Shown: piece by piece, positions 1 to 64,000 of the stretch
Position numbering within the stretch: position 1 is the stretch's first letter
Layout of the letters: each line of letters opens with the position of its first letter
Assembly: GCA_039096225.1 (NCBI GenBank)
Contig: JBBPEB010000020.1
Location: forward strand, 248,001-312,000
Length of the DNA: 64,000 nt
Origin: Blastocystis sp. Blastoise
Lineage: Eukaryota > Protista > Bigyra: Opalinata
Direction of reading: 5' to 3'
Notes under the pieces: generated by a model
Databases searched by the model: none
Seen by the model: only the letters and a program-made list of their open reading frames with translations
What the model was told of the DNA's origin: nothing
Translations under genes and position numbers: made by a program

Positions 1-1633
1 GCACGACTACAAGCCACCGCACTTGTTGGTTTATTTAAATAACCGTAGTTATATATTTGCTTTAATAAATTCATGGGAACTGATGAATATTGACTAATTT
101 TTTGAGAAAAATCTTCGGGAGATCTAGGAGTTACTTTTCTATCAGAATCACTTATAATAGGATTATCACAATCTAAGTGTTCTTGTATAAGTTTCTCATT
201 CTTACTTTCTTCTAAACCTCCCCCTCTCAGTTTTTTGATTTATTCCCATGTTTATTTCGTTTACATTGTTGCATATATTCATAAAATGCTCTACCTTTTA
301 ATCTTTTTTTAGGTCCAGCAGCACGTAATACACCACTAGCTTTATCTGGCTTATTTTCTATTTCAGGCGCATCTGAAGTTTTTTCAGAACTATCAGCAAT
401 TAAATTATCATTTTGAACAATTTGCTTGGAATTTGCTGCTTTCTGTTTCTGGTAATTTTCTAAATTTTTCTTTCTTTCTTTTAATTCTTCTTTATGATAA
501 TCACCTTCTACTTCCATTTCTTGTTTTTTTATTTCATTTTCTTCTTTCATTGTATCCCATGCTTCTTTTAATTTACCTGGTTGTGCATAATACATTATTT
601 TAGAAGGAATTGTCTTTACTGTATTCCATATATCTGGTAAATTCTTTACTACACCCATAATTTCATCAACTACACCACCACCACGCCTAAGCCGCAAATG
701 ATTACCATCAGGAGATTCACTAAAATCTATATATTTACGTATTTTAGACATATTCAGTGGTTTTAAGCCTGCTGCACGCATTCCTTTACGGTTATCTACC
801 ATAAATTGTAAAGCATTAGCTATTTGTGGTGGAATTAATTTCCCTTTTTTATTTTTTGTTTTAAAGAATTTCCTTACAGATTTATCATCTTAAGAACCAC
901 CTCTAGAAGACTCCATCGCAGTAATAACTCCTGATAAATTATTTTCTAATAATGTACCACCAAAGGTTTTATTTAATTTTCTATGAATTCCATTACCTTG
1001 ATTATTATTGGCTATCTTCTTTATTATATTTAATGAACCATTTACTATACCACCTTGTGAATCATTATTATCACCAGTTAACATATTACCTATATGTTCT
1101 ACTGATTTACGTTTTGTAGCTTTACCTATAGCTTTCATTGTATGACCTAAAGCTTTTGTAAACATACCACCACCTTTATTATTTTGTAATTTATTTAATT
1201 CACGACTATTATAAGCTAATCCTTTACCTTTTATACCTATACGATTACGTGCTTTGAAATTAGTAGGATTAATCTGTGGATCATCACTAGTATGAGCTTC
1301 TTCTTGATTATCTACAGTATCATCATATCGCCTTTTATTTATTACACCTTTTCCTACAGGTTTTGCTTGTATTAAAGCTCCTCCTGCACCTGTATTAATA
1401 CCAAATTCTTTATCACGATTAACATAAGAATTTATTTTATTTTCTATTTGATTTTTCTTTTTTAAATTTGATACTAAAAAAGATGAATTTGGACCTACTT
1501 CAAATATTAATGGATTATATTCATCTAATGTTTTTAATGGTTGAGGTTTATAAGGTCTATTCTCTTTACCAACTGCTATTTTATTTATACCAAATGCACC
1601 AGGGCTTGGCATACCTAATATACAAGTTTCCAT
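1..1633 (-). pseudogene. Long basic virion-core-like precursor protein with repeated xGG/GxG motifs, broken by one TAA and one frameshift
   Basis: ORFs 890-1633 and 227-802 are in the same frame, separated by a single TAA (SSRGGS*DDKSVRKFF...ALQFMVDN). Adding one A in the run at 231-236 continues the frame as KKLRGGGLEESKNEKLIQEH... to the window edge. Confidence 0.6.
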
Positions 1634-1702
1634 TATTAATAAAATATATTTTTTATAACAAAACTATTCTTTTAATAATAAATAAAATATAAATAAATAA
1701 TG

Positions 1703-2542
1703 TTAATAATTTATATGTAAAATATATTCATCATATAATACACCTTTACTTCTTACATATGTATTTTGACGATAAAATGATAATACTGAAGTATATTGTA
1801 TATCTTTATCATCAAAAGATTTTTTCATTTCATTACTTCATGATATATATACACATATAGCATCTTTCATTTCTTTCACAGTTTCTAAAAATTCATTATT
1901 TGAAAATTTATCTTTACTATAACGATCAAATGTATTCATATAGGGTGGATCCATATAATATATACCCTTAGGATATTTCTTTATTATATCACGATAATCA
2001 TCATTTAATATAGTTACATTATTATAATTTAATAAAGATGATATTTGTAAAATATTTTCTTTATTAAATATATTTTTATTTCTTTTATATCCCCATGGAG
2101 TACTAAATTCATCTTTTTGATTTACAGAATATATACCACAAAAACATCGTTTATTTAAAGCAATAAAGTAAGCACAACGCATCAAAGTATTTGTACAAGT
2201 ATTAAATATTTTACGTAATTCATAATAATTATCAGAAGTATCTTCTACATCATTTAATTTTTCTAATTCAACTATTAATTTTATTGGATAATCACGAATA
2301 TATTTCCAACAATTTATTAAATCAGTATTAGTATCACTAATTACATATTTACGATCAGTTCTATCTTGATAATCTTGCATCATTAAATTTAAAAATACAT
2401 GACCACTACCAATAAAAGGTTCAATATACATTAGATTTTCATTATTATTTCTAGGTACTGACTTTAAAATATCTGCTATTTGACCAGCTACTCTACGTTT
2501 ACTACCAGGCCAAATAACAAAGGATGAATACTGTTTTGACAT
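1703..2542 (-). pseudogene. dam: D12-class DNA adenine methyltransferase (Dam-like) with one in-frame TGA
   Basis: Motifs WPGSKRR, YIEPFIGSG, SDTN, YMDPPY. After the TGA at 1838-1840 the frame continues SNEMKK...DEYILHINY*, a typical Dam-family C-terminus. Confidence 0.85.
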
Positions 2543-2640
2543 ATAGAAATAATAATATTTTAAAACAAAACAAATATTTAAAAAAAAATACATTAATAGA
2601 ATAAATAAGAAATATATATAATAATAAAATAAAATAATTT

Positions 2641-3381
2641 TTAAGGTTTTATAGAACATACAGGCATAGTACTATAATGTTGATCACCTCTTTCAATAAT
2701 CATCATTTGAGTTGCATATAAGTTAAAGAAATAGCGAGGATTACCATTGACTATCTTATAATTAACACTTACAGAAAAAAGCACTTTAATAGTACTACCA
2801 GGAGTTAAGAATGTTTCATTAAATTTCATAACAGAGTATTTTTCATTTCGAAAACAAGTTAATAAATTCAGTTCACAATCATAAGTATTCAAACGGACAA
2901 AACTATCTTTTAAAGGAACATTGATAGTCATAACCTTAGTAGGAGTACTCTTTAAAGGAGAATCTATATAATAAAGTAAGTTTGAAGGCCTATTAACAGA
3001 TAAACAAGAACAATTATCAGAAGAACAAGTAATACAATTGGAGTTATCAAGAGAATAAGGATACTTCTTCATTACAAAATCCATATAGACAGCACGACTC
3101 TCAGCGGTAGGGAATAAAGACATATATACAAAATCATCAATTGGCTTAACAAGACAATTGAAGTCTTCGTTATCCATAAATAAAGTTAACTTCGAAGAAA
3201 ATCCATCAGAGAAATATTTCAAAGCAAAAGGAGCAATTAAGGCGGGAGTTTGAACAAATAATCTTTTTTCTTTATAATAAACATCATACCTTTCAGAAAT
3301 ATTATCAATTGGATCTAACTTAACAAGGGATAACTTCGTAGCATCAAAAGAATCTTCAGGGCGGACAATAACACTAGACAT
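2641..3381 (-). CDS. Putative viral single-stranded DNA-binding protein (NCLDV DUF2738/T7 gp2.5-like OB fold)
   Basis: LFVQTPALIAPF near the N-terminus and a beta-rich C-terminus (IKVLFSVSV...FNLYATQMMI); divergent from the primase-helicase. Family recognised from memory only. Confidence 0.5.
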   Translation of the reverse strand: MSSVIVRPEDSFDATKLSLVKLDPIDNISERYDVYYKEKRLFVQTPALIAPFALKYFSDGFSSKLTLFMDNEDFNCLVKPIDDFVYMSLFPTAESRAVYMDFVMKKYPYSLDNSNCITCSSDNCSCLSVNRPSNLLYYIDSPLKSTPTKVMTINVPLKDSFVRLNTYDCELNLLTCFRNEKYSVMKFNETFLTPGSTIKVLFSVSVNYKIVNGNPRYFFNLYATQMMIIERGDQHYSTMPVCSIKP

Positions 3382-3548
3382 CTTCAAAAAAATTGTAAAA
3401 TTCAAATAAATAAATAAATAAAATTTATATAAATATTGCAATTGCAAAAAAAATAGTTGAACTGAATACTAAAAAAATAATAGTTTCCACTAAAATTTGA
3501 ATTTAGCCAATCATATTTCAATATCTTTTGACAAATAGCTAAGTCATA

Positions 3549-3815
3549 GTGACGGAGTTTGGAGCAATATTCAAAACCACCAATTTTGGATCTTTCCGGA
3601 ATGACGACGTTTGGAGCAATTTTCAAAACCATTCATTTCGAATCTTTCCGGAATGACAACGTTTGAAACAATACTAAAAAACACATATTTTATTTTTCCT
3701 GATATGACGTCGTTTGGAGCAAATTCAAAACCACTCATTTCGAATCTTTTCGGAATGACAACGTTGAAGCAATATTCAAAACCATTTATTCTATTTTTTT
3801 CCTGATATGACGAAC
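3549..3815. repeat. ~51-52 bp tandem repeat, ~5 units
   Basis: Units like GACrACGTTTGGAGCAAT.TTCAAAACCA...TCTTTCCGGAAT start at ~3551, 3603, 3655, 3706 and 3757, with a partial unit at 3808. Confidence 0.9.
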
Positions 3816-3891
3816 TTTTAAACAATATTTAATTTGAATCTTTTAAAAATAATATTTAATTTATTTGAATTTTTTAAATATTTATTTGAAA

Positions 3892-6800
3892 ATGGCTGAA
3901 ATTCAAAATCAAACAATTTGTAAGTATTCTACCTTCAATCAAGAAAATACTATGGATAACAGGGCTGCTACAGTTGTTCAAAACCCTTCGAAATTCTATG
4001 ATTATATGTATAAATATTATTTAGATAGTAAACAACCTGGTGGAGTCCCTGAACTTAAGCATTATATTGATGTTGTCCCTACTACTGTTGAGAAAGCTTA
4101 TCGTCGATTATGGTTTGATCTTGATTGTTGCCGTGAAGAAAATGAATTCACCGATCTATCTGATAATAATATACATATGCTGATTGAACGTATTAGTCAA
4201 TTGTTCTTAAAGATATATAATCCAAATAATATGAATATTATTACTACTAAGAAGCTTGTCAATAGAAAAGAAAAAGCAAATGGTCTCTTCTATAGTTGGG
4301 GTATGCACGTCTTCACCAATTGGTTTATCAAAACAGATTTATTAACTTATATGTATAATGAAATTATTGAAGATGATATGATTAAATCTATTTGTAATAC
4401 TTTACATGTGAACTCTAATGAATTTATTGATGGAGCCGTAATTGCAAATAAGAATCGAAATAATGGTGTAATGATGCTTGGATGTTCGAAGAATAATACT
4501 CCGTCTACATATGATTTCTACGATATGTATGAATCAAATTCTTGGCAAAAAATTAATTTTGAAAATTCTGATATAATCAAAAATGCTTATTATTCTACTC
4601 TACTTAATTATAATTCTCCTAATGATGTTTTTGTATGCTACAGTAATTATGTTTTATTTTCAGAACTATTAAATAAAAACAATGTAAAAAGATACCTTCA
4701 TAAAATATTATCGTTTGATAAAGATACTATTAATAGTTTTACTACTGCATATTCTATTACTAAAGCTTATAAAGATATTAACCCTGCTACTATGGATAAT
4801 AACTCTGAAGAAGTAGATAATTACGAATTTAATTTATTAGAGCAAATACTCACACTTATTTCTGAAATAGATAATGGATATTATTTTGAATCTCATAATG
4901 AATGGTATAAGCTTATACGAGCTACAAATAATTATAATAACTCTGAAGATACTTTAAATATTTTTATGAATATAAGTAACTCATGTTCTCATACTCGTAG
5001 CTTACAGAAATTCAAATCTACTTGGAATAATACGTCTAGCTATGAATCTTATAATTATTTCAAAGATTCTTCGTATCTTTTCTTTATCTTACAAAAACAC
5101 AATAAACTACCAATAGATTGTAAGAATGATTATATCTTTTGCCATGTGATGAAATCTATATCTAGACATAATGAAGTTACTTCTCAAGCATTCGTGGAAT
5201 TATTCAAAACTTTCTGCTTTAATGATCGTGTTATGGTTGAAGATATATCTAAAAAATTCGTGAAAATTTATGCTTATGATGAATTCAACGTTTTAAGAAA
5301 TATTCACCATTCTTATGATGTCAATTTCTTTGAATCAGAAATTACTTCTTTTGCTAATTCAATTGCTGACAATTTCCAATTAGCAAAACAATTTAAGAAA
5401 GAAATTAAGAGCCATATATTTTCTCTGAATAAATTACAAAATGCCTCTAAAACAAATGAAAAAAACTATAAGGAATGGTTAGCTAGATATCAGAAAACTT
5501 ACGCTATATCTTATGAAACTTTCAGAGATATTCATCTCAAACATAGAGAAAATGTTATTTATACAAATGTCGGTTTTGTTGTTCCGCTAACAAATGCCCC
5601 TGAACCAACCATTGTAGATGATTGGACAGCTGAATTCCCTGGAGCACAATATCACCTTTTAAATTCTCCTTCTTATGATGTAATTCCCTATGAAAAAGAA
5701 GATATTATCTTTGAAGAAATGATTATTAATGCCCAAATTGTCCCTAAAACAAAACATGTACCTGAAGACTTTGATGCTATAAAACAGTTTCAAAGACATG
5801 TTTTACGTTATTGTGGAGGCGACGGTGATTACGCAGATGCTATGATGCAAATTATTTGTCAATCACTCTATTGTTGTTCCGATCACACTTGGTGTTATAT
5901 CCTATATGGTACTTCTGGAGCCAATGGAAAAACTATAACTACTGATATTATGAAAAATATTCTAGGTAATAATCAGTGTATTCCCGTGAATCCTGATAAC
6001 TTTGAAGAAACTTCAGCTTCTCCATTTCTACTTAATTTACATAATAAAACTATGTATTATATGAATGAACTTAGTGAACATTCAGGAGGGTTTAAGAAAT
6101 CTGTAAATCCCCTAGAATCTCGTATATTCAAGGAATTATGTGAAAAGAAATCAGACGCTACCGCTCGTCTTCTTCACTCTAATGTTATTCAAACCTATAA
6201 TTACACGGGAATTCTCTTTGTTACCTCTAATATTCAACCTACTGCCGTGAATGCCGGACCTTTAGAACGTAGAGTCGTCTTCTTACCGTCACTTTGCCGC
6301 TATTTACCACCTTCCTCAGTAACTCTCTATGAACCTAAAGGAGATTATTTAACCAAGAGAAAACGATATAATACAGAGGAAGAAATCCAAATAGCCGTGA
6401 ATCAAGGTCTTCTAGCTAAAAAGAAAAATCACTATCCAATGGATCCTAACGTATCTTTTCTGTTTAAAAAACATACAAATGCTATATTCTCTTGGTTAAT
6501 CTTCCATTATCTTGAACGTAGCTTACGTCTTAATATGGATATGTTACAAGGAATTCAAGCAATTGCCACATGTAAAGAAGATTTCTTAGAAAAGTGTTCT
6601 TCTGGATATAATATGAAAGATTTTGTCAAGGCTAAATTGCAAATAGATCCTTTCTTTATTAATGTCGTATCTTTAGAAGATATCTTTATCGCTTATAAAG
6701 ATTTTAATAAAGATGCGAAGTTCACTATCCAAACAAATCTAGATAAATTTTTCAAGCAATTGTGTACTGCATTTCTGGCAAATTCCGAATTCTACGAAAT

Positions 6801-7056
6801 TGATATGTTGGATTACCGTAGAACTCATCAAAGTAATTACTATAAGGACAATTCTGCCGTCGGTATTAAAGGTATTCTTATTGATAAATCTTATAATTAT
6901 AGTGTAAATATGAAAAGATTCACGGAAGATTACCGTATTAGTACCTCTGTAGTGAATATTGTCGGCTTTGACGCTAATTTATTCTCCAAAAATGTCAAAA
7001 AACTAAAAATATTTTATGAAAATAAAGAGTATTATGCTCCTTATTTTGGTTATTAA
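3892..7056 (+). CDS. Viral primase-helicase (AEP primase + PriCT-2-like + D5-like SF3 helicase)
   Basis: AEP motifs LWFDLD, WGMHVF, FIDGAV...MMLGCSK; PriCT-like HNEWYKL...KSTWN; Walker A GTSGANGKT, Walker B YYMNE, motif C VTSN, Arg finger LERR. Intact and intronless. Confidence 0.9.
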   Translation: MAEIQNQTICKYSTFNQENTMDNRAATVVQNPSKFYDYMYKYYLDSKQPGGVPELKHYIDVVPTTVEKAYRRLWFDLDCCREENEFTDLSDNNIHMLIERISQLFLKIYNPNNMNIITTKKLVNRKEKANGLFYSWGMHVFTNWFIKTDLLTYMYNEIIEDDMIKSICNTLHVNSNEFIDGAVIANKNRNNGVMMLGCSKNNTPSTYDFYDMYESNSWQKINFENSDIIKNAYYSTLLNYNSPNDVFVCYSNYVLFSELLNKNNVKRYLHKILSFDKDTINSFTTAYSITKAYKDINPATMDNNSEEVDNYEFNLLEQILTLISEIDNGYYFESHNEWYKLIRATNNYNNSEDTLNIFMNISNSCSHTRSLQKFKSTWNNTSSYESYNYFKDSSYLFFILQKHNKLPIDCKNDYIFCHVMKSISRHNEVTSQAFVELFKTFCFNDRVMVEDISKKFVKIYAYDEFNVLRNIHHSYDVNFFESEITSFANSIADNFQLAKQFKKEIKSHIFSLNKLQNASKTNEKNYKEWLARYQKTYAISYETFRDIHLKHRENVIYTNVGFVVPLTNAPEPTIVDDWTAEFPGAQYHLLNSPSYDVIPYEKEDIIFEEMIINAQIVPKTKHVPEDFDAIKQFQRHVLRYCGGDGDYADAMMQIICQSLYCCSDHTWCYILYGTSGANGKTITTDIMKNILGNNQCIPVNPDNFEETSASPFLLNLHNKTMYYMNELSEHSGGFKKSVNPLESRIFKELCEKKSDATARLLHSNVIQTYNYTGILFVTSNIQPTAVNAGPLERRVVFLPSLCRYLPPSSVTLYEPKGDYLTKRKRYNTEEEIQIAVNQGLLAKKKNHYPMDPNVSFLFKKHTNAIFSWLIFHYLERSLRLNMDMLQGIQAIATCKEDFLEKCSSGYNMKDFVKAKLQIDPFFINVVSLEDIFIAYKDFNKDAKFTIQTNLDKFFKQLCTAFLANSEFYEIDMLDYRRTHQSNYYKDNSAVGIKGILIDKSYNYSVNMKRFTEDYRISTSVVNIVGFDANLFSKNVKKLKIFYENKEYYAPYFGY

Positions 7057-7122
7057 TTTTTTTTTTTTTAATTTTATTTGTTTTGTTTAGTTGAAAAAAA
7101 TTTATAATTAAAAAATAAACTG

Positions 7123-7200
7123 AGACCTGGCATACCAGATGGATAGATAATATGGTGAAAAATATACATATAGGGGTTCTATCCCTGGTATGTCGGGTCT
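7123..7200 (+). terminator. Stem-loop downstream of the primase-helicase gene
   Basis: AGACCTGGCATACCAG pairs with CTGGTATGTCGGGTCT (two G-U wobbles on the + strand), inner GGATAG/CTATCC, followed by a T run. Confidence 0.5.
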
Positions 7201-7393
7201 TTTTTTACATGTTTTTTTATTAAATTAAACCAAATGTACAGAAAAATACCGTAAATATTCAATTTCCATGTTTATTTTCTTAAAAACACGCAAAATTTAT
7301 AAATAATTTTTGTTTCTCTAGTTGAATGGAGAAACCATCAAAAGATCGTAAAGTAAATTTTTATAATTCATTTTTATTTTATTTTTACTAATT

Positions 7394-7802
7394 ATGAATT
7401 CTGACAATAATAGCTGTTTCCCTACTCCCGGTGTCCTTGATGTACGTGGTGCTAGCCCTGCTGAAGCCCATAGACTCTGTCTTCAGTTCCTTCGCGTAAT
7501 TGAAGAACCATTGATTGGTGAATCTACTGCCAACTTTAGATATCAATGCTACTATAATGATACTCCAGTAGCAGTCTACAAGTATATATTTATTTATATT
7601 TAATTACATATATAGTGCAATTATGCCTGTTGAATTCTGTGTTAATACGTTTCAGGATCAATTCGAGTTAGCTGAAGACTTTATAAATCCTACAAGTCCA
7701 CGCTATTCTCCCATTGAGTCTGATTCTGAATTAACCAATTACTCACCGGTCTTCGAGCCTGCCTCTCCCGTTATCCCTAAGCTGGAATCGCTTGAAAAAT
7801 AA
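7394..7802 (+). CDS. Small two-exon hypothetical protein with an SP-rich tail
   Basis: Removing the GT-AG intron at 7582-7615 gives an open frame ending ...NPTSPRYSPIESDSELTNYSPVFEPASPVIPKLESLEK*. Confidence 0.7.
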
Positions 7803-7904
7803 ATATTTACATTGTTAAATTATTTTTTTCGTTTTAATTACTTGTTTTGTTTTGACATATTTAAAAAATATAAAATAAAAAGATCACAAAAATAAAAAAA
7901 TAAA

Positions 7905-8266
7905 AGAAATAAAAAAGCCAGTTTCTGATTTTTTTTCCCCAAATGTTTTATAATAGGGGGTTATTTGGTTATTTGGTTCATAACCATTTAACCATTTAAC
8001 CAAAAATTATTTTTTAATATTAGATTTTTAGAAATCGATGACGCACACCCCCTCAACAGCCAATCAAAACGCTTAAAACCTATTTTCATGATTATTTCTA
8101 CTAACTCCCTTACATTTACCACTTCCCCGTAAACCAGAAGTTTTAATAATACTTCGGCCGAGAGCTCCAGCACTCGTCTAATGCCCTTAAAAGGAAAATC
8201 AGTATGATTTTCCTTTATAAGGGCTTTATCGAGTGAAACACTGGAGCTCGTAGAGCGGAAGTATTA
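7905..8266. repeat. Terminal module copy 1 (GGGGTTA array, GATGACGCAC/CCAAT box, long hairpin 8147-8266)
   Basis: Collinear homolog at 40035-40397; similarity stops right after GAAGTATTA in both copies. Confidence 0.9.
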
Positions 8267-10094
8267 TTATTTCTAATGCTAACAAAAAAATTAAAAAGTA
8301 TTTTAATTGGATATTAAAGAATTTGTGTTTTCAAAATACAAATCGTTTAGAGTCTTGAAAAATTTTTGGTATTTTAACAAAAATTTTGAATATTTTTGGG
8401 TATTTCTAACAATTCGATTTTTTTTTGGGTAGGTTAAAATAATTATGTTTTTCTTTTGGGGTATATCTAACAATGTCTCATATATAAACGATAAAAAAAA
8501 AATAATAATAATAATAAATATATACTTATCTATTTTTTTTATTATATAAAAGGACTGAAAAAATATAAATCTAAATATAAAAAAAGTATATCGTACTCAA
8601 TGAAAATCTTTATCTTGTATATCTCTATATAAAATATTATTATTAAAAATAAAAATTAATGAAATATATAAAATAAGCATATTCACAATGATAATTATGT
8701 AAAATAAAATAAATGAAATAATAATATAGAATAAACGAAATAATAATATAAAAAATAAATATATAAACATAGAATTACAACTAATTCACCAAAATAATGT
8801 ATTTAAACTAATTAATTAATCTAAAATATAATCTGAACACTCTACAATCATTGTAATACTCTAAAATAAAAACAAAGATAATAAAGAAAAAGAATTAAGA
8901 AAAGAATTATATACTTAAAGTAATTTTTTAATCAAATAAGTTATTGAAAATGCTTTAGTGAGCTATTCTATAGAACAGAACCAGATCCAGTCTTAAATAA
9001 TTGTGTCATCTAAAAATAAAATACAATTAAGTAAAACAAAATATAAAATATAAACTCAATATTGAATCAGGGCATTCTTCTTTAATAGAATTCATTGTAT
9101 TCATTCTTAATGAATCATCACAGCAACAGATAAATTTAAATAAATAAATAAAAGAACAAGTTTCAAAAAACATAAATTTTATTCAAATTATAACGAGATC
9201 CATTCAAAAAATCGTGATTCTCATTCACAATGACTGTTTTCTTTTGTCTCTTTTAATAATTTTTTGAATTTCATATTTTATTTATCTTATAAACCTTTCA
9301 AAGGTTGTCTTTCTGTTTTCTTTAGGTATGTTATCTATTTATGTTCTTTATATCTCCTAGGTGTTTCATTCTTAGGTCTTCTTGTCTCTCCATTCTTCAA
9401 ATTCTCAATTCCTGTTGTGGTTCAAAACGTTATGAAATGGTATATATCCTATTTTATTTATCTATTTAATATTGTATATTTATTTAGAAAACCTTTGTTA
9501 CTAAGCCTGATCGGTGATCTCTGTGTTGGTTTCCTTTCCTGTTGATCGTTCTTATTTCAAACAATCTAAAAGGTATTTATATATTTATTCTTTTGATCTT
9601 TTTATTAATTTATATAGTCAACAGATTAATTCACCCATCATGAGTTGCATTTCTCGTTTCTTCTTTGTTTTCAATGTACTCAAACTGTTATCATGTTTTT
9701 TATGGTCTTTCTGTATTACATGAATGATGTATTCTTTTTCAAAAATATCTTTTTTTATATATATTTTAATTAATTTATTTTTTCCTTTTTTTATTACTTT
9801 TTTTTCATTTTTTTTATTTTTATTTACTTTTATATTATTATATATATATTTATTATCATCTTATATATATATATATATATATTATTTCTATAGTATTGAT
9901 AAACAAAGAGACAATCAGTGTCTCCATTGTCTTGCAACTTTTCTTCTTTGGGGTCTTTTTGGCTTTTTTGTCTAATTGAGAGTATCTTGATGCTACTGGA
10001 AACTGAGTTGAGTTATTTTCTGTGTTTTCTAAGTATATATATATATATAATATTTTTTTTTTTTTTTATTATATATGTCTTATTATGATTCAAC

Positions 10095-10149
<55 letters not shown>

Positions 10150-10709
10150 TTTATATATATTTATATGTTTATATTTATGTAGTATATTATACTACTTTAT
10201 AGATAATCACTATTTTATTTTTAATTTATATATATATATATAGGTTTAATGCCTCTAGTTGTGGTTGTTTTGTTCTTTTGGATTATTATTTGATTTTTTT
10301 TCGTATATATATATATATATATTTGTTAATAATAATAATTTAGCTTACTAGTTTCTTTACTATATTATATTATATTAATATTTCTACCTATATATATATT
10401 ATAGTGTTTTCCTACTCTTTTTTAATTATAATGATTCCCTCTATATGTGTGTCTTTTCAGTCTGTATTGACTGCTTTGGGATTCTTCTTAATCATATTGG
10501 CTATATATTTTTGTTTATATATATTGTATATTTTTCTGTTTATATATATTGTGTATTATTCTATATATATATTGTATTATATTCATATATATATATTTTT
10601 TTATATTATTCTGTATATATATATATTTTATATTATTCTATATATATATATATTCTGCTATTCACTTATAAATACTCTTATATATCGTATTTAAGCTCCA
10701 TAATGGATG

Positions 10710-10744
<35 letters not shown>

Positions 10745-13339
10745 GTTCAATTCCTGGCTTAAATCTTTCATTTTATTATATTATATTTTATATTTTATTT
10801 ATAGTCTTTTTATAATTAATTTTTATATTATAATTCTATTTTATATATATATATAGAAGATGAATTCAATATATTAAAATATATTATTATTTAAATATTT
10901 AAGTTCTATAAATGGATGGAGATATATATATATATATATCAGGTTCAACTCCTGACTTAAATTATTATATTCTTTTAATATATAATTATTATTCTATATA
11001 TAGAATTGAACTATCTATCAGCTCAAAATAATCAACTATATTTCATTATTAATATATATATAGATATAATTCAGTAAGTGAATCATCAAAGGTTTCATTG
11101 CTTTTTATAAAAGAAAAAAATTAAAAAATATTCAAATAGTAATATAGTCTTCTAATTAATATTTCTTTTTTTTCTTTAGTTATTTTCAATTCTTATTACA
11201 AATATCATCTTAATATGTTTATATTAAACTTTAACTTTTGTAATTATAACATTTTTATATAAAATAAACTAATTTATTATCTTGTTTCAATTATAAATAT
11301 TCATTATAGCATATTAAACTTATATAAGCATACTACATAACTATGTTTACACACAATTCATCCATTCTTAAAAAATATTTTAGTCTATTTTTCAACTTTT
11401 ATTCATACTAGTGTATACTATAGACTATTATTTAATGAATAGTATCAATTTTAATTCAAAAGAATAATATATGTTATTTAAAAATAATAAAATAAGAATA
11501 AAAAAAATATTATAATAAGAACTTTATCTCTCATTTCAAACTTCTTCTTTTTATTTACTATTTATTTAGATACTCTTAATATTCATTATTTATTCATTTT
11601 TATACTCATTATGATCTCTAGTCATCATATATATTTTTTATTTTATACTTAACTAAAACATTATCTATTCATTCTTATTAATTGTTTTCTTAAAACTGTT
11701 ATTATGTCTAAAATTAATTAAAAATCACTCTGTGAATTCATTAAAAATGTTTTTATAAATTATTTTAAACAAATCTTGTCAAAGACTCTCCTTCAACTAT
11801 CTTCAAACTGTTCATGATTCAACTTTTTAATGACTTTAGTACTCTATTATTAATAGACTGTGACACTTTTCTTTAAAATATTCTTTTATACACACAATTC
11901 TTAACATTATTAAACTATTTTGTTTAGAAAACAAGTTATTATCATACACATATGTTTATTAGTCTATAATAACTTCATAAAAGTCATTTTTGTTTATTCA
12001 AGTCAACATGAGTGAATTCATAGTTTTTTACAAAATGTCTTTAAATTAAACTTTTATTTAAATAGTATCTATATGTTAATTTACATTGATTGTATTAATA
12101 CTATATTATAATAATTATATAAACATATTAAAAAATTAAATTTTAAAATTAAAAATTAAAATGATACTCAATCAATTTTTCTTTTGTTATAATTATTTTT
12201 TCATTAATATTATATATTAAATACATAATCTATACAATAACAACCTATATAAGAATAATATAGAATAAAATAAATAATATATACCTATTTGATGGGTGAA
12301 ACACCCTCTAGTTGAAAGCATAGTGTAGAAATTTTTGATTTTTCTTATAATTTTTCGATATATTTTGAATCGTTTCAACGATTAATTTTTGTTATTTACA
12401 TGCTTTTTTAATTAACAATCATTTAATACCACCTATATAAACTTTATAAATAAAAAAATATATATAATATATAATATTTATAGACAATCAAGTTAATTGT
12501 CTATTTTTTACTTACCTAAAAAAATTCTTGAATGTCACTAACACCACCTATTGAGCAAAAAACCATCACCAAACACCACCAACAACGAAAACAACGAAAA
12601 AGACCTAAAAAACGACACAATATACTGATGCTACGAATCTTCATTCATAAACATCACCTTCAACAACACAACATATTACCTAACACTATAATATCATATA
12701 ATACAATATATAAATATAAACCTTTTTTAAAATCTTAACATTCTTACCTTAGAGTTCTTCAAAAGGAGAAATTCAAACGTATCCATATACCATAGAACTC
12801 TACAACCAACTAAAAGAATCCACTTCGTATTTTTCGCTACCAATTCAAGGACCAATTAACAATGGCGTCTCCTACCGTTTTTAAATACATTATACCAACT
12901 TATGAAAATGAAAATAAATATATAAAAATCATTAGGTTTAATAAAAAATTATATGAATAACTTCAAAATAAATAAAAAATGAATTGACAATAGTCATTTT
13001 TTTTATAAATCGGTACAAAGAATTCTTAGAATCCTAGAATCCTAGGTTCCTAGATTCCTAGAATCCATGAACCAATCAAATTACAGATTTTACGCTAAGA
13101 CTACTTTGGTCACTAGTTTCTCTTTTTTATTAAGCAATTCATTTCATTGGTTAATTTTTATAATTCTATATTCCTAGAATCCTAGATTCCTATTTTCCTA
13201 AGTTAAATATCAAAAATACAGAAAATCCAAAGTTAAAAACCTATTTTTATTGGTTAAAAAAAATTATCCAATTAAAAAAAGATAACCCTTATATAAATAA
13301 AAAGAAAAAGAGAAACCTTATCACATTATATTATCATTC

Positions 13340-13357
13340 CCCTAACCCTAACCCTAA
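13340..13357 (+). repeat. (CCCTAA)3 telomere-type repeat
   Basis: ccctaaccctaaccctaa, about 40 bp upstream of the ATG at 13398. Confidence 0.8.
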
Positions 13358-13397
13358 TAATTTTATCCGTATTCACGATACCAGGTTTTTTGAAGAT

Positions 13398-13936
13398 ATG
13401 ATCAAAAAAGAAAAGAAGAAAGGTCATATTTCATTACAAGATTACTATAATACCATAAATACTCTATTTATTCAAATTAATTCCTATATAGAAGAAATTA
13501 ATAAAGAAGAAGATATTGATAATATATATATAAAAAAATGTCATACTATTACTATACTGATGATGTATCTTCTTCAAACATGTACAGGGAGCTCACTCAG
13601 AAATAATGATTTATAAAATCTGAAAATAAACGAAAAAATAAAGAAATATAAAATAGAAAAAACAAAAAAAGAATATATATATATATTATACATACTACTT
13701 CTAAGAATGGAAACATTCCTTATTCCGATGGTAAGGAATTCCCTGACATATATGTTTTTTGTGAGAAATATCAAAATCTATTTAATAAATATATAAATAT
13801 AAGGAATAAAATAGGTGAATATTTGAAACAAAATAATATAAAATATGCAACATACTTATTTCTATATATACGAAAAACAGATTCATCGAGTAACTATCAA
13901 GCCTCTCAGTTTACGTATAGCACTTATCCAACAAGG
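13398..13936 (+). pseudogene. Degenerate tyrosine recombinase, N-terminal half of the catalytic domain
   Basis: Reading through the TAA at 13614: LLQTCTGSSLRNNDL*NLKI (box I R), YIIHTTSKNG (catalytic K strand), LFNKYINIR, YLFL; then an intron interrupted by a Helitron 5' end. Confidence 0.5.
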
Positions 13937-16465
13937 TATATTTATCTATATATATATTTATAATTATATTTATAATTATATTTATAATTATATTTATAAT
14001 TATATTTATATAAATCTATATATATATATATAAATCTATATATATATATATATATCTACATATATATATATATATATATATAAATCTATATAAACCTATA
14101 TATATATATATCTATATAATAAAAGCAATACAAAAAATCGGGGGTTTGGTTATCCGTACTTCGGGAATAACTTTTTTAATATTAATAATTTCTTACCCAT
14201 TGTTAATAACATATATAAAATTTATATATATAGTGACCTATATAAAAAAAAATTGTAACGTCAAAATCCGAGCCAAAAAACGACTTACAAAAAAATTTTC
14301 TCGAGGGGCTTATTGATTCATTTGCTGATTTTTTTTTGTGTTTCAAAATAGTAAATTAAAATTTTCAATTGTTTTTTTAAAATTTCTTTTAGAATTCTAA
14401 AAATTCTATAGAATTCTTTATTTTCTATTTATACTGAAATTTTCTTTTTTTAATTTTTTTTGGTTTCCTTTTATGTGACCACTATAAAACTTTTTAGTTT
14501 ACAATTTTTTATTTTATGTAGGTTTTTCCACTAGAAAATCATTTTCCTCCGATCAGATTTTTAAAAGGACACAACTTTACATTTCGAGATGTGAATGTTG
14601 ACTCAAGTGTTGACTAAAACGTGTTCTAAAGTAAAAGGGGCACTGAGCCTTAGTAGACGGACACAGTTTTAGTTTTATGTTGAGTCACCATGTTTGATCA
14701 GTTTTGGAAAAGGTTGTCTTGAAAGTTTAAAAAGGTGTCCAACTGGTGGCGAATATTGTGTACAACACATATTGACACTCAAAGTCCATTTATATAACTT
14801 AAATGAGCTGTTTTTGATCAATTAAAAAAAAAGATTTTTTTTTGTGCAAAAAATCTGTGTATACCTAAATTTGTTATGTGTCATTCACCACCAAGAATGA
14901 TCGAAAACTTACCTATGACACCAATATGTAATCAGCATAACATATAGATGTGTCTTTCGTTTACATTAGCTTTCTTAACCTATAAATGAGGTCTCTAGAC
15001 TCATTTAAGTGAAAAACATTAAAAAAATATTTTTTGACTTTGTTATTAGAATATCTTCATCAGATTTCAATATTATAAAATAAAAGCAAGCTAGTCACAA
15101 TCTTTAGACAACGTAGATGTGCCTTTTTGTATCAAACGTCTTATGGCGATTCTTCATCGCTGAGAAAAGTCGAAATTAAAAAAAAATGAAAATTTTCGTA
15201 CAAAATGATTCAGTTTTTGCCAAATTGGAAAAGTGGTCTTTTGACGAGGATAGAGGTGTCAAATCGTTTTATATCGTTTAGATTCGTATACAGCGATATA
15301 TTTCTATATGGAATCATATCTTAATAGCTCATATCCGATAGATCGACATGTGGTCAGAATGCAATATGTTGCAACTTTTTTGTCTTGGATTTAAATTTTT
15401 TTTTATGTTTTATAATACATATGGTCTACAAATAACGTGCGTATAATAGTCTTTTGAAATTTCAAATTTAAGGCTATCAAAAATAAAAACAAAAATTTTG
15501 GATTTTTTCGAAAATCTTTTTTACCTATGTTTGACATATGGTGAATATCTCCGTCAAACCTTTTCCAAAATTCATAATTCATTTTTATAAAGACTGTTAA
15601 TAACAATTCAAAGTAATATAGCTATTTAACTCTTAAATTAAATAACAAATGACTGATTTTCATTGAATTGACTAAACTCATATTTTTATAAAAATTGTCT
15701 TTTAGTTTTTTATCGATCCATTTGGACCCTATATCAGGAAATATGATATTTAGATGAATTTTATCAGCGTATTCACATTCTATGGAATGTGTAGCTGGAT
15801 AAAATATGGTCATATGCCTATTAACGCCTTAATTCAAGGAGAATGGCATATTCAATACATGATATAATAATATGAATTTTTATCAAATTTTTGATTTTTT
15901 TTTAACATTTTTTAATATTCTTTTTTGATTTATAAAGTACTTATATGATGTCTAAGCATGATATATGACATTAAAAATGAATTATTGCATATAAATGATT
16001 TGAAATAATAAATAACTATTGAATAAAATTTTTTATATATGATATTATTTTTATTTTAACAAAATAATTCTTGACTGAATTTACACATTTATAAAAGTAT
16101 CGATGTATTTGATTTTCTGTTTTTGTTTTTAGATAGCTTCATTATGGAATTAATTTCGTAATGAATAAAGGATAAAATTTATTGTATTTATAGAGAAGAA
16201 TATAAAAATACAAATGTCTATTGTTAAAAATAATGAATTTATACTATATATTGATAATTGGAAATTAGTGATATGAAATAGTAGTTGAACTTTTGAATTT
16301 TTAAAATTTTAATTCAATTCTTCTAGCTTTAAAAAACATGCTGTTTTAAAAATAAAAAAAAATTAATTAAAATTTTAAAAATTCAAAAGTTCAACTACTA
16401 TTTCATATCACGAAACATATATATTTGCTTAAAAACAAAAATATATATATAGAAATAATTAAAAT

Positions 16466-17059
16466 GGGTTAAATCCCGATAGTCAAGTTTTCAGACATTC
16501 ATTTTACCAGTTGACATTTGTGCCTTATGTATTTACGAGTTGACATTTGTGCCTTAATTATTTACGAGTTGACATTTGTGTCTTAATTTTTTACGAGTTG
16601 ACAATTATAATTTAATTTTTTACGAGTTGGCAATTGTGCCTTAATTTTTTACGAGTTGACAACTATGATTTAATTTTTTACGAGTTGACAATTATGATTT
16701 AATTATCTACGAGTTGACAATTATGAATAATTTATTTGTATTTTTATTTTTAATATTTTCATGACTATTTTTAACAAAGAAACCTGAAAAAAAAAATATT
16801 TTTCTTTAAAAAATCTGAAATAATTAAATAACTATTTTTAACTTATAAATAATTAAATCATAGTTGTCAACTCGTAAAAAATTAAATTATAAATGTCAAC
16901 TCGTAAATAATTGAGGCACAAATGTCAACTCGTAAAAAATTAGGACACAAATGTCAACTCGTAAATAATTAAGGCACAAATGTCAACTCGTAAAAAATTA
17001 GGACACAAATGTCAACTCGTAAATAAATTTCTGAAAACTTGACTATCGGGATTTAACCC
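16466..17059. mobile_element. Foldback-like MITE with ~30-bp TIRs and ~31-bp subterminal repeats (empty copy)
   Basis: TIR GGGTTAAATCCCGATAGTCAAGTTTTCAGA; TTACGAGTTGACA... arrays in opposite orientation on each side; second copy at 54801-57051; no clear TSD. Confidence 0.9.
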
Positions 17060-17071
17060 TATATATATATA

Positions 17072-17989
17072 CCTTCTGAAGAAGAAATAGAGGAATGACC
17101 ATGTACTAACTGAGTTGAAGGACCTATATAAAAACAAATAAGAAAGAATTAAAAGAAAAATAATAAATATATATATATGATATATCTATATACCTTTAGC
17201 CTCAGAAGGATGATCACCATCAGATACAGTACCATGAACAGAAGACACTGTCAGAACAGAAGGACCTATATATATTTATAAAATAAAAGTATAAATCAAA
17301 AAGAAGAAAAAGAAAATAGATTATATATACCTTCTTTATGAATAACATCAGCACTAACATTCATAGCAACAGAAGAACCTGTAATAAAATATAAATAGGA
17401 AATAAAAGAAATAATTAAAAATAAATAAATAAATGAATGATTATATACCTTGAAGACCATGAGTAGAGTTAACACCACCATCAATAGCATCAGCAACAAC
17501 ATCATCATGAGTATAAGAACCTATAGATAAATAAAAATAAAAAAAATAAAATAAATGATTGACAACATACCTTCAAGACCGTGAGTAGAGTTAACATCAC
17601 CATCAATAGCTCCAGCAACAGAGTCCACAACAATAGAAGAACCTATAGAAAATAAAATATAAAAATAAAAACAAATGAATGCCAACATACCTTCAAGACC
17701 ACTTGATAACCTTACACCATCATCACTATAGGACACCATGGACACAGAAGAGCCTAAGATAATATAAAATAATAAAACAAAAAGAAATGTATAAATATAT
17801 ACCTTCAAGACCATATTGATAAGCACCATCACCATCAATGACATCCATACTTGCATCCTGTTGAGTAGAAGAACCTATATATGAATAATAAAAAAAATAA
17901 ATACAATACATACTTGACCTTCTCTGAGAAACGTATTTTTTTTTGTTCAAGGACCTCCGCCTTGATGACATTCTGCCTTTTCTAGGCAT
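17072..17989 (-). CDS. Hypothetical protein built from tandem-duplicated phase-1 exons, cut by the MITE
   Basis: Starts MPRKGRMSSRRR, then about 7 exons each like ag|GTTCTTCT...GAAG|gtat (GSS...DGD...GLE). Confidence 0.65.
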
Positions 17990-18714
17990 CTTATTTAATA
18001 ATTTAATAAAAATAAGTATTTTTATGTAGAAAATAAAAACATATTCATATTTGAACTTTTGTAAAATAGGGACAATATTTAAAATATGCATATTTAAAAA
18101 TTAATAGGAATCATAAATAACCTCGAATTTTTATTATTATCTTATGCTAAGCTGATAATAGGGACATTTTTTATTAAAAACATTTTGGGTACCCAAAAAC
18201 TATAGTTTTTTACATTTTTTAAATATTTGTTTATATTGATTGACTAAGTATGTTTGATTAATTAATTTTATATTATTTTGTTTAGTATTATATATATCTA
18301 TTTATATATAAATTTATTTATTTAAAATAATACACTTTTTTATAGGATTCTCTTGTATTTGTCTTGGTTGTGGTGACAGAAGCTTCTTGAAGTGGTCCTG
18401 GTTGTGCTATATTGTTTTTCTAGTGTAAGGTATATAAATATATTATTTATTTCTTAACATCTGTTTTTGTTTTACTAATTGCTTTTTGTTATTATTATTT
18501 TTATTATTTATTTTGTTTATTTTGTCTTTATATATCATTTATTCAATAGTTTTTAATTATTTTTATTCTATAGGAAAGAAAATGTTGTTGATGTGTTGTG
18601 GTCTTCGCTTTTTCATGTCGTTCTTCTTTAGTCTGTGGTTTCAGATTAATCTATTAGGTATATATTTATATTTTATTTATTGTTTTCATTTTTATTATTT
18701 ATTATTTATGTTTT

Positions 18715-18753
<39 letters not shown>

Positions 18754-18800
18754 TTATATTTATTTATTATATTTATTTATTTATTTATTATATTTATTAT

Positions 18801-18993
18801 CAGTGCCTTCCCGACTTTTTGTGACACTTGCGGTGACTTTTTTTGACAGTCACATAAAGTCACTTTAAGTCAGACTTAATATGACTTAATATAATAATAA
18901 ATATTTTTACACTGTCAAAAATTAACAAAAGTGTCACATTTTTCTGTGACAATTGCGGCACCGCAAAAAAAAAGGGCCTTTTGGAAGTCACTG
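18801..18993. mobile_element. hAT-like MITE
   Basis: TIRs CAGTGCCTTCC / CAGTGACTTCC; 8-bp flanking duplication TTTATTAT (in low-complexity context). Confidence 0.7.
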
Positions 18994-19151
18994 TTTATTA
19001 TATTTATATATATTTATTTATTATATTTATTATATTTATTTATTTATTATATTTATTTATTTATTATATTTATTTATTTATTTATTTATTTATGTTTTTT
19101 ATTTATTTATTATATTTATTATATTTATTATATTTATTATATTTATTATAT

Positions 19152-19190
<39 letters not shown>

Positions 19191-20104
19191 TTTTATGTTA
19201 TCTTTTTATATTTTTTCTATTGTATATAGGTTTTATAGTCTTCTTGTTCCTTTTTCTTCTTTCTTCCTTCTTTCTACTTCATTTTACTTCTTCCTTCTTC
19301 CTCATCCTTCTTTCTTCATCCTAATTCTTCCTTCTTCCTTCTTCTTGCTTCTCTACTTTCTCATCCTTCTTCCTTCTTCCTTCTTCTTCCTACTTCCTTC
19401 TTCCTCCTTCTTCCTACTTCCTCATCCGTCATTGTTCCTACTTCTTCCTACTTCTTCCTGCTTCATCATTCATCATTGTTCCTTCCTACTTCCTTCTTTC
19501 TTCTTCCCCATCCTTCCTTCTTCCTTCTTTCTCATCATTCTTCCTTCTTCCTCATCCATCATTCCTTCTTATTATATATATATATATATATATATATTTA
19601 ATTATTATTATAATTTTTAAACTCCCTTTATGCTCTAGAAGGAGAGAAACAATCATTATAGATTGTTTTCAGGTTCAATTCCTGACATGAAGTGCTATTT
19701 TTCTCTTTATATTAATATTTTATTTATATATTATATATATATATATATTCTCTTTTTTTAACCTTATTTTTATTTGTTTTAAATTATACTTTTCAATTTT
19801 GACCTTATATATATATATCTAACTTTTTATATTTTTTGTAGACTTCCTCTTCTCAATAACAGTCACAATGAGAACAAATCCATTTATACTTAAACAGCCA
19901 AGTCATCTTAAAACTGATTATATCAATCAAAATACATGTGTTAAACTTGTTTTATTGATTTAAACTCAATTTTAATAATTAAAAGTAAACAAACCAAACA
20001 CACATGTTGACTTTAAAACTTTAAACTCAGTATTAAAAGATAATTTTTATAGAGTGGACATAAAATACTGATTTAAACAAAAATGAATGGAAACAATCAA
20101 CTCT

Positions 20105-21000
20105 TGATACAACTTTACCATTTGGCAAAACACTAATCCACAATATTTTCCAAAGTTCTTTTGATAAAGTATTTATATAGACATGTTATGTATAAAATGA
20201 AAGTCAACTTCTTGAATCTCTTATTTTAGGACAGTCTTTAAAACATTTTGACAAATAGACAACCTTTAACTTGCTATTTAAAGCTAATATTTTAAGAGTA
20301 GACTTGACTTGGATCAATAACAACAACTGTCATCACCATAACACTTTTAAAGACACTTTACCATTTGGTCATACACTTTGATCAAAATATTTTCTTCCCT
20401 TCTTTTAACATAATATAGGTTATACACTCTAGTTTAATGAATAAAAGCTCTTATTTTGAATCTCGTCCTCTAAGTCACTCATTTTTACATTTTTCAAAAT
20501 TTAAGACCCTTAGAGTTGACCTTTTGACTCAATTTTTCTACAGTGCACGAAATTCACGATTTTGCTCAAACTGAAGTAAAAATAAATTTTTAATAACTCT
20601 CACAACACCTCACACATCCACTCTTTAAAAATTATTTTCTTTGTACTTTTGATATGTTGTAGAGCTACTACAGCTGTATACTAATTAATATCTCTAAATT
20701 TTTTATTCAAAGTCTAAGACTATGTTTTACACATTTATTTAAATTTAGCAACCTTAAACTATTTATTTAAAGCTCTTATTCAAAGAATAGACGTGATTCA
20801 ACACTTTGAACACATATAGAAACCCTTTTACTTTTTAAGACACATTTTGTCATTTGGTCATACACTTTGACCTTCATAATTTTTAATCTCCTTTTGACAT
20901 AGTATAGAGTATTATCTCTAGTTTATTAAATAAAAGTCATTATATTGAATCTCTTACTCTAAGACCACTTAATTCACATTTTTCAAAATTGTCATACTCA
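20105..21000. repeat. Degenerate ~243-bp tandem repeat, ~4 units
   Basis: ACTTTACCATTTGG.CA.ACACT...TTGAATCTC...ACATTTT recurs at ~20112, 20356 and 20843, weakly at ~20600. Confidence 0.65.
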
Positions 21001-21654
21001 AACTCATTATTTTAAGACTTTGTTTTAACTATAGTAGTTTGAGGACCTATTGATTACTATGATACAATATTAGTCAATTATAAGAAGATCGAAGAAAATA
21101 TCGATCACTCAAAAATAGTCCTCAGGAGCTCAAAATTGGTACACCTAGGTTTTTGAACCTCCTGAATCAGAATATGATGTCAAAATAAGAATCTAAATTT
21201 GACCGTTAAGGCCTCACGTGTTCAATATGAAAAAGTATTAAAAAATAGATAAATATAAAGAATAAACACGGATAACGTATATTGTGGGATTGAGAAAAAA
21301 TCAAGTTTACCCCATGTTTATTTTCCAATTGTCTGGTCAACAATTTTTATCGGGGTCACCCCAAAGAGCCAATCAAAAACGACTCAAAAATCATGTTTTC
21401 TGTTCTTTTATTAATAACTTTTTAATTATAAATAATATCGCTTAACCAAATATACGGTGCACAACTACAGCTTATATCCTATTGAACTGTGTTTCAACCA
21501 AAAGTTAACTCCCCATAAGTTTAGAGGAGTTGTGGGTACAAACTATAGTATACCTTAGCCAATCAAATGGTTTTTCCAAAAACTGACCAATGGGAATTTT
21601 TTTGCCTATTTGCTTTATAATAGTAATGATATATATATATATATATATATATAG

Positions 21655-21748
21655 ATTCAAGATTAAAACCGTCGATTCAAGGTATATATTAGATTATATT
21701 ATATTATACTTATTATATATATAGATTCAGGATCAAAGCTATTGACTC

Positions 21749-21783
<35 letters not shown>

Positions 21784-22450
21784 CTATATTATACTTATTA
21801 TATATATAGATTCACGATCAAAGCTATTGACTCAAGGTATATATATATATAATATTATATATATGTATTATATTATATTATATTATATATATAGATTCAG
21901 GATCAAAGTCGTTGACTCAATGTATATATTATATTATATTATATTATATTATACTTATTGTATATATAGATTCAGGATTAAAACCATTGATTCAATGTAT
22001 ATATAATATTATATTATGTTATATCATATTATAATATATATATAGATTCAGGATCAAAACCATTGACCGAAGGTATATATATATAACATTATATATCAAC
22101 ACTATATATATAGATAATGAATTGAATCATATTTCAAATAATGGTATATGCATATATATTATATACTACTATATATATATATATACTATACTATATATAT
22201 AGCTGAATGTAAGCGATCAAAGCATTCCCTAATGAAAAGTATATATATATATATATATTCATAGAAAGCCGCCGAACACTGTCAAAAAGTAGTTCAAAAA
22301 AGCGTTCAAGCAACAATTCATTCGAGGGTATCTTTTTAGTTTTATAATATATCTATTATTATTCTTAGACTCACAAGATGATAAAATACAATTCAAATAC
22401 AAAAAAAATAAAAAACATAATGTGTCCTCTTTGTTTAATATAAATTGTTC
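21655..22450 (+). CDS. Micro-exon gene: six 27-nt repeated exons (DSGSKLLTQ-like) plus basic exons
   Basis: Each ATTCAGGATCAAAGCTATTGACTCAAG-like unit is flanked by tatag| and |gtata; the spliced product stays in frame. Start not identified. Confidence 0.65.
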
Positions 22451-22928
22451 GAGTATTCTTTTTAATTTTTTTTAAATTTTTCTTATGTTGTGATATTTTT
22501 CATCTATTCTTATTAAATATTTTCTTCTTAAATATTTTTCTATTTTTATTCTTTTCCATTTTCATTTCTCACATTATTAAATATTTTACAATTTCTATTT
22601 TATTTTGTTTTCTTATAATTTACTTGAATATATATATTTGTTATTGAGTTTAACCTATATAAAATGCCCGACTCTGCTTTATAAAAGTTCATGATGTCTC
22701 TTTATATAGTTTAAAGTTTATGAACTCATATAATATTTTAAATATATCATTTAAACTATAAGATACAAAATAGAATGTTGTTGTTTTATATTTTATATGT
22801 GTTTGCTTTGTTTTTGTGTTGTAAATTATTTGCTATTGCGAATTAATATTACACACTTTTGTTTTTGATATGTTTGATCTCGAAAATATTTTCATTAACT
22901 TACAAAATATATTATCATATATATAGAT

Positions 22929-23429
22929 TGTAAAAGAGTTGAAAATACTTTTGAGTTTCATACATCTTGCTTTTGTCTTAACAACAAGGGAGACAAAGGT
23001 ATATTATTGTCTAATAAAATAATAAAAATATTTTTATTGTTTCGTCTTTAGATAATAATAACTACAAAAACACCCTTGAGAAAACATTTTTTAATAGTAA
23101 GTTATTTACTATTAATTGTGAAGGTATGTTTTGATGTGAAAACAACCTAAAATATATATAGGAACTACAGACTCAGAAATAACAAATAAATTTATATTTA
23201 AAGACAACACAACTCTTTTTGCAATTAAAAACAGATTTTCAACATGTCCAACAAATCAAGGTAAATATTTTTATAATTTAAATTCTATTATGACTTGATA
23301 GTTACTTTAAATAATAATAATCAGGAAAATGAAAGTGACGAGGATCTCTCAAGTCCTCCTTATTATGATGAAAGGGTTTCACCTCCTACTTCTCCTGTTT
23401 ATCCTGTTTCTTCTCCTGAATATTATTAA
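22929..23429 (+). CDS. Small multi-exon hypothetical gene with an SP-rich C-terminus
   Basis: Short GT-AG introns; last exon ...DEDLSSPPYYDERVSPPTSPVYPVSSPEYY* followed by a TTGTTTT-rich 3' region. Confidence 0.45.
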
Positions 23430-23700
23430 GGAGTTTTTTGTTTTTTGCTTATAAGCATTTTATTGTTTTGTATTGTTTTATTTCTTTTTTTCTTTGTTAT
23501 ATTTTATTTTGTTTTGTTAAATATATTATTTTTAAAAATTATTAAAAAATAAAATATCTAAATATATATGTTTACAAATATCTATATTGTTTAATTAATT
23601 AAATCTTATATATAATACTATAGGAAACAAAAGAAAGCGATTTAATTCTCTTAAAAGAAGAGATATATTTGGAAATTTTATTAATTCACAAAATTCAAAA

Positions 23701-26700
23701 ATGAAAAATAATCAAGTATTAAACGAAAATCAAAATGATTTTAATCAACACAATTCGTTATTAAATAACAATAATTCTTTAAATAATGAAGAAATAGTAA
23801 CTGAACAACACCCAATACAACTAAACAATATAGAAACTATATCTTCTTCTTCTTCTATTCCAAGTGTTACTTCAACTCAAAGTAATAATAATAATCTAAT
23901 TGAAGCATCAATTAATGAAACAAATTTTATTGAATCAGATTTAAATAATAATACAAATTTAAATAATGGAATTATATATGAAACTTTAATAAATGAAACA
24001 GATTTTATTGAAACTGACATAAATAATAATGAAAATATATCTCAATCAATAGTTGATGATAGTTTTAATTCCACTTTTGTTTTTGAAAATAATGAAACAA
24101 ATAATAATACACAACCTACTATATTAAATAATCCTATAACTCCTTTACATAATCAACACAATAATGATATACTTTCAGATAATAATAATAGTATCAATAA
24201 TAATCATATTCCATCTATACATAATACACCAAATTCTAATACAAATAATCAAATAGTATCTCCTTCTACTTCTCTCATTATAACACCTCCTAGATTATCT
24301 CCTCTTGATTCAAGAATAATTAATTCTTCTTCTTCTTCTCATAATAGTAATAATAATTCTATTATTCCTCCTTTACCCAGATCATCAATATTAGATATAT
24401 TAAATTATTATCAAATATCTCCTATTCAAAATCCTAATAATAATAATCTATTATCAACAAATATAAATAATCATAGAAGAAGAATTAGTTTTGATTCTTC
24501 TACTTCAGATGATGATACAAGTTCAGATAGTGATTTCACACCTATTATTCCTCCTAATACTACTAATAATCCTATTTTGCAAATAGAACCAATAAACTCT
24601 ACAAATAATAACGATATAGATATAGATAATCAAAATGAAAATAATAATGAAGAAAATAATAATGAAGAAAATAATAACAATATTCCTATTGTAATAAGAT
24701 TTGAAAACTGTGAAGCATGTATTAAATTAAGTATGTTTAATATTATATCATTATATTATTATAATTCTTTATGATAATAAAACTATTATTATATTATGTA
24801 TAGGAAATGGAGAACAAATAATAGAAGAGAATGAAAGAGATATTCATAGAAATAATAAATATGAATATTATAATATAGGTAAAATGAATCATGTTTGTAT
24901 TCATTATGAAGCTCTTCATTTTGAAGCTGAAAGAACAAATTATAAAATACCAAAATATAGAAAAAATACTAATACGAATATTACATATTATAACAATGAT
25001 AATAATTATATAATTCAAAATAATTGTTTATTTACAATGTGTTGTAATAATGGGAAAGTGAAAGTAGAATCACCTATAAATCTTTCAAATGAATTATTAA
25101 ATCAATTAAAGAGTCAGACACCAAATAATAAATTATTTAGAAATGAGATAAGAAGATATAATAATGCTTTTGCTTTTGCTTCTATGTCATGTTCTAATGT
25201 AGTAACAAGAATGAATGGTCCAGGACCATATTTTTATAGAGTTCATGGTAATGTATATCATTCTATGAGTGATTTATATCCTTCTGATAATTCTCCTCCT
25301 TCTTTTAATCAAATATATATTTATGATGAAGAAGAAGCTCTTCATATTCGAAATGGAAATAGTATGTTTTCAGAATTATCTTCTGATTTATTATTAAGTA
25401 TTGATTCTATGATAAGAAATAATAATAAAATATATGAATCTTTTAAAACATTACATGAACAAGTAACAGAATCAAGAAGAATAAATAATACTACTTATTC
25501 ACAAGTAAATTTAAAATTACAATTTAAAATAAGTAATTATGATGATAGAAGAAGATTTAATGCTCCTACTACAACAAATGAAATAGCTATGATTATACCA
25601 AAACAAAATGATGAAGGTTTACCAAATATTAATCTTTCATGTTATCCAAGAAGAAGAAGAAGAAATGGAAATGAAAATGAAAATGAAAATGAAAATATAT
25701 CAGAACAACAAAAAACAAATCTTAGTTATAATAATCCATTTTGTGATCCATTAATATATCCATTAATGTTTCCTTATGGATTACCATTATGGAGTTTAGA
25801 ATCTACTTCTAATATTATACATAATTCTGAATTACATTTAAATCGTCAAAATAATAATAATAATAATAGAAATATTTCTACAAGAACAACAACTAATAAT
25901 AATAATAATGAGAATGAAATAATAGAAGAAGTAGAAAATGAATTAAATAATAGAAATAATTATAGAATAAATAATAATCATACAGAGAATAATGATAGTA
26001 ATGAAGATGATTCAAGATCGATGAGAATTATTCCAATTTTTAGAAATAGATCAGAAAGAGGATTTCCATTAGATATTTTAGGAAATGAATTTTATACTAT
26101 ACCTACTATTTCATTAAGAGAATTTTATTCTTATTTATTATATACAAGACATCCTAATCATAAGAATTATTTATTATTATTTGAAAAATTATTATTACAA
26201 TTTATGGTTGATGCAGCTACAAAAATAGAATATTCAAGATTATTATTTATAGCAAATAATCAAACAAAATTAAGATCAGAGAAATATTCTGTATTTAGAG
26301 ATACAGTGAATGAGATGATAAGAAATGGATTTAGTGATGAATATATAAGAAGTAGAATTGGAAAAGCAGTTATTATTCCATCAAGTTTTGTAGGTGGTCC
26401 TCGATATATGAAAAATTCCTATTTAGAAACAATGGCTATTGTAAGAGCTTATGGTAAACCAGATTTATTTATAACCATGACTTGCAATCCAAATTGACCA
26501 GAAATCTTAGAATCATTAGAAGAAGGTCAACAACCTTGGATGAGACCTGATATAGTAGATAGAGTATTTTATATAAAATTGAAAATCTTAACTCATTTGA
26601 TAACAAATTTTAAAGTATTTGGAGAAGTAAAATGTTTATGTTATTCAATAGAATATCAGAAGAGAGGAATGCCTCATGCACATATTTTAATTACTTTAGA

Positions 26701-29623
26701 GAATGAATATAAATTAAGAACTCCTGAAGATATAGATTCATATATATGTGCAGAAATTCCTGATCCTATAAAGAATCCAAGATTATATGAAATTATTACT
26801 TCAATGAATATGCATGGTCCTCATACAAGAACATCTCAATGTATGAAAGAAATAAATGGTCAACAATATTGTTCAAAGAAATTTCCAAAAGAATATAGAA
26901 ATGAAACTACAATAAATGAAGATGGATATCCAAATTATAGAAGAAGAGATAATGGTAGAGTATATGTAATAGGTAGGCAATCAAATGTAAATAATACTTT
27001 AGATAATAGATGGGTAGTTCCATATAATCCATATTTATCATTAAGAATAGGTTGTCATATTAATGTAGAAGTATGTTCTTCAGTAAGAAGTCCTAAATAT
27101 ATATTTAAATATGCTTTTAAAGGACATGATTCTATTAATGCAGAAATAGAAAGAGAAGATAATACTAATAATAATACTACTAATAATAATTCAAATCCAA
27201 ATAGAAATGAAATAGAAATACCAAATGAAATGAAATCTTATTTAAAAGGAAAATATTTATCAGCTCCTGAAGCAATGTGGAGAATATATGGCTTTCCAAT
27301 AAAATATTGTAATGTGAGTGTAATTACTTTAGATATTCATGATGAGAATGATAGAACTGTATATTATGTAGAAGGAGATGAAGAAAGAGCTTTAGATAGA
27401 ATAATGAATCAAGATACAATGTTAACAGCATATTTTAAAATGAATGATTTATATATAAATGAAGAATCAATAGGAACAATGGATGAACCCTCTATTTTAA
27501 CTTATATAGAATTTCCTAAATATTATACATATGATTCAAAATTAAAGAAATGGAATCATAGAAGAAGAAATAATAAAGTAATAGGAAGACTTCCTTATAT
27601 AGATCCTACAAATGATAATTTATTTTGTTTAAGAATACTTTTATTACATGTAAGTCGTCCATTAAGTTTTAGTGATTTAAAATGTTATGAAGGTCAAATA
27701 TATAATACATATAGAGAATCCTGTATAGCAAGAGGATTATTAGTAGATGATACAGAATATTATGATATTCTTGCAAATGAAGTAATAGATGCTACTCCTT
27801 GGCAATTAAGACAATTATTTGGTTTACTTTGTTCTTATTATCCTATTACTGATCCATTATCTATTTGGAATACTTATAGGAATGATATGATAGATGATTT
27901 CTTTCATCAATATATAAATGAATATATAAGTATAGATAGACAAGATATATATGTATTAGATTCAGAAGATAATGAAGTGAATAGAATAATAGAAGAATAT
28001 TGTATACCTAGAGCATTAAATCATATAAGAAGTGTCATAGATACAAATAAACATAATGGAGGATATCAAAGTACTAATTTACCACAATTTGATAATAATA
28101 CTAATATGATAGATTATGAATCTGAAGGAATTAATTTTGAAGAAGATCATAGAATAGCAGAAAGAAATATAAGTTTATTGAATGAAGGACAAAGAAGAGT
28201 ATATGAATCAATAATGGAATCAGTGAATAATAATGAACCTCATAGAAATAATATGTTTTTTATAGATGGACCAGGAGGAACTGGAAAAACATTTCTTTAT
28301 AATACAATAATTAAATCAATAAGAAATAATATAGATGATGTGATAGCAGTTGCATGGACAGGTATTGCAGCTACTTTATTATGTGGAGGAAAAACATCTC
28401 ATTCACAATTTGGATTACCTTTTGAATTAAATGAATCTTCTTCTTCTTCTATTTCAAGAGGATCTCCAAGAGCAGAACAAATTAAGAAATGTAAAATAAT
28501 AATATGGGATGAAGCTCCTATGGCTTCTAAATATGCTTTAAAAGTAGTTGATCGATTATTAAGATTCTTATATAATGATGAGATAGATATTCCATTTGCA
28601 GGTAAAACAATAGTATTAGGTGGAGATTTTAGACAATGTTTACCAGTAGTAGCTCATGGAAAAGAAGCTGATATAGTTCCTTTATGTATTAAATATTTAG
28701 ATATTTTGAATGAATTTAATCAATTTCAATTGACAGAAAATATGAGAGCAAATGCAAATGAAATAGAATTTAAAGAATTCTTATTGAAGATAGGAAATGG
28801 TGAGAGATGTAATAATGAATTAAGATTATTATCAAAAGATAAAGTACATATTCCAAGAGAATGTATTTGTGATGAGAATATAGGTGAAGAGATATTTCAT
28901 GAATTTATTAATGATTCAAATACAGATATATATAGACAGAAATTAGCTTCAAATTGTATATTATGTGCAACAAATGAACAAGCATTTTTAATTAATGAAA
29001 GAATTCAAAATATGATAAGATCAAGTTCTCATCATTATTATAGTCATGATGAATTAGCAGAAGAAGTAGAAGATATAGATGAAAGAGATGCTTATAGTAC
29101 AGAATATTTAAATAGTTTAATTCCTCAAGGATGTCCACCTCATGATTTAGAATTGAAAAGAGGTTCAGTTATTATGTTATTAAGAAATCTAGATATAAAG
29201 AGAGGATTATGTAATGGAACGAGATTAGTAGTATTAGATACAAAACCAAATGTAATAAGAAGTCAATTATTAGTAAGAACTGATAATATGTTAGAAGGAC
29301 AAGATATAGTATTGATTCCAAGAATTAAATTTATAGTAGATGATAGTGATTTACCATGTAAGTTAAGTAGAAAACAATTTCCTGTCAGATTAGCTTTTGC
29401 TATGACTATTAATAAATCACAAGGTCAAACATTTCAAAATGTAGGTATTTATTTAGAAAGACCTGTATTTAGTCATGGTCAATTATATGTTGCTTTAAGT
29501 AGAGTACGTTCTTTTCATGGTATAAAAATGTTTATAAAGAATGATAATATTAATCAAGGTCAATTAATCAGAAATAGTAATGAATGGTTTACGAAAAATT
29601 GTGTATTTAATGGAGTATTATAA
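23701..29623 (+). pseudogene. Helitron RepHel (Zn finger, HUH Y2 Rep, PIF1 helicase) with one in-frame TGA
   Basis: Intron 24731-24803 joins the ORFs. Motifs: TCNPN*PEI (normally W), EYQKRGMPHAH, KYIFKY, GPGGTGKT, IIWDE, GDFRQ, TINKSQGQT, HGQLYVALSR. Confidence 0.95.
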
Positions 29624-29900
29624 TTTATTTTTGTTGTTGTATTTTGTTATATGTTTTTTTCGATTTTCTAATTTTTCTTATTTTTCTTATTGTTTATGAA
29701 TACTTTTTGTTAATTTTCAATTTTAAATTGTATATTTGTTTATTTTTATTTGTTAATAATTAATTCTTAAAATTTATATTGTTTAGTTTATAATTCTTTA
29801 TCATTATAAAAAAAAATAAATAAATAACAAAGAACAAGAAATAATTGACTGAAATAGACTTAATAGATACATAGCATCGGCGAAGCCGATGCCACCCGCT

Positions 29901-29931
<31 letters not shown>

Positions 29932-29935
29932 GCTA

Positions 29936-31230
29936 TACCTGGTTGATGAGTTGTTGAAGGAGGAGGAGAGAGAGATAACGAAGAGAAGATACAGATGATA
30001 GGACACAAGGGTAGACAGAGTCAGAAATAGAGTTATATACTGAAGATAAACTGGAGTTCTGCTCATCTATTAACTTCAAGAATATTATTTTGTAAGAGGT
30101 GCCATTTTGGTAAGACATCTGGTAATTCCCGCGGTTATCTCTTTTAATGTTGCTAGATAGAGAGGAGGTGAGGTAAGAGGAGAGACATAAGGAAGAAGGA
30201 GGAAATATATGGCGGGATAGAGATTGGCGGGAGAAATAATGTGGGGAGGAATAGAGAGAGAATAACTAGAATTACATCTATATATATATATATAAAATAT
30301 ATATATATAAATTTGGAAAGGATAATACATAAGAAGTGCTCCAACAACCGTGACGCACCTCTGTTTGGTGGGAAATTGGGAGTTGAGAACTATGGCTGTT
30401 ATCTCTATATTATATATATATAATATAATATAATATATAATATAATATATATATAATATAAATACTAGTTCCTTTAGGTATACATAATGGTTGTATATAG
30501 GCCTGGAGAAGTGTCCAGAGAGGCTTTGGAGATAAATTAAGGGTTGAGATCTATATATATATATATATAACTATATATATATATATATACAATAGTGACT
30601 AGTGTAGAGACAGTTTTATCGATTAGTTTGATTTGAGGGCACGTGCCTATAATAGAATAGAGAGAAGAGCAGATCGAGGAACAAAGGGAACTTGACCATT
30701 CCTTTTTAACTAACTATATATATATAATATCATAAACAATATACACTTCATAGATTCATATATAAATACTATACTATTCTATATATATATATATATACCT
30801 TTTGTATAATATCTAGAAGAACGTTTCGGATATTCTCTTGTTCCGCGGGGGAGACACCGATATCGTTGGTGAGATAGGAATGAAGGAGGGGGAGAGAAGG
30901 AAGAAGAGAAGAAGGAGAAGAAGGAGTAACTACTACTAATAATAATAAGCAATAACACTATATATTTAAGATGATAGAAGAATTATTACTATTAATATAT
31001 ATAATACTAATTGTATTCCTTGTTCCTGTTTGTCTTCTATATCAAGAATACATGATACCCCAGTCCCCGCAACGTATGTCACTATTTTTCCCAATGAGAT
31101 TTTCAAATCTTGATTTTGTTCACAACACAATTTAAGAATTCTGGAGAACTGGTTGAATCGTGCCTCTAGAGTATTCTTAGGATAAATAATGTGTAAATAT
31201 TTTCCTAATAACGTGACCAACTATATAAAG

Positions 31231-31304
<74 letters not shown>

Positions 31305-31343
31305 TATATAGAAATATATAGTAGATATATAGAGAGATAGAAA

Positions 31344-31375
<32 letters not shown>

Positions 31376-31399
31376 GAGAGTAGATATATAGAGAGATAG

Positions 31400-31438
<39 letters not shown>

Positions 31439-32432
31439 CAGGTTGCTCAGAAGAGTGACGCATACCTCATCAGTTTCTGTATATAAAAGAGATATACACA
31501 AGGAAAATACACTATCTTTGTGTTCCATTGTTTCACAATGGGTGAGGATTTCATTTAACATTTTGTAACTGACTTTTCGTACACTGACTCCATCATCGAA
31601 AATAGAAGATTGAACAATAGAAAGATAAAGAGATATATATTTAAGATCCTTCTTAGAGCATGTGTAGAGCACATGAAGCGTTTTCTCTCAAATCATAATA
31701 GATCGACTTTTCATTCCTTTGCACAGAATATCCAGCACAGGTTTATATCGAATAACCTGAGGATTATACTCAATAATCGTGGTTATAGCTGTATAAATGG
31801 CAGCTTGTGTTCGAATCCCGTGGGACTGTGAACATTCGACGAGTTTATTAAGATAGAGAGGGAGTGATGTGAATAGAGGAGAAAGAGAGAGAATAGAGAG
31901 AGTGAGAGAAGACAAGGAAGGAAGAGAGTGAAGAGGCATCTATATATATATATATATATATATGAATGAAGATTTCCATAAAGATATATATAATTTACTT
32001 TATGTTTCTTAAATAACCGCGGGACTAGTTCTTGTTTCTTAACCCATATATCTTTTGAGAGAGCCATGTGTATATATAGAACTAGAAATAATAAACATAT
32101 AATTAATATATATATATATATATATATACTTGTCAAGCATGATAAAACGTATTAAATTGATATAACGAAATATCATTATTTTCTTCATTCCCATGGAGAT
32201 TATTCATATTTAAATAAGGAAGAGTAGAATTATCAAGGGAATTCGATGATTGTGGTTGTTGGGAATTCTTAGAACTTGAAAGTAATAGAAAAGTCACGTG
32301 ATTGAGGAGAAGCTGTTTCTGGTCATGTGATGGAGGAATATCTATATATTATTATTATTATTATTTATGAATATATATATATACCTCCCTGTTGGTTATC
32401 CGATTGATTCCATTCCACACGCTGATTCTCCA

Positions 32433-32514
<82 letters not shown>

Positions 32515-32845
32515 ATATATATATACTTGTAGAGCCATCTTACAATTTTCGCAGTGCCATGGTGTATCTCGAATGGACGAGTACGTGTACAGAGAGAGAT
32601 CTAAACCGACGCACACACAGTGAAACCAACGATGACAAAGGTCACAATCTAACATACTACCTGTATATACATATATATAGATATGTATATATATATATAT
32701 ATATACTTCCTTCAGTTCTCCCTTCCCACAAGTACAACCTATTACTTCATCATCAGCCCAGGGGGTTCCTTGAGGATTATATTTATCATTTTCCCACGGT
32801 ATTAAGAAAGGATGATCTTGTATCAATCGGGTATTATGCTATATA

Positions 32846-32904
<59 letters not shown>

Positions 32905-33915
32905 GTAAACGAATAATAACTTGTGTAAGTACTCCAATAAAACCTTGAATAACCGCGGGTGAAGTGATTTTGTATTTGAAGTATTCTCTTGATTATTCTG
33001 TTTATTATTCCCGCGATTATTCTGGTTGTAAGAGAGAAGAAGGATAAGAAGGAGATTGGCGATTTGATGGAGACCAAAGGAACAGACAGGTCATTTGGGG
33101 ATTACTATATATATATATGTATATATATTATTATATATACTCTAGAAGGAAGAGAAGATCATGAACAGGGATACGAAGGAAAAGAATATAAGGATCGAAC
33201 TATATATATATAATATATATAATATATATATATACCGAAAGATGTGTGGAATCCTTAGTTTTTGTCTATATAATAATATATATATATAAATAATATAAAA
33301 CAATAATATATATATATATATATATATTACATAGAGAATAGTGCCTTGAATAGCTTGTACAAGGAACACAGTTAACGGATGGAGTTGTATTTTGATTCTT
33401 GTAACTGACGTGTTTCTACAAGAGACGCCAAATCCACGATTCCCGTGATTATTTGTTGTTGTAAGTCCTCACACCTCCAATATATAATCTATATATAATA
33501 TGTAAATAATATATATATAATATGTAAATAATATATATACAATATAGATAATATATATATATAGATTATAAAAAAAATATAATTAATATACGAGTAGGTT
33601 ATTGATTAAATTTGTATATAGTGCGTCATTAGAATAGAGGAATGAAGATATATATAGAGTAGAGAGGATAGAATAGAGAGAGGAAGGGAGAGAAGTATGA
33701 AGTAGAAGATAAATGAAGAGAGAGAGAGTGAAGATCGAAGAGAAGACATATAGCTACATATCCAGGAGGGCAAACATTCCTATATGTATATGTATAAATA
33801 ATGACATAACAAATATATAAGAATAAAAGTAATATATATAAATTATATAAGAATGAAATACTAAATTTAAATTATCTCCTTCAATCATCATCTGAAGAAG
33901 TTCTTCATCATATAT
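29936..33915 (-). pseudogene. Fragment of an SCC2/NIPBL-like cohesin loader with a PHD finger
   Basis: PHD CTC...[12 protein letters not shown]...WHCENC; HEAT segments IRTQAAIYTAITTIIEYNP...SIMI*EK and [17 protein letters not shown] resemble NIPBL; many (TA)n introns; in-frame TGA at 31688. Confidence 0.55.
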
Positions 33916-33926
33916 TCTATATATAT

Positions 33927-34155
<229 letters not shown>

Positions 34156-34299
34156 ATCTATATGGACTTACTATTTTTATTTGGAAAGCACGAAACTAAA
34201 ATCAGGATTCATAAATGGTGACACGAAAACCATCATTCTATATAATATATAATTTAATAAGAATAAAATATAAAGATATATATAATAAACAAATAATAA

Positions 34300-35659
34300 A
34301 TAAATATTTTAATATAGGAAAACGAAAAAATGCAAAAAGAGATAATGCAAAAGAAAAAATTTATATACTATATTTACATACCTTTAACAGTGTTTTGAGT
34401 TGCTGTCTGAAAGAAGCCAGAGAAGTATAAACAAGGAACCTAAAAGAAATTAAAAATAAGCAAATGTAATAAAATACCTTTTAAGAACTGAACCAACGAG
34501 TACACATCATAGAACCTTTTGGGATAGACACAAAAGACTGGCTGACGGGAAGAGAAAACCCAGAATCGAAAACCTAAAAGAATTATGAAAAATATTTTGA
34601 TATATTCTATAACTAAATACTGAAATAGCATAACACTGCTTAGAATGACCTGCAATCCTTATAATATAGTCTATTTATTCTTATAGACAACAAATTAAAA
34701 ATAAGGATAAATTCATATTTAAAGTCAATTTTTTAGTCAAATACTAAAAATTTTCATAAATATTCATTTTTAATTTTTTTAAAATTTTTTATTACTCAGT
34801 ACTATAGTAACAAGTTTTAAACGTTATGTACTGAGCTATTGACACAACACTATTGTATCTGACTACTTTCAAGTTTTAGAAAATTACTCATTTTTGTTGA
34901 CTCTCTGATCTGTTGACTAACTCGTCTAAAAACTATTAATTTCTACATAAAACATTTGTATATTACATAATTAACACCGAAAACAACTTTTTAAAAGACT
35001 TTTATTTGATTCTGACGAAAAGTAGTTTTTTTAGAAGTTTTGACATACTGTTTGTATGCGGAACTTTAAGTCATGATAGAATAAAATAAAAAAAAGTCTT
35101 TTAAAACTCTTATGTCCTCTGATATATAATAAAATATAAATAGACTCAGTTTTGAACAAGAAAAATATTCCCGTAAATATTTTAAAAATGGAAAACTCTG
35201 GTCTGACTGCCCATGGAACAAATAGGCTCGGCTCAATTTTTCAGTGTAAAAAAAATATAAATTTTTGACTTTTTGGCTGAATTTTGGTTCTGAGTCATAG
35301 AGGTCAACTGATTGACTTTTAATTACATTTATGACTCTAAGAAGGTCTTCACTTTAAACACAACTATAAAATATTTTAAAATATTGACCCCATTATTTGT
35401 CGGAATTGCGACTTTAAAATAAATAAAAACGTTTTTGATATTGTGTGACCCTCTATATATAAAAAATAATGTCAGTTCTTTAATAAAATTTGTCTAACAG
35501 GGTCTTTGTGTCTAAATGAAAAGTCGACTTAAAAATTTTGTGAAAATTTTCATTTTTTTGCCTAAGTCTTTTTTTTATTCAAATTTTATTGGCTGAATAA
35601 GTTTTGAACGAAAATTAGCCAATCAAAAACCTTCAAAAAATCAAAAGTGCCTACCAGTG
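34300..35659 (-). mobile_element. End of a CACT-terminated DNA transposon with a small multi-exon gene
   Basis: The reverse complement starts CACTGGTAGG and is collinear with 62693-64000 (CACTATCAGG) over ~1.3 kb. Confidence 0.7.
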
Positions 35660-36256
35660 GAATTATTACAAAATGATTTTCAAACATTTTTTAATGAAAT
35701 GGAAAGTATTCATAATCAAACTTTTAATAATATGGAAGCAAAAACAGCCTCGATACAAAATCCTCTGAATTCACAAAATCATATTAATGATTCTTTTGAA
35801 ACAAACATGATAAATAATAGTGTTTCTCCATATACAAATCAACCTATTCCTATTGAACGGCAAGAAACAAATCTATCTTCTGATTCTTCTGAAATAGATA
35901 CTTTTATGGGAAAACTAGAAAAAACTATGGGGAAAAAATCCAAACCAAAAAATACTAAATTCGCTGAAGAAATGATGAATAATTTAGATGAATCATTTAA
36001 AAAATATAATGAAAATACTTTACTTAATCATAAAATTCTTCGTCCATCATTAAATAATAATGAACAAGTAAAACGAGTAGTAGTAAATTCTTCAGATAAT
36101 TCAGATTCTGTTGGTGAATTCCATAAATATGGAAAAAAATCTAAAAAAGATATGGAGAATCAAGTACAAAAGAAACCAATCATAAATAAAAAAAACAAAA
36201 ATGAATCTAAATCCATGATAAAACCACAAATAACTCAACATATCTTAAATAAATGA
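35660..36256 (+). pseudogene. 5'-truncated host-like hydrophilic coding fragment
   Basis: The open frame begins exactly at the transposon terminus CAGTG|GAATTA. Confidence 0.4.
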
Positions 36257-36469
36257 TATCAAATAACATCTTTGTACAAATATCTAAACTGATATAAAAT
36301 CATTAACCAATATATTTATTTATTAAAAAATATCTTTTAAACGTAAATCTTTTATTTATAAATTATTTATTATATTTTAATTGTTGTGTTTTTTTAAAAA
36401 TAAGTTTTTAAACTATAAACAAAACAATTTATTATTAAAAAAAAATTAAACAAAACAAAAAAAACAAAG

Positions 36470-36667
36470 TTAATAAAAACCTTTTTTTCTTTGTTGCTCA
36501 CGATAGTAAGCAAGAGCAGGAGACATTCTAGCTACTTTCTGATCTTTCAGAAAATTTAAGCTAGCAGGAACGGGTTCACTATATAAATAAATAAATAAAA
36601 AATAATAATAAACATACCCTATTGGTTTTGTTTCTAAAAATTTTTCGTCCTTTTCAGGAACTGGCAT
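36470..36667 (-). CDS. Tiny two-exon hypothetical protein (~53 aa)
   Basis: MPVPEKDEKFLETKPIG|EPVPASLNF...KKGFY*; short GT-AG intron; divergent from the 37118 gene across CCAAT boxes. Confidence 0.55.
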   Translation of the reverse strand: MPVPEKDEKFLETKPIGYVYYYFLFIYLYSEPVPASLNFLKDQKVARMSPALAYYREQQRKKGFY

Positions 36668-37117
36668 TCTTATAAAAAATAAATAAAAAATAAATAAAAA
36701 ATGACTTGAAAATATTAAAAATGTAAATAAAATAGAGAAACTCGTGTTTAATGACGAAATATATGACAAATATAAAGTATTTTAAATATCCAATCAAAAT
36801 AAAGTTCTAGAATTCTTAAACATGATCGAAAAGAGAAACTATTACTAATAAATCAATTGAAATTGGAGAACTTTGTTCTGGATGTGGTGATCGATCAATG
36901 ACAAACTTCATGACAAAGGTAGTATACAAAATTTTATCCAATAAAAATGTTTTGGAACAACAGAAGCTTTAAAAAAGTGGAAACTGAGCAAATGAACTTA
37001 TTCTTTTAGAATAAATTTTCTCATCTGACTTTTTTATAACCATTAATTTTTATAGCCATTCATTGAGTTTTACTTTTTTTATTTTTACATATTTATTTTA
37101 TTTTTTGAAAATTTAAA

Positions 37118-37913
37118 ATGCCTAGCCACTATCTTTCCCGTGGTAGAAGAGCTATTATGAATAGCTATAATCATTACAGTATGTTTTTATTTATTTTTAT
37201 GTTTTTTATTATATAGTTGCCCACCGATCTGAGGATCGTGCTGTCTCTGGTGCTGTTCCTGGTGCTGTTCCTGGTGCTGCTGCTGAATCTGTTGATTCAG
37301 TAACTTTTAAGTTACTGAATCATGATTCTTCTCTTGGGGAGGTGTCTGATCACTCGGGATCTATGTCACCACCACCTCTTGAGAGAATTGTTCCTTCGTC
37401 TTCAGATTCTGAAAAGACGCTGGAATCAGATTCAGATTCTTCTCTTGCTACTTTGGAGGTAATTGAACCCGATACCGGGAAAAAAAGTATTTATTTTATT
37501 TATATTATTTTTATTTTTTTATAGCGCCATTGTGTCCCGGTTCTCTTGGTCCGCGGGTTTTGGAAGAAACCGCCTTCTACGCTCCAAAAAGGACTAGAAG
37601 GGATGGATCTTCCTACCCAGAAAAAAATTTAAATAAAAATATTTCTTTTTCTCCTTCTATTTCTGTTTTTTCTTTTTCTCCTGTTTCTCCTTTTTATGTT
37701 CCTTGTTCTCCTCCTGTTTCTCCTTCTTTATCTTTATTTTCTCCTCGTTTTTCCCCTGTTTCTCCTTGTTCTCGCTCTTGTTCTATTAATGAAAAAATAC
37801 CGCCAATTCAATTACCTCTCGTGGTAATTGATATGCCGGTATCTGAGGGTTCAATCATAAAAGGAAATAAAAAGATTGAATATAAGTTACATCTGAAAAT
37901 TTCAGATTTATAA
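37118..37913 (+). CDS. Three-exon hypothetical Ser/Pro-rich protein
   Basis: Introns 37179-37216 and ~37488-37524 join the ORFs in frame; FSPVSP repeats. Confidence 0.65.
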
Positions 37914-38204
37914 TCAGTCTTTTCTTTTCTCTTTTCTTTTTCTTTATATATATAGATATATTTCTTTTTCTTTTATTATATATATTTATATATTGTTTTT
38001 ATTTTTTTTTGCCTAAGTTAATTTTTAAACTCATTTGTTTAGTTAAATATTTCAGACTAATACTTAAACTGCTGAATCTAAAGTATTAAATATTTATAAT
38101 ATTTTTATTTTTTTTTGACTTAGATTTTTTTTTTAATTTTTATTACAATAATTTTCTATACTGTCTTCATGCACCAATTTTTTTCGTTCATCCAATCAAA
38201 TGAT

Positions 38205-38588
38205 TCCGAACTGACTCTTTTTTTTTGCCAAAAATAAACTTTTGTATATATGGGGTTACTTACTTACTTATTCATTTTTTTTTTAAAGTAGTAAGTAAGT
38301 AAATAGAATATACAAAAAGTTAGAAAAGTAAAAATGGATGACAGAGGGTGCGTCATCACTGATTTAACCAATCAAATTGTTTAAAATAGTTATTTATGGG
38401 AAAAACATATTTTATAGTGTATTTTTCACTATTTCCTTGATTTTTCTATATGATAAGAATTAGTAATTCTTCGCACAAACCCACACAAATATGGGCAACA
38501 TCCCTATGCTAGCGAAGTTCTACGAACTTCGCAGTATAGGGATGTCGGCCATATCTTGGCCGCCTGGGTTTGTGCGAAGAATCTATTA
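38205..38588. repeat. Terminal module, divergent third copy, with hairpin 38466-38582
   Basis: Same order of elements: T-run CCAAA, GGGGTTA + mini inverted array, GATGAC/GTGCGTCATC, CCAATCAAA, then a long hairpin (ATTCTTCGCACAAACCCA / TGGGTTTGTGCGAAGAAT) followed by CTATTA. Confidence 0.7.
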
Positions 38589-39160
38589 TTGTTTTAAAAC
38601 AATTATTCTTCACCTCGTTAGACATTATATTATTTAAAAAAAAATATAAAATTTCCATAAATAATATATTATATATTGATTCTATTAAGGATATCTATTT
38701 CAATTAAAATCATGTTTTTAATAATGAATAAATGAGTTTAAACAAAAATAGATATCATATTCGTAATCCCCGTAAAATTTACTATATATTTGGCTATTTT
38801 TTTATTTGATTACTCAATATCATATATTCACCCACATACCAAGCAAAAGTCAATTGAGCAATTGGTCACGTACACCTTAAAATGGTCGTATCAATATATG
38901 GGTAACACCATTCAATAGGGAATTTTATGCTGATTTCAACGGTGTATCAGGCATGTCTCAACGATGAGTATTTCCCTATTAAAAAAAGGAATTACAATTG
39001 ATTTATTTCTTTTATCAATTGGTATTGTAAAAGGTCATTTTTAATAGTTGTGTAATCAAATAAAAAGTATTTTTATTATTAAAACAATAAAACAAAACAA
39101 ACTAATAAATAAATAAATAAAAAACAAGAAAAACAAAAACAAAACAACAAGAAAGGTCAA

Positions 39161-39631
39161 TTACTTGTAGTAGTACTTGACCTTCTTGACTAGTCTAGGG
39201 TGTTTCTTAGAATGATGTCTTCTTGAAACACCCTGACTAGTAGCAGAAGAGTGGTCTACTCCATCAGACGTATTGTCTGAAGGAGCAACCCAATTGGGAT
39301 CACTTGGAGGTATCAGAAGGCTTCCATCCCTTCTCCAAGTCACATTAATATGACTTGGAAGCCTCCAAGTAAGAGCCCGAACCTGCTCAAAGAACGCCTC
39401 AAGAGAAAGAGGGTCCAATTGAGGAACTACAGGTTCAACCAAAGCATCAGTAACCTCACTATCATCATCTGAGCTAAGTAAATCATCAGTATTTCTTATA
39501 ATTTCATCAGATTCATCTATATATATAATAATAATAATTGAACAGTTCAATTGTATACTGTTAATTGTTCCTAAGCTAACACTGCTCGAAGTATTCATAT
39601 TATTTTTATCAATAGTATCTAAAACACTCAT
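39161..39631 (-). CDS. Two-exon hypothetical protein (acidic middle, basic tail)
   Basis: ORF containing a short GT-AG intron at ~39518-39558; TGTTTTGTT-rich 3' region. Confidence 0.6.
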   Translation of the reverse strand: MSVLDTIDKNNMNTSSSVSLGTINSIQLNCSIIIIIYIDESDEIIRNTDDLLSSDDDSEVTDALVEPVVPQLDPLSLEAFFEQVRALTWRLPSHINVTWRRDGSLLIPPSDPNWVAPSDNTSDGVDHSSATSQGVSRRHHSKKHPRLVKKVKYYYK

Positions 39632-40034
39632 TTTATAAAATTAATACCTTATTATAAAATAAATAAAATATGAACTTTTAGAGAGAGCATTTCAAAGATA
39701 AAAATCAATCAGAGAAACTCTGGTTTTTATAAAAATCAATGTTTTCATTGGTTGTTTTTCACTAAAAATGGTTTTTTCCTTTACGTCTTCATTTCTTATG
39801 TTTATCAATGGTTTTTATTGATAGAAAACATTTACTATACATAATTGATTTTATTATTATAATATTATCAATTGAAACTTTTTTAAAAAATTAATATTTT
39901 AATAAAAACATATATTGTTGACTATTTTATTCAATTAATAACATATTTTATACTTTTAAACATTAAATAATATAAATAAAAAATAAATAATATAAAATAA
40001 TAAAATAAAACATATAAACAAGCTTCCAATTGAA

Positions 40035-40397
40035 AAATAAAAAGAGCCAGTTTTGAATTTTTTTTTTCCAAACTCTGTAGATATAAGGGGATTATGGGTT
40101 TATTGGTTTATGAAATCCATAATCCATAATCCAAAAAAATATTTTATAATATTAGGGAATTAGAAATCGATGACGCACACCCCCAAATGAACCAATCAAA
40201 TCACTTTAAAATTACTATTTTGATTATTTTTAAAACTACCCTTACTTTTATCACTTCCCCATGTTTCGGAAGTTTTAATAATACTTCAGCCGAGATCTCC
40301 AGCACTCGTCTATTACCCCTGATCGGAAAATCAGTATGATTTTCCGATCAGGGGTAATATCGAGTGAAATACTGGAGATCGAAGAGCGGAAGTATTA
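40035..40397. repeat. Terminal module copy 2 with hairpin 40279-40397
   Basis: Homolog of 7905-8266 with compensatory stem changes. Confidence 0.9.
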
Positions 40398-41381
40398 AGA
40401 ACCTTGCGTAACTGACTGATCAAAACAGAAATGTTATAGTCAAACAAAATATACTAAGGTCAAACGCAATCACGGGAATCAATCTTTTTAGTATTTTTCA
40501 TAGCCATTGACTTTGTGTTTCGCTTTTGATCATGTCATTGGCGATTGATAATAAAAAAAGAAAAAAATATTATCAATAAAAATTGACCAATATATTTGTG
40601 AATGATAAATTGTTTAGCCAATAGTCGTATCACTACTTCCAGTGGCATTACACTTGAAGATTCTAAATGATAAAATCAATAGTGATTGATATAAGAGGCA
40701 TATTTATAAGGACGTTTTCTCCTTAGCCATTCATTATTTTTTGACAATTTTTTGGCTATTTTCCTAACTTGACCTATATTATACTTGGTCAAAGTTTAAA
40801 GTTGTTCTGACCATATGGTCAACATTCCTCATTGTGTATTGACGGTTTGAAGGTATGTCCTATATTATACTATGCTATATATATCTATCTATACTATTTA
40901 TAGGGTTGTGTGTTAGGTTCTTATCAGTGCTTTAAGTAGATTCTTTTTAACATTATACTATCCTGCAAGCAAGAGTAACACTATACTATATAAAAGGTAA
41001 GAGTCATAATAATAGAGTGTTATGTCAGTGTCTATCTTCTTATGAAGTACTTATACGACTACAACAAGGGATAATGACAGATATACTTTTTATTAACTAT
41101 ATTGTAATCCACTTACTGTTATATTATTTATTTATGTTTATTTTATATGTATTTAGTATTATGTCACACTTACTCGTAATAAAAAGAATACAAAGTAAAG
41201 AAGAGAACGAAACAAAACTGATAGCTTATCTTTCTACACATCAATAAATCAAACAAACAATCAATAAAATAGTTTGTGTATGTTATTATATCTATCATAA
41301 TATTATTATTACTATAACAATAGAGACCTATATAATTATAATATATAGGAATAAATATAGAAACTAACTAAACATACTGGC

Positions 41382-42546
41382 CTAACTGTTATTGATTGAA
41401 CGTAAATATTTCTGTTGTGATTCTTTGTGTTTTGTTGCCTTTTGACGATGGAGCTGTTCTATCTTATCATAACACACAACGAGTAACTTGTATTCTTCTT
41501 GACGCAAGGGTGATAACTTTATATGCATATTAGTTAGATATGCTAGGGCAAGGTTAAAGGCATCAAATCTTTCTTCGGAAAGCATGAAAGGTTCTTTAGC
41601 AGCACGAAATACTTTTATCATCCTACCAAAGAAGTTTTCTATTAATATTCTATATCTATTATAGGTAATATCGTTACAACCGGTAGCAAGAGTAATCAAC
41701 TCTGGACAGTCCTCACAACGATAGCCTTTATCACCCATTATGTAGACGTAGCTAGTAGAATCTCCAATATTTGTCATCAGCTCATTGATACCTGCCATGA
41801 TTTGTGGTTTGAAGAGTCTATACATAGAGATATCTGCATTTGAGCAGGGCATAGAAGGGCTTACATAAAGACAAAGTCCTTCATGATTAACTATATATTG
41901 TGCTGATAAGCCAATACCTTTGAACTTGTGAGAGAAATACTTCTTTCTCTGTTCGAACGAGCAGCTAATTGATGATAGACGCTGATGTCTACCATCAATG
42001 ATGAATCGTGAGTTTCTAGCTGGTTCAGATAGTCTTTCTTTCTCAACAGGAAGCAACTTCGTAGACAGTCTTGGACATCCAAGAGTAGTATCAAACGGAA
42101 CAAAACATTTCGATATAGCATCAACACCTTTAATAATAGCTGTTCTTACCTTTGATCCTTTCTCTTTCAGCTGCGAAGCAATAGTATTTATAGGTATTGC
42201 TCTCTTCAAGTAAACTAAACCTAGAAATATTGATTCGTTTGGTGGAAATGACTTTGATCTTTCTCCTTTAAAGTGTAGCATAACTATTTAGTTTAGTTAA
42301 ATAAATAAATTATATACCTGATTGAATTATTTCTTCAACTACGGATTGAGAAAAACCTACCAACGATTCACAGCTTGTATCCGACAATTTTGCATGTAAT
42401 AAAGTTGGATATAATGCTTTTTCATCTTCATCAACGTTGACAATAGTATTATCAAGTTCATAAAGTGTAACCTCTGCTTGTAATTCGGCTTCAAAGTCAT
42501 GACTAAAGTAGTTAAACTCTAGTATAGGAGCAGGATTTTCATCCAT
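41382..42546 (-). CDS. PIF/Harbinger-ISL2EU-like (DDE_Tnp_4) transposase, two exons
   Basis: Intron 42284-42317 joins the ORFs. Motifs: HTH region LVYLKRAIPINTIA; FIIDG, KYFSHK, NAD, MGDKGY, RILIENFFGRM. Possible degenerate TIRs at ~40398 and ~42975. Confidence 0.85.
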
Positions 42547-43078
42547 TATTAAACTACTATTACAAAATAATTATTTATGTAAAACTATTGTAATTAAAAT
42601 ATTCATTTGTGGTGAAAGTATTGAATGGTATATTGCTAATGATGTCCATATTTGGCCAATTTGATATTTTTTTTCATATAAAAAATTAGATATATCAATC
42701 ATATAATATAGGATCATTTTATATATTTCCATAAAAATATTTAATAGCAATTATAAGTGTAATATAATAATGATAGAATATATATGTTTTGATAATATCA
42801 CTTGCTATGTAAATACCTTTTTTTGTAAAAAATTATATCAATCGTTATTGATTTTTGTTTGTGAAATCAAATATAAAAAAAGCAATCAAACACAATAGAG
42901 TATCTCAAAAAATATCGATATTTATTATTGAGAATGTCATCCGTTATTGTGATTGATCAGGTAACCAGGCTTCTCTCCAATTATTGAACTTTTAAATTTT
43001 TAAGACAAGTGATAACTATAATCGCGCTTTATTCAATAAAACTACAAATGATTGATCAATTTGTTTTGATTCTTTATT

Positions 43079-45001
43079 AAAAATTTTTATTCAATAGTTA
43101 TTTATTATTTCAAATCATTCACATAAAATAATTCATTTTTAATGTCATATATCATGCTTAGACATCATATAAGTACTTTATAAATCAAAAAAAGAATATT
43201 AGAAAAATGTTAAAAAAAAGTCAAAAATATGATAAAATTCATATTATTATATCATGTATTATATATGCCTTTCTCCTTGAATTAAGGAGTTAATACACAT
43301 ATGACCCCATTTTATCCAGCTACACATTTCATAGAATGTGTATATGCTGATAAAATTCATCTAAATATCATATCTCGTGACATAGGGTCCAAATGGATCG
43401 ATAAAAAACTAAAAGACAATTTTTTAAAAATATGAGTTTAGTCAATTCAATGAAAATCAGTCGTTTGTTATTTAATTTAAGAGTTAAATAGCTATATTAC
43501 TTTGAATTGTTATTAACAGTCTTTATAAAAAAGAATTATGAATTTTGGATAAGGTTTGACGGAGATATTCACCATATGTCAAACATAGGTAAAAAAGATT
43601 TTCGAAAAAATCCAAAATTTTTGTTTTTATTTTTGATAGCCTTAAATTTGAAATTTCAAAAGACTATTATACGCACGTTATTTGTAGACCATATGTATTA
43701 TAAAACATAAAAAAAAATTTAAATCCAAGACAAAAAAGTTGCAACATATTGCATTCTGACCACATGTCGATCTATCGGATATGAGCTATTAAGATATGAT
43801 TCCATATAGAAATATATCGCTGTATACGAATCTAAACGATATAAAACGATTTGACACCTCTATCCTCGTCAAAAGACCACTTTTCCAATTTGGCAAAAAC
43901 TGAATCATTTTGTACGAAAATTTTCATTTTTTTTTAATTTCGACTTTTCTCAGCGATGAAGAATCGCCATAAGACGTTTGATACAAAAAGGCACATCTAC
44001 GTTGTCTAAAGATTGTGACTAGCTTGCTTTTATTTTATAATATTGAAATCTGATGAAGATATTCTAATAACAAAGTCAAAAAATATTTTTTTAATGTTTT
44101 TCACTTAAATGAGTCTAGAGACCTCATTTATAGGTTAAGAAAGCTAATGTAAACGAAAGACACATCTATATGTTATGCTGATTACATATTGGTGTCATAG
44201 GTAAGTTTTCGATCATTCTTGGTGGTGAATGACACATAACAAATTTAGGTATACACAGATTTTTTGCACAAAAAAAAATCTTTTTTTTTAATTGATCAAA
44301 AACAGCTCATTTAAGTTATATAAATGGACTTTGAGTGTCAATATGTGTTGTACACAATATTCGCCACCAGTTGGACACCTTTTTAAACTTTCAAGACAAC
44401 CTTTTCCAAAACTGATCAAACATGGTGACTCAACATAAAACTAAAACTGTGTCCGTCTACTAAGGCTCAGTGCCCCTTTTACTTTAGAACACGTTTTAGT
44501 CAACACTTGAGTCAACATTCACATCTCGAAATGTAAAGTTGTGTCCTTTTAAAAATCTGATCGGAGGAAAATGATTTTCTAGTGGAAAAACCTACATAAA
44601 ATAAAAAATTGTAAACTAAAAAGTTTTATAGTGGTCACATAAAAGGAAACCAAAAAAAATTAAAAAAAGAAAATTTCAGTATAAATAGAAAATAAAGAAT
44701 TCTATAGAATTTTTAGAATTCTAAAAGAAATTTTAAAAAAACAATTGAAAATTTTAATTTACTATTTTGAAACACAAAAAAAAATCAGCAAATGAATCAA
44801 TAAGCCCCTCGAGAAAATTTTTTTGTAAGTCGTTTTTTGGCTCGGATTTTGACGTTACAATTTTTTTTTATATAGGTCACTATATATATAAATTTTATAT
44901 ATGTTATTAACAATGGGTAAGAAATTATTAATATTAAAAAAGTTATTCCCGAAGTACGGATAACCAAACCCCCGATTTTTCTTATCACTTTATTATATAG
45001 A
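43079..45001 (-). mobile_element. Truncated Helitron 5' end (1.9 kb), inverted copy of 14111-16033
   Basis: The reverse strand starts A|TCTATATAATAAAG and is near-identical to 14133-16033. Confidence 0.85.
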
Positions 45002-46557
45002 TTCTTCCTTCTCCTTCTACTACTATTGAACCTGCTATTCCTTCTTCCACTTCTATTGATCCTGCTACTAATTCTATTTTAAATTCTAGTTCTAATTCTA
45101 CTTCTTCGTCTTCTTCCTCCATTTTGAGATTACCATCTGTTATCAAGTCTATCAAGAAATTTATCTCTCCTTTCAGATTTAAATCTATTGTAACAAAAAA
45201 AATGACGACTAATTCTCAAAAAAGAGAACAAATTACTAGCCAAAAAGATCCTCTTCCTTCTGATAATAGTTCTAATCCTACTAACCATCTTGAGAAAGAA
45301 TCTCGAATTGATGATAAAGAAGGAATTAGCCACTCCTTCTCCACGCTAACTCCTAATTCTTTTTCAGATAGACCTCCTGCTTCTAATCAATCTCAGAATA
45401 ATACAATTCTTCCAAGACCAGTAAATCCGCATAATGTGATTCCTTCAAATATATTTGGAAAAAGAATCACATTTCCAAATGGTTGTACAAATCCAGGTAA
45501 GCGAAAAGAGGGTATCCTGAGTAAAACAAGATATTCGCGAAAGACTGGTAGTGTTAATTCAGTTGGTCCTCAAGAATTTTTTCCTATCAAAAGATCTATG
45601 GAATCAGAAGGTACCAATCAAAGCAAAAATAAATACCCTGAAAGTAAATTTGATGGGTTTTATGATGAAAATAATATTTTTAAAAGTAGTTTATACTTAA
45701 AAAAATGTTTATCTTCTTATAAGAGAAATTCTGAAAATAAATTGAATATGAATACATATAAGTCTAATAGAAATAATAATGATGTTCAAAATGAATGGAA
45801 TCTTGATATAGGTAAGTATAAAGGTAAGTATAGAGGTAAGAATGTAGATATAGATATTGATATTGATAAATATTTAGATACATATAAAGATAACTATATA
45901 GATAAAGATAAAGATGACATAGATAAAGATATAGATATAGATATAGATATAGATATAGATATTGATATTGATAAAGATATTGACATAGATAAAGATAAAG
46001 ATATTGATATTGATATTGATATTGATAAAGGTAAGAATATATATACATATAGATAAAAAATATGATGATGAATTTATTTATATAGATAAGGATGTGAAGA
46101 ATATAACAAGAATAAAGGTTCCTCTATGAAAATGAATGATAAATATTCTATAGATAATTATAAACGTGAAACAAATAATGATTTCTTCTCTCCTAATATG
46201 ATAGATATATATGATGATTCTTTTCATGTTCCTTTCTCACTACCTAATAATTCTATATCACCATATCCTTCTATATCAGGATCTTATTATAATAATAATA
46301 ACACTATTTCTACTTCAAATGATTCTTCTCTATATTATGATTCTTCTATTAATTATCATTCTTATATGAATAATTTTTTACCTTCTCCTCCTTCTCCTTC
46401 TTATCCAGCTTTTTATTATCTTCCTTCTATTTCTTCAACATATATATCTCGTTCTCGTTCTCGTTCTCGTTCTCGTTCTTCTTCTCCTATTTCTTTTTCA
46501 TCTTTTTCTTCTCGTCCTTCTTCTCCTTCTTTTTCAGAAGAAGATGAATTGAATTAA
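45002..46557 (+). pseudogene. Low-complexity Ser/Asp-rich host-like coding remnant
   Basis: Two ORFs separated by stops; (DI)n and (SR)n repeats; 5' part cut by the Helitron end. Confidence 0.35.
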
Positions 46558-49500
46558 GTTTACTCAATTCTTCATTATATAATAAAAATTAAATAAAAAA
46601 AAACATTTTCTAAAACTCAAAAAAACAACTTTATTTATTCAATTACTTCTTCTTATATTCAAAATATAATTAAAATTCTTTATGTTTCTTATGTTTCTAT
46701 ATCTAGTTTTATATCACCACTATTACTTCTAGATAGAACTTTATTCCTAATTCTATTATTTGATCTCTGTCTGCCACCACCTCTCGGTCTTCAAATAATT
46801 CTATCAGCGAATAAATAGAAACTTACACTATGAGGCATTCCCGTAAATATTATTTGCAGATCAACGCCAATTGTTGTAGAATTATTTTTAAGATTAATTC
46901 AGACATATGATTAGAGAATATATTCACGGGAATAGTTTTGTGTAAAAACTGTCCTCTTTTTTAAGAATTTTCAATGATTTTCAACAAAATTTAAAAAAAC
47001 ACAACAATTTATTAATAATTACAAATTTTAATAATTAACACATAAAAACATAATAATATATATATATATAGATATAAGAATAAGCAAGACTTTTAATTAT
47101 ATATAGTTTCTACTAGCCTCTCCTAGTTTCCATTACCCGATTAAGACTAAAACTAAAAAGAAATATAAAATTAGTATAGTAAGATAATATTATTAGATAA
47201 TACATACCTTTTTGAAGAACTTTAAGTTAAGACTAGCAGAGGAAAAGGAAAAACTATAAAAATGAATTATAAAGTTAAAATATATATATAGAATATACCT
47301 TAGAAACCTTTGTAACCCTTATAGGAATGCTTACAGAGGACAGAAATAACCTATATAGTATAATAATAGTTAATTGCAAAAAATATATGTATAAATAAAT
47401 ACCTTTAAGATAATACAGACCAGGCCAGGAGGACTTGATACACCACGCATTAGCTATAGAATATAAAAATAGTTAATCTATAAAATAATGAATGTAAAAA
47501 CATACCTTAATACCAAGAAATCAATATCAGGATAGGTTTTTATCACCATGGTTTAGCTATAGAAGATAGAATAAGACATATAAAAATATACCTCAAAAAG
47601 AATGAGAAAAATGGAGCCATATTTGTACTTACTTTGAAAAGAAAGACAGCCTATATTATATAAGATATATAAATAATATAAATTACATTTTAAAAAACTT
47701 GTAAAAAAGCTTTAATGGATTTTAAATAAAAAGATTTATGTCAAAATACAAAACATTTTTACACAAAACAAACATAGGGTGGCCCTAAAATGAAATCTTC
47801 TGTTAATTTAACAAAAATCTATTGAAAAATGAATTTTTCCAGGGGCTATTGCAATTCGTTTTCTTCTATTTTTTAGTAGAAACAGTCTAAGTAAGTGAAA
47901 ACTATTTTTTTAAAGGTTCAAAATGATTAAAAGTTGAACATTCATGTTCATAATGTGATTCTGAACTTATTGAGACCGAAGAAAGTAATTCTGATGAAAT
48001 GAATTTATATTTAGGTAAAATAGTTGAATATATCAGTATATTAATGTAAATTTTTTGATATCGAGGTTAGATAAAACAAAAATAATAATTTGTAAAGATT
48101 CTTGAAACTGATTAATAACACATTCGAGAATTATTTTCTAACTGCCTTTTTATTCTATTTATATTGAGTATTAGAAAGTTAGTAAATGTTAAAAATAAAA
48201 CATTTTTCATAAATGAATATTATTTTATTGTGTTATTAAATAAAAGAGAATAAAAAGTATATCAAGTAGTGAAACACTGAGTATGATTCTTTCTGTTTTA
48301 TAAAAAAGACACCAAACTAATATATTATTATAACAGTATAACAAGAAGTATATGATATATTAAAATATAAAATAAAAGAAATAGAATAGAATAGATATAT
48401 AAAAAAATATAGATAATATATGATGTATATATATAGTTAGAAGACTTTGACGTACAAAACAAATCACTATTACTATATATAATAATCAATTATTTCGATT
48501 ACATTTAATATAATAAGCTTAATCAGAAGAATATTTATTTCTTAAGTAAAAATAATAACATAATGAAATGACATATTTTAAAGAAGAAGATAAGATAGAG
48601 GAATATATATATGTATAAGTATACTATAAGATCGTTAATATGTTTTTATATTATTTTTTATTAGGAAAAAAACAATACTTAGGATTAGCAGGTTTAGTAG
48701 GAGAACTTGATGAAGCAGTAGAAATGCTTATTTTAATAGTAATAATATCAAGAATAGTTAGGAGTAGTAGGACTAATAATAGTAGTTGATGTAATAATAG
48801 TAGTAAATGTCATAATAATAGTAGATGTAATAATAGTAGTAGATGTAATAATAGTATAAGATGTAATAATTATATTAAATAGAATAATAATAGCAGATAT
48901 GATGATAATATCAAAAGTAATAATAGTAGTAATAATAGATATAGTGAATAACAAAAAGGCAATTGTAATAGTATTATTATTGAACAGAAACAGTAGGAGG
49001 ATTAGTAGCATAAGTATTATAAGAATTATAACTAGTGGAAAAGTATTCTAAGTTTATACGTTTTTGTAGAATAGATATACGTTATAAGGTATGCAAGGAC
49101 ATGAAGAATACTAGTCTTCTTTGTTTAGATGATAGTTCAATAATAATATTAGAATAATACTAGTATTAAATATGTTATATAACTTCAAGAAATATAAATA
49201 TACTATAAAAACAGAAACAATCCTAATACTTGGAGAATTATTTGGAGAATAGATATTATATATTATTTATGACATATATAAATATTATTAATATAATAAA
49301 CATATTATTTGTAGGAATAGCAAGAGTAGTAAGAGTAGTAACTTGAATATATCAAGTTATTGTAGTAGTAACACATATATTAAAGGTAATGGTATAGTGT
49401 TTGAAGACTGTTTTAAATAATAGAAGCATTCATAGAATTAAATTAATAGTAAAATTATTATCAGTACCCAAATATTAACATATACATAAACTAACACTGA

Positions 49501-50147
49501 TAGGCAGGTTTTTGAAATTAGACATCATTTCACGACCTTTAAGACATGAAAAAGAAAATAATTGGTCTTAATTATTTTTAGACATACTTTCACGAAATTT
49601 TAAGACATGTAATCATAAAAAAACAAAGAAAATCAGGTTTTAAATATTAAATATAAACTTTTATTTAATTATTTATGGCTGTATGCCTAAATCAAGGATA
49701 ATTCATTTTCTATAGTATAATAAAGTCATTGACAATGCATGGAAGCAAAGAAAAAATTATAGTAATAGACATCATTCATTTATGTCTGTTATCAAATATC
49801 AACATCATACTGTTTTGTTATGATTATCAAATTATATGTTTATACATCTAGGAAAACAAATGTTGATACTGAAAATACCAAATATTTTAAAATGGATTTA
49901 CTTAATTGACAAACTATCAGACTTTTGGATGGCTTATTTATTTTTATATTATGTTATTGATATTTAGTTTAAATTAACTACACTATTTAAAAAATTATTT
50001 TCATATTCAGAATGTAATTGTCAAAATTTTTTTGTCAAAAACTGAAACGTTATTTGTCATTACTTTTCATCTATAATAAACACTAAATCAACACATTCAT
50101 CGTATTAAAACAGCTTTATAAATGTATATAGACAAATATAATTATTA

Positions 50148-52590
50148 CAGTGCTTTGCAATTTACAATTGCACTGTTTGCAAAATACTTTGGCTTAAAAT
50201 TTTTAAAAAAATCGTGAAAAATTTTTTTTGCAAAATACTTTGGAAGCCAATTTTTTTTTTGCAAAATACTTTGGCATCATGAAAAATTTTTGCAAAATAC
50301 TTTGGATTTGACTTTTTGCAAAATACTTTGGCTTTGACTATTTGCAAAAAACAATGGATTTTTTTCAAAAAACAATGGATAATTTTGCAAAAAACAATGG
50401 ATTTACATATATATATATTAATAAAATTTTTTATTGGGAGCCTACTATAAGGTCAACCAAAATTGCCCTAAAAGCCGATTCAATTTTTCTTTGATTTTTT
50501 ATAGTCGGCTTTTAGGGCAATTTTGGTTGACCTTATATGACTTTGGGAATATATTTTTTTAATTTTTTTATTTTACTTTTAAATGACGTTTTTAATGAGA
50601 TTCGTGTTCTAAAAGAACATTATTTATGTTTTTTATGTTACAATAAACAAAACAAAATTTTAAAAACTGAACAAATTTATATATAATATATATATAAAGT
50701 ATATATAAATAACTGTTTATATATCATCTCTGTTCATAACCTTAGGCCAAACGTTTCGGATAGTTCCTTGGATAGTTGCACGAACTTCCATTGGATTAAT
50801 CGAACGAAAATGATTTCCAATCTTATTAACCAAATCTTCAAGATTTGTAAAGATCTTCAAATCATTTTCAGCACGAGTTTTCCAGAATCCAAAGACTTTT
50901 TCTATTGGATTAAGTTCAGGACTATAAGGAGCTCCAAAAACTAGTTGATGACCAGCTTCACTAACCTTAGCAGCAACACCAGGATCGTGATGAATGGATG
51001 CATTATCCAAATAAATCACGTGACTACCAGTACCATTGAGGGAGTTCAACAATCCACTTAAATAGGATTGAAAGATTTCAGCATTAACGGATCCATGAAT
51101 TAACTCAGTATAACCAACACCTAAAGTAGAAATAGAAGTAAGAGCAGTTATACTTAAAGCACGAGAGTTACAATTATCAAATGCTTTTTCACCTCTTGGA
51201 GAACGCAAATGACGATGAACTAAACCAACTTCCCAATGACTTTCATCAACATACACTATCATATGACCACGAGATTCTAATAAGTTCAATTTTTGAATAA
51301 CTTCTATTCTCTTTTCTTTATTAGCATCAGTATTACTAGCAGGTTCTCTATGAGAAGCAAGTTTAATAGTAAAAGCAGGTTGACCATCTTTTTCCATACC
51401 AAAACGAAGATGTCTAGAAATAGTAGAAATAGAAGCATCAATAACACCATTATCTTCTTCTTCTTCTCCTTGATTATCTTCTTCTTCATTTATTGGTTCA
51501 GGAGTAGCTAATTTCGTAGACATTTCAGTAAGTGTTATCTTATTGTTTTCTCTAATCATCTCAGTTAATCTTATAGAACCATTAACAGTAATTAACTTCT
51601 TTCTTCCTTTCTTCACACTTGATAAATCAATAGAACCACCATCACGAAGTATCTTAATGAAAGCAGATGTTTGTTTCGGTTTAATACCAGTTTTAGTAGA
51701 ATAAGTAAGAACAGACCATGTTTCACCATGTTCAGAATAGTATCTTCTTAACGCATCACGTTGAATTTGAGTGACTTTAACATAAATACGTTTAGGAGCA
51801 ATAGGAACAGTAGGAATAGTAGCAACAGGGTTTTTAGCAGTTTGAATAGGAGGAAGAGCTTCAAAAATCATTGGAACAGATGGAGCAAGTTCAAAATCAA
51901 CAGATTCTATTGGTTGAGGAATAATAGGAGGAACGGAAAGCAAGTAATCAGCACGTGAATCAGGGTTAGTAACGTCAGCGAAAAAGAGAGACATGTTTAA
52001 TAAACAAGTAAGCAATAGTATGAAGTGTTAATATAGGATATAGTACAAAATTCCTTTTAAATAACGAATAGAATTAATGATTAGAAGTTGTTTATTGTAA
52101 CATAAAAAACATAAATAATGTTCTTTTAGAACACGAATCTTATTAAAAACGTCATTTAAAAGTAAAATAAAAAAATTAAAAAAATATATTCCCAAAGTCA
52201 TATAAGGTCAACCAAAATTGCCCTAAAAGCCGACTATAAAAAATCAAAGAAAAATTGAATCGGCTTTTAGGGCAATTTTGGTTGACCTTATAGTAGGCTC
52301 CCAATAAAAAATTTTATTAATATATATATATGTAAATCCATTGTTTTTTGCAAAATTATCCATTGTTTTTTGAAAAAAATCCATTGTTTTTTGCAAATAG
52401 TCAAAGCCAAAGTATTTTGCAAAAAGTCAAATCCAAAGTATTTTGCAAAAATTTTTCATGATGCCAAAGTATTTTGCAAAAAAAAAATTGGCTTCCAAAG
52501 TATTTTGCAAAAAAAATTTTTCACGATTTTTTTAAAAATTTTAAGCCAAAGTATTTTGCAAACAGTGCAATTGTAAATTGCAAAGCACTG
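50148..52590. mobile_element. IS630/Tc1-mariner transposon with ~503-bp TIRs
   Basis: TA|CAGTGCTTTGC...GCAAAGCACTG|TA; TIRs 50148-50650 and 52088-52590 with one mismatch seen. Confidence 0.97.
50717..51994 (-). CDS. DD34E transposase
   Basis: YVDES, YLDNASIH, PYSPELNPIE; 34 residues between the second D and E; intact ORF. Confidence 0.95.
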   Translation of the reverse strand: MSLFFADVTNPDSRADYLLSVPPIIPQPIESVDFELAPSVPMIFEALPPIQTAKNPVATIPTVPIAPKRIYVKVTQIQRDALRRYYSEHGETWSVLTYSTKTGIKPKQTSAFIKILRDGGSIDLSSVKKGRKKLITVNGSIRLTEMIRENNKITLTEMSTKLATPEPINEEEDNQGEEEEDNGVIDASISTISRHLRFGMEKDGQPAFTIKLASHREPASNTDANKEKRIEVIQKLNLLESRGHMIVYVDESHWEVGLVHRHLRSPRGEKAFDNCNSRALSITALTSISTLGVGYTELIHGSVNAEIFQSYLSGLLNSLNGTGSHVIYLDNASIHHDPGVAAKVSEAGHQLVFGAPYSPELNPIEKVFGFWKTRAENDLKIFTNLEDLVNKIGNHFRSINPMEVRATIQGTIRNVWPKVMNRDDI

Positions 52591-53519
52591 TATATAATTT
52601 CATAAGAAAAAATAAGCATAATAAAATACTAAAAAAATATTTCTTTGTAACAACTAGACTTTTTTTACTGTTCTTTTTTGACTTTTTGCTATGTTCTGTT
52701 TTTTATTAGTTTTTCTTTTTGAAGTCTTATGGCTAGCTGCTTTTAGTCCATCTATATATATATATATATATATATATACCATTTTTTATTTGATCTTCGT
52801 TATTGCATATATCTTCTATAAAATAATAATAATAATTAGCATAAATATGATAATATTTTAATAATGTTTTTATAATATTTTTATAATATTAATAATCATA
52901 AGAAAAAATAATTGTATAGAAATATACCATTCAATTCTATGTTATTCATTATTTTTGAAATGGACTGCTAGAAATATTTGTATCAGTAGTTAAGAGTAAA
53001 TCTGTATCTAGTAATATTTCATTATCAGATAATGAATCATTTGAATGGGAGTTAATATTTGCATTATCATCAACTACAAGAGTAGAATCTGAATCCTGAT
53101 TATTAATATTCTTTTCACCTAAGAAAGGAAATATTAAGCTAGGATTTTCACTATAAAATAGTTTATAGTTAGCTACATATTAAAGAATAATAACGGGATT
53201 TAAAATATAATTATTTATATAATAAAATATAATGAGTTTATAAAGTAATTATGTATATTAATATTAGTATAGATAAGAAAATCTTTATATTATATATATA
53301 CAAATATTTTAATGCATGACTATTAAAAGAAGTGGATAACTCATTCGATAAAAAATTATCATCGTCTATAGTATATATATTTGTAACATTACTTTTATCT
53401 TTGATTTTTAAAACATCCATGCTTATGTTTTTGTATTCCCATATAAATTCTTCTAAAAAAGGTTTCTGAGAAAGTACAACGTTTGATTCAATATTATCAA
53501 TATTCAATTTCTATAAAAA

Positions 53520-54115
53520 CATATAAATATAAATATAAATATAAATATAAATATAAATATAAATATAAATATAAATATAAATATAAATATAAATATAAAT
53601 ATAAATATAAATATAAATATAGAAATATATATATATATATATATATATAAACATATAAATATATATATATAAATATAAATATAAATATAAATATAAATAT
53701 AAATATAAATATAAATATAAATATAAATATAAATATAAATATAAATATAAATATAAATATAAATATAAATATAAATATAAATATAAATATAAATATAAAT
53801 ATAAATATAAATATAAATATAAATATAAATATAAATATAAATATAAATATAAATATAGAAATATATATATATATATATATATATATAAACATATAAATAT
53901 ATATATATAAATATAAATATAAATATAAATATAAATATAAATATAAATATAAATATAAATATAAATATAAATATAAATATAATTATAAATATAATTATAA
54001 ATATAAATATAAATATAAATATAAATATAAATATAAATATAAATATAAATATAAATATAAATATAAATATAAATATAAATATAAATATAAATATAAATAT
54101 AAATGTAATTATAAA
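53520..54115. repeat. (ATATAA)n microsatellite
   Basis: Direct reading of the sequence. Confidence 0.95.
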
Positions 54116-55207
54116 TATAAATGTAATTAAAAATACAATTATATATATAAATATAAATTAAATAATATATATATATATATATAAGTAATGTAAAAACAAT
54201 TAGTATATAGTAAAAAGTACCTTGAATCTCAAAAATTTGAGAAAGCCATTATTCTTTCGTTTATCATTGAGATAGCATTTTATAGTCGAATTAATTGTAA
54301 TAAAATCATAATGACTGCAATTTTGGTGTAATAATTGCTTAGCAATAAAACTCGAAAGACAAACCAAATATCTATCGTTATTCTCAATAGGTACATACAT
54401 TATTTTTCCATTTCTTTTTTCTACTTTTAACCACTCAGCATAGTGAGTTCTAATAGAAGCAGGCATAAATTCACAGATTTTTTAACACAAAAGCTATAGA
54501 TATATATAAAATACCTAATATATACTTTTGCATTCTTTGATACTGTTTTATCTAAAGCAATATGCGTTTTTGTAAAAATTATTTTCAATATTGTATCTTC
54601 AACGAGTGTATTTAAATAATTTGTTTGAAGATGAGTATCTATGAATAATAATTATGTGTTATAAAACATACTTCCATAATTAACGCAATATTTTGACAAA
54701 ATATTTGAAATTATAATATCAGTTTGACTTTTTATCTCTTCACATACAGCAATAAGCTCAGATAGGTTGGACTTTTGAACGACGCTTGTCTTTAATTCAC
54801 GGGTTAAATCCCGATAGTCAAGTTTTCAGACATTCATTTTACCAGTTGACATTTGTGCCTTAATTATTTACGAGTTGACATTTGTGCCTTAATTTTTTAC
54901 GAGTTGACATTTGTGTCTTAATTTTTTACGAGTTGACTTATAATTTAATTTTTTACGAGTTGACAATTGTGCCTTAATTTTTTACGAGTTGACAACTATG
55001 ATTTAATTTTTTACGAGTTGACAATTATGATTTAATTATCTACGAGTTGACAATTATGAATAATTTATTTGTATTTTTATTTTTAATATTTTCATGACTA
55101 TTTTTAACAAAGAAACCTGAAAAAAAAAATATTTTTCTTTAAAAAATCTGAAATAATTAAATTACTATTTTTAACTTATAAATAATTAAATCATAGTTGT
55201 CAACTCG

Positions 55208-56811
55208 TAATAGTATATTACAGGTCTATTTTGGTAAACTGGGTAATTTTCAGGTGTTTTGCTATTAATAGGGGTCTTTTACGAAGTAAAGACCCCTATT
55301 AATAGTAAGCACGTGAAATATTGCCCAGTTTTGCCAAAATAGACCTGTTATGGATTTTTATGGGTTTTTTTAATCAATAATATCATAGTGTTTTTGTTAT
55401 ACCAATTATCTTTTCTTACTCCCATTTTTATCCAATAAAAAATAATGATTTGACATTTTTCTCTATTATTATTTGATTATTATAAAATTTATAAATAACT
55501 AAACAACGAAATGTTAATAATAACAAAAATAATAGCATAAATATTTTATTTACATTATGGATGAAAAAGAAGAAATCCCTACTAAACTTGATATTATTCC
55601 TGTTAAAAGTGGTAATAGATACGATAAATGGTACAAAGAGTTTAAAAACTTCTCATCTAGAATGCCCGGGAAATCTACTGATCAGTGTCTAATGATTTAC
55701 ACCCAGTATTTGATCAATAAACACTTCGCTAGCTCAACAATAAGATCTAAACTCTCCGGAATAAAGAAAATGATAACATCTAAAGAAGAAATCTTTGTTA
55801 ATCCTGTTTCTAATTCACTAATAAATTCTGCTGTAACAAATCATGTCAAGGTATGTCCTCCTCCCAAGCAAAGCAAGGCTCTTAGTAAAGAAGAATGCAT
55901 TCAATTCATTAATTTTCCTGTCGATGGACTATACTTTCTACAGTTGAAGGTCGCACTAATAATTGGTATCTATTGTGGATTGAGAAGGAGTGAGCTGTAT
56001 TCTATGAAGAAGAAAAATATTATTGTAATCATATATAAATATAAACATATATAAATATTATTAATATTAATTATTATATATAATATATAGATTGAAAATA
56101 GACAGATAACTGCCCATATTGAAAGAAACAAGGTTGATCAAGGAGGTTGTGGATTCGATGGTATAATTCCTAATGAGAATGATGGAATAATGATTTATGA
56201 TCATTTATCTACTTACTATAACCTTCTACCTGATGATCCTGAAGTACATTTCTTTCTTGTGGTTTCAAACGATGGATTTACATCTCAGAATGTGGGCCTA
56301 AAAGCAATAGGTGATTTTCCTAAATATATAGCTAAATATTTAGGTTTAAATAACTATGAGAAATATAATGGTCATTGTTTCAGACGTACAATGGCAACAT
56401 TGCTAGCTAATGGAAACGCGAGTATTCATGAATTGCAAGTTCAAGGCCGTTGGAAGAGTGCTGCCGTTGCTCAACACTATATAGACTCTTCTATGACTAA
56501 TAGATTGATGATTTCCAAGAAGACACTGATGCAATCACCGAAGAAGGTACAACAAACACAAGAGGATGTTGCGGTTTCACAAGTTGCTGATTTAGGTAAG
56601 TATTTCAGTAACTGTACTTTCAATAATTCTTCTATTACTTTCAATATTGTTAGTAATAAAGATATAAAAAAATCAACATCTTTCAGTCAGGAGATGAATG
56701 TTGGTGAAAAGCTGTAAAATATTTTACAGGTCAGTTATTGTTGTAAAACCATAATTTTTCGTGTTTTGTTATAACCGTGAAAAACCTGAAATATACAAGA
56801 AAAACCCATAA
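55208..56811 (+). mobile_element. Crypton-like tyrosine-recombinase element with a terminal hairpin and TAA at both junctions
   Basis: Empty site CAACTCG-TAA-AAAATTAAAT (~16868-16887) versus filled CAACTCG-TAA-[insert]-TAA-AAAATTAAAT; no TIRs. Confidence 0.92.
55557..56717 (+). CDS. Tyrosine recombinase (Crypton-like), two exons, 364 aa
   Basis: Intron 56025-56090. Full catalytic set: R (GLRRSEL), K (RNKVDQ), HxxR (GHCFRRT), W (GRWKS), Y (AQHYI); tail FSNCTFN. Confidence 0.93.
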
Positions 56812-59119
56812 AAAATTAAATTATAATTGTCAACTCGTAAATAATTAAGGCACAATTGTCAACTCGTAAATAATTGAGGCACAAATGTCAACTCGTAAAA
56901 AATTAGGACACAAATGTCAACTTGTAAATAATTAAGGCACAAATGTCAACTCGTAAATAATTAAGGCACAATTGTCAACTCGTAAATAATTAAGGCACAA
57001 ATGTCAACTCGTAAATAAATTTCTGAAAACTTGACTATCGGGATTTAAACCATAATATTTTAAAGGATATTTAAATATGTTAATTTGTATATTAATAATT
57101 GTTATAACATGACAAAAGACTATCGTAGTACTTTCTTTGCTCGTCTGTAAGATTGTACACTTCTTCAACAACGGATACAGCACTAAATACCCCTTTCTAA
57201 ATATATAAATATATTATAATATAATAATAATGAATAATAATATATATACGAAAATGCTGTCGTATTTCTTTTTTGTAGTACATATATCATCCTGGCTATT
57301 TTGAGGATTTATTCTAAAAAAATTCAGAAGCCTATATTTGTATTTCTTATTTCTTAGACTTGTTGCTATAGAAGTTTCAACATCAAAAATATTCATGTTT
57401 TTTGTTTTGCTCATTTGTAGCATCGTATTTCAAACCAAATTAACGATCTTCCTGAATAATGGGCTTTCTATAGACAAATTGAAGCATCCGCTATTCTCTT
57501 TCCACATATGAAGCTCACTTGTTCTATCCTCAGATGATAATACCAGAGGTAATATATCTAGTAGTTTCTATAAATTAAGAAAATATTAAATAAATATTTA
57601 CATTAATTATTGTTTTGGAGGAAACCTTTGCCGTTGCGAATCCTAGCTCCTTAATACACTGCTTTCTTAAAAATATTTCATCTCCGTACTGCATTCAAAT
57701 TGGTATTCCACTATAAAAATATATAAAAATTATAAAGTAACTAAAAATACATCCTTTTACCAGTTGTTCGTAATACTTAAAGAAAAATTTCGTTTGCTTT
57801 ATTGTTTTATGACGTAATCTACGTAGGGCTTTGAGTTTCTTTGCATATGGAGCCGCAACAATATCTTTGGAATCGCTAACAGAGGTTACGACACCAACAA
57901 TACGTTGATCATCATTCATACCATCTAATGGAGCATTGCTCAATATGATACTATCTGACATTAGAGCAAAAAAAATTGAAATAATTTTAATAAATAAAAA
58001 ACACATCCGAATTAAACTTATTTTTATTAATTAAGCATTTTCATGGTTTTCTTCCATAAATGACTTGAAATTAATAATTACATTTTCTTAAAATTCTTTA
58101 TTTTTAAGTATTATATATAGTTTCTCGACATAATATTTATTTATAGGTACCAATAAACAGTATTGGTGTATATAATCATAATGAACCCATTCATTTAGAA
58201 AACAATTTACTAAAATAATTAAATTATCCAATAATATTTTTCAATTTTTGGGCCAATAACAGCGGTCATTAAATATTGAGCTGTCTCTATCGCTATCATT
58301 TATTCCATATGGATTATTTTTATACTTTTAAAATTTAACTCTTTAATCTTGGCAACTCAGCATCATATACTAGACATTATTTATAATGAATTCAAAGAAA
58401 TTAAAGCGACCACAGTTTAAACGTTTTGTATAACATAGAAAACTATCAATTTTGGGTATATACTTATGATACATGATAATATGTAACAATTATCTCTAGA
58501 CTATGTAACACAAATAGAGCCTAATTCTGATTCACTATTAAATAATAGAAATCAAAGTATTTATTAAATAAACGTATAGAGTAAACTTTACAGATTCTTT
58601 ATACCCATATATATATATATATATCAATAAATATAACACCATATTTTTTTAATTTTCAACTATTTAAATAAATAGTTTTTTATAAAATTTATTATTCTTT
58701 TAATTTTCAGCTCACTATTATTATATATTTATTAAATATATGTATTACATATTTTCAAATATAATACTATATAATATAGCTATTAATATCGAAACTTATA
58801 ACACCGATGTGATTAATTGTATGATTTCAACAATACAGAATGATGACACTACATGTATAGTACTATATTATACTTTTTCTAGTTTGTTATCAGTTATTTA
58901 CATATTTTTCATTATAATGAAATCGATTTATATCTTATAAACTAATGCTATTTGTTTTAAATATTTATAATATTTACTTTAAATAAAAATTTTTTAAATA
59001 AAATATACATGTATAGACAATGCTGATGACGGCATCTTAAATAATTTTTTTTTGACACTAATGAATATATCAGTATATACATAATAATAACAGTTTAAAA
59101 CATTATTTATATTACATAG

Positions 59120-62100
59120 GAATCTAACGAAATTTTGGGTTGTAACACCGAAAAAGACGAGATTGAATTAGAGGCGTATAAGCTATGGGTAAAACTAGAA
59201 TTACCTTATGAAAAATTTGGCAATATACTAGAATCTTTTATGTCCGTCTGTAATATTGTCAAATCTGATAATAATATCAATCACTACGGACAGTTTTGTC
59301 ATTTTAAACAAATTGATTGGACTAATAATCATAGATAGCCAATCATATTTGTTAAAAGGTCAAAAATGTCTTATAGTGAATATTGATATAAATGGTAACA
59401 GGCAATCGTATATCCGAAGACTTCGCTCCAAACAAAAATTCTTGCCAGAATCATTACGATTATATATATGCCCTAAGTGTCAGCAAGTAACAAATTTTAC
59501 GTTAACGAGAAATCATTTACCAGAAAAAGATATATTATGCCCACAAGATCCAGATATACTAGTAAAAGGTATATATATTATGTATTATTATATATTATAT
59601 ATTATATATTATATCTTATATATTATATATTATATATTATATATTATATATTATATATTATATATTATATCTTATATATTATATATTATTATATTATATA
59701 TTATTATATATTATATATTATTATATATTATATATTATATATTATATATTATATAGATATATATCATACGACGATTCTCCCAATAATACCCCGAATAAAG
59801 AAGCTGCTTCTGAATACGGATACTATTAAAGACTTATGCTATTATAATAAAGATGATATACTGTCGATGCTTCGCCTTCACCAGCAAGAAAGCTATTATT
59901 TACCGATTGATGACGTTATAAGCCGACTTAGTAACTTTCCCGTATCCACCGAATCTATCCCGCTGTTTTTTTATGGTTCTAGCTTTTATAGGTATACACG
60001 CCCATTGTATGATAAAGCCGATATCTTCCTCTTCTTCTCACTTACAAGCGATGGTATTTCAGTTTTCGATAAACCTAAGAAAGACGAAAACAAATCTAGT
60101 TATCCTATTACAGTGAAGCTGCTTAACTATTCTCAGAAAAGGAATACCGATCATCGCCGTTTATGGCTTTATGGCTGCCCTACTGCTAAAATGGTATCTT
60201 CTGTTATTGATATACTATGTTCTGAATTCGAAATCCTTCAAAATGGTATTGATATCACATTTGGCGATTCAAACGAGAATAAGAGAGTTATAGCTATTCT
60301 TCTTGATGTTTATGGTGATTATCCGGCAGTATCCAAAATGGTTAATACTCCATCAAGCGCTAATACATATCCATGCCGCTTTTGTGAGGTCCCAGTATGT
60401 CGTAAAAAAGATAATACGTTTCATAAGGGTATTAAGTGCTGTTATTCAGAAGTTAGCGAGTTACGGGACGAATGCGATAATAAAACGACGTTTTTCATTC
60501 CTATATATCGTCCGAATGAAACAGAAAATTCAACAAGGATGCTTACAAACTATATAGATGAATCTATTATTGATTCAAATGTAGTCGTTTCTATTTCTGC
60601 ACCTATAGAGATACCTACTAGCTCGATATATGAAGATGCAATCAACTCTTCTCCTGTTTGTCTGAGGTCAAATACTACTACTACTACTACTAATATTACT
60701 ACTACTACTACTACTACTACCAATACTGCCGATACTGCCGATACTACTAATAATGCCGATACTACTAATAATGCTGATACTACTAATAATGTTGATATTG
60801 ATGATACCGCTGATATTGATGATACTGATGATACTAGTGATAATAATGAAATTCCATCAATAGTACTTAGTTTAAGTTTTCAGAAACTTAAATATTTTAA
60901 TATGTATGAGTCTACCTCACTTGATCCGATGCATTTACTTAATAATGTTACTACGTCTCTAATGGAGTTATTATGGAATTATCCGAATACTAAAATATAC
61001 TCCAACTTGGTATATATTGCGTCAGAAACAGAACAGGCTGAGATAATTAAAAGGATTTCGCTATCTAGCGATAACAAAAGGATTATTATAAATAGAATGA
61101 AAGAGATAAACTCGTTATATGACGTAGACACCTATCAAATACATACTATACTAGATGATATGAATTTCTTTTCTGCTTCTTCTCATAGTCGTATTATGTT
61201 TTTCTCTAGGTTTCTTCCGCTTCTCACATCGGATTTTACGTGTGCCGACTCTCCACTTGTTTCTGTAATTGAATTATTCGGTTCAATTATATGCCATACT
61301 ATGGAGATTAACCCAATCACCCAGAAAAACGAACTAGAGGCGTTTGAGAAAAGATGTATTCTGTTTGTCTGCCTTCTTGAGTCGGTATTACCCGCTGTCC
61401 TTATAAGTAATCAGATGCATTCAATAAAGCATTTAGCTTTATGTATAAGAAATAGCGGTTCGCTATACTATACGTCAACATGGGAAGCCGAACGATCATA
61501 TAAGACTATTAAGAGAATTACTAAAGGTACGACGAACTTCAATGAATCGGCTATTATAAAAATTCAGGATAGAGAATGCATTCAGATATTCCCCCCTAAA
61601 ATAAATCAAATTGAGAACAATCAGAACAATAGCGATAACCGCTATACGTCTCTTCAATATCATGAAATGGCTGTCGATGGATACTCCGGCATACATTCAT
61701 TCAAAGGCGTTAAGGAAAGGTCATTACCTGATCTATCCGATAAAGATATCCTATCCATTATCTCCCTCCTATCCTCTTCTTCATCAACTTGTATAAAATC
61801 AAAATTATTTTATCCATGTTTCGATGAGTCAACTCCTACTAGTATTATCAAAGAAGCGATAGATCATAACGTGGATAACAGCATAGGCTTATAATGGGGT
61901 TTAGATCATTGAAACGATACAGTTACAGCTCAATTGTAGTTAACGGTGAAATATCATTCAGAGAATATATAGAAAAGTCAAATACTGAATACAAGAATAA
62001 TTCGTATATGATACGAAATATCGTTGTTGAGTTAGATTCTGGTAACTTCGTTATTCGTCCTTTATTGTGCCAGGTTCTTTTTTTCTTACAAATTGAGGAT

Positions 62101-62460
62101 ATGATGATTCTTAAGATACATAAGTACCAACAAGGTAATTTCAGCCAAACTAGATTATATGGCTATTTCGTGAATCCCTCTTCTCGTATAGCATCACTGA
62201 TGGATGACGAGTATGAATACTGTTTACTTAACGAGATGAAGCCATATAACGTGATATCTCTCGACTTTGGCGTATCAAAAGAAATAGAAAGCCGCAATAA
62301 TAATAATAATGTATATATATTATATATATTTGTTTTTAATATATTCATATATATATTTAGAATCCTGACGATGAATATATTCCGGCAAATGATCAAGTCA
62401 ATCAAAATGACGTTTTCCATGTATCGGTCTTCACTTCATTCAAAGACGTTTTAGACGATG
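59120..62460 (+). CDS. CACTA/EnSpm (Transposase_21-like) transposase, multi-exon, likely frameshifted near 61890
   Basis: CPKC; LTSDGISVF, SSYPI, GDYPA, CRFC, LDPMH, HSIKHL...TWEAER; intron ~59569-59757. Confidence 0.85.
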
Positions 62461-62692
62461 ATTATATGTAATAAAAATATTACTTTATCATTTCATTAAC
62501 TATTTATATATATAATTTTTATATATTTTTATATATATATTTCATTATTATTAATTATACAGTTTCCTTATATATATGCATATATATTATTTTATTTAGT
62601 ATATTTTTACTAATTATGTGTTTGTATATATTCCATTACTAATGATAATAATTTACTAGTTTTTTGTTTTACACTAATAGTACATTATAATA

Positions 62693-64000
62693 CACTATCA
62701 GGTCAAAACTAATTTTTAAAGTGTTTTAATTGGTTGATTTTAGTTCAAGATTCGTTCCACCAATAGAAAGAGATTGACTTCAGCGACTTAGTCAAAAATC
62801 GTGATTTTTGACAAAATTTTGACATTTTTTTTCAGTTGACTTTTTATTAGACTTTAAAAAGCATATTAGACATTTTGTATAATAAAATTGACATTAATTT
62901 CTCTTTCTAGATGGTCACACAATATCCAAAACACTTTTCTTTATTTTAAAGTCACAATTCTCTTAAATATGGGGGTCAATATTTTAGAGTATTTATAGTT
63001 CTGTTTGGAGTCAAGACCCTCTAAGAGTCATTAATGTAATTAAAAGTGAATGAGCTGACCTCTATGACTTGAAAACAAAATTCAGCCAAAAAGTCAAAAA
63101 TTTATATTTTTTTTACACTGAAAAATTGAGCCGAGCCTATTTGTATCATGGACAGTCAGACCAGAATATTGAATTTTTAAAATATTTACGGGAATATTTT
63201 TCTTGTTCAAAACTGAGTCTATTTTTATTTTGCTCTATATTAGAGGACACAAAGGTTTTAAAAAGAATTTTTCAATTGATTTTATTATGACTTAAAAGTC
63301 TTCATCCAAAAAGTTTGTCAGAGGTAATAAAAAACAGTTTCTTTCTCAGAATCAAATAATAGTCTTTTAGAAAGTCACTTTTAGAGTTAATTATGTGAGA
63401 GACAACTGTTTTATGTTAAAATTAATAGTTTTTAAAGAAATATGTCAACAGATCAGAGAGTCCAAGAAAATGACTTATTTGTTAAAAGTTATCGTGATTG
63501 AGATACATTACTATTGTATTAATAAGGTTCTTTATGACTTGTTTTAGCCTCTAATTATAATAAGACACTCAAAAAAAATGAAAAGAACAAAAAGTGTATT
63601 TTTATGAAAAATTTTATTTCTTGACTAAAAAATTTGAATTAAAATATGAATACATTTTTATTTTTATTTTATTGCATGCAAGCAGACTCAGACACTGCTA
63701 TGCATATTCTCAATGTTTTTGATGCATGTATGTATTATCTAACTATTTACTGTTTTAATATTTTCTATTTTTTTATATAATTCTTTTAGGTTTTCTATTC
63801 TGGATTCCTGTTTGCTGCCAGAAAGTCTCTATGATTGATGTCAGTAATATTAGTCAAAAGGAATTGTTTATTCTATTTGTTTAACCAGGTATTTTATTAC
63901 ATTTTATTTTTTATTTTTTTAGGCTTTTTGATGAGTTTCAAACACAGTACAAACACACAGCAAGTTAACACATGGTTGGAGGTATATAAATATAGTATAT
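62693..64000 (+). mobile_element. Left end of a CACT-terminated DNA transposon (continues beyond the window)
   Basis: Starts CACTATCAGG; diverged homolog of the reverse complement of 34300-35659. Confidence 0.7.

Follow-up and report, generated by a model that had tools for sequence, protein, structure and literature searches.

Animal Cryptons were described by Kojima and Jurka in 2011 as elements without terminal repeats, with the CryptonI group found in insects only and published CryptonI lengths of 1528-1980 nt (PMC3212892). A 2026 review treats the mechanism of Crypton transposition as undemonstrated, with a double-stranded circle assumed (PMC13565253), and the only active Cryptons observed, which belong to a different Crypton group, showed a rise in copy number beyond simple excision (PMC9977147). 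[quoted passage not shown] Bacterial SE elements undergo strand-biased circularisation by tyrosine recombinases (YRs; PMC9345347). In eukaryotes, DIRS-1 has an 88-nt internal complement of both of its ends that is required for transposition, and its single-stranded cDNA intermediates have been shown (PMC7192593).

We analysed a 64,000-nt stretch of the genome of Blastocystis sp. Blastoise, here called the window, and identified in it a CryptonI-type YR transposon of 1601 nt that sits inside a MITE. The filled MITE spans 54801-57048, and its alignment with an empty copy elsewhere in the window is clean across the insertion point. The empty copy thus sets the ends of the element, as the initial annotation had proposed. 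The element, its ends and its host are as follows.

55211-56811 (+): CryptonI-type YR transposon, running from the base just after the inferred cut through the AA at its right end, placed by the comparison of empty and filled sites and by the flanks of multi-copy relatives
54801-55210 (no strand): left part of the host MITE, which has tandem units of 29 nt and inverted ends, from repeat comparison
56812-57048 (no strand): right part of the host MITE, from repeat comparison
16466-17059 (no strand): empty MITE copy, with the target site AA^AAA after 16877, from the empty/filled alignment
55209-55210 (+): host-derived AA 5' of the left junction, with the inferred cut at 55210/55211; the dinucleotide varies among the insertions of relatives
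56800-56811 (+): right end, which ends in AA and is predicted to complete the hairpin on circularisation, from the junction fold and duplex matrix
56724-56772 (+): degenerate copy of the 5' arm in direct orientation, whose start lies 88 nt before the right cut; 0 of 300 shuffles were as good

TAA occurs at 16875-16877 in the empty copy and at 55208-55210 and 56809-56811 in the filled one, and had been read as a 3-bp core shared by an element extending from 55208 to 56811. TAA is indeed present at both ends and the right limit stands, but the core is invariant only as AA, and the proper start is 55211. Among the insertions that we compared, the right end always finishes in AA and is followed by a host A in 16 of 18 cases, and the two bases before the left end are AA in 12 of 17, otherwise TA, AC or TT. 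Because the right end is constant and the left dinucleotide variable, we infer that the cut is made at AA^T, at the 5' edge of a spacer of about 7 nt, and that the left AA is host DNA. A classical target-site duplication was rejected on the variability of the left dinucleotide. The ends of the element do not repeat each other, the repeats present being internal and subterminal. The arm copy near the right end recurs at the same 84-88-nt offset from the right cut in four further families (L001, L003, L012 and L036), and the copies in these five families may be accessory binding sites. We found neither a second YR copy nor a YR derivative in the 64-kb window.

The element has a single YR gene, and the list of its open reading frames contains no reverse transcriptase and no DDE transposase. 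No helicase or Rep is encoded by the element, and its protein had no Pfam match to the GCR1_C domain. The gene is arranged as follows.

55557-56024 (+): YR exon 1, 156 codons, with a SAM-like N-terminal part and the first catalytic arginine, R143, from the open reading frame and alignment
56025-56090 (+): GT-AG intron of 66 nt, in frame; a 364-aa database record equals 156 + 208 residues
56091-56717 (+): YR exon 2, 208 codons, with K14, H95, R98, W121 and Y130, from Pfam, alignment and alignment with Cre

Exon 2 matches Pfam family PF00589 (Phage_integrase) with an E value of 6e-06. In the database searches, which used exon 1 and exon 2 separately rather than the spliced protein, exon 2 matched the 364-aa record P0001 from Blastocystis sp. 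Blastoise at 100%. Residues K14, H95, R98, W121 and Y130, in exon-2 numbering, are invariant or nearly so among the aligned relatives, and together with R143 of exon 1 they align with Cre. The earlier claim of an intact YR was therefore upheld, with a full catalytic set carried by two exons around the intron. An RNA intermediate was rejected because the element has no reverse transcriptase and introns are retained. A fold search with a structure model of the firefly relative P0013 (pLDDT 82.6), which has a disordered C-terminal tail, returned Cre first and IntI4 at rank 38, with the Tn1549 integrase among the matches; on this model of a relative, the YR of the element appears closer to Cre than to IntI.

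Like Cryptons in general, the element has a YR with the full catalytic set as its sole transposition enzyme, lacks reverse transcriptase, DDE transposase and terminal inverted repeats, and belongs to a group with dispersed copies (two in a sister family and six in the firefly). It differs from CryptonF and CryptonS in lacking their terminal direct repeats of 4-6 bp, only AA being shared here and that not always, and it has neither the GCR1_C domain of the former nor the TATGG termini of the latter. With CryptonI it shares the character of a YR-only DNA transposon of 1.5-2.0 kb without a C-terminal domain, as well as the described absence of terminal direct or inverted repeats. Its catalytic motifs match the CryptonI rows in the supplement of PMC3212892, which we compared by eye, the Repbase sequences not being in our tree. 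The closest named protein matches are beetle and other insect proteins, including those of Tribolium. By motif, size and relatives the element is best filed with CryptonI, an assignment in which the Repbase sequences were compared by eye. The host is a stramenopile, which widens the known range of the group, and the element differs from the published description in a conserved hairpin with an end complement. In the window copy this structure consists of the following parts.

55211-55217 (+): 7-nt spacer, whose first T faces a T in the fold (13 of 13 families); consensus pairing begins at column 8
55218-55281 (+): 5' hairpin arm containing two CAGG motifs at a distance of about 30 nt, from the fold; 14 of 49 pairs show compensatory change among four Blastocystis families
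55282-55286 (+): cGAAg apex, a GNA triloop; relatives have cGTAg, cGCAg, GCAA, GGTA and CTTG loops
55287-55350 (+): 3' arm of the hairpin, from the fold
55351-55357 (+): spacer partner, ending in TTT, with a mismatch at +1 to its own spacer and complementary to the host AAA after the cut
55358-55369 (+): internal segment complementary to the right end, with TT opposite the core AA and 10 nt after it, from sequence comparison

The bulged stem at 55220-55348 that had been proposed for the left end was confirmed, at -49.8 kcal/mol and z = -12.65, and none of 200 shuffles was as good. The cGAAg triloop at 55282-55286 is found in the centroid structure, with one bulged T, but the minimum free energy structure has an 8-nt loop instead. 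The segment 55358-55369 is, as claimed, the exact reverse complement of 56800-56811, and the 12-mer occurs once per strand in the 64 kb. When the predicted circle junction was folded, the energy fell to -57.8 kcal/mol, as against -49.8 kcal/mol with the host flank in place, again in agreement with the annotation. The true right end outpairs all 4302 other nearby 22-mers in the window and 999 of 1000 shuffles. A chance origin of the hairpin and end complement was rejected on these shuffle tests and the 22-mer comparison, and a telomere-resolvase reading was rejected because the palindrome is centred on an odd loop some 72 nt away from the real ends. A bubble of 9 nt on either side, described as largely mismatched, does contain three mismatches; its other positions form four Watson-Crick pairs and two of the G.T type, so the pairing here is weak, and the sequences of relatives suggest that the bubble is best read as a 7-nt spacer followed by TT.

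A search with exon 2 found three more proteins in the same genome, with 43-45% identity, and more than 2000 more distant proteins. Loci were taken from Blastocystis, the firefly Photinus, Tribolium and metagenomes, and 13 families were curated; these are related, and counts over them are not counts of independent events. The left end of every curated family is a hairpin of 135-151 nt followed by the reverse complement of its own right end, and this arrangement is kept although the sequences differ between families. All 13 have the loop at 68-77 nt from the cut, and their left ends start with T after a dinucleotide that is mostly AA. Element lengths in the relatives range from 1454 to 2036 nt.

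Conservation of the complementarity between end and internal segment was a test set in advance, and the complementarity is conserved. In an all-against-all duplex matrix the own right end was the best partner in 13 of 13 families and the host flank was always poor, a count that is biased for the eight single-copy families because their right ends were located by seeking the complement. The ends were set independently of pairing in the other five, namely the window family, L001/L005, the firefly family (from six copies), Tribolium and a gut-metagenome family (from six or seven copies). No other nearby 22-mer pairs as well in 11 of the 13, the exceptions being Tribolium and L015, the latter with an end-complement match of only 7 bp. 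A blind scan with nothing but the hairpin as its starting point located the right end in 12 of the 13 families, L015 being the exception, and at two further loci, L035 and L053; it fails on short contigs. Within the arms, compensatory changes affect 10 of 53 pairs in a second comparison, besides the four-family comparison given above. The bulges differ among families and are not kept in place. The insect-like families have an asymmetric spacer bubble that is partly paired. Roughly half of the loci that were fetched have no long stem, many of them on short or partial contigs; those without a stem despite enough flank (L014, L032, L037, L047, L049 and L051) are perhaps decayed. On these comparisons the end architecture is family-wide in CryptonI-type elements and not the property of one copy.

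The sister family L001/L005 has two dispersed copies, and the intron is kept in the duplicated copies. Several contigs are from gut metagenomes, one of them labelled human gut; in the three that were included in the tree, the YR groups with Blastocystis proteins (98/93), and the remaining ones are copies of the Blastocystis-grouping families. One multi-copy family with varied flanks (L038, L041-L044, L046, L049, L050 and L053) lies on such contigs, and its copy number and varied flanks suggest recent activity, in a culturable organism. Scans of viral contigs, and a scan of prokaryotic genomes with one relative, returned no relatives within their reach, which extends to close relatives only.

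The Tribolium element appears to be nested in another CryptonI-like copy (L012:834-4103), L016 is rearranged, with a perfect inverted copy of its own left end (177-397), and at L037:2700-2800 the 5' arm is absent and an apparent reversed left end of a second element lies just downstream. Two copies of one family differ by an exact inversion of the hairpin tip (L053:55-260 versus L050:1005-1152), with the loop TGC in place of GCA, the result of either a template-switching inversion or an assembly artefact. The inverted tip suggests template switching or inversion in a palindrome, and the same motif pair recurs as a direct copy near the right end; both would suit an account in which the arms are inverted protein-binding repeats in double-stranded DNA, homogenised by template switching or conversion, and no folded substrate exists. 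We give that account very little credence, since it leaves unexplained the in-register pairing across junction halves that lie 1.4-2.0 kb apart and have family-specific sequences, as well as the fixed T.T mismatch and the strand bias.

This bias is seen in the mismatches and the stabilities of the two strands. On the top strand of the 13 families G.T exceeds A.C by 35:10, and the top strand folds better than the bottom one in 12 of 13, counts that are weakened by the relatedness of the families and by base composition, which may add to the G.T bias. The triloops vary only at the N of GNA, being GAA, GTA or GCA; the other loops are GCAA, GGTA and CTTG, with no such loop in L002 and an inverted, non-GNA loop in L053. 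GNA triloops, and loops of these types, are stable in DNA. The folded strand is also the sense strand, the G.T bias is compatible with G.U pairs, and GCAA and CTTG are known as stable RNA tetraloops as well, so a transcript spanning the junction might fold and guide or regulate the recombinase, loosely like a bridge RNA. Such a role seems highly improbable, as GNA triloops with a free middle base are characteristic of DNA, the fold recreates a YR core site that has its cut at the spacer edge, and a target-binding loop is absent. We know of no RNA-guided YR.

TT stands at +8 and +9 in 12 of 13 families, so the joined ends read AA ^ 7 nt TT, that is, as inverted elements around a spacer. A cut at the 5' edge of a spacer between inverted elements is the standard geometry of YRs. 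Given the T.T mismatch at +1, an incoming host A would turn the mismatch into a pair. The spacer of the element is found at 17 of 17 left junctions and at no ordinary right junction. If both strands were exchanged with a 7-nt stagger, the spacer should turn up on either side; its presence on the left only is thus the best genomic sign of a one-strand exchange. A folded top strand is consistent with the strand bias, the polarity of the cut and the inheritance of the spacer on one side only.

The junction could also be read as an ordinary duplex core, AA-7 nt-TT, with a duplex circle as substrate. The internal complement might then serve as a splint that aligns or restores the ends, much as in DIRS-1, after which the circle would be made duplex and would integrate through this core in the manner of conjugative transposons, with a non-matching spacer tolerated. 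The 88-nt internal complement needed for DIRS-1 transposition (PMC7192593) is a precedent for it, TT at +8 and +9 mirrors the AA, the right end resembles the inverted start of the arm in some families (7 of 10 positions in the window, 8 of 10 in Tribolium), and the Tn1549 integrase is among the fold matches. We nevertheless regard a splint alone as unlikely. Two-strand exchange predicts some spacers on the right, where all 17 are on the left; pairing would be expected across the join, whereas every family has a T.T mismatch at +1; and a splint has no need for a 60-bp arm of fixed length with a stable loop.

The initial annotation had predicted a head-to-tail junction of right end to left end, and an exact case was found in one contig of a related family, L044, which starts with 55 nt identical to its own right end (1-55) joined to the left end exactly as predicted. 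The right flank of the firefly locus L010 is a near head-to-tail junction with one mismatch. These may be tandem copies or circles, the L044 case possibly a chromosomal tandem. They are also compatible with the extrusion of the same folded site as a cruciform from a supercoiled duplex circle or tandem dimer, with no free single-stranded circle. PMC5027507 mentions such extrusion for attC. The two arms form a long inverted repeat that is nearly perfect, and the bottom strand of the window hairpin folds nearly as well as the top (-45.5 versus -49.8 kcal/mol). Extrusion would be hindered by the bulges, internal loops and G.T pairs, however, and eukaryotic DNA circles are only weakly supercoiled. 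The formation of a duplex circle without a paired site would also be left unexplained, and we judge a cruciform to be decidedly unlikely.

The folded top (sense) strand is probably the recombination site, with single-strand exchange into a duplex, A-rich target. The sequences show the anatomy, the covariation, the strand bias, the position of the cut, the one-sided inheritance of the spacer and the intact catalytic set, and the spacer inheritance and strand bias support this reading indirectly. The joining of the right end to the left would produce right end-AA ^ 7-nt spacer-arm, paired throughout by the internal complement, and the joined fold, whose construction recalls attC and CTX attP(+), would resemble a duplex YR core site in which the spacer is mismatched. 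The YR would cut the top strand alone at AA^T and exchange it with a duplex host target cut mostly at AA^A, whereupon incoming host A residues would pair with the T residues opposite the spacer. Replication would then resolve the junction left by the single strand exchange. On this reading the intermediate would be a free circle of single-stranded DNA, and not a splinted excision complex or an extruded cruciform.

Excision, which together with the source of single strands is the least supported part of this scheme, would probably be the reverse one-strand transfer, on DNA exposed during replication or at a fork. The internal complement would pair with the right end 1.4 kb away and so unite both cut sites, and in the window the host AAA would lengthen this pairing by three bases. 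A top-strand circle would be freed, and the other strand would retain a copy. We lean slightly towards extending the scheme to CryptonI as a whole, from Blastocystis to beetles, as self-mobilising units like integron cassettes whose YR, with the internal complement of the far end as its guide, peels off a top-strand circle and inserts it in folded form by one-strand exchange into short A-rich targets.

By analogy, the element would work like an integron cassette or a CTX attP site, and it is a member of neither class. As in the cassette, most of the hairpin is at one end, and the other end adds the last box on circularisation; the cut follows AA, 5' of a poorly paired spacer, and the fold is strand-biased. 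Unlike the cassette, the Crypton encodes its own recombinase and has no attI and no array, its hairpin lies upstream of the gene and on the sense strand, and its enzyme appears closer to Cre than to IntI4. The RYYYAAC/GTTRRRY boxes of attC are absent, the core being AA^T, as are the conserved extrahelical G and T, and bulge positions vary among families. Recognition of extrahelical bases in the manner of IntI is not supported, because the bulges move between families and the modelled enzyme is Cre-like.

The element resembles CTX attP(+) in having a hairpin of about 150 nt that contains two core-like sites in inverted orientation, in the exchange of one strand pair, for which the junction sequences argue here, and in a choice of target set by pairing beside the cut, which for the Crypton is a proposal. 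CTX differs in using the host XerC/D at dif and in obtaining its single strands by rolling circle, and both of its sites are inside the genome, whereas the Crypton site is split between the ends, and the Crypton encodes no Rep and has a short A-rich motif as its target. From IS200/IS605 come the parallels of one strand leaving as a circle, again a proposal for the Crypton, and of the involvement of hairpins; those elements differ in having an HUH enzyme and small hairpins at both ends. Strand-biased YR exchange, likewise proposed here, is shared with the Vibrio SE elements, which differ in needing several proteins and for which a hairpin is not mentioned in PMC9345347.

DIRS-1 is also a eukaryotic YR element with an internal reverse complement of its joined ends. 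It differs as a retrotransposon with RT/RNase H, gag and long inverted terminal repeats, none of which is present here. The DIRS complement is exact and is thought to template end repair before duplex integration; that of the Crypton is continuous with the left-end hairpin and mismatched at the cut. As the nearest eukaryotic precedent, the DIRS-1 complement tempers the novelty of our element. A literature search that did not extend to Repbase Reports or subscription journals yielded no paper linking Cryptons with attC or integrons or reporting such a hairpin. Within the literature that could be searched, this is a known family with an undescribed end architecture, and the implied chemistry has so far been described in bacteria only.

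The proposed mechanism, if true, would extend the folded-single-strand YR recombination of integrons and the CTX phage to eukaryotes. It would be a case of replicative single-strand YR transposition in eukaryotes, and for Cryptons it would be the first mechanism to have a defined substrate. The architecture offers a testable substrate, cut site, strand and target rule for Crypton transposition, and the material needed is small, namely oligonucleotides and one 364-residue protein. It also connects the DNA Cryptons with the internal complement of the DIRS retroelements, and annotators gain a means of calling ends in a family described without terminal features. A compact integrase with a target requirement of 2-3 bases could find use as a tool.

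The other long hairpins of the window were also inspected, and one of them, at 38455-38611 (-), was scored for a right end. It is long, has a cGTAg loop and carries AA and then TAGATTCTT at its start, like a CryptonI left end; no matching right end was found within 6 kb and no YR remnant is present. It is possibly a decayed or a different element. Two repeats of about 360 nt that are 79% identical (7907-8275 and 40035-40413) form an element family. Each repeat has at its end a long bulged hairpin whose triloop is GTA, and the hairpins of the two copies show compensatory differences. An inverted-repeat element of about 150 nt (16265-16415) lies immediately upstream of the empty MITE.

By eye, 227-7056 holds a virus-like or Polinton-like gene cluster, including a probable DNA adenine methyltransferase at 1838-2659 (-) and a probable primase-helicase of 1063 aa at 3865-7056 (+), and 24884-29623 holds Helitron-like Rep/helicase open reading frames of 537 and 1027 aa. 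Those at 41382-42281 and 59477-62454 resemble, also by eye, Harbinger-type and CACTA-type transposases. Dispersed repeats occur as inverted pairs at 14110-16039 and 43075-45002 (98% identical) and at 34688-35550 and 62813-63674 (79% identical). An apparently intact DDE transposon at 50140-52599 has a 432-aa open reading frame and perfect inverted repeats of 505 nt, and a similar DDE_3 gene adjoins the Crypton in L001.
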